NCBI GenBank assembly: GCA_963736855.1 | Contig: CAVTQK010000017.1 | Location: 1 to 64,000 of the forward strand | Source: an uncultured delta proteobacterium | GTDB taxonomy: Bacteria > Desulfobacterota > Desulfobacteria > Desulfobacterales > UBA2156 | Direction of reading: 5' to 3' | DNA: 64,000 bases | In this document: piece by piece, positions 1 to 64,000 of the stretch | Layout of the letters: the number at the start of each line of letters is the position of its first letter | Position numbering within the stretch: position 1 is the stretch's first letter | The notes under the pieces: generated by a model | Told to the model about the DNA's origin: nothing | Seen by the model: the letters and a program-made list of their open reading frames with translations, nothing else | The model's database searches: none | Position numbers and translations under genes: made by a program

Positions 1-6
1 GGCCGG

Positions 7-1029
7 TTGATTCCGGTCCTGGGATTGTCGGCCACACCTTCAGCCGACGGCAAAACCTGGACCATCCGACTTTCGCGAAGGCGTATCCTTTCAAGACGGC
101 ACTCCGTTCAATGCCGATGCCGTGGTCCAGCACTGGCAGCGTGTCTTGAATCCGGAAAACCGCTTTGGCGCCCTGATACTCCTTCGTCCCATCACATCGG
201 TTGAAAAAATCGGTGACTATGAAGTGCGCTTCGACCTGGCTCACCCCTGGCTGTCGTTTACGACCTCGCTGGCCTCACCATTCGGATTTGCGGCCTTGAT
301 TCCCTCCCCCAAGGCTGTGGCGGACGATGTCCAGAATCGCGCGCCCGTGGGCACGGGCCCTTTTGTTTTGAAGGAATGGAAGAGCGGTGATCGGATCATT
401 CTGACCCGCAATCCCCATTACTGGCAAACTGGAAAACCCTACCTGGACGAAATCGTCCTGCGGACCATTCTGGACCACGAGACCCGGTATGCAGCCGCCG
501 TTTCCGGCCAGGTGGACGTGATGATTACCGACCGCCCCAATCATGTCAAGAGTCTGACCGAAAATCCGAAATTCACCGCCATTCTCCGTGAGCCCGCCGG
601 TGCCTATATACTGGCTTTGAACACATCAAAGCCCCCCCTGAACGACGCAAGGGTTCGCCGCGCCATCGCGTATGCCTGGGATCAGGAGAAATACCTGAAA
701 GCCTCCTACAAGAATATCATGAAATATACCGAAACCTGGTATGGGGATGCACTCAGTTGCGACGAAACCGGATACCTGCATCCTGACCTGGAAAAAGCAA
801 AAGCCTTGATCGCCGAATATGGAAAACCCGTGGCGGTGACATACCATCACTCGCCGACAGTCCGGGGACGCGAAACCGGAGAGATGCTGCAGCAGATGCT
901 TAAACCCATCGGTGTCGGCGTGACACTGGTTCCCGCGGACTGGGCCGCAATTACCAAGCAAATATTCAGCAAAGAGTATGACATTGCTACATGGAGCATT
1001 CGGGCTCGGATGAAATTGAACCATACACA
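7..1029 (+). pseudogene. ABC transporter substrate-binding protein (family 5, DppA/OppA-like), first, frameshifted and truncated copy
   Basis: ORFs 7..204 and 122..1114 together give the family-5 motifs (SADGKTWTIRL, PVGTGPF, LNTSKPPLND.RVRRAIAYA). There are indels near 70-95 and 990-1010. The copy breaks off at ~1029 where the sequence restarts, and its 5' end lies outside the window. Confidence 0.75.
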
Positions 1030-2048
1030 TTCCGGTCCTGGGATTGTCGGCCACACCTTCAGCCGATGGCAAAACCTGGACCATTCGACTCCGCGAAGGC
1101 GTATCCTTTCATGACGGCACCCCGTTCAATGCCGATGCCGTGGTCCATCACTGGCAACGTATTTTGAATCCGGAAAACCGCTTTAGCGCCCTGATACTCC
1201 TTCGTCCCATCACATCGGTTGAAAAAACCGGTGACCATGAAGTGCGGTTCCACCTGGCTCATCCCTGGCTGTCGTTTACCGCCTCGCTGGCATCACCACA
1301 CGGATTGGCGGCCTTGATTCCCTCCCCCAAGGCTGTGGCGGACGATGTCCAGAATCGAGCGCCGGTGGGCACAGGCCCTTTTGCTTTCAAGGAATGGAAG
1401 AGCGGTGATCGCATCATTCTGACCCGGAATCTCCATTACCGGCAGGCGGGAAAACCCTACCTGGATGAGATCGTCCTGCGGACCATCCTGGATCACGAAA
1501 CCAGGTATGCGGCGGCCCTCTCCGGCCAGGTGGACCTGATGATTACCGACCGGCCCAATCATGTCAAGAGCCTGACCGAAAACCCGAAATTCGCTGCCAT
1601 TCTCCGTGAGCCCGCCGGTGCCTATATACTGGCTTTGAACACATCAAAGCCCCCCCTGAACGACGTGCGGGTTCGCCGTGCCATTGCATATGCATGGGAT
1701 CAGGAAAAATACTTGAAAGCCTCCTACAAGAATATCATGAAATATACTGAAAACTGGTATGGTGAGGCACTCAGTTGCGACGAAACCGGGTATCTGCATC
1801 CTGATCTGGAAAAAGCCAAGGCCTTGATTGCCGAATATGGAAAACCCGTGGAGGTGACATACCATCACTCGCCGACGGTCAGGGGACGCGAAACCGGAGA
1901 GATGTTACAGCAGATGCTCAAACCCATCGGGGTCAGCGTGACACTGGTTCCCGCGGACTGGGCCGCGATTACCAAGCAAATATTCAGCAAAGAGTATAAC
2001 ATTGCCACATGGGGCATTCTGGGCGCGGATGAAATTGAACCATACACA
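10..2048 (+). repeat. Tandem duplication of ~1.02 kb (10-1029 and 1029-2048), diverged copies
   Basis: ATTCCGGTCCTGGGATTGTCGGCCACACCTTCAGCC occurs at 10 and 1029. GAAATTGAACCATACACA ends at 1029 and 2048. Many substitutions separate the copies. Confidence 0.9.
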
Positions 2049-2318
2049 CTGGCGGCGTTTCATTCCGAGAGCCCGTGGAATGTCACTCGATATGCGAATG
2101 AAGAACTCGATAAACTGCTTCTCGCTCTGCGCATGAGCATGGATCCGGCGGAGCGGAAAGCGAAGTTTTGCAGCATTGCCCGGCAAGTCAATCAGGATGC
2201 GCCGTTTCTTTATATTTGCGCGCCGATACACTACGCTTTTGCCGGCAAGGATCTTAAAAACCTGCCCAAGTGGCGGCACGGATTCCTTCCGCTCGCGGAT
2301 GTCTGGATAGACCGGTAG
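1044..2318 (+). CDS. ABC transporter substrate-binding protein (family 5), second copy, lacking its own N-terminus
   Basis: 424-aa ORF with LREGVSFHDGTPFNADAV and PVGTGPF motifs and a complete C-terminus. It has no signal peptide because it starts at the duplication junction. Confidence 0.85.
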   Translation: MSATPSADGKTWTIRLREGVSFHDGTPFNADAVVHHWQRILNPENRFSALILLRPITSVEKTGDHEVRFHLAHPWLSFTASLASPHGLAALIPSPKAVADDVQNRAPVGTGPFAFKEWKSGDRIILTRNLHYRQAGKPYLDEIVLRTILDHETRYAAALSGQVDLMITDRPNHVKSLTENPKFAAILREPAGAYILALNTSKPPLNDVRVRRAIAYAWDQEKYLKASYKNIMKYTENWYGEALSCDETGYLHPDLEKAKALIAEYGKPVEVTYHHSPTVRGRETGEMLQQMLKPIGVSVTLVPADWAAITKQIFSKEYNIATWGILGADEIEPYTLAAFHSESPWNVTRYANEELDKLLLALRMSMDPAERKAKFCSIARQVNQDAPFLYICAPIHYAFAGKDLKNLPKWRHGFLPLADVWIDR

Positions 2319-2401
2319 GGCCGCTGATTATCAGGTTGGTACGAAGCGCGATCCATCATAAAGAAGTTGAGATCGTTACCAAACCTAAATTGAGGTTTTA
2401 A

Positions 2402-3223
2402 ATGAGCCTATTGAGCATCGATCAAAAGAAATGCAAACAGGATGGGTTATGCGCGGCCGACTGCCCCATGGGGATCATTCAGTTCGAAGGAAAAGGAAAC
2501 TACCCGGAGATTTCGCCCGAAAGGGAGTCGATGTGCCTGCATTGCGGTCACTGCGTGGCGGTCTGTCCCCACGGTGCCCTGGATCATGCCGAGGTGCCAC
2601 TCGCTGCATGCAAGGCCATCGATAAGGCGCTCGTCATCTCGACGGGTCAGGCCGAACAATTCTTGCGCTCGCGCCGTTCGGTTCGGCGGTTCAAGGACAA
2701 GCCGGTGGAGCAAACCACATTGCGGCGGTTGATCGAGATCGCCCGCTATGCCCCGACGGCCATCAACTCGCAACTGGTGGAGTGGCTGGTAATCGACGAT
2801 CCGCAGCGGTTGCATGCCATCGCCGGTCAGGTGATCGACTGGATGCGGTCTTTACTGCAAGATCCGAAATCGCTGGTGATGCCTTACTACCCCTTGTTGG
2901 TGAATGCCTGGGAGGCCGGTATCGATTCGGTTCTCCGTTCTGCCCCCTGTCTGGTGGCGGCTATGGCACCGGGACCGGCGCCCAACCGCATGGTCGATCT
3001 GACCCTGGCGCTCAGCTACCTGGAGCTGGCCGCGCCCCAATATGGACTGGGGACTTGCTGGGCCGGTCTGCTGCAAGGCGCGATGCTCGCCAACCCTGCC
3101 CTGAAGCAGGCGGTGGGTATTCCCCAGGATTACCCTTTTCACTACCCGATGATGATCGGCTACGCCAAAGTGCGCTATTACCGGCTGCCCGAGCGCCAGG
3201 CGCCAAAGATTCACTGGCATTAG
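2402..3223 (+). CDS. Nitroreductase family protein with N-terminal 2x[4Fe-4S] ferredoxin domain
   Basis: CKQDGLCAADCP and CLHCGHCVAVCP motifs, followed by the nitroreductase motifs RSRRSVRRF, APTAIN and GLGTCWAG. Confidence 0.92.
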   Translation: MSLLSIDQKKCKQDGLCAADCPMGIIQFEGKGNYPEISPERESMCLHCGHCVAVCPHGALDHAEVPLAACKAIDKALVISTGQAEQFLRSRRSVRRFKDKPVEQTTLRRLIEIARYAPTAINSQLVEWLVIDDPQRLHAIAGQVIDWMRSLLQDPKSLVMPYYPLLVNAWEAGIDSVLRSAPCLVAAMAPGPAPNRMVDLTLALSYLELAAPQYGLGTCWAGLLQGAMLANPALKQAVGIPQDYPFHYPMMIGYAKVRYYRLPERQAPKIHWH

Positions 3224-3311
3224 CTATACTTACAATACTCTGAAAAGCTCAGTGAGGTGTTCCGGAATAAGAGGTCAAATCGATCTCAGATAACAATGGA
3301 GGCACAAACCC

Positions 3312-3968
3312 ATGTCTTCGGATCAGCAGAAAGGTTTTGGGCAGCGTTTTTTTGACGCACTTACTCTTCCGTGGGTGGACAAAACCATTGCCGTTCTGGC
3401 GGTGCTGCCGTTTGCTTATAATATTTTTCGCATCATCAAGAGCGGCCAAATGAATCTCAGCCGCGCCTCAATAGTGATTCAGTTTTTTATCATCATCATA
3501 ACGATGGTTATGCGCACCACACCGGTTCGCGTCACACCCAATCCGTGGTATTGGTTGCTGGCATTCGGAGTTACTTATTTCGGACTTTTCGTCGCTATAT
3601 TTGCCGAGAGAGGAACTGCCCTTCTCCCTGATGTGGTCTCGAATTCCATATCAATACTTGCCCTGGTTGTAGCTGTGTATGCACGTCTCAGTTTGGGGCG
3701 CAGCATCGGTTTTGTCCCGGCTCAACGGGATATCATCACGCGCGGCGCGTACCGGTTCGTCCGTCATCCGATCTATACAGGACTGATCCTCTCTTACGTT
3801 GGATTCTCGCTTCACATGTTCTCGCCACGCAATGTGATGATGTCGCTCATTGTTATCGCCTTAATCGTGTTGAAGAGCTTCATAGAGGAGGGTTTCCTTC
3901 GGGAAGTCCCGGATTATACCGATTACCTTGGCCGCGTACGATGGCGGTGGTTTCCAGGTTTGGCATAA
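3312..3968 (+). CDS. Isoprenylcysteine carboxyl methyltransferase (ICMT/PEMT)-family membrane protein
   Basis: Hydrophobic protein with GAYRFVRHPIYTG and EEGFL...Y..Y...VRWR signatures. Confidence 0.85.
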   Translation: MSSDQQKGFGQRFFDALTLPWVDKTIAVLAVLPFAYNIFRIIKSGQMNLSRASIVIQFFIIIITMVMRTTPVRVTPNPWYWLLAFGVTYFGLFVAIFAERGTALLPDVVSNSISILALVVAVYARLSLGRSIGFVPAQRDIITRGAYRFVRHPIYTGLILSYVGFSLHMFSPRNVMMSLIVIALIVLKSFIEEGFLREVPDYTDYLGRVRWRWFPGLA

Positions 3969-4073
3969 AACATATATCGGAGGGAAGGGGTCAGGTTTTT
4001 AAAAAAACAGCGCCGGAAAAGACCGGTTTTCCGACACTGAAAACCGGCTGTACTTTGAAATGATTCTCAACAG

Positions 4074-5423
4074 ATGCCCGACGAGGCCAGCATGAATCAA
4101 CCTCCCGCACATTCTTTCAATGCACTTGTGGCCCATTATCTGGGAGAACAACTGCCGGAGCAGATGGCCGCTGCCATCTCTTTCCCGGCATTGCCCACTG
4201 ATGTAAAACGCTTCATCTCGCGCATGCTTATCCTCATGCAAAAAGCCGATTTCCCGGCAACGGACTTCACCCCCACGCTCATCTGGCAGCTTGCCAACAT
4301 CATTCCCGGGTTTCTGCCCTGTGCATGGAGCGGCCAAGTGCCGCCGTTGACGCTCCCTAAGCGCAACGCAAAAATCGATTCCTATGTTGTCAAACATACC
4401 TGGCCTGACGGGCTGGCCAATCCCGTGTTTGTCGATATGGGCTGCGGTTTTCCGCCGATCACTACCACGGATTCGGCGGCAGCACTTTCAGGTTGGCGCG
4501 TTTTCGGTGTCGATCGATCCTTTTTCGACTATGTGGTCCATGAAGACGACGGCAATTATGCCTGTTTCAACGGGCAGGGGGCGTTTCAGTATTTTCAGCC
4601 CAAAATGGACCGTGCCGGGATCCGGATGTACCAGAATCCGGCGGAAGTCCGTTTGCGATTCGAGAGGATCTTCGATGATCTTCATCTCCTGTTATCCAAG
4701 GCGACGGATCAGACCAGTGAAACCGTGGAGAAGAACGGACACACACTCATTCACCATCCTATTCGAAATTATGAAGCACCCAACCTCACGTTTATTGAGT
4801 CGGAGATGGAAGACGCACAGGTCCCTCCCGCACACGTCATCCGGTGCATGAACACCCTCATTTACTTTGAGCCGGAAACCCGGCAACGCATGCTGGTGCA
4901 GGCCGGGGCACTGCTCGCCGATAGCGGCATCCTGATTGTGGGCGCCAATCTGATGAGCGGCGCCGGTTGCCGTTATGCTGTCTATAAAAGAGACAACCGG
5001 TCCATTGAACCGACGGAATTTGCCTTGAGTCTGGACAATCTCAGACCCATCGGCGTCATGCCGTGGTACACCCTGCATGATGATGACCCCGAGGCGATGC
5101 TGCTTGCGGATGTGATCCGGCAGGTCCGCGCCGACCGACCATTCTGGCGGGTATTCACAGAACGCTTGGACGAGTTGATGGCACACTATGGCCTGTTTCA
5201 GCGCCACAGCAATGGATTCCTCTATGCCTCGGAAGATGTGGAGCCGGCAGCGGATTTCGCGCAAAGGGCGTCCCAACTTTGGCGGCAGGTCGAGGAAGAA
5301 GGCTTTACCGATGGAGCCGTGGATGCACTGAATCGCGCAGGATACGCGGCTTGGAAAAATCCGGTGGGAGACATTGCAATCCGGCCGAATTCTTGCCCTC
5401 TCAACCTTCCGGACCGAGAATAA
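4074..5423 (+). CDS. Hypothetical protein with class I SAM-dependent methyltransferase (CheR-like) motifs
   Basis: 449-aa ORF. VFVDMGCG resembles motif I, and VIRCMNTLIYFE...GILIVG resembles the CheR C-terminal motif. Confidence 0.6.
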   Translation: MPDEASMNQPPAHSFNALVAHYLGEQLPEQMAAAISFPALPTDVKRFISRMLILMQKADFPATDFTPTLIWQLANIIPGFLPCAWSGQVPPLTLPKRNAKIDSYVVKHTWPDGLANPVFVDMGCGFPPITTTDSAAALSGWRVFGVDRSFFDYVVHEDDGNYACFNGQGAFQYFQPKMDRAGIRMYQNPAEVRLRFERIFDDLHLLLSKATDQTSETVEKNGHTLIHHPIRNYEAPNLTFIESEMEDAQVPPAHVIRCMNTLIYFEPETRQRMLVQAGALLADSGILIVGANLMSGAGCRYAVYKRDNRSIEPTEFALSLDNLRPIGVMPWYTLHDDDPEAMLLADVIRQVRADRPFWRVFTERLDELMAHYGLFQRHSNGFLYASEDVEPAADFAQRASQLWRQVEEEGFTDGAVDALNRAGYAAWKNPVGDIAIRPNSCPLNLPDRE

Positions 5424-5435
5424 AGGCTGTATTTC

Positions 5436-6389
5436 ATGACATTCCTCCGGCGAAAGCTGCTTCATTTTTTCTTGACCGTTCTGATTGTCTCGGCAATCAC
5501 CTTTGCCATGATCGATCTTCTGCCCGGCGACGCGGCCATCGTGTTCACCGGCCCGGAGGCGTCGGTCGAAACCGTTGCGGCGATCCGGCATGAAATGGGT
5601 TTGGACGCCCCTGCCATCGTGCGCTATTTTCACTGGATCGGGCGTGCCGTAAGCGGTGATCTTGGTGTGTCCATGGTCACACAGGAACCGGTGTGGGATG
5701 CCCTGGTGGTGCGATTGCCCGTCACCCTCGAACTGCTGCTGTTTGCCCAGTTGATGGCGCTGTCTCTGGCGATCCCGGCGGCCATGATCTGCGCGAGAAA
5801 GCCAGGTGGTACGGTCGACAGGATTTTGACCACTGCCGGTTTCGCATCCCTTTCCATTCCGAATTTCGTGATGGCCATCCTTCTCGTCTTCTTTTTCGTT
5901 CTGCGCCTCAGGTGGCTGCCGGCAACCAGCTTTGCGCCTCTTTCCGACGGGCTGGCGGCGAACGTGCGAAGCCTGCTTCTTCCCGGCCTGAGCATAGCGC
6001 TGGTGGAGTGGGTCATCCTCTTTCGGGTCCTTCGCAGTGATCTCATTACCACCCTGGGGGAGGACTTCATCCTCATGGCACGCTCGAAAGGACTGAGCAG
6101 CGCCCAGGTCCTGTTCCGGCACGCCCTCCGCCCTTCCTCTCTCAACCTGCTTACGGTCATCGGGCTCCAGATGGGCCACCTCATCGGCGGGGCCCTTGTT
6201 GTGGAAACGATTTTCGCCCTGCCGGGCATCGGTCGGCTCCTTGTAACGGCCATCTACTCGCGGGACATTTTCATGATACAGGGGTGTGCGCTCTGGATCA
6301 CCCTCGGATATGTGAGCATCAACCTGCTCGTGGACGTCTTGTATGCCGTCTTGGACCCGCGCATACGACTGGAGCGCGTCAATGCCTGA
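5436..6389 (+). CDS. Peptide/nickel ABC transporter permease (DppB/OppB-like)
   Basis: LLPGDAA, GDLGVS, EAA loop (MARSKGLS), ETIFALPGIG and LYAVLDPRI. Confidence 0.93.
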   Translation: MTFLRRKLLHFFLTVLIVSAITFAMIDLLPGDAAIVFTGPEASVETVAAIRHEMGLDAPAIVRYFHWIGRAVSGDLGVSMVTQEPVWDALVVRLPVTLELLLFAQLMALSLAIPAAMICARKPGGTVDRILTTAGFASLSIPNFVMAILLVFFFVLRLRWLPATSFAPLSDGLAANVRSLLLPGLSIALVEWVILFRVLRSDLITTLGEDFILMARSKGLSSAQVLFRHALRPSSLNLLTVIGLQMGHLIGGALVVETIFALPGIGRLLVTAIYSRDIFMIQGCALWITLGYVSINLLVDVLYAVLDPRIRLERVNA

Positions 6390-6416
6390 GGGCGGTATAG
6401 GGGAAGGAGGAAAGCC

Positions 6417-7274
6417 ATGACCTCCCGCTTGCTGACCTTCTGGATACCGCTGACATGGCTCCTTCTCGTGACTCTCTGTGCCGTCACGGCCGGATGGATG
6501 CCCTTACCTGCACCCGACATCATGGACTGTGACCATCAGAACGCATCGCCGGGGACCGTGGTCATAATGCCGGAGACCACGGCCGGGGCAGTGTCCGGAA
6601 CCGAGAGCCATGTCTACTGGCTCGGCACGGACTCCATGGGACGAGACATACTTTCCCGGGTCATCATAGGGGCCAGGGTATCGCTGGCGGTGGGGGTCAC
6701 CGCCCCTCTCATCGGCCTGGTCATCGGCGGGTTATTGGGCATGATGGCAGGATATTTCCGCGGCTTTACGGAATCCATCATTATTGGATTCATGAATGTG
6801 GTCCTGGCCTTTCCGGGACTCGTTCTGCTGCTGGCCGTGGGTTTTTATTTCGGCACCAACCTGTGGACATTGATCCCGTCTCTGGGGTTTCTCTCGGTTC
6901 CGGCCTTCTGCCGGGTTTCCCGGGCAGCTACATTGCAGCTGGCCGGCCGGGAGTTCGTGATCGCCGCCAAAATGATCGGGAACAACAATAGCGCCATCCT
7001 GGTCAGGGAAATCCTTCCCAATGTAGCCATTCCCCTTTGCGTCTACGGGCTGATCATCATGGCTCTGATGATTGTGGTGGAAGGTGTGTTGAGCTTCCTG
7101 GGCCTGAGCGTGCCGCCGCCGACACCGAGTTGGGGCGGGATGATCGCCGCGGGGCGGGAGGTGCTCAGCGAAGCCCCCCATGTGTGTCTGATCCCGGCGA
7201 CGGTCCTTTTCCTTACCGTGGTGTCGCTCAATGTACTGGGCGATACCTTACGTGGATGGACCCGGCCGCTATGA
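6417..7274 (+). CDS. Peptide/nickel ABC transporter permease (DppC/OppC-like)
   Basis: WLGTDSMGRDILSR, EILPNV, LSFLGL and PTPSWGGMI. Confidence 0.93.
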   Translation: MTSRLLTFWIPLTWLLLVTLCAVTAGWMPLPAPDIMDCDHQNASPGTVVIMPETTAGAVSGTESHVYWLGTDSMGRDILSRVIIGARVSLAVGVTAPLIGLVIGGLLGMMAGYFRGFTESIIIGFMNVVLAFPGLVLLLAVGFYFGTNLWTLIPSLGFLSVPAFCRVSRAATLQLAGREFVIAAKMIGNNNSAILVREILPNVAIPLCVYGLIIMALMIVVEGVLSFLGLSVPPPTPSWGGMIAAGREVLSEAPHVCLIPATVLFLTVVSLNVLGDTLRGWTRPL

Positions 7275-8293
7275 AGAACAAGATGAGCACGAGCACACCG
7301 GATTCGGCCGCACCCCTTCTCTCTGTGGCGGACCTGAGCGTCCAGATCGATACCCGAAAGGGCCTGGTGCGCCCGGTGGACCGTGTGTCGTTTTCCCTCT
7401 CTTCCGGTCGGACCCTCGGTATCGTTGGCGAGTCCGGGTGTGGTAAAACGATGCTCTGCCGCGCTCTGATCCGCCTCCTGCCGCCGGAGGGGCATATCGC
7501 ACAGGGCGCGGAGATGCGATTCAACGGAATCGATATGAGAGCACTTTCGGAAAAGTCCCTGAGCCGCATCAGGGGCCGGGATATGGCCATGGTTTTCCAG
7601 AACCCGATGACTTCCCTGAACCCTGTCATGCGCGTGGGAAAACAGATAGGTGAGAACCTGCGTCTGCACACCGCCACAGCACGAAAAGACGTACGTGACG
7701 CCACGGTGAACTTCCTCCGCCAGGTGGGAATGCCTCATCCGGATCGATATGTGGACTGCTACCCTCATCAGCTCTCGGGCGGCATGCGCCAGCGGGTAGT
7801 GATCGCGATTGCCCTGTGCTGCCGGCCCAAACTGCTCATTGCCGACGAGCCCACTACGGCGCTGGATGTAACCGTTCAGGCGGAGATTCTGAGACGTTTC
7901 GACCGGCTGCAAGGCGAATCCGGCATGGCCATCATCCTGGTCACCCATAATCTGGCCATTGCCGCCAACCACACGGACGAGGTGGCTGTCATGTATGGGG
8001 GCAAAATCGTCGAGCATGCCCCGACCGGCGTGTTGTTCAGCCGGATGCGCCACCCCTACACCCGGACCCTCATGGGCGCCGTCCCCCGTTTGGACGCATC
8101 CACGGGCGAACCCTTCAGGACTATCGAAGGACAGCCGCCGGATCTGACAAATCCGCCCAGAGGATGTGTTTTTGCCGACCGGTGTCCGTCTGCTCGCCTT
8201 ATTTGCCGGCGAGAAGCGCCACCGCTGACAGGCGGCGACAACAGCGATCACCGGTTCGCCTGTTTCTTCCCCCTCGATCACGGGCTGGACTAA
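7271..8293 (+). CDS. Peptide ABC transporter ATP-binding protein (DppD-like)
   Basis: Walker [30 protein letters not shown] and a C-terminal Cys cluster. The ATG at 7271 overlaps the upstream stop. Confidence 0.93.
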
Positions 8294-8295
8294 AG

Positions 8296-9330
8296 ATGAC
8301 AGAACCCCATCCAGCTGAGACTGCCCCAGTTCTCGATATCAGGGACATCCACGTCTCCTTCAACATAGGGCGCAAACAGACCGTTCACGCCGTATCCGGC
8401 GTCAGTTTCGAAATAGATCGGAAGGAAACCCTCGGACTGGTCGGCGAGTCGGGGTGCGGCAAATCCAGCCTTGCCCGCGCCATTGTACAACTTCCTCCGC
8501 CGACATCGGGTCATGTGCTCCTGGCTGGCCGCGATCTGACCGCGATGGATGCCGGGTACCTCAGGGCCATCCGCTCCAGGATTCAGATGGTGTTTCAGGA
8601 CCCTGTCTCCTCCCTGAACCCGGGTCGCCGGATCGGACGATCCATTGCCGAGCCGCTCCGTGTTATGGGCGTAAAGGACAAAGCCGAGATCACATCCCGA
8701 GTTCGGAGAATGATGGTCGCCGTCGGACTTGACCCAGGACAGCATGAGGATCAGGTTCCAGGTCGGCTCTCCGGCGGTCAGTGCCAGCGTGTGAGCATTG
8801 CACGGGCCCTGATGACACGCCCCGATGTGCTGATCTGTGATGAACCGGTTTCAGCCCTGGATGTATCCGTCCAGGCCCAGATCCTCAATTTGCTGAATAA
8901 GATCAAAGCAGATTTCGGTCTCGCCATGCTGTTCATCTCGCACGATCTCGCGGTGGTCAAAAGGGTATCCGACCGGGTGGCGGTCATGTATCTGGGGGCA
9001 GTTTGCGAACTGGCCCCGGTGGAAGCGATCTATTCCCGTCCGGCCCATCCCTATACGGCGGCTCTGCTCAACGCCATTCCACAACCGCTTCCCGGAAACC
9101 GGCGTTTGGCCGACATCACGGTGCCCAATGATTTCTCCTCATCCATCGGCCCGCCTTCCGGATGCCGCTTTCATCCCCGCTGCCCGCGAATGAAAGCCCC
9201 TTGCGCCGAACAACCGCCACTGATGTCGGAAGTTGAGAACGGACATCATGTGGCATGCCATTTCCCCCTGTCAGCACTGGGTCGCGGAATTCGCAGCGAG
9301 CGCGCCTTGTCAGTGATTTTTAACGATTGA
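8296..9330 (+). CDS. Peptide ABC transporter ATP-binding protein (DppF-like)
   Basis: GESGCGKS, LSGGQCQR, CDEPVSALD and PSGCRFHPRCP. Start set to the ATG at 8296. Confidence 0.93.
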   Translation: MTEPHPAETAPVLDIRDIHVSFNIGRKQTVHAVSGVSFEIDRKETLGLVGESGCGKSSLARAIVQLPPPTSGHVLLAGRDLTAMDAGYLRAIRSRIQMVFQDPVSSLNPGRRIGRSIAEPLRVMGVKDKAEITSRVRRMMVAVGLDPGQHEDQVPGRLSGGQCQRVSIARALMTRPDVLICDEPVSALDVSVQAQILNLLNKIKADFGLAMLFISHDLAVVKRVSDRVAVMYLGAVCELAPVEAIYSRPAHPYTAALLNAIPQPLPGNRRLADITVPNDFSSSIGPPSGCRFHPRCPRMKAPCAEQPPLMSEVENGHHVACHFPLSALGRGIRSERALSVIFND

Positions 9331-9472
9331 TTCATGAATCTTTATTTGGTAGACATCGGTAAACGTTGGATTTGAGCTGTGGGAAAGGCGGCAATTTTTT
9401 ACCTGACCGGATGCGGCAGGTTCGATTAAAAAGGCCTTCTCCAAGCCAACACTTTCAGAGGAAAGGAGTATC

Positions 9473-9907
9473 ATGGCGGGGATAAACAAAGCGATCCTCA
9501 TTGGGAATTTAGGAAGGGATCCTGAGATCCGTTACACACCCAACGGTATGGCTGTAGCCAATTTCAGCATCGCCACCACCGAGAATTGGATCAAAAAGGA
9601 CGGCGGTAAGGAGACCCGGACGGAATGGCACCGTATCGTGGCGTTCGGAAAGTTGGGCGAAATCTGCGGTCAGTATCTTTCCAAAGGAAAACAAGTCTAT
9701 ATCGAGGGACGCATTCAGACCCGGGAATGGGAAGACCGAGACAAAAACAAGCGCTATACAACAGAAATTGTCGCTTCGCAGATGCAAATGTTGGGAGCCA
9801 AGGGTCTGGAAGAAAAGGGGGATTCATCCATTTCTTCTTCCCCGGGCGGCCCGGACATTCCCGACCTGCCCGGTCCCGGGACAGAGAACAACGACATTCC
9901 TTTTTAA
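9473..9907 (+). CDS. ssb: Single-stranded DNA-binding protein
   Basis: [22 protein letters not shown] and C-terminal DIPF. AGGAG RBS. Confidence 0.97.
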
Positions 9908-10089
9908 ACCGTCACATTAAAGGAAATCGGTGTCCATTGTAAGGCTATTCGAAGAGCCGACAGCCGGATGCAGGTTCCGGCTGCTAAGGTGATGTTTTCA
10001 ATGGCGATGATGGAGATCTGATGAATCGGCTCACGTCTTGGGGATGAATTCAGAGATCAAATGTCGGAATATCGATGAAAAACGGATTG

Positions 10090-10272
10090 TTATGAGTTCT
10101 TTTTTTCTTCGACCTTCTTCGGTTCTTCCTTGTCCGTTTCAGCGGTTGCTTTTTTGAAATTTCGGATCCCTTTTCCGATCCCGGCGCCGATTTCCGGCAA
10201 TTTACCGGCTCCGAAAATGATCAGCACAATGATCAGAATAATCAACAGTTCCCAGTGTCCTATCCCAAACAT
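10090..10272 (-). CDS. tatA: Twin-arginine translocase subunit TatA/E
   Basis: [36 protein letters not shown]. Confidence 0.95.
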
Positions 10273-10281
10273 GTGTTCCTC

Positions 10282-10776
10282 CTATTCATGGGGATTGATT
10301 TGCCGCAATTCATTCAAGAGCCTGACAAATTCCGACGATTTCAGATATCGGTCCACTGCACCCTGGTAATCGATCCAGGCTTTCCAGGATTGAATCCATA
10401 AATCGTTATGCCAGTAGCAATCCGGGTCTCCTTTTCCCTTGAGCCGTTCGATGAAATCGACGTATTCTTCGGAACAGCTCTCGCAGAACCGGTAAGGGAC
10501 GCGCGGGTTCACAGGTGATACGGTTCGGGCTGAAGAATGGTCGATTTGTGTCCCGCATTTCTCGCATTTTATCGCACAGTGAGTGCACTGAAAAACCTTC
10601 CGGACCGCCAGGATCTTTTGACGCTTCATGATTTCGGCTTTCTGTTTTTCCGAAAGCCTGATTTTTTCCTCGATGGAGATGATATCAGCCACGGGCAACT
10701 CATTTCCTTCTATGAATATTGGGTTTAAAATACCACCCGGCAAGTCCAGTGTCAATTGTTTCCATGGGGTTTTCAT
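10282..10776 (-). CDS. Hypothetical Cys-rich (putative zinc-binding) protein
   Basis: CTHC..KCEKC and CESC motifs. Co-oriented directly upstream of tatA. Start uncertain. Confidence 0.7.
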   Translation of the reverse strand: MKTPWKQLTLDLPGGILNPIFIEGNELPVADIISIEEKIRLSEKQKAEIMKRQKILAVRKVFQCTHCAIKCEKCGTQIDHSSARTVSPVNPRVPYRFCESCSEEYVDFIERLKGKGDPDCYWHNDLWIQSWKAWIDYQGAVDRYLKSSEFVRLLNELRQINPHE

Positions 10777-10901
10777 GCGATTATGGCAAGTTAGAATTCA
10801 CTGAAGGAAGGAGATTGCCGAAGCTGCTATATCCCATGAAAGAATGTCCCCTGCAGTTGCAACAACAGGGTGTCCTCTTCATCATCCGCAAATGAGAACA
10901 G

Positions 10902-12446
10902 ATGACGATATCGTTGCTAAAAGACGCGTTTAGCAAAGCAGCGAAAGCGCACAGGAGAAAAGATGCCGTCTCGTTTATTCGAAATGGCCGGATGGAATGC
11001 CGGATTTCTTATGGAGCCCTGGAAGAAGATGCAAACCGGTTGGCCCATTACTTATTGAATTCCGGTATAAAAAAGGGTGATCGAATCATCTTTTTTCTCG
11101 AGAAATCCCTTTTTACCGTCATTGCCCATCTGGCCGTTCAGAAGATCGGTGCCGTCGGAGTTCCGTTGAATCCCGGTTTCAAAAAGTCGGAAATGGTCTA
11201 TTTCATAAGGGATGCCCGTCCCCGCCTGGTCATCTGCAACACGGAGACGGACGGCATGATCTTAGGAATCGATCCTAAGGTGTCTATGATAACGCTGGAT
11301 CCTCAAAGACCTTACGGGACCATCGATTTTTTCCGTTCGGCCTCGAAGGATCCACCGGACGTGGATATCGATGAGAAAGATCCCGGGCTGATAATCTACA
11401 CATCGGGGACTACGGGAAAGCCGAAAGGGGCTGTCCTGACCCAGAAAAATCTCATTTGTGACGCTCAAAATATCCTGAGTGCCTGGGAAATTTCCGAATC
11501 GGACGTTTTGTGCCATGCCCTTCCCCTTTTCCACGTCCACGGTCTCTGTTTTGCGCTTCATACGGCATTGATTGCCGGCACCTATGTTTTACTTATGGAT
11601 ACATTTTCCCCTAAAACCGTGATCGATGTCCTGGCCGGGGGAATCGATGGCCGGCTTCCAAGCGTTTTCATGGCGGTTCCGTCCATGTATTCCAAGATGA
11701 TGGATTATTCCGGAAATGAAATGCCGGATTTTGGCCACATGCGTCTTTGGACCTCCGGGTCTGCGCCGCTTCCGGCTTCGGATTTTTCCCGGATCCGGCT
11801 GGTTTTCGGAAAGGAGCCGGTGGAGCGTGAGGGAATGACCGAGACCGGAATGAACTTCACGAATCCCCTGAAGGGAAAACGGAAGCCCGGTTCCATCGGT
11901 GTTCCGATGCCCGGCTTGGCGGTGAGGATTGTAAATCCACGGACCTTAAAAGGCGTGATCTCCGGAGAAATCGGGGAAATCTGGCTCAGAGGGCCCTGTG
12001 TCACACCCGGGTACTGGCAGAAACCTGAGGAGACGGCCAAGGCCTTTTTTGACGGATGGTTCCGTACCGGGGACCTCGGTAAAATGGACGAAGATGGCTA
12101 TTATGTGATTACCGACCGGATCAAGCATATCATCATATCCGGTGGGGAAAATATCTCTCCAAAGGAGGTGGAATCGGTAATCAACCAGCACGAAGGAGTG
12201 ATCGAATCCTCCGTAGTGGGGATTTTCGATGAAAAATGGGGGGAAAAGGTGGTCGCCGCCGTTGTCGTCAAGCCAGGAGAAAAGATTGCAGCCTCGGTTA
12301 TTCAGGGCCACTGCAGAACGCACCTTCACAACTGGAAATGTCCCAAAGAGATTGTTTTTGTAGAAGCGCTTCCCCGGAATACGATGGGAAAGGTACTCAA
12401 GGAAGCGGTGAAAAAGCTTTTTGACAAACCCGATAAAAGCCCCTAA
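10902..12446 (+). CDS. AMP-dependent acyl-CoA synthetase (malonyl-CoA synthetase-like)
   Basis: YTSGTTGKPKG, LPLFHVHGL, EREGMTET, WFRTGD, GGENISPKEVE and LPRNTMGKV. Confidence 0.9.
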   Translation: MTISLLKDAFSKAAKAHRRKDAVSFIRNGRMECRISYGALEEDANRLAHYLLNSGIKKGDRIIFFLEKSLFTVIAHLAVQKIGAVGVPLNPGFKKSEMVYFIRDARPRLVICNTETDGMILGIDPKVSMITLDPQRPYGTIDFFRSASKDPPDVDIDEKDPGLIIYTSGTTGKPKGAVLTQKNLICDAQNILSAWEISESDVLCHALPLFHVHGLCFALHTALIAGTYVLLMDTFSPKTVIDVLAGGIDGRLPSVFMAVPSMYSKMMDYSGNEMPDFGHMRLWTSGSAPLPASDFSRIRLVFGKEPVEREGMTETGMNFTNPLKGKRKPGSIGVPMPGLAVRIVNPRTLKGVISGEIGEIWLRGPCVTPGYWQKPEETAKAFFDGWFRTGDLGKMDEDGYYVITDRIKHIIISGGENISPKEVESVINQHEGVIESSVVGIFDEKWGEKVVAAVVVKPGEKIAASVIQGHCRTHLHNWKCPKEIVFVEALPRNTMGKVLKEAVKKLFDKPDKSP

Positions 12447-12590
12447 CGTCGCGTATCGCAACAAGATCATGAACGATTTCATGAAGAAAGACTTCGGGAT
12501 GGATTCCCATGCCTGCGGATTGTACCAGAGGGCCGTCCCTTGCATGGATCATATCTCAGCCCCTGAAGAAGGGTAGAAGGAGAAGGGAAT

Positions 12591-13670
12591 ATGCCTCACA
12601 CGTTTACACCCAACGCCCTGCCGGTTCTGGTGGGAAGTTTCCCCCTTAGGGACCATTCCGAAGCCATGAACCTGACGATCCGATACACCCCGGAAATCCT
12701 TTCCTGGCCCCAGCTTCCTGCCCACAAAGAGGAGGGAATGCTTGCCCAGTTTATTCCCGGCCTTCCGGGAATCGTCGTAAGCAACGGAAAGATCTTTCTA
12801 GATGATGAGGGTGAGGCCTTCCATTCAGACATGGTCGGGTTTTATGAAGAATACCTGGCCGTCACCGAAGGGACGGCCGACTTGATCCGCAGCCGGTTTT
12901 CCCTGAAAGCCGATACTGCAGGAGGCTTTTTTGCCTTGCTGGAGGCCATCCGGACCCGGAAAGAACCGCTGCTGGCAGTCAAGGGACAGGTCACCGGTCC
13001 CGTCACCTTTACCACGGCCCTGAACAATCGCAAAGGCATCCCCATTTTTTACGATCTTCAGCTCCGGGACGCCGCAGTCAAACTCCTTACGTTAAAAGCG
13101 CGCTGGCAGATCCGAAAGCTCCGGGATTGCGGCGTTCCGGTCATTATTTTTATTGATGAGCCGGGTATGGCAGGATTCGGGTCTTCCGAGTTTACCAGCA
13201 TTTCCCGGGAGGCGGTCAGCCAGTGCTTTAAGGAGATGATCGATGGGATTCAGGCCGAAGGCGGGATTGCAGGTATTCATGTCTGTGCAAACACGGACTG
13301 GTCCCTGATCCTGTCGCTCCCCTTCGACATCGTCAATTTTGATGCCTATGCTTATTTCGATCGGCTCATCCTCTACACTCAGGAAGTCAAACGGTTCTTG
13401 GAGTCCGGGGGGATTCTTGCCTGGGGCATTGTGCCCACATTGAGTACGGAAGCCCTCCGAAAAGAGACCGTGGAATCCCTGGCTGTTATGTGGGAGGCAG
13501 GGATCCGGCGGATCACCGACATCGGTGTCGATCGAAACACGGCCATCCGGCAATCCCTGATCACCCCCAGTTGCGGGATGGGTGCTTTACCCCTTGATCT
13601 GGCGACAAAAGTGCTTATCATGACCCATGAGCTATCGATGAAGATACGAAGCGGTTTCACACACCCCTGA
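12591..13670 (+). CDS. Short (core) cobalamin-independent methionine synthase-like protein, MetE C-terminal fold
   Basis: 359 aa with KGQVTGPVT, FIDEP, GIHVCAN (HxC), NFDAY and ITPSCG, which fit the Zn-ligand pattern. No N-terminal folate-binding half. Confidence 0.75.
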   Translation: MPHTFTPNALPVLVGSFPLRDHSEAMNLTIRYTPEILSWPQLPAHKEEGMLAQFIPGLPGIVVSNGKIFLDDEGEAFHSDMVGFYEEYLAVTEGTADLIRSRFSLKADTAGGFFALLEAIRTRKEPLLAVKGQVTGPVTFTTALNNRKGIPIFYDLQLRDAAVKLLTLKARWQIRKLRDCGVPVIIFIDEPGMAGFGSSEFTSISREAVSQCFKEMIDGIQAEGGIAGIHVCANTDWSLILSLPFDIVNFDAYAYFDRLILYTQEVKRFLESGGILAWGIVPTLSTEALRKETVESLAVMWEAGIRRITDIGVDRNTAIRQSLITPSCGMGALPLDLATKVLIMTHELSMKIRSGFTHP

Positions 13671-13685
13671 TGTCTTAAAAAATAA

Positions 13686-14597
13686 ATGAACCCAAACAAG
13701 GGAAAGATGCTTCACCTTTTCCCGGAAAATGGATTTGAGGAGGCTATGAGGCTGGAAACAAAAAGTCAATTCACAGGGGCTACCCGTTATGTCTTGGACG
13801 ATGAGCTGGCAAGGATCGTGAACATCTCCATGGCGCTGGAAATGCCGCTTCTCATGAAAGGTGAGCCCGGCACCGGGAAAACCATGTTGGCCCATGCCAT
13901 TGCGGAGAGCCTGAAGATGCCCCTGACCGTATTGAACGTCAAATCCAGCATGAAGCTGGTGGACGCCCTGTATCAATATGATACGCTGACCCGTTTGAAC
14001 GACAGCCGCTTCGGGGATTCATCCCGAAACGTCAGCAACATCGAAGACTATATCAAGATGGGTAAGATCGGTCAGGCGTTTGTTTCCGACATCCGCATGG
14101 TCCTGCTCATCGACGAGATCGATAAAGCGGATACGGATTTTCAGGACGATATGCTCGATGTTTTGGACCAGATGGAGTTTGACATCATCGAAATCGATAA
14201 GACCGTCTGTGCCAAGCATCGGCCGGTCATTATCATCACCTCGAATGCCAAAAAAGACCTTTCCGACCCATTCCTGGGCCGGTGCAATTTCCACCACATC
14301 GCCTTTCCGGATCCGAAGATGATGCGAAAAATCATTCAGGTCCATTTCCCGGACATCGAGTCGGAACTCCTGGAGAACGCAGTGGAGACTTTTTATCGAC
14401 TCCGGGAGATCGATGCCATCGAGAAGAAGCCGGCCACACGGGAATTGATCAACTGGATACGGGCCTTGAGGGCCGATCCGGATTTCAAGCCCAGAAATTT
14501 GAGCAAGGGGGATGTCCCGTTTATGGGGGTCCTGTTCAAAAAAAGCCAGGATTACGAGCGTGCCGACAATGTGATTCACCGGCGCCGGCCGTACTAA
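13686..14597 (+). CDS. MoxR-family AAA+ ATPase
   Basis: GEPGTGKT, LLIDEIDKAD, IITSNA and KKPATRELINW. Confidence 0.92.
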   Translation: MNPNKGKMLHLFPENGFEEAMRLETKSQFTGATRYVLDDELARIVNISMALEMPLLMKGEPGTGKTMLAHAIAESLKMPLTVLNVKSSMKLVDALYQYDTLTRLNDSRFGDSSRNVSNIEDYIKMGKIGQAFVSDIRMVLLIDEIDKADTDFQDDMLDVLDQMEFDIIEIDKTVCAKHRPVIIITSNAKKDLSDPFLGRCNFHHIAFPDPKMMRKIIQVHFPDIESELLENAVETFYRLREIDAIEKKPATRELINWIRALRADPDFKPRNLSKGDVPFMGVLFKKSQDYERADNVIHRRRPY

Positions 14598-14601
14598 ATT
14601 C

Positions 14602-15795
14602 ATGTTCATCGATTTTTTTTACAAGCTCAAGGACCACGGGATTCCGGTGAATCCCACCGCCTTTTTGACCCTTCACAAGGCTCTTAACCAGGGGTTGATC
14701 CGTTCCCTCGAAGATTTCTATACCGCATCCCGATCTATCCTCGTCAAAAGCGAACGGTATTTCGACCGCTTCGATGAGGTCTTTGCCCATCATTTCGAGG
14801 GTGCGGAGCTGCCGTCTGATGCGGCATTCGAAATTTCCGAGCTGGCCAGGGCCTTGCTGGAACAATGGTTGAAGGACCCGGAGACCGTTTCAAAGATGTT
14901 GGGCCTCGATGAGTCGGAAGTCTCCAAGCTTACCCCTGAGGAATTGATCGAGTATTTCAAGGAGCGGCTGAAGGAGCAGACTGAAGCCCATCATGGCGGA
15001 AGCAGGTGGATCGGCACGGGCGGAACTTCGCCGGTAGGGCATTCCGGATACCATCCCGGCGGGATGCGCATCGGCGGAGTGTCGCGGAACAAGTCTGCGG
15101 TCAAGGTGGCCATGGAACGGCGCTACAAGGACTATTCCCGAACCGGCCCCCTCACCCAGGACCTCATCGGCGAAGCTCTCAAGCGGCTTCGGCACATGAT
15201 TCCGGAAGGCCCGAAAGACCGAATCGACGTCGATGAGACCATTTATCAAACGATGAAAAACGCCGGCGAAATCGAGATTGTCTTCGAAAGAAGCCTCAAG
15301 GATCGGCTTAAGATCATTCTGGCCATCGACAACGGCGGCTGGTCCATGGATCCTTACATCTCGGTGGTGCAGACCCTGTTCGATTATGCCAGGGCCCAGT
15401 TCAAGGACCTAAAGACATATTTTTTCCACAACACCATCTACGACAACTTGTGGGAAGACCATGCCCGCTACAAGAAGCCCCAAAAGGTGGACTGGCTGAT
15501 TCGATTTGACCCGCAGACGCGATTCATCGTGGTGGGAGATGCCAGCATGGCGCCCTATGAGCTCATGTCAACGGACGGCTCGATCCATCTGGAAGAGCGC
15601 ACTTCCAAGCCGAGCATCGAGCGCCTGAAATGGATTGCCGCAACCTTTGCTTACGCGGTGTGGCTGAATCCCGTCCCTTCCCGATTCTGGGGCAATACGC
15701 GCACCATCGCAGCCATCGCCCAGATCTTTCCCATGTTCGAGCTCACCCTCGACGGCCTTGAAAAGGCCGTAAAGCACTTGATGGCAAAAATATAA
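14602..15795 (+). CDS. VWA domain-containing protein (CoxE-like), MoxR partner
   Basis: WIGTGGTSPVGHSG, DNGGWSM (MIDAS-like), VGDASMAPYEL and WLNP. Adjacent to the MoxR gene. Confidence 0.88.
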   Translation: MFIDFFYKLKDHGIPVNPTAFLTLHKALNQGLIRSLEDFYTASRSILVKSERYFDRFDEVFAHHFEGAELPSDAAFEISELARALLEQWLKDPETVSKMLGLDESEVSKLTPEELIEYFKERLKEQTEAHHGGSRWIGTGGTSPVGHSGYHPGGMRIGGVSRNKSAVKVAMERRYKDYSRTGPLTQDLIGEALKRLRHMIPEGPKDRIDVDETIYQTMKNAGEIEIVFERSLKDRLKIILAIDNGGWSMDPYISVVQTLFDYARAQFKDLKTYFFHNTIYDNLWEDHARYKKPQKVDWLIRFDPQTRFIVVGDASMAPYELMSTDGSIHLEERTSKPSIERLKWIAATFAYAVWLNPVPSRFWGNTRTIAAIAQIFPMFELTLDGLEKAVKHLMAKI

Positions 15796-15825
15796 CCAAG
15801 CGGCATTTTTGGTTAAAATGGGTGC

Positions 15826-16623
15826 CTATGGAGACGGCTCGCGCCTGACGATGTGAAACAGGCGACAGGTATTTTCCCAGACGGCATTCGCCAGATCCTT
15901 GGGATCTTCTTTACGGACCTGAGCCAGCGTCAGCAGGACGGACTTCACAAAGGCGGGTTCGTTACGACGCGTATGCTTATTCTCAGGATGCGGAGTGAGG
16001 TAGGGCGCATCGGTTTCCACCAGGAGACGCTCTTTGGGTACCATGGGGATCATGCTGCGCAGATCACTTCCGCGATCGATCAAAGTGAGGATTCCGGAGA
16101 TACCGATATAAAAATCCGCATCGATGTAAGCCGTCAGCTCCTTGGCGGTTCCGCTGAAACAGTGGACGACGGCGTCTTTCCCGGGAAGCCCACAAGATGA
16201 TAGGATTTCCATAAGTCGCCCGCGGGTGTCCCGTTCGTGCAGGATAACCGGAAGGTCGAGGTCAAGAGCGATTTCCAGTTGTCGTTTAAACCATTTCTCC
16301 TGGACGGCTTTCGGGGAGAACATGCGGTTGTAATCGAGTCCGATTTCGCCCCAGGCTTTGACCTTGGGATGTTCGGAAAGGTCCCGCAGCTGATTTAGGA
16401 TGGCATCGGAGCATTCTTTCGAATCATGCGGATGGACTCCCACAGAAGCAAAAAGACTGTTGTCGGATTGGGCGATTCGAACGGCTTTTTGCGAACTCTT
16501 ATCGTCAATGCCGACGATCATGAGGCTGGCGACACCGGCATCCCGGGCTCGGGCAATGACGGCTTCGATATCCGGATCGAAGGCGCGGTCATCTAAATGG
16601 CAGTGGCTGTCGAAGAGTCTCAT
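15826..16623 (-). CDS. tatD: TatD family deoxyribonuclease
   Basis: DSHCHL, GVHPH, GEIGLDY, VHCFSG and ETDAPYL. Confidence 0.93.
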   Translation of the reverse strand: MRLFDSHCHLDDRAFDPDIEAVIARARDAGVASLMIVGIDDKSSQKAVRIAQSDNSLFASVGVHPHDSKECSDAILNQLRDLSEHPKVKAWGEIGLDYNRMFSPKAVQEKWFKRQLEIALDLDLPVILHERDTRGRLMEILSSCGLPGKDAVVHCFSGTAKELTAYIDADFYIGISGILTLIDRGSDLRSMIPMVPKERLLVETDAPYLTPHPENKHTRRNEPAFVKSVLLTLAQVRKEDPKDLANAVWENTCRLFHIVRREPSP

Positions 16624-16910
16624 TCCAACCGTTATAACAGAGTGGGCCTGTAACGTTTTTTCGTATTCCTAACGGCGATTCACGGCAAATGCAAGGGAAA
16701 TCCCATTTCAATAAACGCTGTTTTCCAACGCGTGTTCCAGGCCAAGCAAATCTTTTCATGTGCATGACCGGAGCAGAGACGACAGTACCCGGTCCACATG
16801 CAGCGATGAAGAGTTATCCCAAAATCCAATGAAAGGCAAGTCCAGGATCATCGGCTTCTTTTGCTTTTGTTCAGGCCCGGGAACCCAAGATGATGATCGT
16901 ATCGGTGATA

Positions 16911-17504
16911 TCAGGCTGCCTCATGCGAGAAAGGGTGTATTTTCATCTGGAGATAGTTCAATCCCTCCCGGATGGCTGCATTCACCGGAAGGAGTTTTAT
17001 TCCGTATATCGGATGCATCGATGCGATTCTTATGAAAAAATCCTGATAAAAGGGTGGGAGGGATTTCTTTGAAACAGCGGTGTGAAATCGTTCAAGACTG
17101 TCCGGATGGCGGTCTTTGATCGGTCTGCAAAAACAGGGCTCCAAAATTCCTTTCCGATTTCTTCGGCCGGCATATCCGAAGAGACGGCAAACCAGAGGCC
17201 TGAATTCATAAAAAGAACATCGGCCCTCTCCCGGGTGTCCGGCTTTCGGGCTGTAGATCACACAGCGTGTTGCACCATTTATTGCCCTGTTTTCCAATAA
17301 TGGTAACAGTCCGTCTGCGGCGTTTTTTGACAGGATCTCTGAGGCCAGTGGAAGGGTCTCCAGAACCGTCGCTTCGACATTGTTGCTTTCGCAGCAATGT
17401 CCGCAGCGATCCGGACAAAACAAGCCGCTTGCCATTTGGAATTGGGCAATCTTTGTATCGATTTCCTGATAAACGGCTACTATATCGGGTATGAAATCCA
17501 ACAT
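16911..17504 (-). CDS. YkgJ-family cysteine-cluster (Fe-S/Zn) protein
   Basis: CPDRCGHCC...C...CSFYEFRPLVCRLFG. Confidence 0.85.
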   Translation of the reverse strand: MLDFIPDIVAVYQEIDTKIAQFQMASGLFCPDRCGHCCESNNVEATVLETLPLASEILSKNAADGLLPLLENRAINGATRCVIYSPKAGHPGEGRCSFYEFRPLVCRLFGYAGRRNRKGILEPCFCRPIKDRHPDSLERFHTAVSKKSLPPFYQDFFIRIASMHPIYGIKLLPVNAAIREGLNYLQMKIHPFSHEAA

Positions 17505-17519
17505 GATGAGGTTCCCTAA

Positions 17520-17918
17520 CTAAGGGTGGCCCAATTCTTTGATCGCATCCATCGCTTGCAATCGGCTCTCCCACGGAATAAAAAGGTGGTCGTGGTAGTA
17601 AGCGGAAATGGGATTAACACAGATGCCGGCGCGCGCGAGCGCACCGGTAATGGATGCAAGGAAACCCACCGCAGACAAGGATGAGTGTACGGTCAGTGTT
17701 ATACAAGCCCAAATCTTATGAACAGGCAAGCTGCTTTTACTTGCCTGTTCTTGGGTTGTGACAAGGGTAACGCCTTCTTCCTCCCAAAATGCGGCCAGTG
17801 GTTCAAATGGCAACTTATGGAAAGTATTCTGATCTATTGAGCAAAACACATAGGACGACTCGTGTAGAACCGGCCGCATGGTTGCGAGCAAAGTTTTAAG
17901 ATCTGTTTGGCCATCCAT
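17520..17918 (-). CDS. ACT domain-containing protein
   Basis: EEEGVTLV, ITLTVHSSLSAVGF and NPISAYYHDHLF. Confidence 0.85.
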   Translation of the reverse strand: MDGQTDLKTLLATMRPVLHESSYVFCSIDQNTFHKLPFEPLAAFWEEEGVTLVTTQEQASKSSLPVHKIWACITLTVHSSLSAVGFLASITGALARAGICVNPISAYYHDHLFIPWESRLQAMDAIKELGHP

Positions 17919-18122
17919 ATCGGGTGATTAAATATTTGATGAGGGTTCCTTCGATTGACATAACAGAAAAACTGATGTCAAGAATTGGTGCCGGTAGGTA
18001 TTTTTCCTCCTTTTGTTCTTTACAATGCAAGATGCGCCCTTGCAACTTAGCCTGACTTGTAACCATCTTTTGCCATCTTCGCATTCCTGGAAAATAAAGC
18101 CAATCAAATTATTTGAAACCCA

Positions 18123-19616
18123 TCAAAACATGAGTTCGACGATTTGGGCTAAGGGCTGCCAATAAATACCTAATCCAAAGGTGGGGATCATCAGAGTAAT
18201 GAGGAGCAATTGCGAACCAAGAGATATTTCGGGATAGTGGGATTCAGTCGCGGGTTCCAGAAACATGGCTTTCACGATTCGCATGTAGTAGTAAAGCGAA
18301 ACCACTGTGTTGAGCGCAGCGACTACGGCCAGCCAGTAAATTTCGCGGGAGATCACCGCGATAAAAAGGTAAACCTTACCGACGAAGCCGGCAAAGGGAG
18401 GAAGTCCGACTAGAGAAAACAGAAAAACAGTCATGGCCACGGCGATAAAGGGCGATTGATTCCCAAGCCCGCGATAAGAATGAATCTCTTCGCTCTCGAC
18501 CGTGCCTCCTAAAATCGCCACTACGGCAAATGCGCCTAAATTCATGAACAGGTAAACCGCCATATAAAAAATGACCGCCCTCAGCCCTATGCGGCTCAGG
18601 CTTGCTAATCCCATGAGCAGATAGCCTGCATGGGCGATGCTGGAGTAGGCTAAAAGTCGCTTAACATTTGTCTGGGGGATAGCCGCCAGGTTTCCCCAGG
18701 TCATGGTAACAGCAGAAATGAGAGCCAAGATGGCGGGCCAATTCAGGCCTATTGCGGCTGTATAAAGCTCATTCCCTTCTCGGGTGGCAAACAGGGGATA
18801 GAACAGGCGAATAAACAGGGCAAAAGCAGCACACTTCGGACCCACGCTGAGAAACGCGGTAACGGATGTCGGTGCGCCCTCATAGACATCGGGGCACCAA
18901 AAGTGAAAAGGAAAAGAAGCGGTTTTAAAGAGCAGACCGACCAGAAAAAACAGCATGGCGGTAATAAGAAGCAGCCGGTTGTGGGGTTGTGCGCTCGCCG
19001 ATGCGATTGCCTGGCTGATGCCGGAAAGTTCTGTTGTTCCGGCCGCACCGAAGACCAGGGAAAATCCGAACAACATAATCCCCGAGGTAAAAGCGCCATA
19101 GAGTATATACTTCAAGGCAGCCTCGCCACTCCTCAGTTCACGGGCTTTGATCCCTACGAGCAGATAGCTCAAAATGCCCATTGTTTCAAAAGCAACGTAG
19201 ATCATCAGCAAGTCGGTCGCGGCCACCAGCATCATCATGCCGATGGTTATAACTAAAACGAGAAACACCGATTCATGGTAATACTGATCTTCGATCTCTT
19301 TGCTGCCGTAAATCAAAATGATTGTCACACCACCGACAACGGCAAAAAAAGGTTTGAAGAAACAACTCAGCCAATCCCAAATGAAGAGATTCGAGAGGTA
19401 GGGGATGTTTCCGCCGGGTGAAGGAAGCACCATGAGAGGAACAAGCGATAGGCCCAATGCCGCCACTCCAATCAATGTGAAAACCATCCGATAACGCCAA
19501 TAGGGGATGGCTATCCCTGTTATCAGCAGCAGCAGGGCGCCTGTGGAAAGCACAATTTCAGGGCCAAGAAGCGAAAGGCTCCGGATGTTGTCAACGATGA
19601 AAGCTTCGGCGGTCAA
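18123..19616 (-). CDS. nuoN: Complex I-like oxidoreductase subunit N
   Basis: EAALKY, FKTASFPFHFWCPDVYEGAP and KRLLAYSSIAHAGY. Last gene of the operon. Confidence 0.95.
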   Translation of the reverse strand: MTAEAFIVDNIRSLSLLGPEIVLSTGALLLLITGIAIPYWRYRMVFTLIGVAALGLSLVPLMVLPSPGGNIPYLSNLFIWDWLSCFFKPFFAVVGGVTIILIYGSKEIEDQYYHESVFLVLVITIGMMMLVAATDLLMIYVAFETMGILSYLLVGIKARELRSGEAALKYILYGAFTSGIMLFGFSLVFGAAGTTELSGISQAIASASAQPHNRLLLITAMLFFLVGLLFKTASFPFHFWCPDVYEGAPTSVTAFLSVGPKCAAFALFIRLFYPLFATREGNELYTAAIGLNWPAILALISAVTMTWGNLAAIPQTNVKRLLAYSSIAHAGYLLMGLASLSRIGLRAVIFYMAVYLFMNLGAFAVVAILGGTVESEEIHSYRGLGNQSPFIAVAMTVFLFSLVGLPPFAGFVGKVYLFIAVISREIYWLAVVAALNTVVSLYYYMRIVKAMFLEPATESHYPEISLGSQLLLITLMIPTFGLGIYWQPLAQIVELMF

Positions 19617-19641
19617 GATGTCTATCCTTTGTTGTCCGCAT

Positions 19642-21144
19642 TCAGCGCAAGATCAAGTCTACGGTGTGTTTAAGGCTTGTGCCGATCAGATCCAGCAGCG
19701 GCATGGGATAAAACCCGAGAAGCACCACGATCAGGGCTAAAGGTGTCAGTGTAAATACTTCGCGCAGGTTGATATCCGGAAGGCCGGCATACTGCTCCTT
19801 GACAGGTCCTAAAAAAACGCGCTGCATGGTCCAGAGAAAATAGCCTGCCGTGAGGACGATTCCTGAGGTTGCCGTAATCGTATAGACTCGATACTGCTGG
19901 AATGAACCGATCAGCACCAGGGCTTCACTGATGAAGCTGGAGAGCCCAGGTAACCCTAAAGCCGCAAAAAACGCTAGACCGGTATATCCCGCGTAGATCG
20001 GCATGGTTTTGGCGAGTCCGCCGAAACCGTCGATCATGCGGTGATGGGCACGGTCGTAGATCACCCCTACCAGAAGAAAGAGCATGGCGGTCACTGTGCC
20101 GTGGTTGAACATCTGCAGAACGGCGCCGTTGATTGCTGTAGTGTTGGTAAATACGGACATACCCAAGACCACAAAACCCATGTGGCTGATGCTGGAATAG
20201 GCAATCAGCTTCTTAAGATCCTGCTGGGCCATGGCACAGAGGGCGCCGTATATAATACTGATCACACCGAAAAGAGCCACGTAGGGAGCAAAGACAAAAG
20301 CCATGTCCGGAAGCAGGGGGTAAGAAATCCGTAAAATCCCATAAGCCCCCATTTTCAAAAGAACGCCGGCCAGAATGACGCTGACGGCAGTCGGCGCTTC
20401 CACATGGGCATCCGGGAGCCACGTATGAAGAGGGACCACCGGTATCTTGATGCAGAAGCCGATGAGAAGTGCGAAGTAGCAGAGCCAGCGGATGGTCGTG
20501 TTTAGAAGCAGGCTTTGGTGCATGCTCTGATCGGCCAGGATAGTCAGATCAAAAGTGTGCAGGCCCGTAGTCGGTTCGGCCGACCCGAAGAAACAAATCA
20601 CCATGACGATGAGCATCAATACGCTGCCCACCAGCGTGAATAGGAAGAATTTGATGGCGGCGTATTCCTTTTTGGGACCACCCCAGACTCCGATGAGGAA
20701 GTACATGGGGAGCAACATCAGCTCCCAAAAAACATAAAACAGGAAGAAATCCAGAGCGCAGAAAACGCCCATCATACTGGTATCCAGCAGCAAAAAAAGG
20801 GTAAAATAGCCCCGGACGTGCTGCCGGATGTTCCAGGAAGCGACGATGCACAGGAAGGAGAGCATGGCTGTCAGCAGGACCATGGGAATGCTGATCCCGT
20901 CGATTCCCACAGAGTAGCTTATGTTGAAAGCTTTTATCCAGGGTACCCTTTCCACATACTGAAATGCCGTGTCTGCCGGATCGAATCGGTTATAGAGCTT
21001 GGCCACCCACCAAAGCGGAATAGCGGTGCTGATGAGAGCCAGAGTCTTCATCAGGTTGGGAAAGCGTTTGGGCACAAAGAGGATGGCACCCGCCCCCACC
21101 AGCGGGGAAAAAATAATCCAAGACAGTAGATGTTCGGCAAACAT
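19642..21144 (-). CDS. nuoM: Complex I-like oxidoreductase subunit M
   Basis: GIDGIS, FYVFWE, KIPVVPLHTWLPDAHVEAPT and LAGVLLKMG. Confidence 0.96.
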   Translation of the reverse strand: MFAEHLLSWIIFSPLVGAGAILFVPKRFPNLMKTLALISTAIPLWWVAKLYNRFDPADTAFQYVERVPWIKAFNISYSVGIDGISIPMVLLTAMLSFLCIVASWNIRQHVRGYFTLFLLLDTSMMGVFCALDFFLFYVFWELMLLPMYFLIGVWGGPKKEYAAIKFFLFTLVGSVLMLIVMVICFFGSAEPTTGLHTFDLTILADQSMHQSLLLNTTIRWLCYFALLIGFCIKIPVVPLHTWLPDAHVEAPTAVSVILAGVLLKMGAYGILRISYPLLPDMAFVFAPYVALFGVISIIYGALCAMAQQDLKKLIAYSSISHMGFVVLGMSVFTNTTAINGAVLQMFNHGTVTAMLFLLVGVIYDRAHHRMIDGFGGLAKTMPIYAGYTGLAFFAALGLPGLSSFISEALVLIGSFQQYRVYTITATSGIVLTAGYFLWTMQRVFLGPVKEQYAGLPDINLREVFTLTPLALIVVLLGFYPMPLLDLIGTSLKHTVDLILR

Positions 21145-21213
21145 CGTCAGGTCCTCCCTACGGGTCCGACGAGCGGCTATTTTCTAAAAGCCGATCCGCA
21201 AGACCCGCAGCAA

Positions 21214-23283
21214 TCAAAACAAAAGCAGTATGACGTATAGACCGAAAACTCCAAAAGCCACCGAGTAAAGGTAGTGTTGAATCTTGCCGGTATGCAGGCG
21301 GCGGAGCTGATCCCCGCACTTTTGAACGACCCCTGCCAGGCCGTTCACGGCTCCGTCTACCACCTGCAGGTCCTCCCAGCCCACCAGCACGGCGAGCTTC
21401 GCGGTGAGCCAGGATGTCAGGTTCACTATGGCGTCGATTCCGTTCAGGTCAAAATGCCCGGCTATTTTGGCAAGTTTCACCATCGGACGTATGAAAAGAA
21501 ACTGGTAGAGCTCATCCACAAAGAACAAACGGCTGAGCATCCGGTAAATGCCGGCAAACCGTGAGGCGGCCCGCGCAGGAATCTCGGTGTGTTTGACATA
21601 ACAAAGCCAGCCGCCGCAGATTCCGGCTAGGGCCACAGCCGAGGAAAGTCCCATCAGCAGGACTTCCATCCCATAGGCGTGGGCAATGGGATCGGAACCG
21701 CCATGATCGCCGAGCACCGGTTTTAAGAAACTCTCAAGTGCATGGGGCAGATGAGTCGAGGCTGGAAGCCCCATGGCTCCGCCGATCACAGCCAGCACGG
21801 CAAGAGCTATCAAAGGCCCGGTCATAACCGGTGGAGACTCATGCAGGTGATGCGCCTCTTCCGGAGTGCCGCGATATGTGCCGGCAAACGCCAGGATGAC
21901 CAGCCGAGTCATGTAGAAAGCCGTCAGGCTGGCAGTTATCAGGCCCAAAGCCCAAAGCGCTTTTCCCAATCCGGGAATGGGCAGATGGCTGGTGAAGGTG
22001 GCCCAAAGGATTTCGTCTTTGCTCATGAACCCCGATAATGGGGGTACTCCGGAAATGGCCAAGTACCCGGCCATGAACGTCAGGAATGTCCGCGGCATAT
22101 AGCGCCTCAGCCCTCCCATCTGCTGGAGATCATTGTGGTGCACGGCATGGATGATACTGCCGGCCCCGAGGAAAAGCAGGGCCTTGAAAAAGGAATGTGT
22201 TACCAAGTGAAAGATCCCCGCGCTGAAAGCCGCAACCCCAACCGCCAGGAACATAAAACCCAGTTGGCTGATGGTGGAGTAAGCTAAAACGCGCTTGATG
22301 TCGTTTTGAACCACAGCCAGGGTAGCCGCTCCAAAGGCGGTTACCCCTCCCACAATGGCGACCACAGCCAGGGCGGCAGGTGCCGACAGGAAAAGAAAAT
22401 TGAGCCGGGCAATCATATAAACTCCGGCTGTGACCATGGTGGCGGCATGAATAAAGGCGCTTACCGGTGTGGGGCCCGCCATGGCATCGGGCAGCCAGAC
22501 ATACAGCGGGATCTGTGCCGACTTGCCGGTTGCACCCACGAATAATAACAGGGCTACCCAGGTAGCCACTTCGATGTTCCAAATCGGGCGTACGGTCATC
22601 AGCCGGGGCATGGCTTCTTGCAACTGCCCGAAGCTCAAACCGGTTACTGCGCCGCCGCTCGTTTCGAAGAGAGTCCAGAATAGGAGCATCAAGCCCACAA
22701 AGAAACCGAAATCTCCCACGCGGTTTACAATGAACGCCTTCATTCCGGCCCGAGCCTTATCCAGATCGGTGAACCAGAACCCGATGAGCAAATAGGAGCA
22801 AAGGCCGACCCCTTCCCATCCCACGAACATGACCAGCAGGTTGTCCGCCAGTACCAGCAGCAACATGGAAAAGGTGAAGAGGTTCAGATAGGCAAAGTAG
22901 CGCGGTTGGCTGTCATCGCCGGCCATGTATCCCACGGAGTACAGGTGAATGAGGAATCCCACCCCGCTGACGACCAGGCACATTACAGCGGATAAAGGGT
23001 CCATGCGGAAAGCCAGTTCCAGGCTGAAACACCCCTGATCCCAGCTGATCAGAAGCCATTGATACAAGGATTGGATCACGAGCCGCTCTGTTGGCTCTTC
23101 GATGCCAAGGAGAGTGAAAAAACCTGCCACCGCGATCCAGAAGGAAAGAAACACACTGACGCAGCCGATCACAGGCACGGCTCGGCCGGGGAGTTTCTTC
23201 CCCAACAACCCGTTCATCACCGCTCCCGCAAGGGGCAGGCAGGGGATTGTCCAAATCATCGACTGTATGCTCTGAGGACTCAA
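21214..23283 (-). CDS. nuoL: Complex I-like oxidoreductase subunit L
   Basis: GWEGVGLCSYLLIGFW and GKSAQIPLYVWLPDAMAGPTPVSA, with a long C-terminal extension. Confidence 0.96.
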   Translation of the reverse strand: MSPQSIQSMIWTIPCLPLAGAVMNGLLGKKLPGRAVPVIGCVSVFLSFWIAVAGFFTLLGIEEPTERLVIQSLYQWLLISWDQGCFSLELAFRMDPLSAVMCLVVSGVGFLIHLYSVGYMAGDDSQPRYFAYLNLFTFSMLLLVLADNLLVMFVGWEGVGLCSYLLIGFWFTDLDKARAGMKAFIVNRVGDFGFFVGLMLLFWTLFETSGGAVTGLSFGQLQEAMPRLMTVRPIWNIEVATWVALLLFVGATGKSAQIPLYVWLPDAMAGPTPVSAFIHAATMVTAGVYMIARLNFLFLSAPAALAVVAIVGGVTAFGAATLAVVQNDIKRVLAYSTISQLGFMFLAVGVAAFSAGIFHLVTHSFFKALLFLGAGSIIHAVHHNDLQQMGGLRRYMPRTFLTFMAGYLAISGVPPLSGFMSKDEILWATFTSHLPIPGLGKALWALGLITASLTAFYMTRLVILAFAGTYRGTPEEAHHLHESPPVMTGPLIALAVLAVIGGAMGLPASTHLPHALESFLKPVLGDHGGSDPIAHAYGMEVLLMGLSSAVALAGICGGWLCYVKHTEIPARAASRFAGIYRMLSRLFFVDELYQFLFIRPMVKLAKIAGHFDLNGIDAIVNLTSWLTAKLAVLVGWEDLQVVDGAVNGLAGVVQKCGDQLRRLHTGKIQHYLYSVAFGVFGLYVILLLF

Positions 23284-23287
23284 CGGC

Positions 23288-23617
23288 TTATCCGCGCAAC
23301 TGTTGATATTGCTCTACATCGACCGTCTTTAGAATGCTGTAAAGCGACAGAACAATCGCCATGACCGCCGCCGCCTCGGCTGCAGCGATGGCGATAACAA
23401 ACAGGGCAAAGACTTGCCCGCTGATCAGCGAAGCCCCTTCGGGCGCTTCCAGAAAACGGGAAAATGCGACAAAATTGAGAGCGCCCGCGTTCAGTACAAG
23501 CTCAATTCCCATGAGCACCCCGATGGCGTTCCGACGGGTGAGGACCGTAAAAAGGCCAAGGCAAAAAAGAAGGGAACTGACCACTAAAAAGCTCGATAGA
23601 CTGTAAGTCATGATCAC
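23288..23617 (-). CDS. nuoK: Complex I-like oxidoreductase subunit K
   Basis: RRNAIGVLMGIELVLNA and GQVFALFVIAIAAAEAA. Confidence 0.95.
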   Translation of the reverse strand: MIMTYSLSSFLVVSSLLFCLGLFTVLTRRNAIGVLMGIELVLNAGALNFVAFSRFLEAPEGASLISGQVFALFVIAIAAAEAAAVMAIVLSLYSILKTVDVEQYQQLRG

Positions 23618-24159
23618 TCACCTTTTTGTTTCCGTCTGATAATGAAGACTGAAGGGGAGAGTTCGCTGCGAACGCTGTGCCGAACGATCAACACCGCCCC
23701 GACCAAGGCTGCAAGGAGCAGCAGAGAGACCACTTCAAAGGGGATCAGGTATTTGCCGAGCAACAGGTTGCCGATCGCTTGCGATGTGGGGGTGGGCGGA
23801 GGCGGCGCAGACCGGACCGGCCAAAGGAAATGGGTTACCGCCACCATCAGCGCCGCGAGAATGATCCCTGTGAGGCCGGCGGCCAAAAGCCGGCCGGGAA
23901 GGTTCACCGACAATGGTGAGAGCCTTGTGCCCTGGGTCATCATGACTCCGAAGATAATCAGTACCAGAATCCCTCCGATGTAAATGATCACCTGAACGAC
24001 CCCGACGAAATCGGCGCCCAGCATCACAAAAAGCCCGGCAATGCCGAAGAGGGTGAAGAGCAGAGAGAACGCCGCATGCACGATGTTGCTCGAAAGCGCT
24101 ACCCACAAAGAGGGGATGATCGCCATCAGCACGAAAACGTTAAATATGATCGTTTTCAT
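23614..24159 (-). CDS. nuoJ: Complex I-like oxidoreductase subunit J
   Basis: QVIIYIGGILVLIIFGVM and PFEVVSLLLLAALVGA. Start moved to the ATG at 24159 (MKTIIFN). Confidence 0.93.
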   Translation of the reverse strand: MKTIIFNVFVLMAIIPSLWVALSSNIVHAAFSLLFTLFGIAGLFVMLGADFVGVVQVIIYIGGILVLIIFGVMMTQGTRLSPLSVNLPGRLLAAGLTGIILAALMVAVTHFLWPVRSAPPPPTPTSQAIGNLLLGKYLIPFEVVSLLLLAALVGAVLIVRHSVRSELSPSVFIIRRKQKGE

Positions 24160-24766
24160 CTTCTTTCTTTCCCTTCCGACTTTTTTCCGGTTTTTGCGAA
24201 GCTTCCGCCGACAGGCGCAACCGCTCGCGCCGCAATTCGGCCGGGATGAATTCTTTTGCCAAGGCATCGAAGTCAAAGGTATTGGCTTCGAATTGACGCG
24301 TGAAAAAAACCGCATCCGTAGGGCAACTTTCCACACAGAGTCCGCAGAACATACATTTGGCATAGTCAACGGTATAAGTCAGCGGTACCTTGCCCTTGCG
24401 GCCCTCAATCCGCACTCCCTTCACTGCGATGACATCAATGGGGCAGATCTGCATGCACAGCAAACACGCAATGCATTGTGGTTCATTGTAGCCGAGCAGT
24501 CCCCGGAACCGGTCCGCAACCCGGTTGTTCAGCGGCCCACGATAGTTCTGGGCGGCGCCCAGAAGGAGCTCGAAGGGTTGCTTGGCGGAACCTTCAGGCA
24601 AAAGGGCGTCTTTAGGTTTTCCCTCGAAAACGTCATAGGATGGGTACTGAAGGGTCACTTTGCGCTCGAAAAAAGCGGTTTTAAAGGTGATCCACATCCC
24701 GGTAGCGATCGTGCTGACGCTCTCGTAAATGTTGCGGAAATAATTCGCGATGCTGCCGGGGATCAT
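24140..24766 (-). CDS. nuoI: Complex I-like oxidoreductase subunit I (2x[4Fe-4S])
   Basis: TLQYP, RFRG, CIACLLCMQICP and CMFCGLCVESCP. Confidence 0.94.
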   Translation of the reverse strand: MIPGSIANYFRNIYESVSTIATGMWITFKTAFFERKVTLQYPSYDVFEGKPKDALLPEGSAKQPFELLLGAAQNYRGPLNNRVADRFRGLLGYNEPQCIACLLCMQICPIDVIAVKGVRIEGRKGKVPLTYTVDYAKCMFCGLCVESCPTDAVFFTRQFEANTFDFDALAKEFIPAELRRERLRLSAEASQKPEKSRKGKKEDENDHI

Positions 24767-24779
24767 GGACCAACCTTCC

Positions 24780-26120
24780 TTAAGGATTGAAGAGGCACAG
24801 CCAAAAGCCCTGGCCGACTAGGCAAACGAATCCCAAAGGGATCATGTATTTCCAGCACACGCTCATCAACTGGTCCACGCGCAGCCGGGGCAATGTCCAG
24901 CGCCACAACAAGATCACGAAGGCAATTGCCATCGCCTTGAAAAAAAAGGTCAGGAATGGAACGAGATACTGAAAAACAATCTCATAAATCGACGGGAGCC
25001 GACTGCGCAGGGGCCAGTGCATGAGCAATGCCATGGCGGCGAAGGCGGCGAGCAGGCCCAGGAACAGCAATTCCGAGTTGATGCGCACCAATCGACTGGG
25101 CAACAAGGCCGATTTGCGATGCACATCGGCGCCAAATGCCCGCATCGCTTTCCAAGCAAACCAGATGCAAGGCAGCGTTGCGATCATCAAGGCCGACAGA
25201 ACGTGCGGATACCTCAGGGACTCTCCCACCTTTCGGCCGATCGGCCCCAGAGTCTCGGCATCCTCCAGCCCCGGCAGTTGCCAGCCTCCGAGGAAACAGA
25301 TGACGGCGATGGAACTCACCACATAGATGTTGCTGAACTCCGCCACAAAAAAAACACCGAAGCGCATTCCGCTGTACTCGACGTTATAGCCTGCCACCAG
25401 CTCGGATTCGGCCTCTGGGATATCGAAGGGGATCCGGTTGATTTCCGCTATCGATGTCGTGAAGTAAATAAAGAAAGCCAAAATGCAAAACGGGCTGTTG
25501 AAAAGAAACCAGTGCTGCACACCGCCTGCTTGTGCCTGAATGATACCCTGCACGCTCATGGTACCGGCCGTGAGCACAACCACCAGGATGGCTAGGGCAT
25601 TGGGGATCTCATAGCTTACGATCTGAGCGGCCGAGCGCATGCCGCCTAGCAGCGCCCATTTGTTATTCGACGCCCAACCCGCCATGATCAGCCCGACCAC
25701 CGTGAAGGACCCCGTAGCAAGGAGATAAAAGACCCCAATGTTCAGATCGCTGATAATGAGCCTGGGACCGAATGGGATTACGACAAAGGAAAGTGCGGTA
25801 CCGAGCAGAACCAAGTAGGGCGCAAATCGGAAAAAAGCGCGGTCGGCTTCCGCAGGGATAATATCTTCCTTTAAGATGAGTTTAACCCCGTCTGCCACGA
25901 ACTGGGCCAACCCATAAGGTCCCACACGATTGGGTCCGCGGCGGGAATTGGTCCACCCGGCCAGCTTGCGTTCCAAAAATGTGAAGAGGCCCCCCATGAT
26001 GCCGAAAAAATTGAGGACCGCCAGGCCGCCGGCCAGCATTACCACAACGGCCGTAGCGTCATGGCCGATCATCTGGAAAAGGGTGAACTCGCGGTAGAGA
26101 TCATTAACCAGGTTGTTCAT
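24780..26120 (-). CDS. nuoH: Complex I-like oxidoreductase subunit H, extended (446 aa)
   Basis: ERK, RRGPNRVGP, ADGVKLILKE, NRIPFDIPEAESELVAGY and PRLRVDQLM. Confidence 0.95.
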   Translation of the reverse strand: MNNLVNDLYREFTLFQMIGHDATAVVVMLAGGLAVLNFFGIMGGLFTFLERKLAGWTNSRRGPNRVGPYGLAQFVADGVKLILKEDIIPAEADRAFFRFAPYLVLLGTALSFVVIPFGPRLIISDLNIGVFYLLATGSFTVVGLIMAGWASNNKWALLGGMRSAAQIVSYEIPNALAILVVVLTAGTMSVQGIIQAQAGGVQHWFLFNSPFCILAFFIYFTTSIAEINRIPFDIPEAESELVAGYNVEYSGMRFGVFFVAEFSNIYVVSSIAVICFLGGWQLPGLEDAETLGPIGRKVGESLRYPHVLSALMIATLPCIWFAWKAMRAFGADVHRKSALLPSRLVRINSELLFLGLLAAFAAMALLMHWPLRSRLPSIYEIVFQYLVPFLTFFFKAMAIAFVILLWRWTLPRLRVDQLMSVCWKYMIPLGFVCLVGQGFWLCLFNP

Positions 26121-26192
26121 AGCGAACCTGTATGAACGTTCGCGCCGTTAAGCGACGCCTCCCGTTCTGTTACGATACGGATAGCATGCCGG

Positions 26193-27305
26193 CTACCGAT
26201 CAATTTCAGGTGCGATCAGATCCAGACTGGCGACCAGAGTCACCAGGTCAGACACCATCAGGCCGGGGGCAATCTCTTCCACAATGCTCATGGCCGAGAA
26301 AGAGCCCGTGCGGATCTTGAGCCGATAGGGTCGATCTTCACCATGGCTGATGATATAAAAGCCCAATTCGCCCCTGGGAGCTTCCGTGCGAACATAGATT
26401 TCGCCAGGCGGCGGTTTCAATTTTTTTTTCGACCGGTTCCAGTACGAGTCATTAGGCATTTTGGAAACGCACTGACGCACAATACGAGCGCTCTCGACCA
26501 TCTCCAGAATGCGTACCCAGTAGCGACTGTAGCAATCGCCCAACTCTGTATGGGAAGGGGGTCTGACGACCTCGAACTTCAGCTCCGGATAGATGGAATA
26601 CGGTTCATCCCGTCTCAAATCCCAATCGACACCGGAAGCTCTCAAGTTCGGCCCCACCAGGCCATAGCCAAGAGCGTCTTCGCGACTGATAACGGCAACC
26701 CCTGAGAGGCGCTCCTTAAAAATCTTGTTATTCGATATCAACCGGTTGTATTGGTCCAAACGGGGCTCGAAGTAATCCAGGAAGTTACTGACGCGTTCAA
26801 GAAACCCTGCGGGCAGATCAAAGGATACTCCTCCGAAGCGCATGTAATTATAAGTCAGCCGCGCCCCACAGAGCTCTTCGAAGAGGTCGTTGACCCATTC
26901 CCGCTCTCTCAGGGCATGGGTGAATGGGGTGACGGCGCCCATGTCCAGCGCAAAGGTGCCGACCGAAATCAAATGGCTGATGATGCGGTTGAGCTCCGCG
27001 ACCAGCACCCTAATATACTCTGCCCGCGGGGGTACTTCGATCCCGGCTAGACGCTCCACTCCAATGGCGTATCCGAAGTTACAGTTCATGGCCGCCAGGT
27101 AGTCGATTCGGTCGGTATATGGCATGAACTGGGGATAGCTGACTTTTTCGGCGATTTTTTCAAGGCCGCGGTGCAGAAATCCCACATCCGGCCTGCATCC
27201 GTAAATGACTTCCCCGTCTGTGCGCAGGATAAAGCGCAACACGCCATGGGTGCTTGGATGGTGTGGGCCCATGTTGAGGATCATTTCTTCAGTGATAAAT
27301 GACAC
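26193..27305 (-). CDS. nuoD: Complex I-like oxidoreductase subunit D
   Basis: NMGPHHPSTHGVLR, LHRGLEK, DRIDY, EAPRGE and C-terminal EIDR. No NiFe CxxC motifs. Confidence 0.96.
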   Translation of the reverse strand: MSFITEEMILNMGPHHPSTHGVLRFILRTDGEVIYGCRPDVGFLHRGLEKIAEKVSYPQFMPYTDRIDYLAAMNCNFGYAIGVERLAGIEVPPRAEYIRVLVAELNRIISHLISVGTFALDMGAVTPFTHALREREWVNDLFEELCGARLTYNYMRFGGVSFDLPAGFLERVSNFLDYFEPRLDQYNRLISNNKIFKERLSGVAVISREDALGYGLVGPNLRASGVDWDLRRDEPYSIYPELKFEVVRPPSHTELGDCYSRYWVRILEMVESARIVRQCVSKMPNDSYWNRSKKKLKPPPGEIYVRTEAPRGELGFYIISHGEDRPYRLKIRTGSFSAMSIVEEIAPGLMVSDLVTLVASLDLIAPEIDR

Positions 27306-27328
27306 CGGCTGCGTTCCTTCACCTAAGA

Positions 27329-27901
27329 TTATGAAGAAATTTTGACCGAGATTCTCGGGTCGTCCGGAGCAATTTCAGTGGGGGCCGCTTTTTCCCTGAC
27401 CGTGCTGATGTTTCGGTAGGCCTTCAATTCCTGATAATCTTTCAGCAAAGGATGGCCTTGCCAGTCAGGGGGGAGCAGCAGTCTGCGAAAATCCCTGTGC
27501 CCGACAAAGTGTATCCCGAACATGTCGTAGACCTCTCGCTCCAGCCAACCGGCTCCCGGCCACACGTCCGAAACCGAATCTATTCGAAGATAGAAATGGG
27601 AAAGAGCCAATGGTCGCTCCAGCTTCACTTTTAACACGAGGCGATGACGGTGGCGGATTGAATAAAGATGATAAACCACCTCCAGCATTTCCGGTTCACC
27701 CAGCTGGTGAACGCCACTCAGGTTCATCAGGGTGTCGAAGGCGCATTGGGAATCCTCTTTCAGGAAAAAAGCGATTTGGTGCAGCTTTTCTTTCGGGACA
27801 ATAAGATATGAATCTCCGCGCGCGACCCCCGTCCATACGAGGTCGGCTATCCCCAGTGCTTCTTCCAATCTTTTTTGGATATGCTCGGCCTGCATCAGCA
27901 T
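27329..27901 (-). CDS. nuoC: Complex I-like oxidoreductase subunit C
   Basis: [17 protein letters not shown] and GHPLLKDY. Confidence 0.95.
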
Positions 27902-28392
27902 TTTTCAACCAGAAAGCGCTCCCGGCTGATCTTCTCCTGCAGCAATAAAATCCCATTAGTCAGGGCTTCCGGCCGAGGGGGGCAACCGGGCACATAGACA
28001 TCGACAGGCACGATTTTATCAACGCCTTTGACAACGGAATAGCTGATTTGGAAAAGGCCGCCGCAATTAGCGCAACTGCCCATGGCAATCACATACTTGG
28101 GTTCCGCCATCTGGTCATAAAGCAGGCGCAATCGCGGAGCCATCTTATACGTAAGGGTCCCGGCCACGATCATCAGATCGGACTGCCGTGGTGTGGCTCG
28201 AAACACGCTTCCTATGCGATCAAGATCTGTGCGCGGACCACCGGCCTGCATCAGCTCGATGGCTCAGCATGCCAGGCCGAAAAGGAGATACCAGATCGAT
28301 GAGAGCCGGCACCAGTTGAGAGCCTGATCCACGGTGGTGAAGACCGCACCCCAAAATCCCTGGGAGGGCAGCTTGGAGTATAGATGAGGCAT
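27895..28392 (-). CDS. nuoB: Complex I-like oxidoreductase subunit B with in-frame TGA at codon 43 (candidate selenocysteine)
   Basis: Manual translation from the ATG at 28392 (GGAG RBS upstream) gives [61 protein letters not shown]. It continues in frame into ORF 27895..28251 ([21 protein letters not shown]), 165 codons in total. Confidence 0.93.
28216..28263 (-). promoter_or_regulatory. Putative bacterial SECIS hairpin directly 3' of the nuoB UGA
   Basis: Minus strand reads UGA GCC AUCGAG CUG A UGC A GGCC GGU GGUC CGC GCA CAG AU CUUGAU CGC. The nested pairs are AUCGAG/CUUGAU, CUG/CAG, UGC/GCA and GGCC/GGUC. The G-led apical loop (GGU) starts 21 nt after the UGA. Folded by eye. Confidence 0.7.
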
Positions 28393-28418
28393 ATCCGTTC
28401 TCCATTCTCATTCACAGA

Positions 28419-28868
28419 TTAGACAGCGACCGGTTTTTCTTCATCTAAAAGAATCCGTTCCTTTGGAGTTTCGGGTACTTCCTTGCTCCATTTGAAATCC
28501 GCATGGCGCCCCAGGTAGATCAGTCCAAGAAAGAGAACGGCCAGGAAGAAAACGATCTCACCCAGGACCAGGATGCCGTAGCCTGCCTGGCGCCATTCGC
28601 GAAAGACGACGACGCACGGAAAAACGAGGGCCAGCTCGATGTCGAAAATCAGAAACGCCAGGGCCACCGCGTAAAAGCGGAAATTGAAGGGGATCCATGC
28701 CGAACCGACCGCCCGCTCCCCGCATTCGTAAGTGGTGTACTTGTCTGGAAAAATCGACACCTGGGGGGCAAGGATCCTGGATACCGCGATGATGACGAAG
28801 CTCATCAGCAGCCCGAGAATGATGAACACGAAAACATTTGCGAAATCAAATAACAAGGCGAACCTCAC
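28419..28868 (-). CDS. nuoA: Complex I-like oxidoreductase subunit A
   Basis: KYTTYECGE and RFYAVALAFLIFDIE. Confidence 0.95.
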   Translation of the reverse strand: MRFALLFDFANVFVFIILGLLMSFVIIAVSRILAPQVSIFPDKYTTYECGERAVGSAWIPFNFRFYAVALAFLIFDIELALVFPCVVVFREWRQAGYGILVLGEIVFFLAVLFLGLIYLGRHADFKWSKEVPETPKERILLDEEKPVAV

Positions 28869-28910
28869 GGGGCAAAAAAAAGATTGTTTTTAATGTCACC
28901 GGGTTTCGGC

Positions 28911-29753
28911 CTAATTCAGCTTTTTATCAGCCGCAATGACCGTCCATATCCCCAAAGGACTGGTCGAAGAGGTTTCGATCTTCACGTCCTTGGCGTACGT
29001 GGCCTTTTTCACGATGTCTTTGATGTGCTGAGTCAAGCCTTTTTGGACGAACCGCGGCGATCGAATCCGGACAGTGACCTCTCCTTTTTGAGCTACGACT
29101 TCGACGTCCTCATCGATATCCAGCAATGACGCCCTGACTGCAGCGGCCAGGTAAAGGTCATTCATCTGCTCCTTGGAGTCGGGCGTTGTCTGAAACCGTT
29201 CCAATCGGACACTGTTTGAGATGATTTCAACTGCATCATCGACCGAGATCCGCTTGATGTGGATGACCATATCGTAAAGAGAAGGATCCGATGTGTTTAT
29301 GCCGTAAAAAAACTGACTCCATTTGGTTCGCTGTTCATCCAGGTTAGTTAGAAAATGAAGGGCGTCCTCTTTTGAAACGCCGTCCCTTGCCATGACAAGC
29401 TTTGCACGGTCATCCGGATCGGCAATGATCCGGACCTTGAGAACGTGCGGAATATCTTTCACAAAGAAGTGACCGGCAAATCCATGATAGACGACGTTGT
29501 CGTAATTCAGAACGTGCAGAACGGATGCCTGGATATAAGCGATGTACCGATGTTTTTTGGAAGAGATCCGATCGAGAAAGGAGGATTGAGTGCTTAATGC
29601 ACGAAAAAGTTTGGCCTCGGGGATGTTGAATTCCTTGGATGCTTCCAGGAGGATTTCGCGGGCGATGCACGTATAACCCAGCCTTTGGGCTAGTTTTTCG
29701 GCAATTTCTTTGCCGAGACTGTAAGATGCTCTGGAAATGGTAATTACCGACAT
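28911..29753 (-). CDS. Cytidylate kinase-like family protein with C-terminal BON-like extension
   Basis: MSVITISRASYSLGKEIAEKLA, HVLKVRIIA and DPSLYDMVI. Start set to the ATG at 29753. Confidence 0.82.
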   Translation of the reverse strand: MSVITISRASYSLGKEIAEKLAQRLGYTCIAREILLEASKEFNIPEAKLFRALSTQSSFLDRISSKKHRYIAYIQASVLHVLNYDNVVYHGFAGHFFVKDIPHVLKVRIIADPDDRAKLVMARDGVSKEDALHFLTNLDEQRTKWSQFFYGINTSDPSLYDMVIHIKRISVDDAVEIISNSVRLERFQTTPDSKEQMNDLYLAAAVRASLLDIDEDVEVVAQKGEVTVRIRSPRFVQKGLTQHIKDIVKKATYAKDVKIETSSTSPLGIWTVIAADKKLN

Positions 29754-29948
29754 TTTCCGACCTTTTTCGTCAAGTAAAATGTCGCACGAAGCACCACAGG
29801 CTGTCAAGGAAAAACCGCAGCGGCTAACCGACGATCCGAAATCTTCCTCATGCGTGTCTTTAGTGCATCCAACGGCCGGTCTGATCGGGACGACGGGTAG
29901 TCAGTGATCCGATCCAAAGGGGTGCGGTTGTGCTTTTTTATCATCTTT

Positions 29949-30101
29949 GATGGCTTCGTAAAAAGTCCATCTGCTGCGTTGCACTGCATCCTTCGTCATT
30001 GCGGCGTACCCATATGTACGCCTCATTCCTCAGGATTTGCGCGCCTTGCATCTGAAGCTTTTTACTTTGCCATCCTAATTTTGAGTTTTTACGATTTCAT
30101 C
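29949..30101. mobile_element. MITE-like non-coding element, copy 1, with terminal inverted repeats and 6-bp target duplication
   Basis: The ends GATGGCTTCGTAAAAAGTC and GAGTTTTTACGATTTCATC form a 15/19 inverted match. ATCTTT flanks both sides (29943-48, 30102-07). An additional inner end TTTTACTTTGCCATC finishes at 30074. A homologous copy lies at 44727-44880. Confidence 0.8.
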
Positions 30102-30506
30102 ATCTTTGGGTCCGGGCCAGAAATGAGGATTCCAGGCAACTTCCCACAAATGTCCATCAGGATCAGAGAAGTATCCGGAATAGCCGCCCCAAAACACATC
30201 CTGAGCAGGCTTGATAAGCTTTCCACCGGACTTAACCGCTTGATCAAGGACGTCCCTGACTTCCTCTTGACTGGATACCACGTGGGCCAGTGTAATCCCT
30301 CGAAATCCTGAACCATTTGCAGTAACATGGACATCTTCAGCAAGCGCATTCCAGGGATACAACGACAGCCATGAGCCATTCAGCAGGAAAAAGGCGGCAC
30401 TCCCTTCAAAAGGCATGCGGGGAAGGCCGAGTCCATTTTCGTAAAACCGAATGGCTTTTTCCATATCGTTAACGCCCAGCGTGACCATATTGATACGCGG
30501 TTGCAT
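30075..30506 (-). CDS. VOC/glyoxalase family protein
   Basis: VTLGVNDMEKAIRFY and FWGGYSGYFSDPDGHLWEVAWNP. Confidence 0.92.
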   Translation of the reverse strand: MQPRINMVTLGVNDMEKAIRFYENGLGLPRMPFEGSAAFFLLNGSWLSLYPWNALAEDVHVTANGSGFRGITLAHVVSSQEEVRDVLDQAVKSGGKLIKPAQDVFWGGYSGYFSDPDGHLWEVAWNPHFWPGPKDDEIVKTQN

Positions 30507-30825
30507 AGTTCATCTCCTTTGGACCTGAGGATTATCAGGTCTATCATCTCTGATTATCCGGAAAAATATTTTAAGGACAACTTTCATGGAACCCCTCCAT
30601 TGAGCACATTTCATGATGCTCATGGCGGGGAGTTACCCTTCCATCTAATGCATCTTCAGGAACAATCTAATATTAGCATTAAATAAGTACTCATGTCAAT
30701 AGGAAGGGCGTCATCGGGAACAGGGGATATGAAGAAGGGTTGCCGTTGCGCTGTGTTATTCCATCGATGAGATTCGCTTTCCTATATTCGAGGTAAAAAA
30801 AGTCTATCAAAACGGTTGATAAAAG

Positions 30826-30854
30826 TTGATTTCAAAATACTAAAAAATTATACT
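30826..30854 (+). promoter_or_regulatory. Putative sigma70 promoter of nfnAB
   Basis: TTGATT-17 bp-TATACT in an AT-rich intergenic region. Confidence 0.55.
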
Positions 30855-30942
30855 AACATCTTTGAATGTTAAAGACTTTTATTTTGATTAAAAAAAGTCT
30901 AAAAGCACAGCCGTGTGCAAAATATCGTCAGGAGGATAGATC

Positions 30943-31770
30943 ATGTTTAAAATAGTCAAGCGCGAGGAAATGTCGAGCGGCACGGTGATTCTCAATGAAA
31001 TCGAGGCGCCCCTCATCGCTAAAAAGGCCAAACCCGGACAGTTCGTCATCCTCAAGGCCAATGAGACCGGCGAGCGGATTCCGCTCACTATGGCGGACGC
31101 GGATCCGGAAAAAGGCACCATCACCGTTATTTATATGGTGGTTGGAAAATCCACAGCCCTGTTCAAGACCTTAAAGGTCGGGGATGGATACCAGGACGTC
31201 ATCGGTCCTTTGGGAAAAGCCACCCATCTGGAAAAAGTCGGAACGGTGGTCTGCGTCGGCGGCGGCACAGGGATCGCGGTATTGTATCCCATCACAAGAG
31301 GGCTCAAGCAGATCGGGAATCGCATCATCAGCATCATCGGCGCCCGCAGTAAAGACATCCTCATCCTGGAAGACCGGATGCGGGCGGTTTCAGATGAATT
31401 GTATCCATGCACCGACGACGGGTCTTACGGGCATCATGGATTTGTTACGGAAGTTCTGAAAGAGGTCCTTAAAAAGCAGAAGGTCAACTTGGTGGTCGCC
31501 ATCGGACCGGTTCCCATGATGAAATTCGTTTCCAAGATCACCAAGGAATTCGAAGTGCCCACCATCGTCAGCCTAAACCCCATCATGGTGGACGGCACCG
31601 GCATGTGCGGCGGATGCCGCGTCAGCATCGGCGGAAAGAACAAGTTCGCCTGCGTGGACGGTCCTGAATTCGACGGCCACCTGGTAGATTACGATGAACT
31701 GATGTTGCGGCTTCAGGCATACTGCGAAGAGGAAAAACGGTGTCATGAGAGTTTCTGCCGGTTGCACTAA
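30943..31770 (+). CDS. nfnA: Electron-bifurcating transhydrogenase small subunit (NfnA/SudB-like)
   Basis: PGQFVIL, ERIPLT, GGGTGIA and DGTGMCGGCRV...ACVDGPEFD ([2Fe-2S]). Confidence 0.9.
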   Translation: MFKIVKREEMSSGTVILNEIEAPLIAKKAKPGQFVILKANETGERIPLTMADADPEKGTITVIYMVVGKSTALFKTLKVGDGYQDVIGPLGKATHLEKVGTVVCVGGGTGIAVLYPITRGLKQIGNRIISIIGARSKDILILEDRMRAVSDELYPCTDDGSYGHHGFVTEVLKEVLKKQKVNLVVAIGPVPMMKFVSKITKEFEVPTIVSLNPIMVDGTGMCGGCRVSIGGKNKFACVDGPEFDGHLVDYDELMLRLQAYCEEEKRCHESFCRLH

Positions 31771-31842
31771 GCCATGTGATCTCAATCCATTTTTTTGTTT
31801 TGGACCCCGAAAGCTGTTTTTAAGGAATCAAGGAGTGATTTG

Positions 31843-33252
31843 ATGGAAGAAAAAGAAAAAAAAAGGAAGATCCCCCGACAACCCATGCCCGAGCAGGATC
31901 CGAAAGTCCGGGCAAGAAATTTTATGGAAGTTCCCCTGGGATACACACCGGAATTGGCCATGATGGAGGCTGAAAGATGTCTTCAATGCAAGAAACCTTC
32001 TTGTGTGGAGGGTTGCCCGGTAAGTGTGGATATCCCCGGCTTTATCCGGCATATCAAAACGGGCGAATTTACCCAGGCCATCCGCAACTTGTGGTCCAAG
32101 AACAGCCTTCCCGCCGTGTGCGGGAGGGTATGCCCCCAGGAGATCCAGTGCGAAGGATCTTGCATTCTCGGGAAGAAGGAAGCCCCGGTGGCCATCGGGA
32201 ATCTGGAACGGTTTGCAGCGGATCATGAGCGGGCCCACGGGACCGGTGAATTGCCGCCCAAGGCTGCGCCTACCGGAAAGAAAGTGGCGGTTGTAGGTTC
32301 CGGACCTTCCGGACTCACTGTCGCCGGGGACCTGATCGTCAAGGGTCATGAAGTCATCGTTCTGGAGGCGTTCCATAAGCCGGGCGGGGTTCTCGTTTAC
32401 GGAATTCCGGAATTCCGCCTTCCGAAAGAAATCGTGGCCCAGGAAGTCAATTTTCTGGAGCGCCTGGGAGTCAAGGTGGAATGCAACGCCGTTGTCGGAC
32501 GCACCATAACCCTGGATGAGCTTTTCGAACAGGGATATGATGCAATTTACATCGGTGTGGGTGCCGGTCTGCCGAAATTCTTGAACGTCCCCGGAGAAAA
32601 CCTGGTCGGAATCCTGTCGGCCAATGAGTACCTGACCCGGGCGAACCTCATGAAAGCCTACCTTTTTCCGGAAGTGGATACGCCCATCCCCCGGGGCAAG
32701 AACGTCATCGTCCTGGGCGGCGGGAATGTGGCCATGGACTCGGCGCGAACCGCCATGCGGCTGGGTGCGGACAGCGTGCGGATCGTGTATCGTCGGTCCA
32801 AAGCCGAACTTCCTGCAAGGGCGGCGGAAGTTCATCACGGCGAGGAAGAGGGGATCGAATTTTTCTTTCTGACCAACCCGACCCGGTACCTGGGAAACGA
32901 GAAGGGCCGGCTGGTCGGCATGGAATGCCTGAAAATGGAATTGGGCGAGCCCGATGCTTCCGGTCGGCGACGTCCTATCCCCATCAAGGGATCCGAGTTC
33001 ACTATGGAGTGTGACCTGGTGGTGGTGGCGGTGGGATCCGGGGCCAATCCGCTGCTGACGAGTTCCACTCCGGACATGACTCTCAACAAATGGGGGTATA
33101 TCCAGGCCGATCCGGAAGACGGTAAAACGACGAAAAGGGGGGTGTGGGCCGGCGGCGATATCGTCACCGGCGCGGCCACCGTCATCCTGGCCATGGGTGC
33201 AGGCCGGAAAGCCGCAGACTCAATTCATAAATACCTGACCTGGGGCTGGTAG
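31843..33252 (+). CDS. nfnB: Electron-bifurcating transhydrogenase large subunit (NfnB/SudA, GltD-like)
   Basis: EAERCLQCKKPSCVEGCPV, CGRVCPQE.QCE, GSGPSG, GGGNVAMD and GGDIVTGAATVILAMGAG. Paired with nfnA, with no gltB adjacent. Confidence 0.9.
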   Translation: MEEKEKKRKIPRQPMPEQDPKVRARNFMEVPLGYTPELAMMEAERCLQCKKPSCVEGCPVSVDIPGFIRHIKTGEFTQAIRNLWSKNSLPAVCGRVCPQEIQCEGSCILGKKEAPVAIGNLERFAADHERAHGTGELPPKAAPTGKKVAVVGSGPSGLTVAGDLIVKGHEVIVLEAFHKPGGVLVYGIPEFRLPKEIVAQEVNFLERLGVKVECNAVVGRTITLDELFEQGYDAIYIGVGAGLPKFLNVPGENLVGILSANEYLTRANLMKAYLFPEVDTPIPRGKNVIVLGGGNVAMDSARTAMRLGADSVRIVYRRSKAELPARAAEVHHGEEEGIEFFFLTNPTRYLGNEKGRLVGMECLKMELGEPDASGRRRPIPIKGSEFTMECDLVVVAVGSGANPLLTSSTPDMTLNKWGYIQADPEDGKTTKRGVWAGGDIVTGAATVILAMGAGRKAADSIHKYLTWGW

Positions 33253-33334
33253 GCCCAGATTTTAGAGGAGAGTTACACGCCCGCCATCGACTGTATTTGA
33301 CAGGGCGATGGCGGCGCGCTATTTATATTAATAT

Positions 33335-33430
33335 TTTTCATTGGGGGAGTTGAGTCCCATCAGCTGAGAGGAGGCTTGCCGCCTCGACCCCTTGAACCTG
33401 ATCCGGATCATGCCGGCGTAGGGAAAATGA
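33335..33430 (+). ncRNA. TPP riboswitch
   Basis: GGGGAG...GCTGAGA...GACCC.TTGAACCTGATCCGGATCATGCCGGCGTAGGGAA, upstream of a thiamine-precursor transporter. Confidence 0.95.
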
Positions 33431-33505
33431 CCTCAAACCACATCGTTTTCATTCCTTTCCCCCCCACCGCCGCTGATCCTTGCTATCGCAACTCTTTGCT
33501 TTGGA

Positions 33506-34324
33506 TTGTATGAGATGACGGTCGATTCAGGCCGATACCGGTCGGTACACGGGTCGTCTTTAAATGGATCCCCCGGGATTCCTGACCTTGCCCCCGGGAT
33601 CTTCCTCGAAAATGTCTCCTTCGCATATGCTGAAAAGGAGATTTTCCGGGGTTTGAATTTCACCGTTGAAGGGGGTTTATGGACCTGCCTCATCGGCCCC
33701 AGCGGTTGCGGCAAGTCGACACTGTTAAGGATCATTTCAGGAACTCTTCGGGAAGGTCTCACCGGGAGCATTCGATTCGGCAGTTTCACACGGCAGGAGG
33801 GACTCACGGCCTGGATGGCTCAGAAAGACCTCCTTTTACCCTGGTTGACCGTTTTGGAGAATGTCTGCCTGGGGGCACGCTTAAGAGGGGAGCTGACGGA
33901 GGAAAAGCGCTACAAGGCTATGGAACTTCTCAAAGATGCCGGGTTGGCCGGGTATGCCAAGGCGCTTCCCTCTCGGATGTCCGGGGGAATGCGGCAACGT
34001 GCGGCACTGCTGCGGACCCTGATGGAAGAGAGGCCGGTGATCCTGATGGATGAACCCTTTTCAGCCCTCGATGCCTTGACAAGGCTCAAGCTCCAGGATC
34101 TGGCAGCGGAGCTGGTGCGGGGAAAGACGGTCCTGATGGTCACCCATGATCCTCTGGAGGCTTTGCGTCTGGGACATCGGATTCATGTCATGCAGGAGAG
34201 CCTGGGGCGGCTGAGCCGGGCAATCATTCCCCCAGGCACGCCGCCACGCAAGACGGGCGATCCGGCTATGGCCTCTCTGCAGGAACATTTGCTGAGTATG
34301 CTGGAAGGGAAGGAATCCGCATGA
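33506..34324 (+). CDS. ABC transporter ATP-binding protein (ThiZ-like, HMP/thiamine precursor uptake)
   Basis: GPSGCGKST, MSGGMRQR and MDEPFSALD. Downstream of the TPP riboswitch. Start uncertain. Confidence 0.85.
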   Translation: MYEMTVDSGRYRSVHGSSLNGSPGIPDLAPGIFLENVSFAYAEKEIFRGLNFTVEGGLWTCLIGPSGCGKSTLLRIISGTLREGLTGSIRFGSFTRQEGLTAWMAQKDLLLPWLTVLENVCLGARLRGELTEEKRYKAMELLKDAGLAGYAKALPSRMSGGMRQRAALLRTLMEERPVILMDEPFSALDALTRLKLQDLAAELVRGKTVLMVTHDPLEALRLGHRIHVMQESLGRLSRAIIPPGTPPRKTGDPAMASLQEHLLSMLEGKESA

Positions 34325-35082
34325 ACGTGGTGCGCCTTATGGCCGTCGTGGCGGGACTGGTGGTGCTCTGGCAAGGGGTGGTGCTCGTCACAGGGGTTCC
34401 TCACTACATTCTTCCCGGGCCGCATAAGGTGGCGCAGGCTGCGTTGGCACATCAGGGACCGTTGGTGCATCATGCCGGGATCACCCTGGTGGAAATCCTT
34501 TCCGGTCTTTTCCTGGGCACCTTCGTGGGAGTCTCGAGTGCCCTTTCCATGATCGCTTCCCGCAGCCTCAAGCGCTGGCTGCTACCGATTCTGGTAATCA
34601 GCCAGGCCATCCCTGTTTTTGCCCTGGCCCCCCTTTTGATCCTCTGGTTCGGATACGGCATGCTCTCCAAAGTGGCCATGGCGGTCTTGATCATCTATTT
34701 TCCGATCACCGCCTCCTTTTACTACGGGATGCGCCAAGCCGATCCGGATTGGCTGGAGTTGGCTAAGGTCATGGACGCCAAGCCCATGGCCGTCGTCCGC
34801 CATATCCGGATCCCCGCAGCACTCCCTGCATTGGCCTCGGGATTGCGGGTTGCCGCGGCTACGGCTCCTATCGGAGCGGTGGTAGGAGAATGGGTCGGTT
34901 CCAGCGAAGGCCTTGGATTTTACATGCTGCACACCAACGCCCGGATGCAGATCGACGCCATGTTCGCAGCCCTAACTGCGCTGGCTCTGCTCGCCCTGTC
35001 GCTGTATTTTTTAATCGATTACGCCATGACCCGAATCGTATTTTGGCAAAAAGAAGAAAGAAAGGAGGATTCGAAAACATGA
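34321..35082 (+). CDS. ABC transporter permease (ThiX-like)
   Basis: SQAIPVFALAPLLILWFGYG and GAVVGEWVG..GLG. Confidence 0.88.
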   Translation: MNVVRLMAVVAGLVVLWQGVVLVTGVPHYILPGPHKVAQAALAHQGPLVHHAGITLVEILSGLFLGTFVGVSSALSMIASRSLKRWLLPILVISQAIPVFALAPLLILWFGYGMLSKVAMAVLIIYFPITASFYYGMRQADPDWLELAKVMDAKPMAVVRHIRIPAALPALASGLRVAAATAPIGAVVGEWVGSSEGLGFYMLHTNARMQIDAMFAALTALALLALSLYFLIDYAMTRIVFWQKEERKEDSKT

Positions 35083-36029
35083 AACCCATGGTTAAAATCG
35101 GGGTAATGCTCTTTATGCTTTTAGGATTATGGGGCCTTCATCCGGCGCGGGGTTCGGAAGCATTGACGGTGGTGCTCGATTGGTTCATCAACCCGGATCA
35201 CGCCGGACTGATCGTGGCGAAAGAAAAGGGCTTTTTTGAAAAAAACGGTTTATCGGTCCGGTTTCAGATTCCTTCGAATCCAAACGACCCCCCCAAGCTG
35301 GTGGCGGCAGGGAAGGCGGACATCGCGGTATCCTATCAGCCCCAACACCATCTTCATGTGGACCAGGGGCTTCCGCTGGTGCGTTTTGCCACGTTGGTGG
35401 CAACGCCTTTAAATGCCCTCGTGGTCCTGGCGGACGGGAAAATCAAGGATATCGCGGATCTGAAAGGCAAAAGGATCGGGTATTCCATCGGCGGGTTCGA
35501 GACGGTCCTTTTGAAAACCATGCTGGCACGATATGGTCTGTCGCTTTCGGATGTAACCCTCATCAATGTCAATTTTTCGTTGTCACCTTCCCTTTTTTCC
35601 GGGGCCACAGACGCGGTCATCGGCGCTTTCCGCAACTTCGAGCTGAATCAAATGGAAATCGAAGGAAGGCCGGGCCGGGCGTTTTTCGTGGAAGAACACG
35701 GCATCCCGCCCTATGATGAGCTGATCCTGGTGGCCCACCGCAAAGCTCTTTCAGATCCCAGGCTGCGTCGATTCGTGGATGCCCTGGAGGTCGGGGTCCA
35801 GTTTCTGATCAATCATCCCCAAGAAAGCTGGGAACTGTTTATAAAGAACCGGAAGGATCTGGATGATGAATTGAACCGCAGGGCCTGGCGCGACACTCTG
35901 CCCAGATTCGCGCTTCGGCCGGGCGCTCTGGATCGGATGCGCTATGTGCGCTTTGCCCAGTTTGCCAAGGACAACGGCCTGATCAAAAGCATTCAGACCC
36001 TCGAGACTTACGCCGTGGAGCTTCCCTGA
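35079..36029 (+). CDS. ABC transporter substrate-binding protein (ThiY/NMT1-like)
   Basis: Signal peptide, then LDWFINPDHA, ADIAVSYQP and GAFRNFE. Start set to the ATG at 35079. Confidence 0.9.
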   Translation: MKPMVKIGVMLFMLLGLWGLHPARGSEALTVVLDWFINPDHAGLIVAKEKGFFEKNGLSVRFQIPSNPNDPPKLVAAGKADIAVSYQPQHHLHVDQGLPLVRFATLVATPLNALVVLADGKIKDIADLKGKRIGYSIGGFETVLLKTMLARYGLSLSDVTLINVNFSLSPSLFSGATDAVIGAFRNFELNQMEIEGRPGRAFFVEEHGIPPYDELILVAHRKALSDPRLRRFVDALEVGVQFLINHPQESWELFIKNRKDLDDELNRRAWRDTLPRFALRPGALDRMRYVRFAQFAKDNGLIKSIQTLETYAVELP

Positions 36030-36076
36030 ACCGAGGGGGGTGGTAGAGACCTTCTCTCGAAAGATACCTCGCTGGA

Positions 36077-36883
36077 TCAGGAAAGGCCGGCTTTGGCATA
36101 AAGTGCATAGAAGTGATGGGTGGGCCCGCACCCCTTTCCGATGGAAAGGGCGTTTTCGATGGCCCCGGTCACATATTCCTTAGCGGATTTCACGGCGTCG
36201 AAGAAGTCTTTCCCCTGGGCAAGAAATGCCGCCACGGCCGAGGAAAAGGTGCAGCCGGTGCCATGGGTGTTATGGGTGAAGACTCTCCGATGGGTCAGCT
36301 CCATAAAACGATTGCCGTCAAAAATGACGTCCGTGGCATAATCTCCGCCCATGTGTCCGCCCTTGACCACAACCTTTTTGGCTCCCTTTTCGAAGATCTG
36401 CCGGGCGGCCGAACGCATGGTTTCCACATCCAGGATCTCTTTTCCCACTAGGGCCTGGGCCTCGTGAACGTTGGGTGTGACCACATCGGCTAAAGGAAAG
36501 AGGTTTCGGATCAGAGCCTGCTGGGCATCTTCCTTTAGAAGGCGGTATCCGCTTTTTGACATCATCACCGGGTCGAGGACCACGGGGGGGCATTTGATTC
36601 CGTTGAGCGCCCATGCGACGGCTTCGATGAGGGGGATGCTGCCGACCATCCCGATTTTCACGGCGTGGATCTCAATGTCGTCGAAAAGGCACCGGATCTG
36701 ATCATAAACCACCTGGGGCCGCATTTCCTGGATGTCATAAACCTTGATGGTGTTTTGAACCGTCACCGCGGTGATGGCGCTCATCCCGAAGACTCCGAGG
36801 GCCTGAAAGGTCTTCAAGTCTGCCTGGATTCCAGCGCCGCCGGATGAATCCGAGCCTGCGATCGTCAGGGCTACTTTCATCAC
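36077..36883 (-). CDS. thiD: Hydroxymethylpyrimidine/phosphomethylpyrimidine kinase
   Basis: [32 protein letters not shown] and THGTGCT. Confidence 0.96.
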
Positions 36884-36895
36884 TCACCTTCCTTT

Positions 36896-37465
36896 TTATT
36901 CCAACCGAATTCCATCAAATTGAAGGGCCCATTCCCGAAATCGGTTCCATTGAGTGTCTCCTATGGCTTTCAAGCTCTTTTCGATTTCTTCAAAGGTCTT
37001 ATGTTGGCCTTCCGGGGCTCCGTTTTTGGAATGAAATTTGTCTGCGTAACAGATTATTTCCTCTTCCAGAGTCACGGGTCGCATGTCCCGTTCGGGGAGG
37101 GGGAGGTTGAATTGTCGAATATCCTCCAAGGATATGCCCACCCCCACATGCCGTTCGCAGACAAGGCCGTGTTTGGGAAACCCCATGGCGCAAAGAATCT
37201 GATTTCCCAGGTACCCGTGGCAGACGTACGGGTATGAGCCGATGCATCCCAGTTTCGGCGTATCGGTCAAAAAGATGCCGATGTCGTGGAGCATGGCTGC
37301 CTCTTCGATGAATTCAAGGTCGAGGTTTTCTGAGGCGATCCCGAGCGTTGCAATCTCTATGGCCTTTTCGGCTACCGCCTTCCCGTGGCATATCAGTATC
37401 TCGTAACATTGCGAGCCGGGTGCGAAATAGTGCTCGATGATTTCCAGCGGATGAATCCCCATCAA
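36896..37465 (-). CDS. HD-domain phosphohydrolase
   Basis: H...[15 protein letters not shown] and ICYADKF. Confidence 0.88.
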
Positions 37466-37483
37466 CGACCATCCTCACTTGAA

Positions 37484-38591
37484 CTAATGCGCTTTTTGCT
37501 TCAGTAAAACGCCCTCGATGAACGGATCGATGTTGCCGTCCAGCACACTGGTCACGTTTCCCACCTCCATGTTGATCCGGTGGTCCTTGACCAGTTGGTA
37601 AGGGTGCAGCACATAGGAGCGGATCTGATTTCCCCAGGCGATCTCATCCTTGCTTTCGTGGATTTCTCTGAGTTTTTCATTCTGCTTTTCTTTTTCGTGC
37701 TGGTAGAGTCTGGCCCGGAGCACTTTCATGGCCAGGTCCTTGTTACGGAACTGGGATTTTTCCTGCTGGCACTGTACCACGATACCGGTGGGAAGGTGTG
37801 TGATGCGGACTGCACTGCTGGTCTTGTTCACATGCTGGCCGCCGGCGCCGCTGGCCCGAAATACATCGATGCGCAGGTCTTTTTCTTCGATATCGATGAC
37901 GATTTCATCTTCAACGTCCGGATAGACAAAGACCGAGGCAAATGAAGTATGACGCTTCCCGCTGGCATTGAACGGCGAGATCCGTACCAGACGGTGGACG
38001 CCGGTCTCGGTTTTAAGGTACCCGTAGGCGTATTCCCCGGAAGCGGTGAAAGTCACGCTCTTGATGCCGGCTTCTTCTCCCGGTTGCATATCGATCAATT
38101 CGAGTTTGAAACCTTTGCCTTCGATCCAACGCGAGTACATGCGAAACAGCATCTCCGCCCAGTCCTGGGCTTCTGTGCCGCCGGCGCCGGCGTTGATGGA
38201 AACGATCGCATGGTTTGGATCCTCCTCTCCGTTGAGGATCACCGTGATGGAAAAATCCTTCACTTTTTTCTTGAGCAGGCCCACCTGGAGGGAGACTTCT
38301 TCTACGATTTCGGCGTCGGACTCTTCCTCTGCCATGTCGAGCAAGAGCACACTTTCATCGGTGGCTGTGGAAAGTGTTTTGTGAGCTTCGATCTGCTGGG
38401 TGATTTGGGCCCGTTCTTTTAACAGAGGTTTGGCTTTTGTCGGATCATCCCAGAAATTTACTTTGGAAATGACGATTTCGATTTCCTGCAGGCGTTTTTC
38501 TTTTCCGGCGATGTCAAAGAAAGTCTCCCAGCTGGTGCAACTGGGTTTGAAGCTCTTTGAGATCCTGTTTGATTTCAATGGTCATGGTCAT
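37484..38591 (-). CDS. prfB: Peptide chain release factor 2, with programmed +1 frameshift
   Basis: GGQ and SPF motifs. The ATG at 38591 follows AGGAGG and reads 25 codons to CTT TGA C (38519-38513), after which the +1 frame continues as DIAGKEKRL. Confidence 0.96.
38513..38530 (-). promoter_or_regulatory. prfB autoregulatory +1 frameshift site
   Basis: Minus strand GGGAGAC TTT CTT TGA C: an SD-like element followed by the canonical CUU UGA C shift site. Confidence 0.92.
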
Positions 38592-38604
38592 ATCCTCCTA
38601 TTCA

Positions 38605-40176
38605 TCAGGTTCTTTTTTGTCTGAGGCCCGCTGTCGCGGCAACGATTCCGGCGCAGGCCAACGGGAACCAGTCTCCCAGGCGGTTATAGAGGGTCCCTTC
38701 ATTCATTAACGGTACTTCCCGGGTCAAGACGGCCTCCTGAAAAAGCGGTGTTTGGGCCGTTATCCGGCCCACAGGATCGATGAAGCCGCTGATTCCGGTA
38801 TTGGCACTGCGCACCAGAGAGCGGCGGTTTTCAACCGCCCTGAACACCGACATAAGGAAGTGTTGGTGCGGCGCGCTGGTGTCTCCATACCATGCGTCGT
38901 TGGTGAGGTTGATGAGCACCTGAGCCCCGTTTTTCGCCATAGCCCTTGAAAGGTACGGGAAAATGATCTCATAGCAGATCAACGTCCCCAGAGGTCTGCC
39001 GCTCCAATCGATGACCGCCCCTTTTTCCCCGGCAGTAAAATCTCCCACATGGGCCACCATCTTGCCCAAAAACGGGATCCATCGCTTCAACGGCACATAC
39101 TCGCCGTAGGGAACGAGATGAGCCTTATCGTATCGGCCAAAAACGCTCCCTTTAGAATCGATAAGGTAAGCTCTGTTAAAATATCCGATCCGTCCGCCTT
39201 TGGGTTCATAGGCCGGGCTTCCGATCATAAAGTCGCATTTGAAATCCCGGATTCCCTTTAATACGGTGAGTGAAAGTTCAGCATCCTGGAGAAAATAAAA
39301 GGGCGTCGCTGTTTCCGGCCACACCACCAGATCCGGGTTCTGTTCCTGCGCCCTTCGGGTCAGGTTAAGATATTTCTGAACTGAAGCCGCCTGATATAGC
39401 GGGTCCCATTTCAATGTTTGTTCGATATTGCCCTGCACCACGGCGATCCGCGCTTTCTTTGCTCGGGCAACTTCGAAAGCGACTTGCCGGATACGCAGTT
39501 CCCCATAGATCCAGCTCAGGACGATCAAAAGGATTGCCCATATAACAACGCCTCCGGAAAACCAGGGGTTTGAATTAAGGCGCCGCGTCCGGGACAGATA
39601 CAGGCAAAAGATGGCTGCATTGAAAGACAGGATCAAAAAGGAAACCCCGTATACTCCTAATATATCGGATATCTGAATCAAATGCAACCATTTCACCTGA
39701 GAATAGCCCAGAATCTCCCAGGGAAAGCCGGTAAACAGGGTGGATCGAAGATACTCCAGAAACACCCAGAGACCTGGAACTCCGGCAAGGAGTGAAAATG
39801 AACGTAAAGGGAGTCGGGTGACAGTTCCTGCAAAGATGGCTGGAAAAAGGGATAAATACGCGCTCAGGAGAATCAGCAGCGGCACGGACATGTACAAAGG
39901 CAAGGGGCCATAACGGACCATGGTGGGAACCAACCAGTAAAGAATCGTCAGATAATGGACCATCCCTGCCAAAAATCCACACCGGAAGCCTTCCCAAAAG
40001 CCCATTCCACGAAGGGCGATAAGCAAAGGAATCAGGGCGATCCAGGCAAGCCCAGAAGCTCCGATATTCGGAAACGAAGCGGTAAGCAACAGCCCGCTTC
40101 CCGTGGCAAGCAGTGCCTGAAAAAAAAACGGTATGGGATGCAGTTCCTTTTTAGATGAAAAAATTCGCTTTTTCAT
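38605..40176 (-). CDS. lnt: Apolipoprotein N-acyltransferase
   Basis: FTGFPW, VQGNI, VWPET, YDKAHLVPYGEY, ICYE, TNDAWY and RSANTGIS. Confidence 0.96.
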   Translation of the reverse strand: MKKRIFSSKKELHPIPFFFQALLATGSGLLLTASFPNIGASGLAWIALIPLLIALRGMGFWEGFRCGFLAGMVHYLTILYWLVPTMVRYGPLPLYMSVPLLILLSAYLSLFPAIFAGTVTRLPLRSFSLLAGVPGLWVFLEYLRSTLFTGFPWEILGYSQVKWLHLIQISDILGVYGVSFLILSFNAAIFCLYLSRTRRLNSNPWFSGGVVIWAILLIVLSWIYGELRIRQVAFEVARAKKARIAVVQGNIEQTLKWDPLYQAASVQKYLNLTRRAQEQNPDLVVWPETATPFYFLQDAELSLTVLKGIRDFKCDFMIGSPAYEPKGGRIGYFNRAYLIDSKGSVFGRYDKAHLVPYGEYVPLKRWIPFLGKMVAHVGDFTAGEKGAVIDWSGRPLGTLICYEIIFPYLSRAMAKNGAQVLINLTNDAWYGDTSAPHQHFLMSVFRAVENRRSLVRSANTGISGFIDPVGRITAQTPLFQEAVLTREVPLMNEGTLYNRLGDWFPLACAGIVAATAGLRQKRT

Positions 40177-40244
40177 GGCAGGGGGTTTCCCCTATGAAGT
40201 AAAAAGGCCCTGGGAAAAGGGCCCTGTCCAATACAAACTCGATA

Positions 40245-40322
<78 letters not shown>

Positions 40323-40389
40323 AATAAGAATCTTTTCCTACCATGATTTTACCGTCCGCGCAAGGTGCAATGATCGACCAGCCACATCG

Positions 40390-41145
40390 TCACCTCAGAT
40401 AATCGAATACAGCGCCGCACACTGCATTTGCGAAAGCGGCAAGCTCGGCAGGATTTTGGAACCGCATTTCGTCCCGGGGGTTGGTCAGATAACCGATCTC
40501 CATCAAAATGGCGGGCATGTCCGCCCCTTTCAGGACTTGAATAGGGACTTGATGAATGCGCACCGGCAAGCCGAATTTATGTCCGATGGATTCCTTCAGG
40601 GTTTCGGCAAAGGCTTCAGATTTCGTTTGATGTCCGATCTGGAGGGTGTCCCAGTGCCGGGGTACTTTTACCGAATCCTCCGTCCCTGAAGACGGTGGTG
40701 TTATTGCCGTTTGGGGGAAAACGGATGCGTCACAGCAGAACAGTTCAACGCCCTTATTTTCCGGGTTCAGGCTTTCGGCGGCATGGATGCTGATAAACAG
40801 GCTGGCCTTTTCGTGATTGGCGATGGCCGTCCGTTTGGAAATTTCTATATCATAATCATCGGTTCGGGTCATCACTACGCGGTAAGCCTTGCTCAGTTGG
40901 GTTTCCATCATTCGGGCAAAGGTAAGGGTGACATCCTTTTCCAGAGATGCCGCCGGACCATGGATGCCTGCGTCTTGCCCGCCATGGCCGGGATCCAGGA
41001 CCACCGTTTTTCTTTCCGCATCCCACAGCCCGGCAGCCGCCGTGCCGACCATCCCGACCATTCCGACCATGAACAGACCCATTATCCACCACATCCGGAA
41101 TCCCGAGAATCTTGACACGACAGGGTTCTGAAAATTTGATTGCAT
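40390..41145 (-). CDS. N-acetylmuramoyl-L-alanine amidase (Amidase_3)
   Basis: VLDPGHGGQD, EKD, FISIHA and PAILMEIGYLTN. Confidence 0.93.
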   Translation of the reverse strand: MQSNFQNPVVSRFSGFRMWWIMGLFMVGMVGMVGTAAAGLWDAERKTVVLDPGHGGQDAGIHGPAASLEKDVTLTFARMMETQLSKAYRVVMTRTDDYDIEISKRTAIANHEKASLFISIHAAESLNPENKGVELFCCDASVFPQTAITPPSSGTEDSVKVPRHWDTLQIGHQTKSEAFAETLKESIGHKFGLPVRIHQVPIQVLKGADMPAILMEIGYLTNPRDEMRFQNPAELAAFANAVCGAVFDYLR

Positions 41146-41312
41146 GAATCCCTTTCCTGCTTTTATCTTGACACTTTTTGGCTCTGCAATTATGATCTAT
41201 CCGAATTTCTCTTGCAATTTAGCGTAGTTGACATAAATGTCAATATCGGTGCGGGATAGAGAGGGAAAACCTTAGCATAAGGTGTCGACTTTTTTCGAAG
41301 CCATTAATATAA

Positions 41313-41399
41313 GCGAGAGTGGCGGAACTGGTAGACGCACTGGACTTAGGATCCAGCTCTGGCGACAGGGTGGGAGTTCGAGTCTCCCCTCTCGCACCA
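41313..41399 (+). tRNA. tRNA-Leu(TAG)
   Basis: GCGAGAGTGGCGGAACTGGTAGACGC..CTGGA-CTTAGGA-TCCAG, long variable arm, GTTCGAGTC and CCA. Confidence 0.96.
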
Positions 41400-41464
41400 T
41401 CGGCACCCGCCCCCGTATATCCTAAAAACGTTTAGCATAAATAAAGGAGATCAAAGAAAGGAAT

Positions 41465-42812
41465 ATGATGCAGGTTACTGTGGAAAACGTCAACAGCGTA
41501 AAAAAGATTCTCCATGTCGAAGTCCCGGCGGAGATGGTCAGGCAAGAGATCGAAAATGCCTACCGGGAGATTAAAAAGACGGCGAAAATCAAGGGGTTTC
41601 GTCAGGGAAAGGTCCCACGAAACGTCCTCGAACGTCTTTTTAAAAAGGATGTGCAGGCGGATGTGACCAACCGTTTGATCCAGGAGACCTTTGTGAAGGC
41701 CCTCAAAGAGGCGGACCTGAACATCGTCGGAAGCCCGAAGATCGATCCTTCGGAGGTTGCACCCCAAACTCTCGTTCCAATACAATGCCACGGTGGAGAT
41801 ACAACCCAAGATCGACGCCATCGATTTCAAGGGGTTGAAATTAAAGAAGAATATCTATAAGGTCAGTGATGCGGAAATCGAAACGCACCTCAAGCTGCTC
41901 CAAAAAAACATGGCTCAACTTAAAACGATCACAGAGGAGCGCCCGGCAAGAGAGGACGATTACGCCCTTATCGATTATGAAGGGCATAAAGAAGGACGGC
42001 TCTTCCCGGAGATCGGAAAGGCCGAAAATTTCGCATTGCAAATCGGAAAAGGGGCTATCGCCCGGGAGATCGACGAGCAGCTCATCGGAATGAAGCCGGG
42101 GGAACAGAAACCGGTAACCGTCCAATTTCCCCAGGACCACTTCAATAAGGCCCTGGCCGAACAGAAAATCGATTTTCAAGTCCGCTTAAGAGAAATCCGG
42201 GAGGAGATCCTGCCTAAAATCGATGATGAACTCGCCAAAGATGTAGGCGATTATCAAAACCTGGAAGCTCTGAAAGCCCAAATTTTCGATAATCTGAAGA
42301 AGGGATACGAAAAACGAACCGACCAGGAACTCAACGAGCAGATTTTCAAGGCCCTCATCGAAAAGATTCCTTTCGAGGTCCCGGAGACCCTTGTGGAAGC
42401 CGAACTGGAAGGTATTCTCTCGGATGTGGAACGGTCGTTTCAGTACCGGAATAAGAAACTGGAAGACGTGGGGCTTACCAGAAATATAATGGCTGAACGC
42501 TACCGGGAAACCGCAGAGAAACAGGTCAGGAGATTCCTGATCCTGGACAAGATTATCGAGCAGGAGTCCCTGAAGCTTGGCGATGGTGAACTGGAGACCG
42601 AAATGACCCGGATGGCTGAAACGCTGAACCAACCCATCGATGAAATCAATCGATATTACAAGGAAAATGGGAACCGTCTGAAAGTTTTAGAGCACGGACT
42701 ACTTGAAAAAAAGGCCATGGCGCTTATTATAGATAACAGCCAGATCGAAGAGGTCCGTCAAAAAGAAGATGCGGACCCTGAAATTCAGACCGAAAAAAAA
42801 GAAAAGGAGTAA
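41465..42812 (+). CDS. tig: Trigger factor, split by one extra base (probable consensus error)
   Basis: The N-terminal part with GFRQGKVP (41465..) and the FKBP/C-terminal part (..42812) join if one C is removed from the C4 run at 41762-65. Canonical position upstream of clpPX. Confidence 0.92.
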
Positions 42813-42815
42813 GCC

Positions 42816-43439
42816 TTGCCTCTCATACCTATGGTCATCGAACAGAGTAGTCGGGGGGAACGTGCATATGACATCTATTCGCGGCTCCTGAAGGATCGGA
42901 TCATCTTTTTAGGCACCGCCATCAATGATGAGGTGGCCAACCTGCTCATCGCCCAGCTATTGTTTTTAGAGTCGGAGGATCCGGACAAGGACATCAATTT
43001 TTACATCAACAGCCCGGGAGGCCTTGTCACTTCGGGTCTTGCCGTGTATGATACCATGAGTTACATCAAACCGGAGATTGCCACGGTGTGTATCGGACAG
43101 GCCGCCAGTATGGGCGCTATCCTGTTGGCTGCAGGAACCCATGGAAAGCGGTATTCGCTTCCGAATTCGAGAATTCTCATCCATCAACCCATGGGCGGGT
43201 TCCAGGGTCAGGCATCGGATATTGCGATCCAGGCAAAGGAGATCCTGCGCATGAAAGATACATTGAACCAAATCCTGGCCCATCACACGAGGAAAGACAT
43301 CGAAATCATTCAGACGGATACGGATCGTGACTTTTTCATGTCCGGCAAGGAAGCTAAAGAGTACGGCATTGTGGACCATGTTATCGTGAACCGGGATGAC
43401 CTGGATCGTCTGGACAAGCCGGATAAACAGGAGAAATGA
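42816..43439 (+). CDS. clpP: ATP-dependent Clp protease proteolytic subunit
   Basis: [30 protein letters not shown] and IHQP. Confidence 0.98.
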
Positions 43440-43440
43440 C

Positions 43441-44685
43441 ATGCCTGGAAAAGAAGGAAATAGCGACAAGCTCTTTTGCTCTTTTTGCGGTAAAAATCAG
43501 AAAGAGGTGAAAAAGCTGATCGCCGGCCCGGCCGTTTACATTTGCGATGAATGCATCCGGCTGTGCAGCGAAATCATCGATGAAGAAACCGAAAAAGACG
43601 TCACGGAAACCAAGCGACACCTTTCACCAAAAGAGATCAAGGAGATGCTCGACGACTATGTCATCGAGCAGGAGTACGCCAAGAAAATCCTCTCCGTAGC
43701 GGTTTACAACCATTACAAGCGGATCGAATCGGGGGTCCATACCGATGACGTGGAACTGCAGAAAAGCAATATCCTTTTGATCGGGCCTACCGGATGTGGA
43801 AAGACCCTGCTGGCCCAGACCCTGGCCCGGTTTCTTAATGTCCCTTTCACTATCGCGGATGCCACCAGCCTCACGGAAGCCGGCTACGTCGGAGAGGATG
43901 TGGAAAACATCATCCTGTCACTCCTACAGAATGCCGATTATGACGTCGAAAAGGCCAAGCGGGGCATCGTGTACATTGATGAAATCGACAAGATCGCCCG
44001 AAAATCGGATAACCCTTCGATCACACGGGACGTATCGGGGGAGGGGGTTCAGCAGGCTCTCCTCAAGATCATCGAAGGGACCATGGCCTCCGTGCCGCCC
44101 AAGGGCGGGAGGAAACATCCACAGCAGGACTTCATCAAAGTGGATACCACCGATATCCTGTTCATCTGTGGTGGAACCTTCACCGGGCTCGAGGAAATCA
44201 TCCAGCGCCGAATGGGTTCCAAGCTCATGGGGTTCGGTGCAAAGATCGTGTCCAAGGAGGAAAAACGCATCGGCGACATCCTGAGGATGGTTCAGCCCGA
44301 AGACCTCATCAAGTATGGGATGATTCCCGAATTCCTGGGAAGGCTTCCCGTCGTCGCCACACTGGATGAGCTAGGCCAAGCATCCCTGATTCGAATCCTC
44401 AAGGAGCCCAAAAACGCCCTCATCAAGCAGTTTGAAAAGCTTTTCGACCTGGAAGGAGTGAACCTGCGTTTTACCGACAGCGCCCTTTCGGCTTTGGCGA
44501 AAGAAGCGATGAAACGTAAATCCGGCGCCAGAGGGCTTCGGGCCATCATTGAAGGCTGCTTGCTGGATATCATGTATGAGCTGCCTTCCATCCAAAACGT
44601 CAGAGAGTGTGTGGTCAGCGAGGATGTCGTACTAAATCACGAAGACCCCATCATCCTCTTCGAACAGGAAAAGATCAAGGCCTGA
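43441..44685 (+). CDS. clpX: ATP-dependent Clp protease ATP-binding subunit
   Basis: CSFCGK zinc finger, [16 protein letters not shown] and [10 protein letters not shown]. Start at ATG 43441. Confidence 0.98.
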
Positions 44686-44726
44686 AAGATTCAAACCGGA
44701 TCAATTTATCTATAATCATTAAACGG

Positions 44727-44880
44727 GATGGCAAAGTAAAAACTTCATATGCAAGGCGTTCAAATCTTAAGAAATGAGGCGTGCTGACCGGTACGCCGCC
44801 ATAACTTGTCTGCGTGCTGAATGCACAGGCAGGCGAAGGAAGCAGCGCAACGCAGCGGATGAACTTTCTACGAGGCCATC
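44727..44880. mobile_element. MITE-like element, copy 2 (inverted relative to copy 1), carrying a 29-bp palindromic insert
   Basis: GATGGCAAAGTAAAAA...TTTCTACGAGGCCATC aligns by eye with the reverse complement of 29949-30074, apart from an insert at 44806-44834. Confidence 0.8.
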
Positions 44881-44897
44881 GAATATGAGCAATAAAA

Positions 44898-47336
44898 ATG
44901 GTGACATTACCTAAAATTTTCCAAAGTGATCGGCAACCGGAACCCGTCCGGATGCTTCCCCTTCTCCCTTTGAGGGATATCGTTGTGTTCCCCAGTATGG
45001 TTGCCCCGCTTTTTGTAGGCCGGGACAAATCGGTCAATGCCTTGGCCGAGGCCATGAACAGCGATAAAAGCCTCTTTCTGGCCACTCAGAAGAGGGCCAA
45101 CATCGACAACCCCACCGAAAGAGACCTCAACACCATCGGATCTGTGGGCACGGTCCTTCAGCTCCTCCGGCTTCCGGACGGCACAGTGAAGGCTCTGGTG
45201 GAAGGAAAGAGCCGGGCACGAATCATCCGGTTCGTTGCCAATGAAGGCTTTTTCAAGGTGGAATACGAATTGATCCCGGACGCAGGCCTCTCGGATTTTG
45301 AAGGAGAGGCATTACGACGGGCCATTGTCCAGAGTTTCGATGAGTATGCCAAGCTCAACAAAAATATCTCCAAAGAGATGATCCAGAACGTCTCCACCAT
45401 TGCCAGCCTTTCCCAGCTTGCCGATATGGTGGCAGCGCAATTCGCATTCAAGCTGGAAGACAAGCAGAAACTCCTGGAGGCCGAAGATTTGGAACAGCGG
45501 TTGACGCTGCTGCTGCGATTCGTCCGGACCGAGATCGACATCTTTAAGATGGATCAGCGGATCAAGGGCCGGATCAAGGAGCAGATGGAGAAAGTTCAAA
45601 AGAACTTCTATCTCAACGAGCAGATGCGGGCCATCAAAAAGGAGATGGGGGCGGAAGAGGACCCAAGCGAAGAGCTTGCCGAGCTGGAAAAGCGGATCAA
45701 GCGCAAACGCATGTCCAGAGAAGCATCGGGAAAGGTTCGTCAGGAGTTCAAGAAACTCAGGATGATGACGCCCATGTCCGCTGAGGCAACGGTGGTCCGG
45801 GGTTACATCGAGTGGCTCATCGGTCTCCCCTGGTTCGATAAAACCGCTGTTCGTCATGACATCAAGGAAGCGGAGAAGATCCTCAACGAAGACCACTACG
45901 GTCTTGAAAAACCCAAGGAGCGGATCTTGGAATACCTTGCCGTCCAATCCCTGGTCAAAAAAATCAAGGGGCCGATATTGTGTTTCGTGGGACCGCCGGG
46001 CGTCGGTAAGACCTCTTTGGCCAAATCCATCTCCAGGGCTACGGGAAGGAAATTCGTGAGGCTTTCCTTGGGCGGTGTCCGGGACGAGGCCGAGATTCGG
46101 GGCCATCGCCGCACTTACATCGGCGCCATGCCGGGAAAGATTATCCAGTCGATCAGGAAAATCGGCGTGAACAACCCCGTCTTCTGTCTGGATGAAGTGG
46201 ACAAGATGAGCATGGATTTTCGCGGGGATCCGTCGGCAGCACTTTTGGAAGTCCTGGATCCGGAGCAGAACTTCAGCTTCAACGATCACTATCTGGATGT
46301 GGACTATGATCTTACGGACATCCTCTTTATCACCACGGCCAACACGCTCCCGGATATCCCCCTGCCGCTCCAGGACCGGATGGAGATCATAAGGCTTCCC
46401 GGATACACCGAGTACGAAAAACTGCACATCGCCATGGGGTTTTTAATCCCCAAACAGGTTGTGGCTAACGGGTTGGAAGGCAGGAAAATCAGTTTTTCCA
46501 AACAGGCCATCTCAATGATCATCAACCGGTATACCCGGGAAGCCGGTGTCCGGAACTTGGAAAGGGAAATTGCCTCCATCTGCCGAAAGATCGCCCGGGA
46601 GGTCATGCAGAACAAAAAGAAAGAGAACATCCACGTTTCGGCCAGTTCAGTACAGAAATACCTGGGACCCCCGAGGTTCAGGGACAGCCAGATCGAACCG
46701 GAAGATCAGGTCGGTATGGTGACCGGCCTGGCGTGGACCCAGGTGGGCGGTGAACTGTTGTGTGTGGAGACATTGACCATGCCGGGAAAAGGGGAGCTCA
46801 TCATCACCGGGAAACTGGGAGATGTGATGAAGGAATCCGCCCAGGCCGCCGTAAGCTATGTGCGATCCCGGGCCGAATGCCTCTTGATCGATCCCAAGTT
46901 TTATAGAAAGCTGGATCTTCACATCCACATTCCGGAAGGAGCGATCCCTAAGGACGGTCCTTCGGCAGGGATTGCCATGTGCACCTCCATCGTTTCCGCA
47001 CTCACCCGCCGGCCTATCCGCAGGGATGTGGCCATGACCGGCGAGATTACCCTTCGCGGACGGATTCTGCCCATCGGCGGGCTGAAGGAAAAGATCCTGG
47101 CCGCCCATCGGGGAGGCATTAAAAAGGTCATCATCCCCAAGGAAAATGAAAAGGACTTGAGGGATATCCCCAAGACCATTTCCAAGCAGATCGACATCGT
47201 CATGGCGGAGCACATGGATGAAGTGCTGCCCCAGGCGATGATCCTGAGAGTGGGAGAGTCTTGTTTCAGAGAAAACGACATCTCCTTCCAGATGGCGCCG
47301 GAGGAAAAAACAGAAGGACGGCCATCTTTAATTTAA
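44898..47336 (+). CDS. lon: Endopeptidase La
   Basis: [29 protein letters not shown] and PKDGPSAG. Confidence 0.98.
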
Positions 47337-47357
47337 TCCACTGCGCTGGAATATCTG

Positions 47358-47386
47358 TTGACAAAAGGCCGTTGCGCTGTTACTAA
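47358..47386 (+). promoter_or_regulatory. Putative sigma70 promoter of the tRNA-Val/Asp cluster
   Basis: TTGACA-17 bp-TACTAA, 12 bp before tRNA-Val. Confidence 0.7.
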
Positions 47387-47398
47387 TCAGCGGCTTTA

Positions 47399-47473
47399 GG
47401 GCGGGTAGCTCAGCGGGAGAGCATCGGCCTTACAAGCCGGGGGTCACAGGTTCAAACCCTGTTCCGCCTACCA
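47399..47473 (+). tRNA. tRNA-Val(TAC)
   Basis: GGGCGGGTAGCTCAG..TCGGC-CTTACAA-GCCGG..GGTTCAAACC..CCA. Confidence 0.95.
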
Positions 47474-47517
47474 AAAAAATAAATGAGCCGCTTTATGGCT
47501 CACCCAATCGCTTCGCC

Positions 47518-47590
47518 GGGGCGTAGTTCAGTTTGGTTAGAACGTCCCGCCTAAATGGCGGGAAAGTCGATTGGCCGAGCCCATCGGTCA
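47518..47590 (+). pseudogene. tRNA-Asp-derived pseudo-tRNA A (anticodon arm replaced by a palindrome)
   Basis: 27 nt identical to the tRNA-Asp 5' part (GGGGCGTAGTTCAGTTTGGTTAGAACG), then TCCCGCC-TAAAT-GGCGGGA, then AAGTCGA and a degenerate T arm. Confidence 0.8.
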
Positions 47591-47619
47591 TTGACTTGTT
47601 CTTTGTTTGTTTTCATCGC

Positions 47620-47697
47620 GGGGGCGTAGTTCAGTTTGGTTAGAACGCCGGCCTGTCACGCCGGAAGTCGAGGGTTCGAACCCCTTCGTCCCCGCCA
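47620..47697 (+). tRNA. tRNA-Asp(GTC)
   Basis: Complete cloverleaf with CCGGC-CTGTCAC-GCCGG, GTTCGAA and CCA. Confidence 0.96.
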
Positions 47698-47974
47698 GTA
47701 AAATCAAGGACTTAGAGAGTTTATCTAAGTCCTTTTTTATTTCATTAAAACAAACTGATTATTCGAAAGTATTATATCATCATGATGCCAAGCGATGTCC
47801 GCGCATGGATATGCAAAGCGAACTCAATAAATTATTCGAAAACCGGCTTCCTGATCCCAATCTAAAATCTTCTATAAAAATTATGAAAAGATTGACGTTA
47901 ACTGATAGATAGGCTACTGTTATTAGTACCCAAAATTGAGGCGGCATTAAGAATCCACATATAGGAAAAGGGGA

Positions 47975-48214
47975 ATGTCCCCGGTTGCTTTAAGGTCTGG
48001 ACCCTATAGGTTTTACTTTGTCAGTCATGATCTGCACGAACCACCGCATGTCCATATTGACCGAGATGCTTTTTCAGCCAAATTCTGGCTCAATCCTGTG
48101 GCTCTGGCGTATAATCTTGGATTTCCTGCAAAAGAACTGAGGAAGGTCGAAGCGATCACCGTTGAAAATCAAAAAGAGTTATTGGAGAAATGGAATGAAT
48201 ACTTTGGAACCTAA
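47975..48214 (+). CDS. DUF4160 family protein (putative toxin-antitoxin component)
   Basis: GPYRFYFVSHDLHEPPHVHI...AKFWL...WNEYFG. Confidence 0.85.
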   Translation: MSPVALRSGPYRFYFVSHDLHEPPHVHIDRDAFSAKFWLNPVALAYNLGFPAKELRKVEAITVENQKELLEKWNEYFGT

Positions 48215-48467
48215 GGCAGGAGAACGAATAAAGAATGTTTCTTTCACAGATGATACTATCATTGTAGATCTTTTCGACGGACGAACTATAACGGTTCCCC
48301 TGACATGGTATCCCCGTCTGCTCCATGCAACGCCGGAACAGCTCAAGAATTGGAAAATAGCTGGAGCGGGATACGGAATACATTGGCCGGAGATTGATGA
48401 AGATCTCAGCACCCAAGGTCTTTTACAGGGTGCTCCAGCTCCCCGCACGGCTTCGAAAGCTGCATAA
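48195..48467 (+). CDS. DUF2442 family protein (partner of DUF4160)
   Basis: LFDGRTITVPLTWYPRLLHATPEQ and GYGIHWPEIDEDLS. Overlaps the upstream gene. Confidence 0.88.
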   Translation: MNTLEPKAGERIKNVSFTDDTIIVDLFDGRTITVPLTWYPRLLHATPEQLKNWKIAGAGYGIHWPEIDEDLSTQGLLQGAPAPRTASKAA

Positions 48468-48703
48468 ATTTTATAAAGTACTTGCCTAATGCCACCTATC
48501 TCAATTCGGCATCTCTAACCATCATTCCGGCATTAAAACTGATATAGTTCATCACTGCGTAAAAAACTGCGTGAATTTTGATAGACGAATTCGAGCAAAT
48601 TCTCATTTCTATTTACGAATTCACTCAAATTCTCACGCAGTAACAGTTTGATATCTTTATAATATATTGAATTCATTGAAAATAAAAAATCGGGACATGG
48701 AAT

Positions 48704-48748
48704 CTGTCACGCCGGAAGTCGAGGGTTCGAACCCCTTCGTCCCCGCCA
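48704..48748 (+). repeat. 45-bp perfect direct repeat of the tRNA-Asp 3' half (att site)
   Basis: CTGTCACGCCGGAAGTCGAGGGTTCGAACCCCTTCGTCCCCGCCA is identical to 47653-47697. Confidence 0.95.
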
Positions 48749-48798
48749 CTGTTTTCATGGCCTGCCATCTGTAAAGATGTGCCAGGCCTTTTTTCTTT

Positions 48799-49052
48799 AT
48801 GGCATACTGCGTTTACATAATCCAAAGCCAGGTTGATGGAGGTTTCTATGTCGGCTCAACCCGTGACATTGATGACCGGCTTGAGCGTCACAACACAGGG
48901 AGGAGTCGTTACACCAGGGGAAGCGTGCATGGAAATTGGTTTATAAGGAAGACTGTCCGGATCGATCGAGTGCAATAAAACGTGAGTTAGAGATCAAAAA
49001 CAAAAAGAAACGAACGGTTATCGAAGCGCTGATTAGAACGTCCCGCCCCTAA
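48799..49052 (+). CDS. Small GIY-YIG nuclease (one-base frameshift near 48917-48921), absent from the ORF track
   Basis: Manual translation gives MAYCVYIIQSQVDGGFYVGSTRDIDDRLERHNTGRSRYTRG / KRAWKLVYKEDCPDRSSAIKRELEIKNKKKRTVIEALIRTSRP*. It has the VY...YVG, RL..H and A..RE..IK signatures. Confidence 0.88.
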
Positions 49053-49092
49053 GGCGGGAAGGTCGCGAGTTCGAACCCCTTCGTCCCCGCCA
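49033..49092 (+). pseudogene. tRNA-Asp-derived pseudo-tRNA B, overlapping the GIY-YIG 3' end
   Basis: TTAGAACG-TCCCGCC-CCTAA-GGCGGGA-AGGTCGCGA-GTTCGAACCCCTTCGTCCCCGCCA. The last 24 nt are identical to the tRNA-Asp 3' end. Confidence 0.85.
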
Positions 49093-49529
49093 AGTAAATT
49101 CAAGGGGTTACGGCAATCAACCGTAGCCCTTTCTTATTTGTTCCCAGCAGTATTCCCAGCAAGCAACCCGAATTTTAGCCTTTTTGACATTTCAGGCCCA
49201 GTATCGACATCACCCGGATTGAGAACCCAACAGATCAGGACTTTGCCCGGAAAGAGAAATATTCAAGAGCAATGAAATTATTTATATTGAGACTTTACTG
49301 CGAATTCCGCATTCAGCCGCATAAAAGGGGATAGATGGAAAGGTTGAACTGCATTTTCCATATTAACTTGTCTGTTATGAGCATATATGTAATATTTGAC
49401 ATGCTATAAGGACGATATCGAGTAATTTATTCCAGATATTGATAATGTTCGGCAAACATGCTTGTTTCGTATTGTTGGGTTTCAGTATAATGGAAGCAAG
49501 ATGAATGAACCAACATAGGAGAGGTCAAC

Positions 49530-49752
49530 ATGGCAATGACCGCACAAGAAATCTTCACAGAAACCGTACGAAACCTGCCACCCAGAGAACGGCTTCGTCT
49601 GGCAGCACTCATTTTACAGGATCTGGCACAATCAGATGTCGGCGGTTGTGAACCGAAGTGACACTTGGAGCGAACAAGACCAGAGAGATCTGACTGCCGT
49701 TTCATTGAAGTATGCGGCTGGTCTCTACCCAGAGGAGCAGGAACTTGTTTAA
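49530..49752 (+). pseudogene. Putative antitoxin (frameshifted)
   Basis: GAGG RBS, then MAMTAQEIFTETVRNLPPRERLRLAALILQDL / ...DTWSEQDQRDLTAVSLKYAAGLYPEEQELV*. It overlaps the start of the PemK-like gene. Confidence 0.6.
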
Positions 49753-50108
49753 TCCGGGAGATGTGGTGGCGATTGACTTTCCTGGTGTGACTGGCGTCAA
49801 ACGCCGGCCTGCTGTTGTAGTCTCCTCCGCAGTCTATCATGCCTCACGCCCCGATGTGGTTGTCTGCCTCATTACAAGCCAAACCATTCCATGTGGTCCT
49901 GACGGATTACATATTGCAGGATTGGGGTAAGGCAGGTTTACGAGTCCCATCGGTCTTTCGGTGTTTTTTCGCTACGCTCCCTCCCGCTACCCATCCTGTG
50001 CTCGTCGGCCATTTGTCAGACCGAGACTGGCGTGGAGTATGTGAGTGCATAAAGATCGCCCTGGCCCCCTTATCTACCTCAGAACGTTCGACAACATCAC
50101 CGTCGTAA
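49745..50108 (+). pseudogene. PemK/MazF-family toxin (frameshifted near 49885-49900)
   Basis: PGDVVAIDFPGVTGVKRRPAVVVS...DVVVCLITS, continuing in another frame as DYILQDWGKAGLRVPSVFR...VGHLSDRDW. Confidence 0.82.
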
Positions 50109-50411
50109 TCGACCATGTTCGCTGAAGTGGGATTGCCGAACGAATAAGGATAGATCGTGAGAGCGAAGCGAACCACGATCTTATCCTGTAGTTGGACAAG
50201 CCCGGCGGAATTCAGGGAGGTATCCTTATAAAGGAAAATATCTTTTGTTGAATGGGAGGTGGTTTTAACCCGAACTGGGAGCAAGACAATTTTCAGGGCA
50301 AGCGAGATCAATAAGCCTATCAGAGGGCTTATTAAACGGTCTTTATGTCATAGAATTTTTCTTAACCTCCTATGCTTATGTTTACTTCAGGTCATTGCCG
50401 ATTTAGACATG

Positions 50412-51466
50412 CTATCCTGGTGAGCGTATCGGCGGGCTGATACCCAGCACCCGCATAGGCGCATGACACAAGGGGCACATAAATACCGGTCTGGGACGTG
50501 AGCAGGCTTGAATCATGACCTGCAAAACCATTTGAACCAGTTTCAGCAGCTTTTTGGCATTGCCATGTAGAAAGCCATAGTCTCTGAGCCGACGAAAGCC
50601 CTTGGGCAAAACATGTTGCAGAACGAGCCAAAGGAAGTCTTCACCTTTGACGGTACGGTAGCGGGTTTTGCCGGTACGGCTTTCGACATATTTAAACGTG
50701 ACATTGCCATTTTGATTGGAGACGATATTGCTTTCACCGATGACGCCTCGGTATAGGTATCGCGATAAGTATTTCAAAGCGGAGAGACCTTTTCCGGCGC
50801 GAGTGCAGTCGACCACCCATTTTCTGGGCACTGAATCGGGCAAAGCGAGACCGGCTTGGTTCAAAGCCGCAAGAAAGCGGGCGCGAAACACCTTGGCCAG
50901 GGCGAATTCATTGAACAGGTACTTGCTTTTTTTCTTTTTCCATTGTTTTTTGGCCTTATCCACGCCGCCGCCCGGCACCACGACATGGATATGCGGGTGA
51001 TAATCCAGGCGACGGTTATGGGTATGCAGTACTGCGGTCATGCCGATATTGGCGCCGAGGTTTTTGGGATTCAGGCCGAAGTCCTTCAGCGTGCTGGAAG
51101 CGCACGCAAAAAGGAGATTATAAGCGAGGGTTTGGTGGTTCCATGCCAGGAATCTGAGCTCATAGGGAAACGTAAAGGTTGCCATGAAGTACTCAACCGG
51201 CAAAAGCTTGGCCTGTTGCCGGTCCAGCCAGAGTGAGGTTTCATGGTTCTGGCATTGTGGGCAGTTGCGATGCCCGCAGGAACGGGGACGCCATTCGGCA
51301 TGGCCGCAGTCAGTGCATTGAACGAGCAACTGGCCGGCGTCGGGTGTTCGGCATCTGTCGGATCGCATCGATGGCGTGCAGATGACCGGGTAAAAGCCGG
51401 GAGCCGTATTTGCTCCCGAAAGGCATCGTGATATTGATCAAGGATAGAGGCAAGTTGCATGATCAT
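50412..51466 (-). CDS. IS91-family (Y2, HUH) transposase, frameshifted near the N-terminus
   Basis: [18 protein letters not shown] zinc region, LHTH...HPHIHV (HUH) and YLSRY (Y2). Confidence 0.92.
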
Positions 51467-52367
51467 ATCCTCCTTAAATCGACGTGGAGGGTATTGATCA
51501 GCCCATTAATGGTATCAAATGCATTCTGTTTGGCGATGTCGGTTAAATGGGCGTAGCGAGCTGTGGTGGTGGGGCTGCTATGTCCGAGAATCGCCTGGAT
51601 ATGACGAAGGCTTAAGCCCTTTTCCAGCAGATGGGTTGCAAAGGCATGCCTCAGGGAGTGGATCGAGACTTTTTTTTAATGCCGCACTGTTCTACCACGG
51701 CTTTCATGGCGGCCTGGGTGCCGCCGCGATCCATATGGGTGGTGGCACTGCGGATGCGCTCGGGGGACCCGACGGCATTGGGGAATAACCAGCAGGGGTT
51801 GCGATGTTTGCGCCATAGAGTACGTAGTGCGTGACAGGTCAGATCCGGCAATGGGACGAAACGATCCTTGTGCCCCTTGCCGCGCCGGATATGAACCAGC
51901 TTGCGCTGACCGTCGATATCGCCCACTTGCAGGGACAGCGTCTCTGCGAGCCGCAAGCCCATGGAATAGGTTGCTATCAGGAAAACCCGGTAGCGAAGCT
52001 TACGTGTCGCACCGATTATTTGTTCAACTTCGGTGACGGTGAGAATGTCGGGCAGCGAACGCACTTTGGGGGCTTTGATGATATTAAGCCACTGCCAATC
52101 GTGTTTTAGGACATGTTTCCAGAAAAACTGCAGACCATTACGATCAATTTTAACGGTGCTCCAGGAGTGAGATTTCACCAGATCGGAAAAATATTGTTCC
52201 CGCTGTTTCAGGGTCAATTTGTCGGGGCAACAATCAAAATATTCACTGATTCGACGCACGGCGCGCGCATAGGCCTCAATGGTCTTTTGACTTTTACCCT
52301 GGAGTTTGAGAGAACGCAGATGACGTTGATAAAGTTCATTAAACCGGTTCGCTTCAGCTTTTTTCAT
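51463..52367 (-). CDS. Tyrosine recombinase coupled to the IS91 transposase; reading frame broken at A8G (51669-51677)
   Basis: YSMGLRLAE and GKGHKDR in the first frame. The -1 frame continues [16 protein letters not shown]...[12 protein letters not shown] to a TGA overlapping the transposase ATG. Confidence 0.9.
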
Positions 52368-52460
52368 GGTATACCTCCCTTTGTTTTAATGATGCCCGAA
52401 ATTGGGCAACACTGGGAGTTATACACGGTTATGAGGTTTTTTCCGCCGCGTAGCGGCTTC

Positions 52461-52564
52461 GTCCAACAAGCCAATGAAGCTGACAAACAACCACGCGGCA
52501 AGTTCGGTGGGATTATGAAAGTTGGTTCAGCGTGGTTGCTTGCAGCTTATCGGCGTCGTTATGT
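52461..52564 (+). other. Integron-type attC site 1
   Basis: GTCCAAC (RYYYAAC)...GTTATGT with an imperfect inverted repeat: GCCAAT-g-AAGCTG-a-CAAACAACCACGC pairs with GCGTGGTTGCTTG-CAGCTT-ATCGGC, leaving two unpaired bases. Confidence 0.85.
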
Positions 52565-52601
52565 GGTTTCTCCCATGGCACTGAACAAGGGAGAGTAGTA
52601 G

Positions 52602-53156
52602 ATGATGGAATGGTTAGCTAAGAACTGGTTGCCCATTCTGGCATTGCTCGTCGCCTTTGTGGGAGGGTGGCCTGGTATTTTGAAGATTGCCGAACATTTC
52701 CGACCTATCTCCCTGACCGGCTCCATTAAATTTTTTGCTCTTACTACGAGCGCCGACCCCCCCGAAGAAGGTATCCTTCTGGCACTTACGCTTCTCAACG
52801 AAGGCAATAAGAACCTTGTATGGAGAAAAATTGAGGGAACATTAGAGGCTGGAGGGAAAAAGGTTGCTCTCATCCCAAAGATGATTCCCAAAAGTCTATT
52901 ACTAAACGGAGACATATCACCCCAACCAGATTTTTTGAATCAGCAGACAATTCCGCCAGGAACTCCGGTTAATGCCTACCTTCTCCTGACTGGTAACCTT
53001 GGTTCTTTTAGTGCTCTCAATCCGATTGCGAGTGGCAACTTGGGTCTTCGATTCCAAACAGAATCAGGGAGGGACGCAGATGTAAAACTCTCGATTCAGA
53101 CGCATGCTCTCCAAAAAGGTGAGACCTACCCATCACACGGAATCGAATTCAAATAG
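52602..53156 (+). CDS. Hypothetical cassette protein with N-terminal membrane anchor
   Basis: 184-aa ORF with RBS lying between two attC sites. No family recognised. Confidence 0.75.
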   Translation: MMEWLAKNWLPILALLVAFVGGWPGILKIAEHFRPISLTGSIKFFALTTSADPPEEGILLALTLLNEGNKNLVWRKIEGTLEAGGKKVALIPKMIPKSLLLNGDISPQPDFLNQQTIPPGTPVNAYLLLTGNLGSFSALNPIASGNLGLRFQTESGRDADVKLSIQTHALQKGETYPSHGIEFK

Positions 53157-53189
53157 GTAGACAAATGCAAATCATATGGGTCGGCTTCC

Positions 53190-53266
53190 ACATAACCATC
53201 GCATCAACTCGGACTGGCAATCACGGCTACGCTTCATTGCCTGCCGGTTATGCGTAATCGATGGCA
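53190..53266 (+). other. Integron-type attC site 2 (degenerate right core)
   Basis: ACATAAC is the exact complement of GTTATGT at the cassette start. Arms CGCAT-c-AAC-t-CGG-a-C-t-GGCAAT and ATTGCC-t-G-CCG-GTT-ATGCG pair. The right core reads GATGGCA instead of GTTRRRY. Confidence 0.8.
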
Positions 53267-53291
53267 AACGAAAATCACTCAGGGATAACGC

Positions 53292-54846
53292 ATGAATCAT
53301 AACGGAAACAACATTGAATCCCGCCTGTGGGCGGCGGCGGATGAGCTGCGGGCCAATTCCAAGCTGAAGTCGTCGGAATACTCGGTCCCGGTGCTGGGGC
53401 TGGTGTTTCTGCGTTATGCCGACCACAAGTTCCAGGCCGCGGCAAAGGAACTGGTGGGCGCAGGCGGCGGCCGGCGCAAAATCGGCCCGGCGGATTATCA
53501 GGCCAAAGGCGTGCTCTACCTGCCCGACAGCGGCCCGTTTTTCGGCACTGATCCAGATGCCCGAGGGGGCCAACATCGGCGCGGCCATCAATGACGCCAT
53601 GCGGGCCATCGAGGCGGACAACCCCGATCTCAAGGACGTGCTGCCCAAGACCTACAACCGTTTTGAGAACGCCCTGCTCAAGGAATTGCTCAAGACCATG
53701 AATTCCGTGCCCATGGACATCGAGGGGGACGCCTTCGGCAAGATTTATGAATATTTCCTGGGCAACTTCGCACGCGCCGAAGGCCAGAAGGGCGGCGAGT
53801 TTTTCACACCCACCGCCATCGTTCAGCTCATCGTCGGCATCATCGAACCGTTTCATGGCCGCATCTTCGACCCGGCCTGCGGCTCCGGCGGCATGTTTGT
53901 GCAGAGCGCCCGGTTTGTGACCGAACACCAGAAGAACCCCGGCGCCGAGTTGAGCGTTTACGGTCAGGAGAAGGTGGCTGAAACCGTGCGCCTCGGCAAG
54001 ATGAACCTGGCCGTGCATGGCCTTGCAGGCGACATCCGCCAGGGCAACGCCTACTACGAAGACCTGCACCGCTCCGTGGGCAAGTTTGATTTTGTCATGG
54101 CCAATCCGCCCTTTAACGTGGACCGGGTGGACAAGGACCGACTCAAGGAAGACCCGCGCTTCCCCTTTGGCCTGCCCCGCACGGACAACGCCAACTACCT
54201 CTGGATTCAGATTTTTTACAGCGCCCTTTCCGACACCGGCCGATCCGGGTTTGTCATGGCCAATTCTGCTTCCGACGCGCGCGGTTCGGAACTGGACATC
54301 CGCCGGCAGCTTATCGAAGCCCGGGCCGTGGATGTGATGGTGGCGGTCGGGTCCAACTTTTTCTACACGGTAACACTGCCCTGCACCCTGTGGTTTTTCG
54401 ACCGGGGCAAGCGCAAGACCAAACGCGCCGACCAGGTGCTTTTCATTGACGCCCGTCATCTTTACCGCCAGATCGACCGCGCCCACCGGGACTGGACCCC
54501 GGCCCAGATCGAGTTTCTGGCCAACATCGCCCGGCTCTACCGGGGCGAGGCGCCGGAGAACCTGCACGAGAGCGCCGACCTGCTGGCCGAACATTTCGGC
54601 AAAAAGCCCAAGTACGCCGACGTGGCCGGCCTGTGCAAGGTGGCGACCATCTCCGAGATCGAAGCCCAGGGCTGGAGCCTCAACCCCGGCCGCTATGTGG
54701 GCGTGGCCGCCCGCGAAGAGGAGGACTTTGACTTCAAGGAACGGCTGGAGGAGCAGAACGAGGAACTGGAAACCCTCAATGCCGAGGCCCGGGAACTGGA
54801 AGCGCGGATTGCCGAGAATGTGGTCAAGTTGTTGGAGGGGGAGTGA
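53292..54846 (+). CDS. hsdM: Type I restriction-modification methyltransferase subunit (one frameshift near 53530)
   Basis: [29 protein letters not shown] and SLNPGRYV. Confidence 0.93.
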
Positions 54847-55593
54847 TGACAAACGAAAAGCGTAATCTGAAGAAAACAAAACCTGTACCATGCGTGGCTG
54901 TCGCCTCCGCTGCTGGATGACCTGCGCCGGATGATCGAGGAAACCCGGCAAGGTGTTGCCGTTATGGTCAACGCCGGATTGACCATACTTTACTGGCGCG
55001 TCGGCAAACGAATCAACGAGGAAATTCTCAAAGGCGAGCGGGCTGACTATGGCAAAGAGATTCTTGCGACAGTGTCGCAAGAATTGGTAAACGATTATGG
55101 AAAGGGCTTCAGCTACTCAGCTTTAACCAGAATGCTCAAATTCAGTGAGGTTTTTCCGGACCCTCAAATTGTTGCGACACTGTCGCAAACATTGAGCTGG
55201 TCGCATTTCTGTGAACTTTTTCCGCTGGAAAAGCCGCTCCAGCGTGATTTCTATGCCGAAATGTGCCGTATCGAACGGTGGAGCGTCCGCACCCTGCGGC
55301 AGAAGATCGGCTCCATGCTCTACGAGCGCACCGCTCTGTCGAAAAAGCCGGAAGAATTGGCGCGAATCGAACTGTTGGAATTGGGCAAATCCGGCATCCA
55401 TGTAGCCGAATACCTCACCGCCCTGCCGCCCCGCGAGCTGCTTGCCGAAAAGCTGCGACGGTCGATAGAGTTGGCGCGGGCAAGCTTGGAAGGCCGGGAG
55501 AAGAACGATAATGAGAAGATTGGCAAACGCCTGGGAGCTCCGCACTGGGTTGCGGCGGCTTCAGGAAAAGCGGATTCGCGGAGAATGTGGTGA
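54846..55593 (+). pseudogene. DUF1016 (YhcG-like) protein, frameshifted and internally deleted
   Basis: YWRVGKRI, YGKGFS, LSWSHF and WSVRTLRQKI.SMLYER are joined directly to the C-terminal GIHVAEYLT.LP. The central nuclease region appears to be missing. Confidence 0.8.
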
Positions 55594-55609
55594 AGTTGTT
55601 GGAGGGGGA

Positions 55610-56878
55610 ATGATATCGAATCGCGGAAATTAGAAACATGCTATTCGGGGAAGACAGCAATTACTTTTGGAATCAGAGCAATTCGGCAGCACTATAGTCA
55701 GAGAATACCGATAATGGCCCAGTGCACGAGATTGTTCATACGGCTCGACGGTAGATCAAATCGGTTGTCGTGCAATGCTGAATCTCAATTGCCCGAGTGC
55801 CCGTGTATTGTAATTGGCCGCAACGGTACAGTCTATAGGCAAGTCTTTGTTCAGGGCAGACGGCAGACGACTAATTGGTCACACAGATACGACTACAGTG
55901 TTGTTGGTGGAAAAGTACCTCCAGGCGATTTATCCCGTGTTTTCGTACCTATTATTTGCTCTTCAAACTATGGAGCTTGTGAACCAATTTCTCATGGCGC
56001 GGGCCACAAACTCCCACATTGAAATCAAGACATCATATAAACTATCTACGATTCGATCCCTCCCCCCTCCCCACCCAGCGCAAAATCGCCGCCATTCTCT
56101 CGGCCTACGACGACCTGATCGAGAACAACCTGCGGCGGATCAGGATTCTGGAGGAGATGGCGCAGAACCTCTACCGCGAGTGGTTTGTCAAGTTCCGCTT
56201 CCCCGGCCACCAAAACGCCCGCTTTGTCGATTCGCCCCTGGGCCGGATTCCGGAGGGGTGGGAGGTGGACACTGTTGCGAAAGCATTTGATATTTTGGGC
56301 GGTGGAACACCACTCAAAAGCCATTCCCGAATATTGGGATGAAGGAACTATCAACTGGTATTCGCCAACCGATCTCACCGCAACGGGCATCTATGTTCAT
56401 GGAACGTTCCAGCAATCAAATCAGTGAACTGGGTCTGAAAAAGAGTTCGGCACGCTTATTCCCACCGTTTTCCGTGATGATGACCAGCCGGGCTACGCTC
56501 GGCGTGATTTCAATCAATACTACCGAGGCATGTACCAATCAGGGCTTTATAACCTGTATTCCGAACGAGCGTTTTCCGCTTTATACGCTCTACTACTGGC
56601 TCAAGGAGAATATAGAGTATTTTATAAGCCTTGGTACAGGTGCTACTTTCAAGGAGATCACCAAAGGCATATTCAAAACCATCGAACTTGTCGTTCCTGC
56701 ACAGGGTATAGTTACTCTGTTTGAGGATACCATGAAGCAATTTGCCCTTCAGGTATTGAACCTGCAAAGAAAAAACACCACCCTCCGCCGCACCCGCGAC
56801 CTTCTACTTCCCAGACTCATCTCCGGCGAGAAGGATGTGTCGGAACTGGACATCGCCGTTGCCGAGGAGGCAGCATGA
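55610..56878 (+). pseudogene. hsdS: Type I restriction-modification specificity subunit, multiply frameshifted
   Basis: Conserved segments [44 protein letters not shown] and RDLLLPRLISGE lie in different frames. The first TRD has no continuous ORF. Confidence 0.85.
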
Positions 56879-57842
56879 AAGCCACTGATCTCGATATCCT
56901 GCTCCAGGAGGGCGAGGGCGTCATGCTGGAATATAAGGAAGGCCTTTCCGCTTCCTTTGCCCGCGAACCCCGGCGCTTCTTCAATCAGGCCTATGTCACC
57001 TGCCTGCTCTTCAAGGGAACCAGCAAGGTGCATGTGCTGGATCGAAAGGACTTTGCCGGAGGCATTGTCGCCGATATCGAGGACAGCCTGCGTTTCATCG
57101 AACGTAACACCCGCACCGCCTATCGAATCGAGAAACTTCAGCGCGAGGATATTCCGGAATATCCCATGTCGGCGCTGCGCGAGGCCATCACCAATGCCGT
57201 TATGCACCGCGACTGGTTCATCGAGGGCGCCAACGTGTTCGTTGAAATTTTCTCGGACCGCATCGAGGTTTCCAGTCCCGGCGGCCTGCCGAAGGGGATG
57301 CTGCTGAAAGACCTGGGCCATAAGAGCATCCGTCGCAACGCCCTGATCGCCGACCTGCTGCACCGCATCGCCTTTATCGAAAAGGCCGGCACGGGCATTC
57401 TGCGCATGCGCGACGGCGCCAGGGCGGAGGGGTATCCGGAACCCGAGTTTTCCGAGACCGGTTTTTTCAGCGTGGTGTTCCGGCCGATTCCCGCGGTAAG
57501 CGAACAGGATACCCAGCAAGTCGGGACCAAGTCGGGACCAAGTCGGGACCATGATGGGCCCATGATGAGGCCCATGATGAGGCCCATGATCCGCTGGGTG
57601 CTGTCAAATATCGAATTTTGACAAAATGTGCCGATGAACCACAAAGCACGCCCGATCTGTTGCACACACTGGGTTACAAAACACGCACCGGCGGTTTTAA
57701 AGTGGCGATAACCGATCTTTTAATTTCAGGCTTTCTGGAAATGACTATTCCGGATAAGCCAAGAAGCAAAAAACAACGCTACCGCACCACCGCGGCCGGG
57801 CGCCGTGTTCTCGAAAACGTCGATAAGGATTCAGCATCATGA
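56875..57842 (+). pseudogene. AlbA/Schlafen-type N-terminus, HATPase-like (RecG C-terminal-like) domain and wHTH, internally deleted and split
   Basis: EGEGVMLEYKE, ALREAITNAVMHRD, DRIEVSSPGGL, RNALIA and EKAGTG. The tail LEMTIPDKPRSKKQRY is in ORF 57618..57842. Confidence 0.75.
57517..57590 (+). repeat. Short tandem repeats (11-12 bp units)
   Basis: CAAGTCGGGAC x3, then CATGATG(A)GGCC x3 plus a partial unit. Confidence 0.92.
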
Positions 57843-60800
57843 CCCCTTCCGGATACACCGAAGACGCCCTGGTCGAACAACCGGCCATCGCCCTGCTGGC
57901 GGAGCTGGGCTGGGAGACTTTTAATGCCTATCATGAGTTCGATCACGGCCCGAGTTCTCTTGGGCGGGAAACCAAGGATGAAGTCATCCTCGTTGCCCGG
58001 TTGCGTCCGGTCTTGCGTCGTCTCAATCCGGATGCGCCGCCTGAAGCCATTGAACAAGCCATCGAGGAGCTGACCCGCGACCGCTCGCGCATGAGCCTGG
58101 CTGCTGCCAATCGCGAAACCTACCATCTGCTCAAAAACGGCATTCGCGTCCATGTGCCTGATGCCGAAGGCATCGGTGAAACAATCGAGGTGGTTCGGGT
58201 GATGGATTGGGACAATCCGGCCAACAATGACTTTCTGCTCTGCTCTCAGTTCTGGGTCTCGGGCGAGATGCACACCCGCCGTGCCGATCTGGTGGGCTTT
58301 GTCAACGGCCTGCCGCTGCTGTTTGTGGAACTCAAGGCCGCCCATCGCCGCCTGGAGACAGCCTTCACCGGCAACCTGCGCGACTACAAGGACACCATCC
58401 CCCAATTGTTCTGGCCCAACGCGCTGATCATTCTTTCCAACGGCAGCCGGAGCCGGGTGGGCAGCGTCACCGCCGGCTGGGAACACCTGGCCGAATGGAA
58501 AAAGGTGGACAAAGAGGATGAGCCGGGCCGGGTGTCGCTCTCGACGATGCTGCGCGGCGTCTGCGAACCGGCGCATTTTATGGACCTGGTGGAGAACTTC
58601 ACCCTGTTTCAGGAAGCCCCTGGTGGATTGATCAAGCTGACGGCCAAGAACCACCAGTATCACGGCGTAAACAACGCAATCAAGGCGTTGTCCGACATCC
58701 GGAAGCGGGAGGGCAAGCTGGGCGTATTCTGGCACACCCAGGGCAGCGGCAAGAGCGTCTCGATGATTTTCTTTGCCCAGAAGGTGTTGCGCAAGCTGCC
58801 GGGCAACTGGACCTTTGTGGTGGTGACCGATCGGCAGGAACTGGACGGGCAGATTTACAAGAACTTTGTCTCGGCGGGGGTGGTGACCGAAGGCCGCGCC
58901 CAGGCGGAGAGCAGCCGGCACCTGCGGCAGTTGCTCACCGAGGATCACCGCTATGTCTTTACCCTGATCCACAAATTCCGCTTGCCGGAGGAGGTCTCCA
59001 CACGCAACGACATCATCGTCATCACCGACGAGGCGCACCGCAGCCAGTATGACACCCTGGCGCTGAACATGCGCACGGCACTGCCCAACGCGGCATTTCT
59101 GGCATTTACCGGCACCCCGCTGATTATCGGCGAGGAGAAGACCCGGCAGGTTTTCGGCGATTACATCAGCGTCTATGACTTTCAGCAGTCGGTGGATGAC
59201 GGCGCCACCGTGCGCCTTTACTACGAGAACCGCATTCCTGAGCTGCAACTGGTCAACGAGAACCTCAACGAGGACATGGAACGACTGCTGGAAGCGGCGG
59301 AACTGGACGAAACCCAGGAGAAGAAACTGGAACGGGAGTTTGCCCGGGAATACCACCTCATCACCCGCGACGAGCGGCTGGAGGCGATTGCAAAGGACCT
59401 GGTGGCGCATTTCACGGGGCGGGGCTTCCAGGGCAAGGCGATGATGATCTGCATCGACAAAGCCACGGCCATCCGCATGTATGACAAGGTAAGGAAGCAT
59501 TGGGGCGATAAGATTGCAGCGTTAGAGGCGGAAGGCATCCGTGCTGACGGCGATGCCCGCCGGGAGATTGAAGAGCGGCTTGCCCGGATGAAAGAAACCG
59601 ACATGGCGGTCGTGGTTTCGCAGGGCCAGAACGAGATCGCCGAGATGGCCGACAAAGGTCTGGACATTCGGCCGCACCGCAAGCGCATGGTCGAGGAGGA
59701 CCTGGACACCAAGTTCAAGAACCCGGACGATCCTTTCCGGCTGGTGTTTGTCTGCGCCATGTGGATGACCGGCTTTGACGTGCCGAGCTGTTCAACGCTT
59801 TACCTCGACAAACCCATGCGCAATCACACGCTGATGCAGACCATCGCCCGGGCCAATCGTGTCTATCCGGGCAAGGTGAGCGGCTTGATTGTGGACTATG
59901 CCGGGGTGTTCCGTAACCTGGAGCGGGCGCTGGCCATCTATGGCGTCGGCGGAAGCGGGGGTCAGAAACCGGTGGAGGACAAAGCCGCGCTGGTGGCGGC
60001 GCTGCGGCAGGCGTTGGCAGATACCCGGAGCTTGTGCCGGGAACACGGTGTGGATCTTGCTGCCATTCAGTCCGCCGAGGGGTTTTCCCGTATCGGCATG
60101 CTCGATGACGCCGTTGATTCGCTGGTGGGTTCCGACGAGCCCAAGCGTCGCTATCTCGATCTGGCCAACACGGTCCAGCGGTTTTACAAGGCGGTTCTGC
60201 CCGATCCTGCGGCCCGGACATTCGCCGCCGAGGTTACGCCTGTGCAGATCATTGCCGACAAAATCCGTGCCCTGACGCCGCCGACGGACATCTCACAGGT
60301 CATGGGGCAGGTGGAAGACCTGCTCGACCGCTCCATCGCCACAGAAGGCTACATCATCCGCGAGGCAAGCGCGCCCTACGGTGACGAGCATTGGATTGAC
60401 CTAAGCAACATTGACTTCGAGAAACTGGCCGAGAAGTTCAAGGCGGGCCGCAAACGGACGACCAACGAAAAGCTCAAGGGAACCGTGGCGCAGAAGCTCA
60501 TGGTTATGGTGCGGCTCAACCGCACCCGCATGGATTATCTGGAAAAGTTTCAGGCGATGATCGACGCCTACAACGCGGGCAGCCTGAACGCCGAAGAGTT
60601 TTTCCAGCAACTGGTTGATTTCGCCCGGAGCCTGAACGCGGAAGAGCAGCGGGCAGTGGGCGAGCAGTTGAGTGAAGAAGAACTGGCGCTCTTTGATCTC
60701 TTGACAAAGCCGCAGATTGAAATGAGCGACGCGGACCGTAAAAAGGTCAAGGCTGTTGCCCGTGAGCTGCTGTCCACGCTTAAAGAGGGCAAGCTGGTGC

Positions 60801-60985
60801 TGGATTGGCGCAAGCGGCAGCAAGCCCGCGCCGAGGTGAGGGTGACCATTGAGAAACTGCTCGACAAGGGCCTGCCAAGAGCCTATACGCCGGAACTGTT
60901 CCAGCAGAAAGCCACCGCCGTGTTCCAGCATGTCTATGACGCCTATTATGGCGCCGGGCGAAGCATCTATGCGGCTGTGGCATAA
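57839..60985 (+). CDS. hsdR: Type I restriction endonuclease subunit R
   Basis: RADLVGFVNGLPLLFVELK nuclease motif, HTQGSGKS, DEAHRSQY, FTGTP, TGFDVP and QTIARANR. Confidence 0.96.
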   Translation: MTPSGYTEDALVEQPAIALLAELGWETFNAYHEFDHGPSSLGRETKDEVILVARLRPVLRRLNPDAPPEAIEQAIEELTRDRSRMSLAAANRETYHLLKNGIRVHVPDAEGIGETIEVVRVMDWDNPANNDFLLCSQFWVSGEMHTRRADLVGFVNGLPLLFVELKAAHRRLETAFTGNLRDYKDTIPQLFWPNALIILSNGSRSRVGSVTAGWEHLAEWKKVDKEDEPGRVSLSTMLRGVCEPAHFMDLVENFTLFQEAPGGLIKLTAKNHQYHGVNNAIKALSDIRKREGKLGVFWHTQGSGKSVSMIFFAQKVLRKLPGNWTFVVVTDRQELDGQIYKNFVSAGVVTEGRAQAESSRHLRQLLTEDHRYVFTLIHKFRLPEEVSTRNDIIVITDEAHRSQYDTLALNMRTALPNAAFLAFTGTPLIIGEEKTRQVFGDYISVYDFQQSVDDGATVRLYYENRIPELQLVNENLNEDMERLLEAAELDETQEKKLEREFAREYHLITRDERLEAIAKDLVAHFTGRGFQGKAMMICIDKATAIRMYDKVRKHWGDKIAALEAEGIRADGDARREIEERLARMKETDMAVVVSQGQNEIAEMADKGLDIRPHRKRMVEEDLDTKFKNPDDPFRLVFVCAMWMTGFDVPSCSTLYLDKPMRNHTLMQTIARANRVYPGKVSGLIVDYAGVFRNLERALAIYGVGGSGGQKPVEDKAALVAALRQALADTRSLCREHGVDLAAIQSAEGFSRIGMLDDAVDSLVGSDEPKRRYLDLANTVQRFYKAVLPDPAARTFAAEVTPVQIIADKIRALTPPTDISQVMGQVEDLLDRSIATEGYIIREASAPYGDEHWIDLSNIDFEKLAEKFKAGRKRTTNEKLKGTVAQKLMVMVRLNRTRMDYLEKFQAMIDAYNAGSLNAEEFFQQLVDFARSLNAEEQRAVGEQLSEEELALFDLLTKPQIEMSDADRKKVKAVARELLSTLKEGKLVLDWRKRQQARAEVRVTIEKLLDKGLPRAYTPELFQQKATAVFQHVYDAYYGAGRSIYAAVA

Positions 60986-61034
60986 AAAAGCCATCAAACA
61001 AGGTGCTGCACTGATCGACCCGGGGATTAACTTA

Positions 61035-62429
61035 TCAGCTTTTCTCCTGCGCCATAAGTTGTGATTCAATGACACGCATTCGTTTCCATTGTCCTTGGCG
61101 GTAACGCAGCATGAAAGCCATGCCGAGGGCACATACATAAACCGTGGCGATCGTCCATGCCGCATAAATCCCTGCTCCCACAACCTCTACCGCAACATAA
61201 ATCGGTATGATCATTACTCCGAGGCATAGCGCCGAAATCGTCCACATGATAAAGCGCGTGTCGCCGGCTCCTTTGATAGCGCTTGAGAAGATGAGGTTGA
61301 GCGCGTCGAAGAAGGAAAACGCGGCGACAAAACGCAGGAGAATGACCCCAAGGGCCATAATCTCGGCATAGTGGTTATGGGTGTGCTGATCGTTTCTGAA
61401 CAGGCGGAGGAGCGGTTCGGGCGTAAGGACGAACACCCCGGCCAGAAACATCATGTAAATGAGCGTGATGTGAATGGCGCTGGTAGTGGCGTAAGCGCCC
61501 TCTTCCGGCCGACCGCGGCCGATAGCCTGCCCCATCAGAGTCGCATTCCCGATGTGAAAGCCCACCATGGGAAGAAAGGATAGGGACTCAATGGAAAGAA
61601 CGATGTTGGAGGCCGCTAACTCCAGGTCCCCGAGCCGGCCCAGCATCTGAATAAAAAACGTGAATCCGAAAATCTCCAGGAAGAACTGGATACCGCTGGG
61701 CATGCCGTACCGCATCATCCGGCCGAAGAGTTCTCTGTCCAGGGCCCTGGCGCTCCATGTGGCGAATCGGGTCCGGTTCCCCTTGCGGAAAATGAGAATC
61801 ACAAGAACAACCGTGGTCGTGGCTGAAGCGATAACGGTAGCGAGGCCTGCCCCGAAAATGCCCAGTTCCGGAAACGGCCACACCCCGTTGATCAAACAGT
61901 AATCCAGTGGGATATTGACTGCCGCACCGATCACGTTGACGATCATAACGGTCCAGGTCAGACCCCGGCCTGTGTAAAAGCAGGCCATGACCGAATTCAG
62001 AACCACGATGCCCGCGCCCAGTGTGAGGATATTGAAGTAGGCCACCTCAAGAGACCGGATACGGGGCGAATGGCCGATCAGCTCAAATATCCTGTCGGAC
62101 ACAAAAACCATCAAGGCAAGGAGGACTGCGGCTGCCAGGGAGAAATAAATTCCCTGCCACAGGGAGGCGCCAACTCGGCTAAAAGCGCGGGCCCCTGTAT
62201 ACTGGGCGACGAAGACGTTCGTGTAATTGGCAACGCCCATGAAAAAGGAGATGAACGTGAAGGAGGCGATACCGGCCGGCAGTGCAGCGGCTATGGCATC
62301 CACAGAATAGTTTGCCAAAAACACCCTGTCCGTGAACTGCATGACCGTGAAGGATCCCATGGAAGCGACCAGCGGCAGGCTGATCGCCAGCACCTCACGG
62401 TACCCATTGAGTTTTGACCATCGCTCCAT
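61035..62429 (-). CDS. MATE family efflux transporter
   Basis: TDRVFL, AQYTGA, NIPLDY.LI.G, PELGI.GAGLAT and KGAGDTRF. Start set to the ATG at 62429. Confidence 0.92.
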   Translation of the reverse strand: MERWSKLNGYREVLAISLPLVASMGSFTVMQFTDRVFLANYSVDAIAAALPAGIASFTFISFFMGVANYTNVFVAQYTGARAFSRVGASLWQGIYFSLAAAVLLALMVFVSDRIFELIGHSPRIRSLEVAYFNILTLGAGIVVLNSVMACFYTGRGLTWTVMIVNVIGAAVNIPLDYCLINGVWPFPELGIFGAGLATVIASATTTVVLVILIFRKGNRTRFATWSARALDRELFGRMMRYGMPSGIQFFLEIFGFTFFIQMLGRLGDLELAASNIVLSIESLSFLPMVGFHIGNATLMGQAIGRGRPEEGAYATTSAIHITLIYMMFLAGVFVLTPEPLLRLFRNDQHTHNHYAEIMALGVILLRFVAAFSFFDALNLIFSSAIKGAGDTRFIMWTISALCLGVMIIPIYVAVEVVGAGIYAAWTIATVYVCALGMAFMLRYRQGQWKRMRVIESQLMAQEKS

Positions 62430-62712
62430 CACAGTTTGCCCCCTCAACGCTCCGCACGATGCCCGGCAACATACATTGTTTCCGCCAACAAAATACAGTT
62501 TTTTCTGTTGGGGAATCGATGTCATTGGCGGTTTTTTTAAGGATTCCTTCCTTCATTGTCAAACCATGGCATTGAATTTATTACGGCTACCGTGTCACTC
62601 CACTATGCGTTATACGATAACCTGTAGGATGTGAAGGTTTGGACGAACTGCTGCAGCTAGGGGAAAGATGAAGTCAATCACTGAAAACGAGAGGGGTCGG
62701 ACTTTGCCATCG

Positions 62713-63554
62713 CTATTCTACCATCAAAGACAGGGAAAGGGAGGAATTTGCTGAGGAACTGCCGGTGGAGAGAATGTCGCGGATAACCTCGTTGGTCTGT
62801 TCGCTCGCTCCTGCGATGGTCACCCACTGTCCCTTGGGCACGGTCATGGTTGTCGAGGCTTCTGTGAAGCGCACCACTCCCCGATCTCCTTCCTCAAGGG
62901 AAGATATCCTTGGGATGATCTCGATATGAGCGTTGTTTCCCGAAACCACGGGCCGAACCTCAAATCCTGTCTCAACACGCTGGAAATTCACCCTTTCCAT
63001 TACACGGGCATATCGACGGGTCAGGTAAACCCATTGCTCTGTAAAAGGGATATCCTTTCCAATCCAGAGATAGGCAGAGCTTCCGGACATGACCGAGATA
63101 AAGGACTCTGTCGTCCCCTGCCTGTTGACCCTCGTGTCCCTTGCCCGGACATGGACTCCTTCTCTTGCTGCTCCTGCCGGTACCTACCGACCACCGGTCC
63201 CCTGAGATCCTCCCTGATGCGGATAGGTCTCTATCTTGAGAAACGCCTGTTTCCTGAAACCGGATCCTTACCCTTACCTGCTCTGCAGGTTTGTCCATGT
63301 CGGTCACAAGAGCCTTGATTTTGGCTATCGGATTCGCTTGTGTCGTTGACGATGATGATATTGGTTCGTGAATCGGGGACAGCCTTTCCGCCAGGAGAAA
63401 GCAGGGTTTCCACCAAAGGGAGAATGTCAGATACATTCCTGTGGTTGACTTCTATGATAGCCACCTCAGCTTGAGAGGAATTCGTAAAAAGCACCAGCGA
63501 GATGGATATCATGCCGAGAGCGATGATCAGCGTGCTTCTTCTCGTAGATACCAT
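62713..63554 (-). pseudogene. Secretin-like (NolW/type II-III secretion) short protein, multiply frameshifted
   Basis: Signal peptide, then LLSPGGKAVPDSRTNIIIVND, DKPAEQVRVRIRF, GFEVRPVVSG and ASTTMTVPKGQWVTIAG across three frames. Confidence 0.7.
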
Positions 63555-63929
63555 ATGCTAAATATACCTTTAAATGACTGAGATGGCAAGAGCTGCACAC
63601 TGGTTCCTGCTTCACGCAACAGGGTAATTCTCTCAGAGACGGATAGCTGTCGGCTAAACCGTTAAGCTCTCTGTCCGTGGCTTTCAATGGAAGTTGATTG
63701 TCCCAAAAAGCCGGTGAGTTCCATTTTTTTCTTGACATTTTGGAGGATTGAAATTTGAGCGCATTTCAGGATATCTTAATGATTATGATGTGATAAGGAC
63801 ACCCGGAAGAGGGGTAAGCCGCAGGTCTAGGAAAATTTTTGACGAATCTTGCGATAGAAAAAACCGCCGGAAATATGAGTCGTAAGGTCCGACATCCCAA
63901 CATAAAAGAATCAGAAAGGAGCAGCGACG

Positions 63930-64000
63930 ATGAAAAAAAGAAATATCGTAATCAACTGTCTATTGATCCTTGCGTTGATCGTTACCTTTGCCGCCTGCGG
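63930..64000 (+). CDS. Start of a putative lipoprotein, truncated by the window edge
   Basis: AGGAG RBS, then MKKRNIVINCLLILALIVTFAAC with a lipobox-like FAAC. Confidence 0.6.
   Translation, partial: MKKRNIVINCLLILALIVTFAAC

Follow-up and report, generated by a model that had tools for sequence, protein, structure and literature searches.

A candidate selenocysteine codon at a cluster N2 ligand position in the nuoB gene of a complex I-like enzyme from an uncultured delta proteobacterium

The nuoB gene of an 11-gene nuoABCDHIJKLMN operon in an uncultured delta proteobacterium (Desulfobacterales) is very probably a selenoprotein gene, and its product would be a NuoB with selenocysteine (Sec-NuoB). 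The gene lies in a DNA stretch of 64,000 nucleotides (contig CAVTQK010000017.1, positions 1 to 64,000), hereafter the window. Its in-frame TGA is real and occupies the same column in three lineages. In the scenario that we propose, UGA codon 43 would be decoded as Sec by the SelB/tRNA-Sec system, SelB probably being recruited by a small GGU-triloop hairpin that begins 13 nt downstream of the UGA. NuoB would then carry Cys42-Sec43 instead of the tandem Cys-Cys, with the Sec43 selenolate in place of one thiolate among the four that ligate the terminal [4Fe-4S] cluster N2, beside the quinone site. Such a Cys-Sec reading of codon 43 was put forward in the earlier note, and it is supported by the position of the codon in an N2-ligand column, the presence of selABCD, the TGA of relatives, the lack of decay and the contigs of other sequencing runs.

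Read from the ATG at 28392, nuoB (27895..28392, minus strand) comprises 165 codons plus a stop (the terminator TGA at 27897-27895) and gives a 165-residue protein with a single in-frame TGA read through. This candidate Sec codon (28264..28266, minus strand) stands in the motif FGLAC-TGA-AIE and corresponds to the second Cys of the tandem-Cys pair of N2 ligands. Under translation table 11, the locus yields an ORF of only 118 aa (27895..28251, from ATG 28251). Re-reading the minus strand confirmed what had been reported before, namely a truncated nuoB ORF and a TGA at 28266-28264 within G-L-A-C-TGA-A-I-E. The read-through protein matches Pfam PF01058 (Oxidored_q6) with an E-value of 1.7e-29 (102.6 bits, cut-off 27). 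In comparison with the NDUFS7/PSST chains of solved structures, FGLACC lies over FGLAC-U (E 7.5e-63), and U43 falls on Cys86 of Y. lipolytica NUKM and Cys46 of T. thermophilus Nqo6, the matched ranges being of equal length and taken as ungapped. The other ligand motifs, GSCA and PGCPP, are intact as previously stated. Besides C42, the protein has C107 at the third N2 ligand position (codon at 28072..28074, minus strand, in GSCANCGG, with an extra Cys110 in this clade) and C137 at the fourth (27982..27984, minus strand, in PGCPP); the one remaining ligand position is UGA codon 43, and the four-Cys ligand set is complete only with the UGA decoded as Sec or Cys. Cys-Cys is found at the tandem position in all 14 other motif-bearing loci, and the 108 of the 120 best database matches that contain the motif pattern are all of the CC type, the other 12 being outside the pattern.

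The operon is encoded on the minus strand, and nuoEFG have no copy beside it. Upstream of nuoB lies nuoA (28419..28868 as the listed ORF, start possibly later; PF00507, E 6.3e-24), and downstream nuoC (27329..27901; PF00329, E 1.9e-40), the start of which overlaps the nuoB stop, and nuoD (26193..27305; PF00346, E 3.9e-92). There follow nuoH (24780..26120; PF00146, E 5.8e-106), which with 446 aa extends about 100 residues beyond the Pfam profile, and nuoI (24140..24766), a Pfam-matched protein of the 2x[4Fe-4S] ferredoxin type. The TTG-start ORF of nuoJ (23614..24369; PF00499) overlaps nuoI, and its real start is probably later. The remaining genes are nuoK (23288..23617; PF00420), nuoL (21214..23283; PF00361 and PF00662), nuoM (19642..21144) and nuoN (18123..19616), the last two also with Pfam matches. 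Thus, the claim that the ten other nuo genes (A, C, D, H, I, J, K, L, M and N) are intact holds: each ORF is open and matches its own Pfam family. The placement of nuoB between nuoA and nuoC/D in the window recurs in the genomes G331, G367, G005 and G543. The source genome (G000) contains two further NuoB genes, both Cys-Cys and without a stop.

The TGA proved genuine rather than a sequencing artefact, in line with the earlier note. Here, contigs and not raw reads were compared, and contigs drop rare variants. Logan contigs of the other runs X1, X2 and X4 cover 28264-28266; those of X3 do not lie over the site. Record 6 of X2 spans 27600-28900 at a depth of 22 and leaves the TGA codon unchanged, all 39 of its 39 substitutions lying elsewhere. 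Record 24 of X4 (28097-28425) also has the TGA unchanged, its sole difference being at 28189. Record 3 of X1 (27848-28900) shows no change able to yield a sense codon, with two differences unplaced (one C>T, one G>A) and TAA formally possible. The site-covering pieces carry 40 (X2), 1 (X4) and 11 (X1) differences from the window, each run representing another haplotype. Four within-species nuoB variants appear among the contigs, at codons 13, 68, 83 and 108; all are synonymous third-position changes, three of them downstream of the TGA, and no contig of the runs compared contains a nuoB indel. A base-calling or assembly error in the window might be suspected from the fact that a relative, G005, reads TGC. 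However, the stop is kept by contigs of three runs from three other studies with distinct haplotypes, which makes an assembly error unlikely, and the TGA is also present in two other genomes (G331 and G367). We regard such an error as next to impossible.

An order-level sample of 401 genomes gave orthologues of this nuoB in 10 genomes at a threshold of E<=1e-55, and three of the 10 have one TGA: the source genome, G331 (family f29) and G367 (family f11). In each of the three, the TGA is the codon right after the first Cys of FGLAC. Relatives with an independent TGA at the same column, which the earlier note had proposed to seek, therefore exist in two other families of the order. The reading frame past the TGA is under strong purifying selection. 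For codons 44-165, dN/dS is 0.03 between the window and G331 and 0.035 between the window and G367 (dS about 2 in both comparisons), and 0.04 between G331 and G367, with 21 synonymous and 3 non-synonymous differences; for the upstream codons 1-42, it is 0.07-0.12. With dN/dS of 0.03-0.04 downstream of the TGA, nuoB shows none of the pseudogene-like decay that had been named as evidence against a Sec codon.

Outside these three genomes, TGA at the second-Cys column was not encountered: it occurs in one of 25 genomes of the family of G331 and one of 23 of the genus of G367, and a class-level sample of 401 genomes added no case. The closest relative of the source organism, G005 (same genus, 96% aa identity), has TGC at codon 43, which indicates that Sec is not fixed in the genus; three public contigs with a nuoB identical to that of G005 read TGC as well. 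Exact-pattern scans of metagenome_contigs and genome_contigs, with the third codon base left as N, returned only three copies of the G005-type gene, all TGC; such scans may omit the window's own genome and are uninformative on TGA frequency. In the phylogenetic tree, the window falls in a clade supported at 99/89 together with three Cys rows, and the well-supported branches cannot be reconciled with fewer than two changes of state. Exchange of Sec and Cys between close relatives is usual in true selenoprotein families.

The same distribution might be read as a fixed nonsense mutation, after which nuoB and the 11-subunit complex would be dead or dying and the two NuoB paralogues would do the work. 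The source genome does have two Cys-Cys paralogues free of stops, the TGC of the closest relative puts the TGA a single, possibly recent base change away, and the distribution of the operon among relatives is patchy. Nevertheless, the TGA at the same column in two other families, at dS of about 2 from the window and with dN/dS of 0.03-0.04 downstream, makes a pseudogene unlikely. The 21 synonymous against 3 non-synonymous differences between G331 and G367, the exclusively synonymous variation within the species (4/4), the ten open neighbouring genes and the absence of nuoB indels from the contigs examined point the same way, and we find a dying gene very improbable.

The database may contain further traces of such genes. 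In all, 29 protein clusters (116-133 aa) begin exactly at the first Met after the site; in the 118 residues that they have in common with G331, 28 clusters show 91.5-99% identity to it and the remaining one 84%. These clusters are known as proteins, and TGA at the first or at the second tandem Cys would truncate them identically. Because gene callers truncate these nuoB genes, complex I is mis-annotated as defective in such genomes. One could also take the annotation at face value and suppose that ribosomes terminate at the UGA and reinitiate at Met47, so that NuoB would be made in two pieces or without its N-terminal part: the table 11 ORF from ATG 28251 has 118 aa, and gene callers predict precisely that product in all 29 clusters. 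However, the product would be devoid of both tandem-Cys ligand positions and of residues 43-46, and since both tandem-Cys positions are missing, it could not bind N2 in the manner of the solved structures. Furthermore, purifying selection acts in the same frame on codons 1-42 as well (dN/dS 0.07-0.12), and nothing marks Met47 as a start, as the sequence preceding it is the same in Cys-type orthologues. We therefore give a restart hardly any credence and return to read-through of the UGA.

The earlier note had suggested looking for selA, selB, selC and selD, and all four were found in the source genome. The tRNA-Sec gene (selC) reaches 75.8 bits (cut-off 47), while selB (381 bits), selA (617 bits) and selD (374 bits) are above their curated cut-offs, selD having a TGA of its own. 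Additional TGA-bearing genes in this genome encode four FdhA-like proteins, four MvhD proteins and one [NiFeSe] hydrogenase large subunit, so that, selD included, there are at least 10 selenoprotein genes with TGA besides nuoB. As for the other two TGA genomes, selB is present in both G331 and G367; no tRNA-Sec was detected in them at E<=1e-9, the genomes being 84% and 85% complete and 150 of 591 and 758 candidates, respectively, having been scored. A genome-wide screen for in-frame TGA by codon-usage score produced 18623 candidates with selD and nuoB outside the top 400, and it was replaced by family searches.

Selection and the conservation of the TGA show translation of the frame and not the residue inserted. 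Hence, UGA might be read through without Sec, either as Cys, with a Cys tRNA resembling tRNA-Sec and a SelB paralogue, or as another residue through near-cognate suppression, and the product would be a Cys-Cys NuoB of the ordinary kind or a variant made at low yield. UGA-to-Cys recoding systems of the former kind were reportedly described by Mukai et al. 2016. Suggestive in this respect is G005, which has two selB hits over the cut-off and, approximately 100 nt from one of them on the same contig, a second tRNA-Sec-like gene (54.6 bits). However, G005, the owner of this second set, is the TGC genome, whereas the source genome has a single full-length selB and one tRNA-Sec over the cut-off, the next match scoring 44.9 bits against 47. 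It should also be considered that selection at dN/dS of 0.03 would not tolerate Trp or Arg in place of an Fe-S ligand, and that at least 10 other genes of the source genome use UGA at known Sec positions. We therefore think read-through of this kind improbable, and the residue inserted at codon 43 would, by our reading, be Sec.

The earlier note had also reported a hairpin immediately after the TGA, a claim that stood only in part. This hairpin (H1, 28237..28263, minus strand, loop GAUGCA) is present in the MFE structure, for the window sequence only, but it is not a conserved element: 145 of 200 shuffled sequences are at least as stable (z 0.65), G331 and G367 have its pairs disrupted or displaced (as judged by eye), and it was not chosen by RNAalifold. 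H1 was thus rejected as a SECIS. A second hairpin (H2, 28232..28250, minus strand), which is the RNAalifold consensus of four sequences, consists of 3 bp, a 1x1 mismatch and 4 bp with a GGU triloop at 28242-28240, and its GGY triloop form is conserved. It begins 13 nt after the UGA, and the triloop follows 22 nt after the UGA, i.e., at +25, while in eight genuine SECIS elements with GG-loops from the source genome, the loop starts at +22 to +27. The local dG of H2 is -6.6 kcal/mol (genuine SECIS range -4.9 to -12.3), and an equally good GG-loop hairpin follows 56 of 14368 Cys codons of long ORFs (0.39%). All four pairs of the upper stem are kept in 3/3 TGA orthologues versus 1/7 Cys orthologues (Fisher p 0.033, relatedness ignored), the Cys orthologue with the intact stem being that of G005.

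The stem of H2 is short, with 4 bp, a mismatch and 3 bp where genuine SECIS of the source genome have 6-9 pairs in a row, and it sits in codons of conserved residues; it shows no compensatory double change and a single one-sided change from G-U to A-U. A covariance model (R1) built from five genuine SECIS hairpins, MAFFT having misaligned two of seven, found no match at E<=10 in the nuoB of the window, G331 or G367, but R1 is weak, having recovered 1/5 held-out genuine elements, and its lack of a match to H2 was therefore taken as uninformative. It did match five loci of the first-Cys-type NuoB discussed below. Two R1 matches elsewhere in the window (61340-61360 and 5546-5567) were discarded, there being no in-frame TGA at the right distance. 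A scan of 28100-28400 with Rfam at E<=10 gave no SECIS family, its sole match being a chance one to SNORD125 (E 7.8). Overall, H2 appears to be a better SECIS candidate than H1, with modest support, and we infer that it may act as the SECIS of this gene.

If Sec is inserted, selenium would presumably bind an iron of N2 and might tune the potential of the cluster or its quinone chemistry. No cluster of complex I is more debated than the quinone-reducing N2, and a link between coupling and its unusual ligation by tandem Cys has been a topic of long standing. The tandem cysteines are described as ligating N2 with strained geometry (PMC8042128). With selenium on N2, this protein would have no precedent as a complex I selenoprotein in the literature searched; it would also mean that a respiratory complex can use Sec to ligate a [4Fe-4S] cluster, and it would provide a built-in heavy-atom and 77Se label for spectroscopy. 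Among publications on selenocysteine together with NuoB, complex I or cluster N2, we found no description of a Sec-NuoB by title and start of the abstract. Neither PMC5109826 nor the catalogue PMC1976440 appears to describe one, supplementary tables aside. The main text of the 2026 selenoprotein catalogue PMC13188914, the supplementary tables of which could list NuoB, was not found to mention NuoB (PF01058), 'Nuo' or 'complex I'; of NADH:ubiquinone oxidoreductase, it lists subunit E (PF02508) alone, which belongs to another family.

A second type of NuoB bears on this interpretation. In a phylum sample of 401 genomes, ten NuoB genes have TGA at the first Cys (A-U-C-A-I/L-E), several of them with clear SECIS hairpins; Sec at the N2 cluster thus seems to recur. 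With only 59-63% identity to the window nuoB, they represent another NuoB lineage. It is tempting to suppose, tentatively and with more doubt than confidence, that selenium ligation of N2 was selected more than once and at either tandem position, as U-C in one lineage and C-U here. Sec would then tune the function of the final electron transfer and not be a passive substitute for Cys, for instance through an altered N2 potential or, in complex I-like enzymes from anaerobes, through a changed release and protonation of a tandem ligand upon reduction, and nature would have placed a selenium probe on N2 (77Se EPR, anomalous scattering). The existence of first- and second-Cys Sec lineages and the switching between Sec and Cys among close relatives make it possible to compare a Cys-Cys enzyme (G005-like) with the Cys-Sec enzyme of this organism.

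Compared with known systems, the window gene shares its domain (PF01058) with the canonical Cys-type NuoB/Nqo6/NDUFS7 (PSST), aligns to bovine-type NDUFS7 without gaps, and resembles canonical NuoB in its place between nuoA and nuoC and in the GSCA and GCPP ligand motifs. It differs in that its second tandem Cys codon is UGA and in that its clade has GSCANCGG, with an extra Cys three residues past the third ligand. Unlike canonical complex I, the operon is without nuoEFG; it has the same gene set and order as 11-subunit complex I-like enzymes without an NADH module, except that its N2-binding subunit carries a UGA.

The first-Cys Sec-type NuoB belongs to the same family, concerns the same cluster and has UGA in the same tandem motif, and its hairpin places the apical loop over the same Gly codon, approximately 25-28 nt downstream, as in the window. 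However, its Sec is one residue earlier (the equivalent of Cys85/Cys45), and in three of the ten genes (L070-L072), the SECIS is an 8-bp hairpin with a GGA triloop and far stronger than H2. FdhA, [NiFeSe] hydrogenase, MvhD/VhuD and HdrA are all tabulated as selenoprotein families (PMC13188914). In these redox enzymes of anaerobes, Sec replaces a metal-ligand Cys, as proposed here, the metal being Mo/W in FdhA and Ni in the [NiFeSe] large subunit, while in MvhD/VhuD and HdrA, Sec stands in Fe-S-related Cys motifs. Genes of these families occur in the source genome; SelB decodes their UGA with the help of a hairpin directly 3' of it, which is the arrangement that we propose for nuoB.

On the minus strand, nuoB reads from the ATG at 28392 through 165 codons to a terminal TGA at 27897-27895, with an internal in-frame TGA at 28266-28264 (codon 43) within [19 protein letters not shown]; translation with table 11 lists just a 118-aa ORF from the ATG at 28251. 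An earlier note had proposed that the whole frame encodes a NuoB with a Cys-Sec pair on N2, the terminal [4Fe-4S] cluster of complex I, and the uninterrupted product is borne out: it matches Pfam PF01058 with 102.6 bits (cut-off 27) and mitochondrial NDUFS7 with an E-value of 7.5e-63, the printed alignment pairing FGLACC with FGLAC-U. The remaining ligand motifs, GSCA (C107) and PGCPP (C137), are intact, as the same note had stated, and so are the ten other nuo ORFs, all open and each matching its own Pfam family, in the operon order nuoA-B-C-D-H-I-J-K-L-M-N without nuoEFG adjoining.

The GSCA motif is itself part of GSCANCGG (28063-28074, codons 107-110), in which an extra Cys lies three residues past the third N2 ligand and might act as a spare ligand or an alternative one. 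This form is common to Sec-type and Cys-type members of the clade (the window and the NuoB loci L027, L054, L055, L057, L028 and L030), its counterpart in other NuoB being GSCA(N/S/C)(G/S)GG. NuoH (24780-26120, minus strand; 446 aa) matches its 298-position Pfam profile over residues 34-435, with about 100 residues extra. Upstream of the operon, on the opposite strand (30943-33252, plus), there is a gene pair resembling NfnAB/SudAB: one member has a DHODB-type Fe-S domain, and its partner is a GltD-like 4Fe-4S flavoprotein.

To see whether the TGA is a sequencing or assembly error, Logan contigs from four runs of four other studies (X1-X4) were compared over 27600-28900. One X2 contig spans the whole interval (depth 22; 39 substitutions, two indels) and leaves codon 28264-28266 unchanged, since all substitutions of the per-type tally are placed at other positions. 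The X4 contig (28097-28425) differs solely at 28189. The X1 contig (27848-28900) has 11 differences, two without a listed position (one C>T, one G>A), neither able to convert codon 43 into a sense codon; the site lies outside the coverage of X3. The stop is thus kept in three further haplotypes, which leaves an error with a practically negligible probability. The nuoB variants among these contigs (28354, 28189, 28144 and 28069; codons 13, 68, 83 and 108) are all third-position and synonymous.

In the X2 contig, the N-terminal part of nuoC (27701-27847) carries 23 substitutions in about 150 bp, against three in the whole of nuoB, together with a compensated indel pair (an extra A following 27821, a base missing at 27828). 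This patch is hypervariable or recombined.

Of the 26 other NuoB matches listed for 61 near relatives, none has a stop, and the codon-43 column is TGC or TGT in all 14 loci with the motif. The nearest relative, G005 of the same genus (96% amino acid and 94.8% nucleotide identity), has TGC in otherwise near-identical DNA, and three public contigs, searched with N at the third base, have the G005 sequence in nuoB. The independent TGA that the earlier note had suggested looking for was found farther away. In a sample of 401 genomes of the order, ten have an orthologue (E<=1e-55), and a single TGA occurs in three: the window, G331 and G367. The last two belong to two other families (87% and 86% protein identity to the window), retain the nuoA-B-C-D synteny and have their TGA in exactly the same column. 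Both carry selB; a search for tRNA-Sec at E<=1e-9 found none in either, with the genomes 84-85% complete and 150 of 591 and 758 candidates scored.

Nei-Gojobori counts over codons 44-165, 3' of the TGA, gave a dN/dS of 0.03 for window-G331 (dS about 2, saturated), 0.035 for window-G367 and 0.04 for G331-G367, both TGA-bearing (21 synonymous and three non-synonymous changes). For codons 1-42, the values were 0.07-0.12. TGA also serves as a stop in the window's genome, as it does at the end of nuoB itself. The constraint on both sides of codon 43 indicates that the two halves are translated in one frame, which rules out a pseudogene and makes a fixed nonsense mutation very unlikely. It likewise argues against a restart of translation at Met47, to which we give slightly less credence still, as codons 1-42 are constrained in the same frame as the downstream half.

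Two observations on these relatives may be added. In G331 (L054, about 2510-2872), the nuoC match ends some 360 nt before the nuoD match begins; this spacing is not seen in the window and may reflect an inserted gene. In G005, selB is matched twice above the cut-off, and there are also two tRNA-Sec-like genes (contigs C75 and C226/C224), with one selB/tRNA pair on C75 spaced by about 100 nt; either a second recoding system or a mixed bin could account for this.

The window's own genome (25 contigs, 100% complete) has the whole selenocysteine apparatus that the earlier note had wished to see: tRNA-Sec, selB, selA and selD each exceed their curated cut-offs, selD with a TGA of its own. In family searches, a [NiFeSe] large subunit, four fdhA-like genes and five mvhD matches each showed a single in-frame TGA; selenoproteins are therefore plentiful in this organism. 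We consider it very probable that codon 43 is a selenocysteine codon, giving a Cys-Sec pair on N2, since the TGA is real, conserved in G331 and G367 and set in a constrained frame, with the machinery present. Read-through with another residue would preserve the frame equally well and seems improbable to us, if less so than the nonsense mutation.

The mvhD match at C9:581000-581350 was rejected as a TGA gene: its Cys motif SGCHIGDCHY lies in another frame, so that the reported TGA is an artefact of frame. A second partial MvhD match there, in yet a different frame, suggests a frameshift or assembly indel. In the [NiFeSe] large subunit (C9:570949), the single TGA takes the place of the second Cys in the RxCGxC motif near the N-terminus (RSCGV-TGA-TLTH), and an 8-bp hairpin with a GGU triloop accompanies it.

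The hairpin seen earlier directly at the TGA (H1; 28237..28263, minus; loop GAUGCA) does exist as the minimum free energy structure, but its stability is equalled or exceeded in 145 of 200 shuffled sequences, and in G331 and G367 its pairs, read from the sequences, are either disrupted or displaced. In eight of ten genuine selenoprotein genes of this genome, a 6-9 bp stem has a loop starting with GG, 22-27 nt from the U of UGA. nuoB has a smaller hairpin there, H2 (28250-28232, minus): its stem has 3 bp below an A·C mismatch and 4 bp above it, its GGU triloop sits at +25, and its local dG is -6.6 kcal/mol (genuine range -4.9 to -12.3). Among the Cys codons of long ORFs (14368), 5.2% have a GG-loop hairpin with 4 or more bp in the same position, and 0.39% one with the extra 3 bp. 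The consensus structure that RNAalifold gives for the window, G331, G367 and G005 is H2, with a one-sided change (G-U to A-U) in one pair and no compensatory change among these four. The upper stem retains its four pairs in 3/3 TGA orthologues versus 1/7 Cys orthologues, that one being G005 (Fisher p 0.033, uncorrected for relatedness). A covariance model from five genuine hairpins gave no H2 match at E<=10, a test of little power because it recovered just one of five held-out genuine SECIS; it did match five NuoB loci with the TGA one codon earlier. An Rfam scan returned nothing relevant. H2 is a candidate element and probably the SECIS.

In a phylum-wide sample of 401 genomes, 192 have a NuoB match at E<=1e-52, and, among the matches listed, at least ten besides the window have one TGA (59-63% identity). 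In all ten listed cases, it replaces the first tandem Cys (A-U-C-A), and three of the ten show a GGA-triloop hairpin of 8 bp at +28. A TGA at the second Cys is rare, being found in three genomes across all representative-genome samples searched. Furthermore, 29 protein-database clusters of 116-133 aa begin exactly at the Met following the site, 28 of them 91.5-99% identical to G331 and one 84%, some with up to 27 contigs or on contigs as long as 57 kb. Known as protein only, they are compatible with a TGA at either tandem position; their closeness to G331 and G367 suggests the second. A tree built on the last 118 residues joins the window to three Cys-type rows with good support (99/89) and places G331 and G367 with the truncated rows. 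The well-supported branches require at least two Sec/Cys changes, the deep branches being unresolved.

A full-text literature search, at the level of article main text, found no description of a Sec-containing NuoB. The main text of a 2026 review of prokaryotic selenoproteomes (PMC13188914) does not contain 'Nuo', 'complex I' or PF01058, and its sole NADH:ubiquinone oxidoreductase entry is subunit E (PF02508), a different family. The 2007 Olavius symbiont paper (PMC1976440) places 'NADH:ubiquinone oxidoreductase' among known families, subunit unnamed, and the D. multivorans genome paper (PMC5109826) gives five selenoprotein genes, nuoB not among them. As to characterized complexes, structure-chain comparison puts codon 43 at the second tandem cysteine, equivalent to Cys86 of Yarrowia NUKM and Cys46 of Thermus Nqo6 as judged from matched ranges of equal length rather than from a residue alignment. 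We infer the inserted residue, the role of H2 and an effect of selenium on N2. PMC8042128 describes the tandem cysteines as ligating N2 in a strained geometry adjoining the quinone-binding Tyr.

Follow-up and report, generated by a model that had tools for sequence, protein, structure and literature searches.

Frequent exchange of selenocysteine (Sec) and cysteine at an otherwise conserved cysteine position is the usual signature of a selenoprotein. The bacterial element that lets a UGA be read as Sec, the SECIS, is a hairpin placed directly after the codon, and an experimentally established example is that of Escherichia coli fdhF. In the published model of these elements the apical loop has 3-9 nt, the upper stem 4-16 bp, the spacing from the UGA is 16-37 nt and the minimum free energy (MFE) is at or below -7.5 kcal/mol (PMC13188914, legend to its Fig. 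2); the same source calls for a G as the first or second loop nucleotide, mostly with G or U next after it. On the protein side, the closest described system is the NuoB/Nqo6/PSST (NDUFS7) subunit of complex I, a member of PF01058 that holds the Fe-S cluster N2. N2 has an unusually high, pH-dependent reduction potential. As described in PMC8042128, the tandem cysteine pair of this subunit is an unusual, strained ligand pair of N2, the electron donor to quinone. Here we analyze a nuoB gene in which the second cysteine of this pair is replaced by an in-frame UGA that is followed by a hairpin.

The window analyzed, a stretch of 64,000 nucleotides from the genome of an uncultured delta proteobacterium of the order Desulfobacterales, carries on its minus strand an operon of 11 genes, nuoA-B-C-D-H-I-J-K-L-M-N (18123..28868), delimited by Pfam matches per ORF and by the ORF coordinates. 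Within 18123-28868 the Pfam matches included no nuoE, nuoF or nuoG, and the electron donor of the complex is therefore not evident. Located between nuoA and nuoC, nuoB (PF01058; 28392-27895, minus strand) comprises 165 codons plus the stop when the TGA at codon 43 (28266-28264, minus strand) is read through; this triplet, evident in the sequence and its translation, is the candidate Sec codon. The read-through protein matches the PF01058 profile with 102.6 bits and the solved PSST/NDUFS7 chains with E 7.5e-63. Alignment to homologues places UGA43 on the second Cys of the G-L-A-C-C tandem pair, both members of which are ligands of N2, and in the solved chains residue 43 falls on the second C of GLACCAVEMM. 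All four positions that ligate N2 are aligned (C42, U43, C107 and C137), so that Cys107 and Cys137, the remaining two ligands, are retained. At the position of codon 43, 85 distinct nuoB homologues have TGC or TGT, and the gene of a same-genus genome (G005), whose protein is 96% identical, has TGC. The motif of the third ligand, at residues 107-112, reads S-C-A-N-C-G-G vs S-C-A-N-G-G-G in the aligned solved PSST chain, and its extra Cys is common to the whole NuoB subfamily. At the distal end of the gene, the nuoB stop TGA (27897-27895) overlaps the start region of nuoC (ATG at 27901), which suggests translational coupling of the two genes; one member of the protein cluster described below, P0130 (281 aa), is called as a NuoB-NuoC fusion.

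It is very probable that UGA43 is decoded as Sec. The machinery is complete in the source genome, with selA (617 bits), selB (381 bits), tRNA-Sec (75.8 bits) and selD. The selD gene itself carries a TGA, and several fdhA and mvhD genes of the same genome have in-frame TGA codons at the expected motifs. A selB gene was found in all five genomes tested, including two other hosts of a UGA-type nuoB (G331 and G367); in these two, no tRNA-Sec match was obtained at E up to 1e-8 among the candidates scored (150 of 591 and 150 of 758), which, in genomes that are 84-85% complete, is not evidence of absence. The generality of selB stands against the idea that the UGA is read through without any Sec system, for example by a near-cognate Cys-tRNA or by Trp-tRNA, the hairpin then only stimulating read-through generically or marking a pause site. 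Nothing specific favours that idea. Moreover, the UGA lies exactly on the Cys position, Sec and Cys alternate on the tree described below, and the loop of the hairpin has the G-G/U motif that PMC13188914 gives for SelB-bound elements; Sec-free read-through is thus highly improbable. As a separate observation, the same-genus genome G005 has two selB and two tRNA-Sec matches, one pair being adjacent on contig C75, which may reflect a duplicated Sec system or a mixed bin.

Another alternative would be that the UGA is a true stop, nuoB being a pseudogene, an assembly error or a split gene with products of 42 and 118 residues, the second one started at the internal AUG at 28251; the hairpin would then be irrelevant. 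Several facts are compatible with it: the 118-aa product is indeed predicted by gene callers, the same-genus gene of 96% identity differs at the codon by one C-to-A change only, and two further NuoB-like paralogues are present in the source genome, on contig C21. Starting directly behind the UGA, the 118-aa product falls in a 51-protein cluster, and of the 15 listed members 12 are distinct 118-aa proteins, those named by their source being called NuoB. However, contigs from other runs (X2 and X4) span the site at 97-99% identity and, among the rows listed, show no other letter at 28264. The codon is, moreover, recurrent. Scanning of metagenomes with the pattern G-L-[AS]-C-TGA-x-[IV]-E-x-M yielded 16 loci, 11 of which are nuoB with TGA at the position of codon 43; all UGA-type DNA was ascertained through this TGA-requiring pattern, which among the stop codons covers TGA alone. 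Six of the 11 loci lie in the source clade and reduce to three distinct sequences: L128/L131/L140, identical in the region, L134 and L141. The UGA thereby recurs in six distinct DNA sequences, namely those of the window, L128, L134, L141, L166 and L167. Within the order Desulfobacterales the TGA pattern occurs in 3 of 401 genomes, distributed over three families, whereas a pattern with TGA in place of the first Cys, run on 151 of the order's genomes, gave 0 matches.

The divergence of these genes bears on the choice between stop and Sec. Pairs of UGA-type sequences, separated by dS of 1.2-3 and hence above 1, have dN/dS of 0.05-0.22 upstream and of 0.01-0.04 downstream of the UGA; this strong purifying selection on both sides implies that both halves of nuoB are translated and selected, and that the gene is not a pseudogene. 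When the U label is mapped on a tree built from the C-terminal region, it requires 5 changes, and well-supported branches force at least 3 of these; one clade of 12 rows is U-only, and the sequence of the window is sister to the Cys-type G005/P0002. Splitting of the gene would, in addition, deprive the product of one or both of the tandem-Cys ligands of N2 described in PMC8042128. A true stop at codon 43 is accordingly very unlikely, and decoding as Sec is retained as the preferred reading of the codon.

Some observations were made at the margins of this survey. Five singleton nuoB contigs of other NuoB lineages (L129, L133, L135, L137 and L139) have a TGA in place of the second tandem Cys, and two of these genes are similar in type to alphaproteobacterial and mitochondrial NuoB. 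Among the five, L137 alone has a comparable GG-loop hairpin (8 bp, loop 19 nt from the UGA); the five may represent independent Sec acquisitions or errors. A NuoB-like match in genome G056, flagged for an internal TGA, was discarded, the TGA being the normal stop of a hydrogenase-type small subunit, and the motif search on that locus gave no match. The distribution of this type of nuoB is patchy: four of five same-genus genomes (G001-G004) have no match at E up to 1e-20, and in the family of G367 (f11, 23 genomes) the type was found only in G367 itself, 1 genome of 23. Such a pattern points to gain and loss, to horizontal operon transfer or to artefacts of binning.

The hairpin that follows the UGA was predicted originally as a set of nested helices, AUCGAG/CUUGAU, CUG/CAG, UGC/GCA and GGCC/GGUC, closed by a GGU loop. 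The MFE fold of 28270-28210 (61 nt; -19.4 kcal/mol) reproduced all of them, with the GGU loop starting 21 nt after the A of the UGA, and departed from that drawing in one detail only: a U drawn as part of a G-U pair is bulged, GGCC pairing with GG(U)CC. The upper stem-loop (28232..28250, minus strand; nt 17-35 counted from the U of the UGA) consists of the UGC/GCG and GGCC/GGUC helices, and its pairs were defined, with the U of the UGA as 1, as 17-35, 18-34, 19-33, 21-31, 22-30, 23-29 and 24-28, leaving nt 25-27 as loop. This stem-loop, with the GGU loop (28242-28240, minus strand) at its apex, is the proposed SelB-binding core of the element. Including the lower helix, the hairpin extends over 28217..28262 (minus strand), the lower arms having been placed at 28260-28252 and 28229-28219; in the consensus that RNAalifold derives from the UGA-type set, the lower helix is formed by nt 5-11 with nt 44-50. 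The hairpin is no more stable than expected from its composition (z = -0.02; 87 of 200 shuffled sequences reach an equal or lower energy). The SECIS of E. coli fdhF, folded in the same way, has z = +0.38, and 127 of its 200 shuffles do as well; since this established element fails the test too, stability against shuffles is uninformative for the nuoB hairpin.

The properties of the hairpin agree with the published model. It lies directly downstream of an in-frame UGA that is aligned with Cys in homologues; its loop of 3 nt, its upper stem of 4 bp, the minimum allowed, and its spacing of 21 nt fall within the ranges of a bSECISearch-type model. In the window the loop reads GGU, and the remaining five UGA-type sequences have either GGU or GGC, with G where the model places it; the energy is well below the limit, both in the 61-nt fold and in our own implementation of the published model (-15.4 kcal/mol). 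This agreement carries little weight, because the model, as implemented, accepts also 50% of 600 random Cys-codon sites of the source genome. A narrower descriptor was also applied: GG at the start of the loop, loop start at nt 20-28, a first helix of at least 4 bp and a total of at least 7 bp. It was written after the data had been seen and was tuned on nine confirmed Sec sites of the source genome; in eight of these the loop contains GG and lies 18-23 nt past the UGA, as does the GGU of nuoB at 21 nt. At the threshold of at least 7 bp, nuoB and seven of the nine known Sec sites pass the descriptor; the background is 2.5% among 15,989 Cys codons and 2.2% among 1,758 TGA stops of long ORFs. 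An Rfam scan of the 64-kb window returned no SECIS family match, bacterial SECIS elements being perhaps not modelled in Rfam; the only matches were tRNAs and a TPP riboswitch (33333-33442, plus strand; 78.4 bits), located just downstream of an ORF that starts at 31795.

The comparison of UGA-type with Cys-type genes bears also on the most serious competitor of the SECIS reading. The UGA could be a Sec codon while the hairpin is mostly a by-product of the codons for M-Q-T-G-G-P-R, through self-pairing of GGN GGN CCN, the real signal being smaller, different or elsewhere, for example the 4-bp ministem with its GGY loop alone, or a structure outside the 63-110 nt analyzed. The structure originally drawn has 83.3% of its cells paired in the six UGA-type sequences vs 24-42% in slid controls. 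In the upper hairpin, 40 of 42 cells are paired in the six UGA-type sequences vs 80 of 105 for the 15 Cys-type sequences that share the peptide (Fisher p 0.008, relatedness ignored), a contrast that shows both a difference and how much of the hairpin is often present with a Cys codon. When only the four pairs with a free third position are considered, the values are 22 of 24 vs 36 of 60 cells (Fisher p 0.004, relatedness ignored). The most informative single site is position 3 of the second Gly codon, where U occurs in five of six UGA-type vs two of 15 Cys-type sequences. Hence, the third positions that complete the hairpin are held in UGA-type genes and variable in Cys-type genes, against what a mere by-product would predict. 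Against it stand as well the RNAalifold results, in which the upper hairpin and the lower helix appear in alignments of UGA-type genes, where the nuoB hairpin is the only structure within the spacing of 16-37 nt, and nothing similar appears in Cys-type genes, and the loop sequence and spacing shared with the other SECIS elements of the genome.

Other results are in keeping with a by-product or otherwise weigh against the SECIS reading. Compensatory double changes number zero in the six UGA-type sequences, which represent about four deep lineages, and shuffle controls were not exceeded. Synonymous conservation shows no local excess after the UGA, with 3 of 14 codon columns identical vs 33 of 130 (25%) gene-wide. 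The UGC/GCA helix, present in the MFE fold of the window, is not conserved as drawn: pair 18-36 is unpaired in three of the six UGA-type sequences, and the consensus pairs UGC with a GCG two bases earlier. Two of the six UGA-type sequences have one mismatch each; of these, L134 fails the descriptor entirely and L167 reaches only 4 bp. Furthermore, a similar hairpin with GG in the loop is present in 10 of 85 distinct Cys-type nuoB, which pass the descriptor at 7 bp or more (25 of 85 at 6 bp or more); NuoB is prone to form such hairpins here because a conserved Gly codon supplies the GG. Two Cys-type sequences, L019 and L055, have 7/7 upper pairs each. So does the nearest Cys-type homologue, that of G005 (TGC; dS about 0.1-0.17), with an MFE of -16.0 vs -15.5 kcal/mol; an intact hairpin is to be expected there because the split is so recent, and it implies that the hairpin does not require the UGA. 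The original prediction had named, as the outcome that would count against it, an equally stable hairpin in Cys-coding homologues together with a lack of covariation. The data gave this in half: the nearest Cys homologue has an equal hairpin and no covariation was seen, while the distant Cys homologues are mostly without the full hairpin. On balance, we consider it unlikely, although deserving serious weight, that the hairpin is mostly a by-product of the peptide.

The proposal of a SECIS-like hairpin is plausible and was moderately supported by agreement with the published constraints, by likeness to elements of the same genome and by better preservation in UGA-type genes, and was weakened by the lack of covariation and by the sharing of the hairpin with Cys-type genes. 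Taking together the comparative evidence, we estimate the probability that the nuoB hairpin is a SECIS recoding UGA43 as Sec at roughly 0.6. The proposed mechanism would be as follows. UGA43 would be decoded as Sec by the SelB/tRNA-Sec system, SelB being recruited by the hairpin directly downstream acting as a bacterial SECIS. Within it, nt 17-35 would matter most, an upper stem-loop whose GGY loop opens 21 nt past the UGA. Translation would then yield full-length NuoB in which selenium replaces sulfur at the second of the two tandem-Cys residues that ligate N2.

It had been suggested also that the peptide encoded at the hairpin was shaped in part by constraint on the RNA. This was not supported, since M-Q-x-G-G-P-R-(T/A)-D is found as well in 16 distinct Cys-type DNA loci; the longer form E-L-M-Q-x-G-G-P-R-(T/A)-D occurs in Cys-type loci including metagenome-assembled genomes labelled Binatia, Anaeromyxobacteraceae and Syntrophobacterales, and M-[QH]-x-G-G-P in 29 of 29 nearest Cys-type proteins among the matches listed. 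As far as these alignments indicate, the peptide is a trait of the subfamily that predates the UGA or is independent of it. Its presence in Cys-type relatives suggests that a hairpin-prone stretch was co-opted as SECIS, rather than that the RNA shaped the peptide. According to this scheme, the SECIS would have been recruited from the coding stretch for the conserved M-Q-T/A-G-G-P-R, and UGA-type genes would then hold a few free third positions (CAG, NCC, GGU and CCG) in the pairing state. Co-option with only a few tuned synonymous positions is more economical than a peptide shaped by RNA.

A further consequence, which we put forward tentatively and with somewhat less than even confidence, is that M-Q-T-G-G-P-R of this NuoB subfamily encodes a latent SECIS, so that one TGY-to-TGA change, or its reverse, would toggle an N2 ligand between sulfur and selenium. 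With the latent element already in Cys-type genes, a single-base switch between Cys and Sec would suffice, and the repeated switching among close relatives would be explained. Should this be so, the quinone-reducing cluster of complex I in these anaerobes would carry, at the second of its tandem Cys positions, a selenium ligand toggled in the course of evolution. An N2 with selenium at the strained tandem-Cys site would constitute a natural S-to-Se substitution for probing the tuning of the cluster. A functional SECIS at this site would add NuoB to the selenoproteins. NuoB/PF01058 is absent from the main text of a 2026 review of prokaryotic selenoproteomes, where the only match for NADH is an NqrE-type 'subunit E', and from the deep-Sep paper and its text supplements; in the full-text literature no report linking Sec to NuoB or to the tandem Cys of N2 was found, although subscription papers and other supplements could hold one. 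The case shows that coding sequence can be pre-adapted to become a SECIS, and also that a match to the published SECIS model by itself means little in a GC-rich genome.

Comparison with known systems places the locus as follows. Like canonical NuoB/Nqo6/PSST (NDUFS7), the protein belongs to PF01058, aligns at the four ligand positions of N2 and is encoded in the nuoA-nuoC neighbourhood; unlike it, its second ligand is encoded by UGA, and the operon is without nuoEFG. The nuoB hairpin shares with the SECIS of E. coli fdhF its location within the ORF directly 3' of the UGA, a small G-G-U apical loop and a stability no greater than that of shuffled sequences. The similar spacing that had been claimed for the two was confirmed, the GGUC loop of fdhF starting 18 nt after the UGA vs 21 nt in nuoB. 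They differ in the upper stem, which is longer in fdhF and in nuoB consists of a 4-bp helix, an A/C mismatch and 3 bp, and in the host gene, nuoB instead of a formate dehydrogenase. The fdhF element has also a bulged U for which the nuoB hairpin offers no clear counterpart. Further comparable elements are those of fdhA, selD and mvhD in the same genome, whose loops (GGC, GGA or others with GG) start 18-23 nt past the UGA, like the loop and spacing of nuoB; their closing helices are of 6-9 contiguous bp, while that of nuoB is of 4 bp with a 3-bp extension. All of them would be read by the same SelB. Taken as a SECIS, the hairpin is an ordinary bacterial one, and its interest lies in the gene that it would serve and in the possible one-base switch between Cys and Sec.

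Follow-up and report, generated by a model that had tools for sequence, protein, structure and literature searches.

A small GIY-YIG nuclease gene and a pair of GC-rich hairpins lie in and around the tRNA-Asp gene of an uncultured delta proteobacterium, and together they are probably best read as a selfish-looking nuclease of the Ssn type with its presumed recognition hairpin (TCCCG-variable-CGGGA), lodged in a tRNA-Asp gene and possibly spreading by a mechanism that is proposed here largely by analogy. The anatomy of the cassette can be followed base by base in the window (the whole stretch of DNA that was analysed, 64,000 nucleotides), it recurs at tRNA genes across phyla, its hairpin is conserved with covariation in the stem, its nuclease gene is under purifying selection and its presence within the genus is patchy.

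The locus begins with tRNA-Val(TAC) (47399-47473, + strand; ARAGORN, 66 bits with Rfam), the upstream neighbour in a conserved gene order of lon, tRNA-Val and tRNA-Asp, with a Lon_C domain found upstream in 18 related loci. This is followed by copy A, a 5' pseudo-half of tRNA-Asp (47518-47569, + strand; recognised from the sequence, blastn and alignment) that carries hairpin A, TCCCGCC-TAAAT-GGCGGGA (47545-47563, listed without strand; palindrome and hairpin counts, DNA fold). The intact tRNA-Asp(GTC) comes next (47620-47697, + strand; ARAGORN, 68.8 bits with Rfam) and is the sole tRNA-Asp gene that ARAGORN detects in the assembly, the Val and Asp tRNAs being the only two it finds in this stretch. 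Beyond it is an inserted islet of about 1 kb (47698-48703, + strand) with a DUF4160/DUF2442 gene pair and its own terminator, in which a domain search found no integrase and the edges of which are a 45-nt direct repeat (47653-47697 and 48704-48748). The islet is a later insertion between tRNA-Asp and the nuclease gene, as relatives have the nuclease gene directly after the tRNA. The second arm of the repeat is a displaced, unaltered 3' part of tRNA-Asp (48704-48748, + strand; blastn 45/45 identity, alignment) that spans the anticodon loop to the CCA.

A hairpin with a T tract (48759-48794, + strand; DNA fold z-score -4.43) stands immediately 5' of the ATG of the nuclease gene, and its sequence, AGGCCTG.CA...TG.CAGGCCTTTTT, is common to cassette-bearing Desulfobacterota, with the same motif 5' of the gene in related loci L002-L007. 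The gene itself encodes a single-domain GIY-YIG nuclease of 84 codons (48799-49052, + strand; Pfam PF01541 and translations) and runs into copy B, a 3' pseudo-part of tRNA-Asp (49033-49092, + strand; sequence, blastn and alignment) that carries hairpin B, TCCCGCC-CCTAA-GGCGGGA (49041-49059, again without strand), a module which also lies 3' of the gene in most related loci. A terminator-like hairpin (49102-49132, + strand; terminator and flank comparison) follows 3' of copy B, and downstream of the locus a domain search found an IS91 element, an integrase and a type I R-M island. The sequence beyond copy B is similar to that beyond the intact tRNA-Asp of a cassette-free relative (G003) and may belong to an island.

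A first-pass annotation, made from the letters alone, had described two tRNA-Asp derivatives beside the real gene; copies A and B are both there, but it overlooked the third piece, the exact 45 nt at 48704-48748. Its reading that in both copies the anticodon arm is replaced by TCCCGCC-N5-GGCGGGA is borne out by sequence and alignment, with the 17-nt anticodon arm of the real tRNA-Asp swapped for 19 nt and the flanking GAACG and A(A/G)GTCG retained, and the two copies are altered rather than exact duplicates of the tRNA. Bases 47518-47544 of copy A match the first 27 bases of tRNA-Asp exactly, the order being acceptor 5' strand, D arm, hairpin in place of the anticodon arm, AAGTCG and then divergence, without a 3' acceptor strand. 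Copy B has no 5' acceptor strand; it starts with the 3' side of the D arm, overlapping the final 6 codons of the nuclease gene together with its stop, and runs through TTAGAACG, the hairpin, AGGTCG, the T arm, the acceptor 3' strand and CCA. The T arm, acceptor strand and CCA that copy B was said to keep are present, but the two sides of the T stem, GCGAG and CCCTT, form a mismatched hybrid. The DNA fold of copy B has a z-score of -3.06, and neither copy is matched as a tRNA by ARAGORN or by the Rfam tRNA model at E<=10. The TAA that had been pointed out in the loop of copy A exists in the assembly, but it is not conserved, since sequencing runs X1 and X2 have G at 47552 and 47553, with the stem unchanged.

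The GIY-YIG gene of about 84 codons that was proposed to end in copy B is confirmed by matches to PF01541, and its TAA stop (49050-49052) does lie inside the loop of hairpin B. The matches fall in two pieces in different frames, 48799-48927 (E 1.1e-9; 38.8 bits against a cut-off of 22.6) and 48927-49049 (E 1.1e-3; 19.7 bits), with 37.3 bits in a whole-genome scan, and a 1-base frameshift near 48916-48927 breaks the gene in the assembly; with the differences from runs X1, X2 and X4 the frame is open over 84 codons. An NCBIfam search gave sub-threshold matches only. The proteins of intact relatives are 84-85 aa long and consist of the catalytic domain alone, with no DNA-binding extension, and their profile matches PDB 1zg2 (UPF0213) at 3.5e-15 and also SLX1 chains. 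Y6, Y17, R27, H31, N32 and E63 are invariant among six intact relatives; the assembly copy keeps Y6 and Y17 and has A at the otherwise invariant P44. The gene is under purifying selection, with dN/dS of 0.07-0.45 in 9 informative pairs out of 11, the two left out being L025/L026 (saturated) and L079/L071 (28% nucleotide identity, not aligned).

The repeat-rich nature of the locus, with the assemblies of relatives collapsed or masked there (L002, L003), might be taken as a sign of an assembly artefact or of chance resemblance. Contigs from runs of different studies, however, bridge the junctions, those of run X1 across 47426-47665 and 48719-49200 and one of run X2 across 48719-49091, and they carry strain-level differences and so are not the same assembly. 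The nuclease gene is intact in them and the layout recurs in many genomes; the layout is not an artefact, the chance that it is one or a mere resemblance being next to nil, and the case of artefactual copies, named at first reading as one that would count against it, can be laid aside. In the source genome the cassette looks old and eroding, with the islet of about 1 kb inserted and a frameshift in the assembly's copy of the gene, whilst the gene is intact in sister strains.

Scanning homologues for a nearby tRNA and hairpin, a check that the first-pass annotation had put forward with absence of recurrence as the result that would count against its reading, showed that the arrangement recurs in 80 loci. 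These 80 loci, from many phyla, form the comparative set, and 63 of them have full flanks (at least 300 nt upstream and at least 150 nt downstream). An intact tRNA on the same strand lies within 300 nt upstream or 200 nt downstream in 48 of the 63 full-flank loci, and a tRNA or a CCCG hairpin is found in 61, with 15 having no intact tRNA nearby. The chance expectation for an adjoining tRNA is estimated to be <1%, as there are 46 tRNAs in the 3.9 Mb of the source genome. The loci labelled Gammaproteobacteria are in 1.2-Mb genomes and are probably mislabelled CPR bacteria. A tblastn search against plasmids gave 5 weak matches, of which one in Sphingomonas lies between nrdR and a methyltransferase, without the hairpin context.

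Closer to the source genome, six relatives, which belong to four families of the order, share tRNA-Val, 0-2 hairpin-bearing 5' pseudo-halves, tRNA-Asp, the hairpin with T tract and an intact GIY-YIG gene, the 3' pseudo-part being present in 4 of the six, and the cassette between the tRNA copies is about 350 bp in these relatives. Within the genus the nuclease gene is found in 4 of 6 genomes, with empty tRNA-Val-tRNA-Asp sites in G001 and G003 (96% and 98% complete), and within the family the cassette is found in 6 of 12 genomes; the Val-Asp spacers and downstream flanks cannot be aligned between empty and filled sites of the genus. As the cassette occupies a single syntenic locus (lon-tRNA-Val-tRNA-Asp) in Desulfobacterota, vertical descent with losses explains much of the distribution there. 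Elsewhere, 9 of the 16 homologues in three Bacteroidota genomes adjoin Ala, Asp, Leu, Arg, Gly or Val tRNA genes, and in the nuclease tree the clades follow the type of tRNA, with at least 5 changes of type. The pseudo-halves match the tRNA of the genome in which they lie, so duplication in place or gene conversion fits as well as an imported spare tRNA. The earlier idea of a tRNA-targeted selfish unit is thus in keeping with recurrence at tRNA genes in many phyla, patchiness in the genus and paralogs at different tRNA genes, with spread by cleavage and repair a conjectural part of it.

The hairpins, too, are associated with the gene. A genome-wide count, as had been suggested for the palindrome, gave 16 CCCGCC-N3-8-GGCGGG palindromes in the 3.9-Mb genome, and since only 2 of the 16, hairpins A and B, fall in tRNA-derived sequence the pattern is beyond chance. 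TCCCG hairpins number 45 genome-wide, mononucleotide shuffles giving 5-12; the ones close to tRNA-Pro and tRNA-Arg resemble ordinary terminators. Neither count supports a genome-wide repeat family. Across the comparative set there are 113 TCCCG...CGGGA hairpins in 60.6 kb adjoining the genes, compared with 13 in 159.9 kb of distal flank, a 23-fold enrichment, and 63 of the 80 loci have at least one near the gene. The five outer base pairs do not vary between phyla and the inner pairs covary, the first inner pair being complementary in 108 of the 113 hairpins (AT 41, CG 38, TA 27, GC 2), whilst the nucleotides flanking the hairpin vary by tRNA type. The site of the hairpin also varies by lineage, being upstream or downstream of the gene or replacing a T or D arm, and near-identical Ferruginibacter loci have a T-arm hairpin in some cases and none in others.

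The nuclease-hairpin pair, which the first-pass annotation could assign to no named system, matches that of Ssn and NTS in Neisseria meningitidis, where SsnA is reported to cut the NTS hairpin (Chenal et al., Nat Commun 2025, PMC11893778). Like members of the Ssn family of site-specific ssDNA nucleases (cd10448) the protein is a single GIY-YIG domain of about 84-94 aa, the likeness being one of size, residues, layout and hairpin core; SsnA itself has 94 aa, and the residues Y6, Y17 and E64 that were tested in it correspond to the invariant Y6, Y17 and E63 here (PMC11893778). In both systems the gene is bracketed by hairpins, with a core, TCCCGC...GCGGGA, identical to that of NTS, and the NTS-ssnA-NTS unit resembles an insertion sequence, as PMC11893778 itself remarks. 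The differences from the system described there are that the hairpins here are inside partial copies of tRNA genes and replace tRNA arms, that there are 2 per genome and not hundreds, and that the conserved flanks of NTS are absent. The SRM search motif as published in PMC11893778 has no match in the window on either strand and 2 matches in the proximal regions, both in 1 of the 80 loci, so the hairpins are NTS-like in their core only. According to Supplementary Data 4 of PMC11893778, an ssnA homologue is present in Marinifilum flexuosum, Maribellus sediminis and Ekhidna lutea, whose SRM counts are at chance level. Here tRNA-lodged copies were found in Marinifilum flexuosum, Maribellus sediminis and the genome of an Ekhidna sp., which gives an indirect hint of a link between the small tRNA-lodged GIY-YIG genes and ssnA/cd10448. 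The word tRNA does not occur in the main text of PMC11893778. The literature searches turned up no published description of a nuclease-hairpin pair embedded in copies of tRNA genes, and it is this part of the earlier claim to novelty that stands.

Comparison can also be made with other elements found at tRNA genes or flanked by hairpins. Genomic islands use tRNA genes as attachment sites, the crossover taking place in the anticodon loop and leaving a duplicate of the 3' part behind, and the partial duplicates adjoining the tRNA gene are similar, the piece at 48704-48748 being of that kind. Copies A and B differ in carrying a foreign hairpin for the anticodon arm and in being tied to a nuclease gene and not to an integrase. 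Phage T4 has a free-standing GIY-YIG homing endonuclease, SegB, in a tRNA gene cluster (PMC2330249), and the likeness extends from a GIY-YIG gene among tRNA genes to the presumed gain, which would be preferential inheritance of the gene and its flanks through cleavage and repair (PMC2330249). The cassette differs from SegB in its bare 84-aa catalytic domain, dedicated hairpin, split tRNA copies and occurrence in cellular genomes. Enzymes of the SegB type are larger, their nuclease domain being joined to a distinct DNA-binding domain that recognises a long double-stranded site, and the allele without the nuclease is cut as double-stranded DNA. As with free-standing homing endonucleases, the occurrence among close relatives is sporadic, with empty sites. 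IS200/IS605 elements and REP-associated tyrosine transposases combine a small enzyme gene with flanking hairpins that are recognised as single-stranded DNA, and copies of the hairpins without the gene exist. The fold and chemistry of those enzymes are of the HUH/Y1 type, unlike the GIY-YIG here, the targets here are arms of tRNA genes, and the cassette gives no sign of being excised or of entering at a short target motif. Ssn is compared with both groups in the Discussion of PMC11893778.

It is unlikely, though to be taken seriously, that the cassette is instead a domesticated host system in which nuclease and hairpins modulate recombination at the tRNA locus, either by trimming incoming or displaced single strands (cf. 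SsnA in Neisseria transformation) or by hindering elements that integrate at tRNA-Asp, with the pseudo-tRNA pieces being by-products or decoy attachment sites. SsnA restricts the integration of NTS-bearing DNA (PMC11893778), and the purifying selection on the gene and the one syntenic locus in Desulfobacterota would be expected of such a system, as would a position at tRNA-Asp, which is an integration hot spot here judging by the islet and by the IS91 element, integrase and type I R-M island downstream. Yet the system is absent from half of the family's genomes and broken in the assembly, islands have entered both at the intact tRNA and beyond copy B, so that no protection is visible, and the several paralogs that small genomes carry at different tRNA genes look like spread and not like a single host function.

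An RNA-level device, with the pseudo-tRNA pieces co-transcribed with the tRNA operon and processing, stabilising or regulating the nuclease mRNA or the tRNA transcript, is very unlikely. All parts of the cassette share the strand of the tRNA, no promoter belonging to the gene itself is visible, the gene begins just past a hairpin and T tract and stops either within the hairpin loop or at a D-loop TAG, and stem covariation would suit an RNA hairpin too. Against these points, the invariant outer pairs indicate sequence-specific recognition by a protein, SsnA bound no RNA (PMC11893778), and the position of the hairpin relative to the gene is variable. The related proposal in the first-pass annotation, of an mRNA that ends in a tRNA-like structure, finds no support, as copy B is without a 5' acceptor strand (and copy A without a 3' one), neither scores as a tRNA, and the hairpins elsewhere replace T or D arms or precede the gene. 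It is highly improbable that the locus consists of integrase leftovers, the tRNA pieces being attL/attR duplicates, the palindrome an integrase core site and the nuclease passenger cargo. The piece at 48704-48748 is a classic duplicate of the attachment-site type from the anticodon loop, there are integrase and island genes downstream, and the hybrid T arm of copy B is as expected from a T-loop crossover. The altered arm, however, is not copied from the tRNA, hairpin and nuclease gene go together in different phyla and at different types of tRNA, relatives have only the short stretch of about 350 bp between tRNA copies, and no other recombinase travels with the cassette, the 142 flank ORFs including only 4 for integrases, recombinases or transposases (two integrases, one serine recombinase and one transposase).

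If the cassette is a selfish nuclease-hairpin pair, as is preferred here, it could operate as follows. The nuclease would bind the hairpin when the heavily transcribed tRNA locus becomes single-stranded and would nick a few bases away, by analogy with SsnA of Neisseria. The highly conserved tRNA halves may then serve as homology arms for repair or recombination, which would maintain and duplicate the cassette and may occasionally transfer it into cassette-free tRNA genes, with one intact tRNA-Asp presumably always retained beside it. A wider and more tentative suggestion, possible but not the one to be expected, is that these cassettes form a widespread undescribed class of mobile element in tRNA genes, with an Ssn-type nuclease, a portable hairpin written into anticodon, T or D arms and tRNA halves as universal homology arms, that moves between species and leaves one working tRNA. 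If this were true, at least some of the Ssn family would have selfish propagation at tRNA genes as its natural role, and the exact replacement of an arm by a hairpin would reflect a new, structure-guided step of DNA rewriting.

The cassette looks like an undescribed tRNA-lodged form of the Ssn nuclease-hairpin pairs, a whole class of which the published hairpin search motif misses. Such cassettes would account for many of the odd half-tRNA and pseudo-tRNA fragments that clutter the annotation of bacterial genomes, and the natural pairs of enzyme and hairpin, in which the TCCCG/CGGGA clamp is invariant and the inner stem varies, are a resource for single-strand DNA tools. For the family itself, the Ssn single-strand DNA nucleases would gain a natural context outside Neisseria, that of tRNA genes, and if the cassettes do spread by means of the tRNA halves this would be a novel route by which selfish DNA can settle in genes that are essential and highly conserved whilst the host survives.

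The array that was followed up lies downstream of lon (44898-47336), where the first feature is tRNA-Val(TAC) at 47399-47473 (+). The partial tRNA-Asp gene copy A (47518-47569, +) sits between this tRNA and the intact tRNA-Asp(GTC) at 47620-47697 (+), the sole intact tRNA-Asp of the assembly. There follow, all on the + strand, a stretch of ~1 kb bearing a DUF4160/DUF2442 gene pair, a perfect 45-nt duplicate of the 3' part of tRNA-Asp (48704-48748), a T-tract hairpin (48759-48794) that precedes the GIY-YIG nuclease reading frame (48799-49052), a second partial tRNA-Asp copy, copy B (49033-49092), and lastly a terminator-like hairpin (49102-49132). The first-pass annotation had proposed that a hairpin is swapped for the anticodon arm in both copies, and an alignment of the four tRNA-Asp-related pieces bears this out, with a 19-nt TCCCGCC-N5-GGCGGGA replacing the 17-nt anticodon arm and the bordering GAACG and A(A/G)GTCG retained. 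Neither copy is called as a tRNA by ARAGORN, or by Rfam at E<=10. The genome-wide count of the palindrome, which it had put forward as a check, found 16 of CCCGCC-N3-8-GGCGGG in the 3.9 Mb genome, so it is not a genome-wide repeat; in tRNA-derived sequence only copies A and B carry it. The T arm of copy B is a hybrid, having GCGAG as other lineages do against CCCTT of its own genome, a single case, compatible with a recombination joint within the T loop.

The 45-nt fragment at 48704-48748, which the earlier reading had overlooked, pairs with 47653-47697 to bracket the ~1 kb stretch as an islet (47653-48748), in an exact direct repeat of the tRNA-Asp 3' part that begins in the anticodon loop. 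Because the two pieces bracket it, the islet was inserted later, at the anticodon-loop region of the tRNA-Asp gene; in the relatives' loci read out the nuclease gene is directly 3' of the tRNA. Beside its gene pair the islet has its own terminator (47706-47734), no integrase was found within 47653-48748, and it is also seen in the public sequencing runs X1-X4.

Contigs of these four runs were compared across 47380-49200. Those of X1 span 47426-47665 and 48719-49200 and X2 spans 48719-49091; since they bridge the junctions with strain-level differences from the window, the layout is not an artefact of the window's assembly, a possibility named earlier that is thus contradicted. Both halves of the 48799-49052 frame match Pfam GIY-YIG, yet in different frames. 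One extra base at 48916 or 48919 and G>C at 48927 occur in each of X1, X2 and X4, and with these differences applied the frame is open for 84 codons and its stop is again the TAA within the hairpin loop; thus the broken frame is peculiar to the window's assembly, through either real recent decay or error. The cassette of the window, meaning the single-domain nuclease gene with its hairpins in partial tRNA gene copies, is an eroded copy. The loop of the hairpin in copy A differs in X1 and X2, with the stem unchanged. On another contig of the genome (C15:648386-648571, -) there is a second small GIY-YIG remnant, truncated and with neither the N-terminal motif nor a start codon, near which no tRNA or TCCCG hairpin was found.

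A failure of the layout to recur in other genomes had been named as what would refute the first-pass annotation, and the layout does recur, in relatives and in many phyla. When 61 genomes of the order were searched at the DNA level, the gene part of the query found matches in relatives belonging to several families. Six of their loci, when read out, repeat the order seen in the window: tRNA-Val, 0-2 5' pseudo-halves with hairpin, tRNA-Asp, the conserved hairpin-T tract and an intact nuclease gene of 84-85 aa, followed in 4 of the 6 by a 3' pseudo-part with hairpin. In L006 (genome G029) and L010 (G039) a tRNA-Val copy whose anticodon arm is replaced by the same hairpin lies upstream of tRNA-Val, which suggests a former or second cassette there. 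A profile of the six intact proteins was used to collect 80 loci from Desulfobacterota, Nitrospirota, Acidobacteriota, Bacteroidota, Ignavibacteriota, Zixibacteria, Patescibacteria and others. An intact same-strand tRNA lies within 300 nt upstream or 200 nt downstream of the gene in 48 of the 63 loci with full flanks (38 upstream only, 8 downstream only, 2 both), and a tRNA or CCCG hairpin is present in 61 of these 63. The neighbouring tRNA is mostly Asp, with Ser(GGA), Glu, Lys, Ala and Val also found, and there are two arrangements, tRNA-gene-3' pseudo-part as in the window and 5' pseudo-half-gene-tRNA; in some lineages it is the T arm or D arm of the pseudo-copy that is replaced. Within three Bacteroidota genomes 9 of 16 homologues adjoin a tRNA gene (Ala, Asp x3, Leu, Arg, Gly, Val), these being nine of the ten best-scoring. 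Five loci (L015, L016, L045, L069, L075) have the gene and pseudo-tRNA unit in tandem, a second GIY-YIG frame lying directly behind the first. The records of L014, L050, L066, L070 and L084 are labelled Asgard archaeon, Eubacteriales bacterium or Gammaproteobacteria; they are Desulfobacterota-like in appearance or come from 1.2-Mb genomes, and the labels are probably binning or labelling errors, not transfers.

The nearest literature, as far as the available text of each goes, is the Ssn paper (Chenal et al. 2025, PMC11893778) and work on phage T4 SegB (PMC2330249). According to the available text of the former, Ssn proteins are single-domain GIY-YIG nucleases of CDD family cd10448 that bind the NTS, a Neisseria hairpin repeat, exclusively in its single-stranded DNA form, cleaving a few bases upstream, and ssn genes are often bracketed by hairpins, a layout compared by its authors to an insertion sequence. 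The NTS core given there, TCCCGC...GCGGGA, is also the core of the window hairpins, and Y6, Y17 and E63 are invariant in the relatives' alignment, compared with the tested Y6, Y17 and E64 of the 94-aa SsnA. The nuclease probably belongs to Ssn proper. The cassette hairpins differ in having none of the conserved flanks described for the NTS, and the published search motif (SRM) has no match in the window and matches in 1 of 80 loci. Supplementary Data 4 of the paper lists an ssnA homologue, with SRM counts only at chance level, in Marinifilum flexuosum, Maribellus sediminis and Ekhidna lutea; tRNA-lodged copies are among the loci collected from the first two and an Ekhidna sp. genome, an indirect hint of Ssn membership. 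A term search finds no "tRNA" in the main text of PMC11893778, and, of 12 supplementary files covered by the search, only file 9 has the term (10 occurrences, the two visible in excerpt being gene descriptions). Searches for GIY-YIG with tRNA genes, pseudo-tRNA, hairpin or mobile element, and for Ssn, SsnA or cd10448 since 2024, found no description of the tRNA-lodged nuclease-hairpin layout.

Several lines count for mobility of the cassette. The gene is patchy, carried by 6 of 12 genomes in the family and by 4 of 6 in the genus, and plain tRNA-Val-tRNA-Asp sites are seen in two nearly complete genomes (G001 and G003). There are several diverged paralogs at different tRNA genes of one genome, and in a tree of 69 of the 80 proteins (11 that contained stops or Ns or were shorter than 70 aa were left out) nuclease clades track tRNA type, with at least 5 type changes, the tree being weakly resolved. 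Purifying selection acts on the gene (dN/dS 0.07-0.45 in the 9 informative of 11 computed pairs). The cassette travels without any other recombinase, which likewise counts for mobility: among 142 flanking ORFs are 2 integrases, 1 serine recombinase and 1 transposase. That the layout is made of integrase scars is very improbable. Counting against recent mobility are the divergence of the paralogs and synteny, since in Desulfobacterota the cassette keeps to a single syntenic locus and 18 loci have Lon upstream. The match of the pseudo-halves to the tRNA of their own genome, genome by genome, counts against it too; on that pattern in-place duplication with gene conversion is as good an explanation of them as the import of a spare tRNA. 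That the unit is a domesticated recombination modulator is an unlikely reading.

The region downstream of the cassette (49712-62525) is island-like in content. Its MazF/PemK-like frame (49712-49927) is truncated, an IS91-family transposase (50412-51368, -) adjoins a tyrosine integrase (51651-52367, -), and DUF1016 and other frames break up a type I restriction-modification system (53416-60985). Just 3' of the terminator behind copy B is a direct repeat, TTCCCAGCA-GTA-TTCCCAGCA (49141-49161); a similar motif follows tRNA-Glu(CTC) on C15 (about 252360-253200), where a 97-nt stretch shares 92% identity with window 49284-49380, and in other Desulfobacterota loci tRNA-Asp is followed by doubled motifs of a similar kind. 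They may mark the ends of related islands integrating at tRNA genes.

The hairpin itself is concentrated at the nuclease genes, with 113 of TCCCG...CGGGA in 60.6 kb beside them against 13 in 159.9 kb of distal flank, and at least one in 63 of the 80 loci. Its five outer pairs do not vary, and complementarity holds at the first inner pair in 108 of 113 cases, through four pair types. The hairpin is thus conserved in sequence as well as structure, a pattern that would fit DNA and RNA alike; that the whole is an RNA device is very improbable. Three near-identical Ferruginibacter loci (MAG loci L056, L058, L061) have nuclease genes 96-97% identical and a polymorphic hairpin in the T arm of a pseudo-tRNA-Ser about 100 nt after the gene, the arm being intact in one and having the hairpin for six bases in two. 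This hairpin is thus gained or lost without regard to the gene.

The mobile reading is preferred, with cleavage and transfer by the cassette as a proposed mechanism only. No promoter-like site of its own was found for the nuclease gene, and it starts right after the conserved hairpin with T tract, which suggests low expression by read-through from the tRNA promoter. The nuclease may recognise its hairpin during single-stranded phases of the strongly transcribed tRNA locus and nick near it, and repair via the conserved tRNA halves would then retain, duplicate and at times transfer the cassette. One intact tRNA copy would always be kept, and the host would survive.

Follow-up and report, generated by a model that had tools for sequence, protein, structure and literature searches.

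An IS91-family element with a tyrosine recombinase gene, probably inserted into the attC site of a toxin gene cassette in an uncultured delta proteobacterium

Genes of the element

The window, i.e. the whole stretch of 64,000 nucleotides analysed here from a contig of an uncultured delta proteobacterium (Desulfobacterales), contains a tyrosine recombinase gene followed head to tail by a transposase gene, both on the minus strand as originally predicted (Table 1). The two genes lie between a PemK/MazF-like toxin gene and a strong, imperfect hairpin.

The transposase (PF04986, 8.1e-47; NF033538, 366 bits against a cut-off of 125) carries an N-terminal zinc-binding domain (PF14319, 1.9e-22), and the motifs HPHIH and YLSRYLY are readable in its translation; thus the combination that defines the IS91 family, an HUH/Y2 transposase with an N-terminal zinc-binding domain, is present. 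The two insertions in this gene, located by alignment to an intact relative of 350 aa (L025), could be assembly errors, and among the public sequencing runs none contained this stretch (best share 0.15, from relatives only). Given these indels and the fact that the host genome contains a single full copy of the element, the window copy is probably decayed and inactive.

Table 1. Features of the element and of the surrounding attC site and cassette
Feature	Position	Strand	Remarks
PemK/MazF-like toxin gene of the split cassette	49712..50108	+	Two frames, 49712-49930 and 49839-50108; PF02452, 4.7e-08 (first piece)
R'' box GCCGAAC of the putatively split attC	50135..50141	+	Matches GCCTAAC of the unsplit paralogue C19:45747
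IS91-family element (recombinase and transposase)	50142..52467	-	~2.33 kb; consistent blastn ends in 76 related loci
oriIS-like end	50142..50196	-	Imperfect hairpin GGATAAGATCGTG / CACGATCTATCC (minus strand)
IS91/Y2-HUH transposase gene	50412..51466	-	Two 1-nt insertions near the start; intact part 318 aa, 50412-51368
Xer/IntI-like tyrosine recombinase gene	51466..52367	-	0 frame 52367-51651 (238 aa); -1 frame 51675-51466
Slippery heptamer A_AAA_AAG within an A8 run	51669..51675	-	Programmed -1 frameshift site or transcriptional slippage
terIS-like end	52444..52467	-	GTTGGACGAAGCCGC-tac-GCGGC; one subterminal palindrome beside the terminus
Rest of the putatively split attC: spacer, L'', loop, L', R' (GTTATGT, 52558-52564)	52468..52564	+	Fold and paralogue

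The recombinase gene is divided between two frames, the second of which encodes the HxxR...Y part and ends with a stop codon that overlaps the transposase start. When the slippery region was compared among copies by blastn, a shift of exactly -1 at A_AAA_AAG was required, with both frames open, in 34 of 42 copies from many assemblies, and none of the 42 was in frame with the catalytic reading frame. The comparison indicates that the apparent frameshift is a conserved -1 site, at which no stimulatory structure was identified. Programmed -1 frameshifting of the IS3/IS911 and dnaX type uses the same heptamer in the 0 frame, and a short and a full-length product would be formed here as there; the difference is that slippage in the element splits a tyrosine recombinase ahead of its HxxR...Y half.

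The best N-terminal match of the recombinase is the IntI model TIGR02249, with a score of 98 bits against a cut-off of 265. It aligns to positions 7-180 and 257-305 of this model only, while the stretch 181-256, which we take to hold the IntI-specific insert, is without alignment; the XerD and XerA models align straight across that junction. These matches place the recombinase on the Xer/IntI branch, but with neither the score nor the extra domain of an IntI. Since the only TIGR02249 matches of the contig are to this protein, below the cut-off, the window has no IntI gene, as predicted; the further suggestion that the recombinase might mobilise cassettes without IntI found no support in these scores.

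Ends and insertion joints

In blastn comparisons homology to the other copies extends from ~50136-50139 to ~52467-52472, and the same termini recur in 76 related loci. Because of this extent, TTAGAC at 50403, which had been taken for the end of a cassette, is internal to the element and belongs to a conserved stretch downstream of the transposase gene. The right end is 52467 and the left end either 50139 or 50142, an ambiguity of 3 nt due to the AAC at 50139-50141 that is common to element and target. Apart from this AAC/GTT ambiguity the joints show no target duplication, and there are no terminal inverted repeats. Tandem copies and nested end fragments are present in three loci (L053, L057 and L059), with a GTT common to both copies at the tandem junction of L057; such arrangements are compatible with rolling-circle transposition via a single-strand circle and with one-ended transposition, without proving them.

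The terIS-like end is kept in every aligned copy and agrees with the terIS of the IS91 family as presented in the accessible part of PMC13181058. GTCCAAC at 52461-52467 is the element's own terminal (first or last) heptamer in 33 of 42 copies irrespective of the flanking sequence, and the remaining copies have a heptamer of the GTTCAAC type. The oriIS-like end has an internal heptamer GTCCAAC (GTTGGAC on the plus strand, 50190-50196) complementary to the terIS heptamer. This pair is complementary at 7/7 positions in 38 of the 42 copies, either as GTTGGAC/GTCCAAC (33 copies) or, via a double change, as GTTGAAC/GTTCAAC (5 copies), and is mismatched in four; in distant relatives the stems of the oriIS hairpin covary. 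When joined, the two ends give an attC-like hairpin with an R-box-like stem. As judged from these comparisons, the element does not carry an attC, though its joined ends imitate one.

The interrupted attC and the targets of related copies

The hairpin next to the terIS-like end folds as single-stranded DNA with -32.2 and -33.0 kcal/mol (z ~-4), and none of 200 shuffled sequences folded as well. The genome contains one paralogue of it (C19:45747-45852), which adjoins a second short attC and has an IntI fragment at a distance of 2.6 kb; of the 23 stem pairs, four differ between the two hairpins by compensatory double changes, and pairing is kept in all. Fold and paralogue argue that the hairpin is the genuine body of an attC. 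Its R'' lies 2.33 kb away, beyond the other side of the insertion. With both parts joined, the site is ~104 nt long (range asked 57-141 nt) and its R'' and R' cores each agree with the consensus at 6/7 positions, but they pair with each other at only 4/7, so the reconstructed site fails a strict attC test; all attC calls here rest on our own rules rather than on the IntegronFinder model. The plus strand may be regarded as the attC top strand since the extra bases sit on its 5' arm. No other attC-type AAC...GTT hairpin was found between 47 and 57 kb of the window, where the remaining matches were tRNA-like repeats; this attC is therefore solitary, outside any array in the window. A scan of the window at Rfam gathering thresholds (Rfam has no attC model) returned a TPP riboswitch and four tRNAs only.

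Thus, of the well-formed attC that had been predicted to abut the element, the hairpin stands, while GTCCAAC, read as its core, is the element's heptamer. Alignment with related copies indicates that the attC belongs to the MazF-like cassette and was split by the element right after R'', which is the outcome named beforehand as speaking against that prediction.

Dozens of distinct sites in Desulfobacterota, Gammaproteobacteria and an Escherichia coli plasmid contain relatives of the element, inserted at this position of attC and in this orientation. In one genome with ~20 copies (G001), an unsplit attC (L107) runs into the exact far-end flank of two copies (L047 and L074) and represents an exact empty site; the orientation relative to intI is identical in its contigs C3 and C31. 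The class 1 integron of the E. coli plasmid NZ_LT985243 contains a relative with 49% identity, which follows GTCTAAC at 8 nt downstream of the aadA1 stop codon and is antisense to the cassettes. The insertion events are not independent lineages, since ~20 copies come from one metagenome-assembled genome.

The target logo reads R-Y-C/A-notA-AAC before the joint and A-A-N5-T-N2-A after it, and spans R'', a 5-nt spacer and L''. The base before AAC was T in 24, C in 9, G in 8 and A in none of 41 events; the terIS itself ends in CAAC. Of the 52 unique flanks, 32 show the A+2/T+8/A+11 signature of an attC left half, as compared with 255 of 10,526 control sites (2.4%; p = 1e-37); it is absent from the other 20 flanks, some of which are clearly not attC. 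A hairpin rule was satisfied by 8 of 43 unique flanks and 15 of 1500 control AAC sites (p = 7e-8). Six of 40 reconstructed empty sites conform to a strict attC definition, with R'' and R' pairing at 7/7 in L036, L071 and L078, and a similar definition applied to the entire 3.9-Mb genome returned no more than 36 places, although this first genome-wide scan was too strict and missed the arrays. An energy-only test of anchored hairpins (19/51 against 81/600 at <= -15 kcal/mol) gave a weak difference, being noisy and including spurious end-motif matches with up to 3 mismatches.

Descriptions of attC targeting by IS91-type elements were limited to passing mentions, of ISShvi3 in the accessible part of PMC9229058 and of ISCR28 in that of PMC12772301, in a search that extended to sources other than ISfinder, TnPedia and subscription journals. 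The empty site, the aadA1 attC and the flank signature support the predicted targeting of attC sites by the element, and do so strongly at the level of the family.

Known relatives and possible modes of insertion

ISfinder includes an IS91 subgroup with an upstream gene of the phage-integrase type, for example ISShvi3. The element resembles IS91, IS801, IS1294 and IS1294b in its HUH/Y2 transposase above the NCBIfam cut-off, in lacking inverted repeats and target duplication, in having palindromes at both ends (a single subterminal one at terIS, upstream of the genes, and one at oriIS, downstream), and in a tetranucleotide target next to oriIS that is similar to the end of terIS; this end anatomy and the 4-nt targets are described in the accessible part of PMC13181058. 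Unlike in that family, the target here takes in the R'' and L'' boxes of attC in a single orientation, joining of the ends gives a mimic of attC, and a tyrosine recombinase gene requiring a -1 frameshift is found where IS91 has orf121.

The insertion points of the IS1111-attC group and of group IIC-attC introns lie elsewhere in attC. The introns are, like the element, opposite to the cassettes, but they employ a reverse transcriptase and a ribozyme, and the IS1111-attC group a DEDD transposase and a bridge RNA. Both the latter group, which belongs to the IS110 family, and the introns home to integron attC sites according to the accessible part of PMC9229058. The element was assigned to neither, as only Y2_Tnp and phage-integrase domains are present and the window has no Rfam intron match. 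With integron cassettes it shares the junction motifs (AAC at one joint and GTT followed by RRRY at the other) and an attC-like folded junction; unlike a cassette, it has no portable attC of its own and is inserted at R'' rather than R', in the top strand.

Taken together, the locus is most likely a copy of a two-gene IS91-family element, encoding a -1-frameshift Xer-like recombinase and an HUH/Y2 transposase, that inserted into the attC of the MazF-like cassette exactly after the AAC of R''. The antisense strand of the element, which according to the IS91 paradigm is the strand that is transferred, is collinear with the attC top strand. The transposase might nick oriIS, peel the antisense strand off and circularise it at terIS, which ends in CAAC; insertion of the circle into single-stranded DNA would follow, on the 3' side of a YAAC tetranucleotide. 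A preference for the attC top strand may stem from the resemblance of its RYYYAAC, short spacer, imperfect hairpin and GTTRRRY to the oriIS/terIS junction of the element, and the recombinase could be an accessory factor, e.g. for hairpin binding, fidelity or resolution. We consider this mechanism as a whole, with pasting by the transposase, junction mimicry and an accessory recombinase, to have slightly better than even chances. Two observations count against it: the junctions are equally well explained by an IntI-like exchange between A and C, and the conserved target of ~18 nt (R'' and L'') is far above the 4 nt known for IS91 and resembles a tyrosine-recombinase simple site.

It is possible, though rather unlikely, that the recombinase and not the transposase performs the insertion, the transposase doing no more than producing the circle of single-stranded DNA. 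In that case the substrate bound by the recombinase would be the folded, attC-like junction (GTCCAAC, hairpin, GTTGGAC), and a single strand would be exchanged with the left half-site of attC between AA and C. Such a reaction would resemble that of integrons but be independent of IntI, and would use the 'wrong' (top) strand. The AAC ambiguity permits a joint between A and C, the logo consists of two inverted boxes (R'', 5-nt spacer, L'') with the joint at the border of arm and spacer, and the R-box-like stem of the joined ends is retained in 33 + 5 of the 42 copies, in the 5 by compensatory change. In addition, the recombinase is conserved, is under tight regulation by the -1 frameshift and is coupled in translation to the transposase. 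However, the heptamer pair is mismatched in 4 copies, some insertions lie in hairpin-free sequence, and the unaligned IntI positions 181-256 (the location of the insert there being our assumption) also argue against this reading. ISCR28, as far as we know, has not been reported with a recombinase. The attC sites reported at the end of this element in sul4 modules (accessible part of PMC12772301) are a further counter-argument, as is the insertion of IS91-family elements without a recombinase, which is already guided by a tetranucleotide (accessible part of PMC13181058). We put forward only tentatively that the element represents a hybrid transposon: the circle made by the HUH transposase folds as an attC mimic and a frameshift-gated Xer-like recombinase joins the mimic to the left half-site of the top strand. 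If this were true, the element would be a dedicated parasite of cassette arrays, and the complete hybrid attC left behind could allow IntI to shuffle 'cassette + element' as one unit.

The packaging of both genes with an attC at 52461-52564 as a mobile cassette that starts from TTAGAC at position 50403 and is mobilised either by IntI or by the recombinase it encodes, as originally proposed, is very improbable. An attC does adjoin the element, the terminal GTCCAAC conforms to RYYYAAC, and the hybrid attC retains all boxes, so that IntI might excise a composite of cassette gene and element; a similar remark was made for ISShvi3 in the accessible part of PMC9229058. But an integron gene cassette has a TTRRRY start and its own travelling attC, whereas position 50403 is internal, the adjoining attC is not constant among the copies (52 unique flanks) and is missing from some, the true R'' lies past the other end of the element, the element is antisense to the cassette orientation, and paralogous empty sites exist which retain the attC. 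Chance adjacency, i.e. a usual IS91-type insertion at some random YAAC within a hairpin, is hardly credible: IS91 targets are no longer than 4 nt and AAC is frequent, yet position and orientation recur at dozens of sites, and the p-value of 1e-37 refutes chance at the family level.

To our knowledge, homing to attC is shown by two kinds of mobile elements, namely group IIC-attC introns and the IS1111-attC group. A rolling-circle transposase combined with a tyrosine recombinase and with ends that imitate the target would be a new, third kind, with an exact rule of insertion, after R'' and backwards. Since a class 1 integron of clinical type harbours one of the relatives, this rule may help to annotate odd 'cassettes' in resistance arrays. 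An element of this third kind would also give the unexplained recombinase of the IS91 subgroup a concrete, testable role, and provide a new handle on how single-stranded attC hairpins may be read by proteins other than IntI.

The element and the attC that it divides

The two minus-strand genes of the original prediction, a recombinase and an IS91 transposase, were confirmed by domain matches and six-frame reading, the transposase scoring 366 bits against NF033538 (cut-off 125). The same prediction took the pair for an integron-style cassette, with TTAGAC at 50403 as its boundary and GTCCAAC as the left core of the adjoining attC. When a single genome of each species was searched, 76 related loci came up, about 20 of them copies in one Desulfobacterales genome (G001), and in nearly all full copies blastn homology ends at approximately 52467-52472 and 50136-50139. 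TTAGAC is therefore internal and GTCCAAC is the element's own terminal heptamer, and the cassette-packaging model is rejected.

Features of the window discussed in the text
Feature	Position	Strand	Remarks
tRNA-Asp and 3'-half repeats	47620-47697, 48704-48763, 49048-49107
Putative antitoxin ORF	49530-49752		over two frames
PemK/MazF-like toxin gene	49712-50108	plus	over two frames; R'' lies 27 nt past its end
Left flank end, ...GCCGAAC	50135-50141	plus
IS91/Y2 transposase gene, longest frame	51368->50412	minus	318 aa; PF04986 8e-47, PF14319 2e-22
Tyrosine-recombinase gene	52367->51651	minus	238 aa; PF13495, PF00589
Terminal heptamer GTCCAAC	52461-52467
Right flank start, AAGCCAATG...	52468	plus
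R' box GTTATGT	52558-52564	plus
ORF after R'	52602-53156	plus
hsdM-like gene, overlapping frames	53292-53594, 53416-54846

On the transposase-sense strand the element starts with GTTGGACGAAGCCGC-tac-GCGGC... and finishes with ...GTCCAAC-n-ACAGGATAAGATCGTG...CACGATCTATCCTTATTCGTT. Such an arrangement fits the account of the IS91 family in PMC13181058: terIS upstream of the genes with a single subterminal palindrome, oriIS downstream with a palindrome, neither inverted repeats nor duplication, a target tetranucleotide directly at oriIS, and the bottom strand as the transferred strand. The element likewise has a terIS-like end upstream and an oriIS-like end downstream, each with a palindrome, neither inverted repeats nor duplication, and a target tetranucleotide next to oriIS.

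The only paralogue of the flanking site in the genome (C19:45747-45852) runs uninterrupted as GCCTAAC-C-AAGCCAATG..., with an IntI fragment 2.6 kb and a second short attC 0.7 kb away; thus, the element divided an attC right after R''. Either of the two AAC triplets at the joints may be the target's own. The sequence upstream of the recombinase folds into a strong, imperfect hairpin (energy between -32 and -33 kcal/mol, with z near -4 and none of 200 shuffles as stable), and 4 of its 23 stem pairs are changed on both sides relative to the paralogue, with none broken. The site fails the strict attC definition, R'' and R' being complementary at only 4 of 7 positions. The well-formed attC predicted beside the element is, as judged from fold and comparison, probably real, but it belongs to the interrupted cassette, its R'' lying beyond the far element end. 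In attC sites the strand with extra bases on the 5' arm is the top strand; here the unpaired extra bases are on the plus-strand 5' arm, so plus is the top strand, in agreement with the neighbouring plus-strand genes. Between window positions 47 and 57 kb no second attC was found. The predicted lack of IntI held for the whole contig when the genome's contigs were searched, and three intact IntI genes and a split one are located elsewhere in the genome.

Downstream of tRNA-Asp its 3' half recurs twice, first at 88% over 60 nt and then as a shorter stretch, which suggests that small islands integrated successively at this tRNA; beyond the repeats come the attC cassette, the IS and a type I restriction-modification (R-M) system. 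Several nearby genes are split: the MazF-like gene of the cassette and the small putative antitoxin ORF upstream of it, whose region (49530-50108) is either decaying or poorly assembled, and an hsdM-like methylase gene, named from its translation.

Recombinase frameshift and related copies

The recombinase reading continues in the -1 frame past an A8 run, through HxxR...Y, to a stop at 51466 that overlaps the transposase start. Alignments to the XerD and XerA models span the frame junction without a break, while the IntI model TIGR02249 covers only positions 7-180 and 257-305 (98 bits versus a cut-off of 265); by these profiles the recombinase is Xer-like. The slippery heptamer A_AAA_AAG, in the 0 frame inside an A8 or A9 run, is kept across assemblies of many kinds. 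Exactly -1 is needed there in 34 of 42 copies (150 or more open codons upstream, and 60 or more downstream that include the catalytic LRH); three copies have an A7 run, three variants were mis-parsed by the script, and none of the 42 is simply in frame. Such conservation marks the frameshift as a feature rather than decay. The device is lineage-specific, since the annotation of an E. coli relative shows one undivided recombinase ORF of 296 aa.

The N-terminus of the window transposase is divided among three frames. Relative to the intact 350-aa gene of a related locus (L025), the window transposase carries two insertions of 1 nt, both outside long homopolymers. No public sequencing run containing this stretch was found, so the insertions may be assembly errors. 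The source genome has one full copy only; a 279-nt fragment (G000:C15:716635-716913, L002), 86% identical to the recombinase gene, is likely a remnant of another. Directly beside an intact intI (G000:C24:200981-205849; L006, L015, L016) are two more transposase genes of the IS91 family, distantly related at about 30% identity; a recombinase precedes one of them in the same order, with an oriIS-like hairpin at 203438-203494. Five loci (L034, L038, L069, L075, L044) match only from the recombinase C-terminus to oriIS, their left part being different or too diverged for blastn.

attC sites as targets in the family

An exact empty site is present in G001, where an uninterrupted attC (L107) runs on as ...GCGGTT-GTT-AGCCCAGTTCATGC...; this sequence also borders the far end of two copies (L047, L074) whose near flank is the paralogous attC. 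The target logo was built from 41 events; in this and all other counts for the family rule about 20 insertions come from G001, so that lineages are not independent. Upstream of the joint it has R in 31, Y in 35 and C/A in 40, the base before AAC never being A; after AAC come A (28), A (36), T at +8 (35) and A at +11 (33). The logo corresponds to R'', a spacer of 5 nt and the L'' box, and independent attCs of the source genome and aadA1 have the same spacing. The three-position signature of this logo (A+2/T+8/A+11) was found in 32 of 52 unique flanks, whereas 255 of 10,526 controls have it (p = 1e-37), which refutes chance adjacency of element and attC for the family as a whole. Among the 20 flanks without it, 6 resemble attC on visual inspection, with the spacing shifted, and others are not attC at all.

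After removal of 4 near-duplicate flanks and those shorter than 148 nt, a hairpin rule was passed by 8 of 43 unique flanks versus 15 of 1500 AAC sites used as controls (p = 7e-8), several of these passing controls resembling true attCs of the same arrays; energy as the only measure discriminated weakly (19/51 versus 81/600). The strict definition was passed by 6 of 40 rebuilt empty sites, and a similar one with a slightly stricter energy limit is satisfied at just 36 positions across the entire genome of 3.9 Mb. At three loci (L036, L071, L078) R'' beyond oriIS is fully complementary (7/7) to R' beyond terIS.

Copies on G001 contigs C3 and C31 have the transposase on the plus strand, 9-30 kb upstream of plus-strand intI genes, and are thus antisense to the cassettes. 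So is a relative (49% identity) on the E. coli IncC plasmid NZ_LT985243 (L113, 6247-17191), which lies in a class 1 integron with aadA1 on one side and qacEdelta1 on the other: its oriIS end follows GTCTAAC, 8 nt past the aadA1 stop, and the remainder of the aadA1 attC comes directly after its terIS end. Its genes are annotated merely as 'site-specific integrase' and 'IS91 family transposase'. The full-text literature searched yielded no description of an attC target rule for such elements; what was found were two passing remarks, one on ISShvi3 (PMC9229058) and one on attC sites at the end of ISCR28 (PMC12772301).

Joined ends and candidate mechanisms

The terminal heptamer of terIS is the reverse complement of a heptamer 50-59 nt inside oriIS (GTTGGAC/GTCCAAC in 33 of 42 copies, GTTGAAC/GTTCAAC in 5, one mismatch in 4), and the imperfect hairpin between the two shows covariation of its stems in distant relatives. 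Joined ends would therefore read R-box, hairpin, R-box, like a folded attC, a form that occurs naturally in tandem copies of L057. Certain G001 copies are inserted in the oriIS hairpin or transposase gene of others (right flanks of L053 and L059; L057 at 5213; L056), and one pair lies in perfect tandem with a common GTT at the junction.

The favoured model, held with moderate confidence, is IS91-type single-strand transposition, which the HUH enzyme would carry out. A less likely rival is that the recombinase itself performs an integron-like single-strand exchange; the long two-box target suits this rival better, and the junction sequences fit both models alike. Under HUH transposition, attC top-strand hairpins would be favoured for their likeness to the element's own junction.
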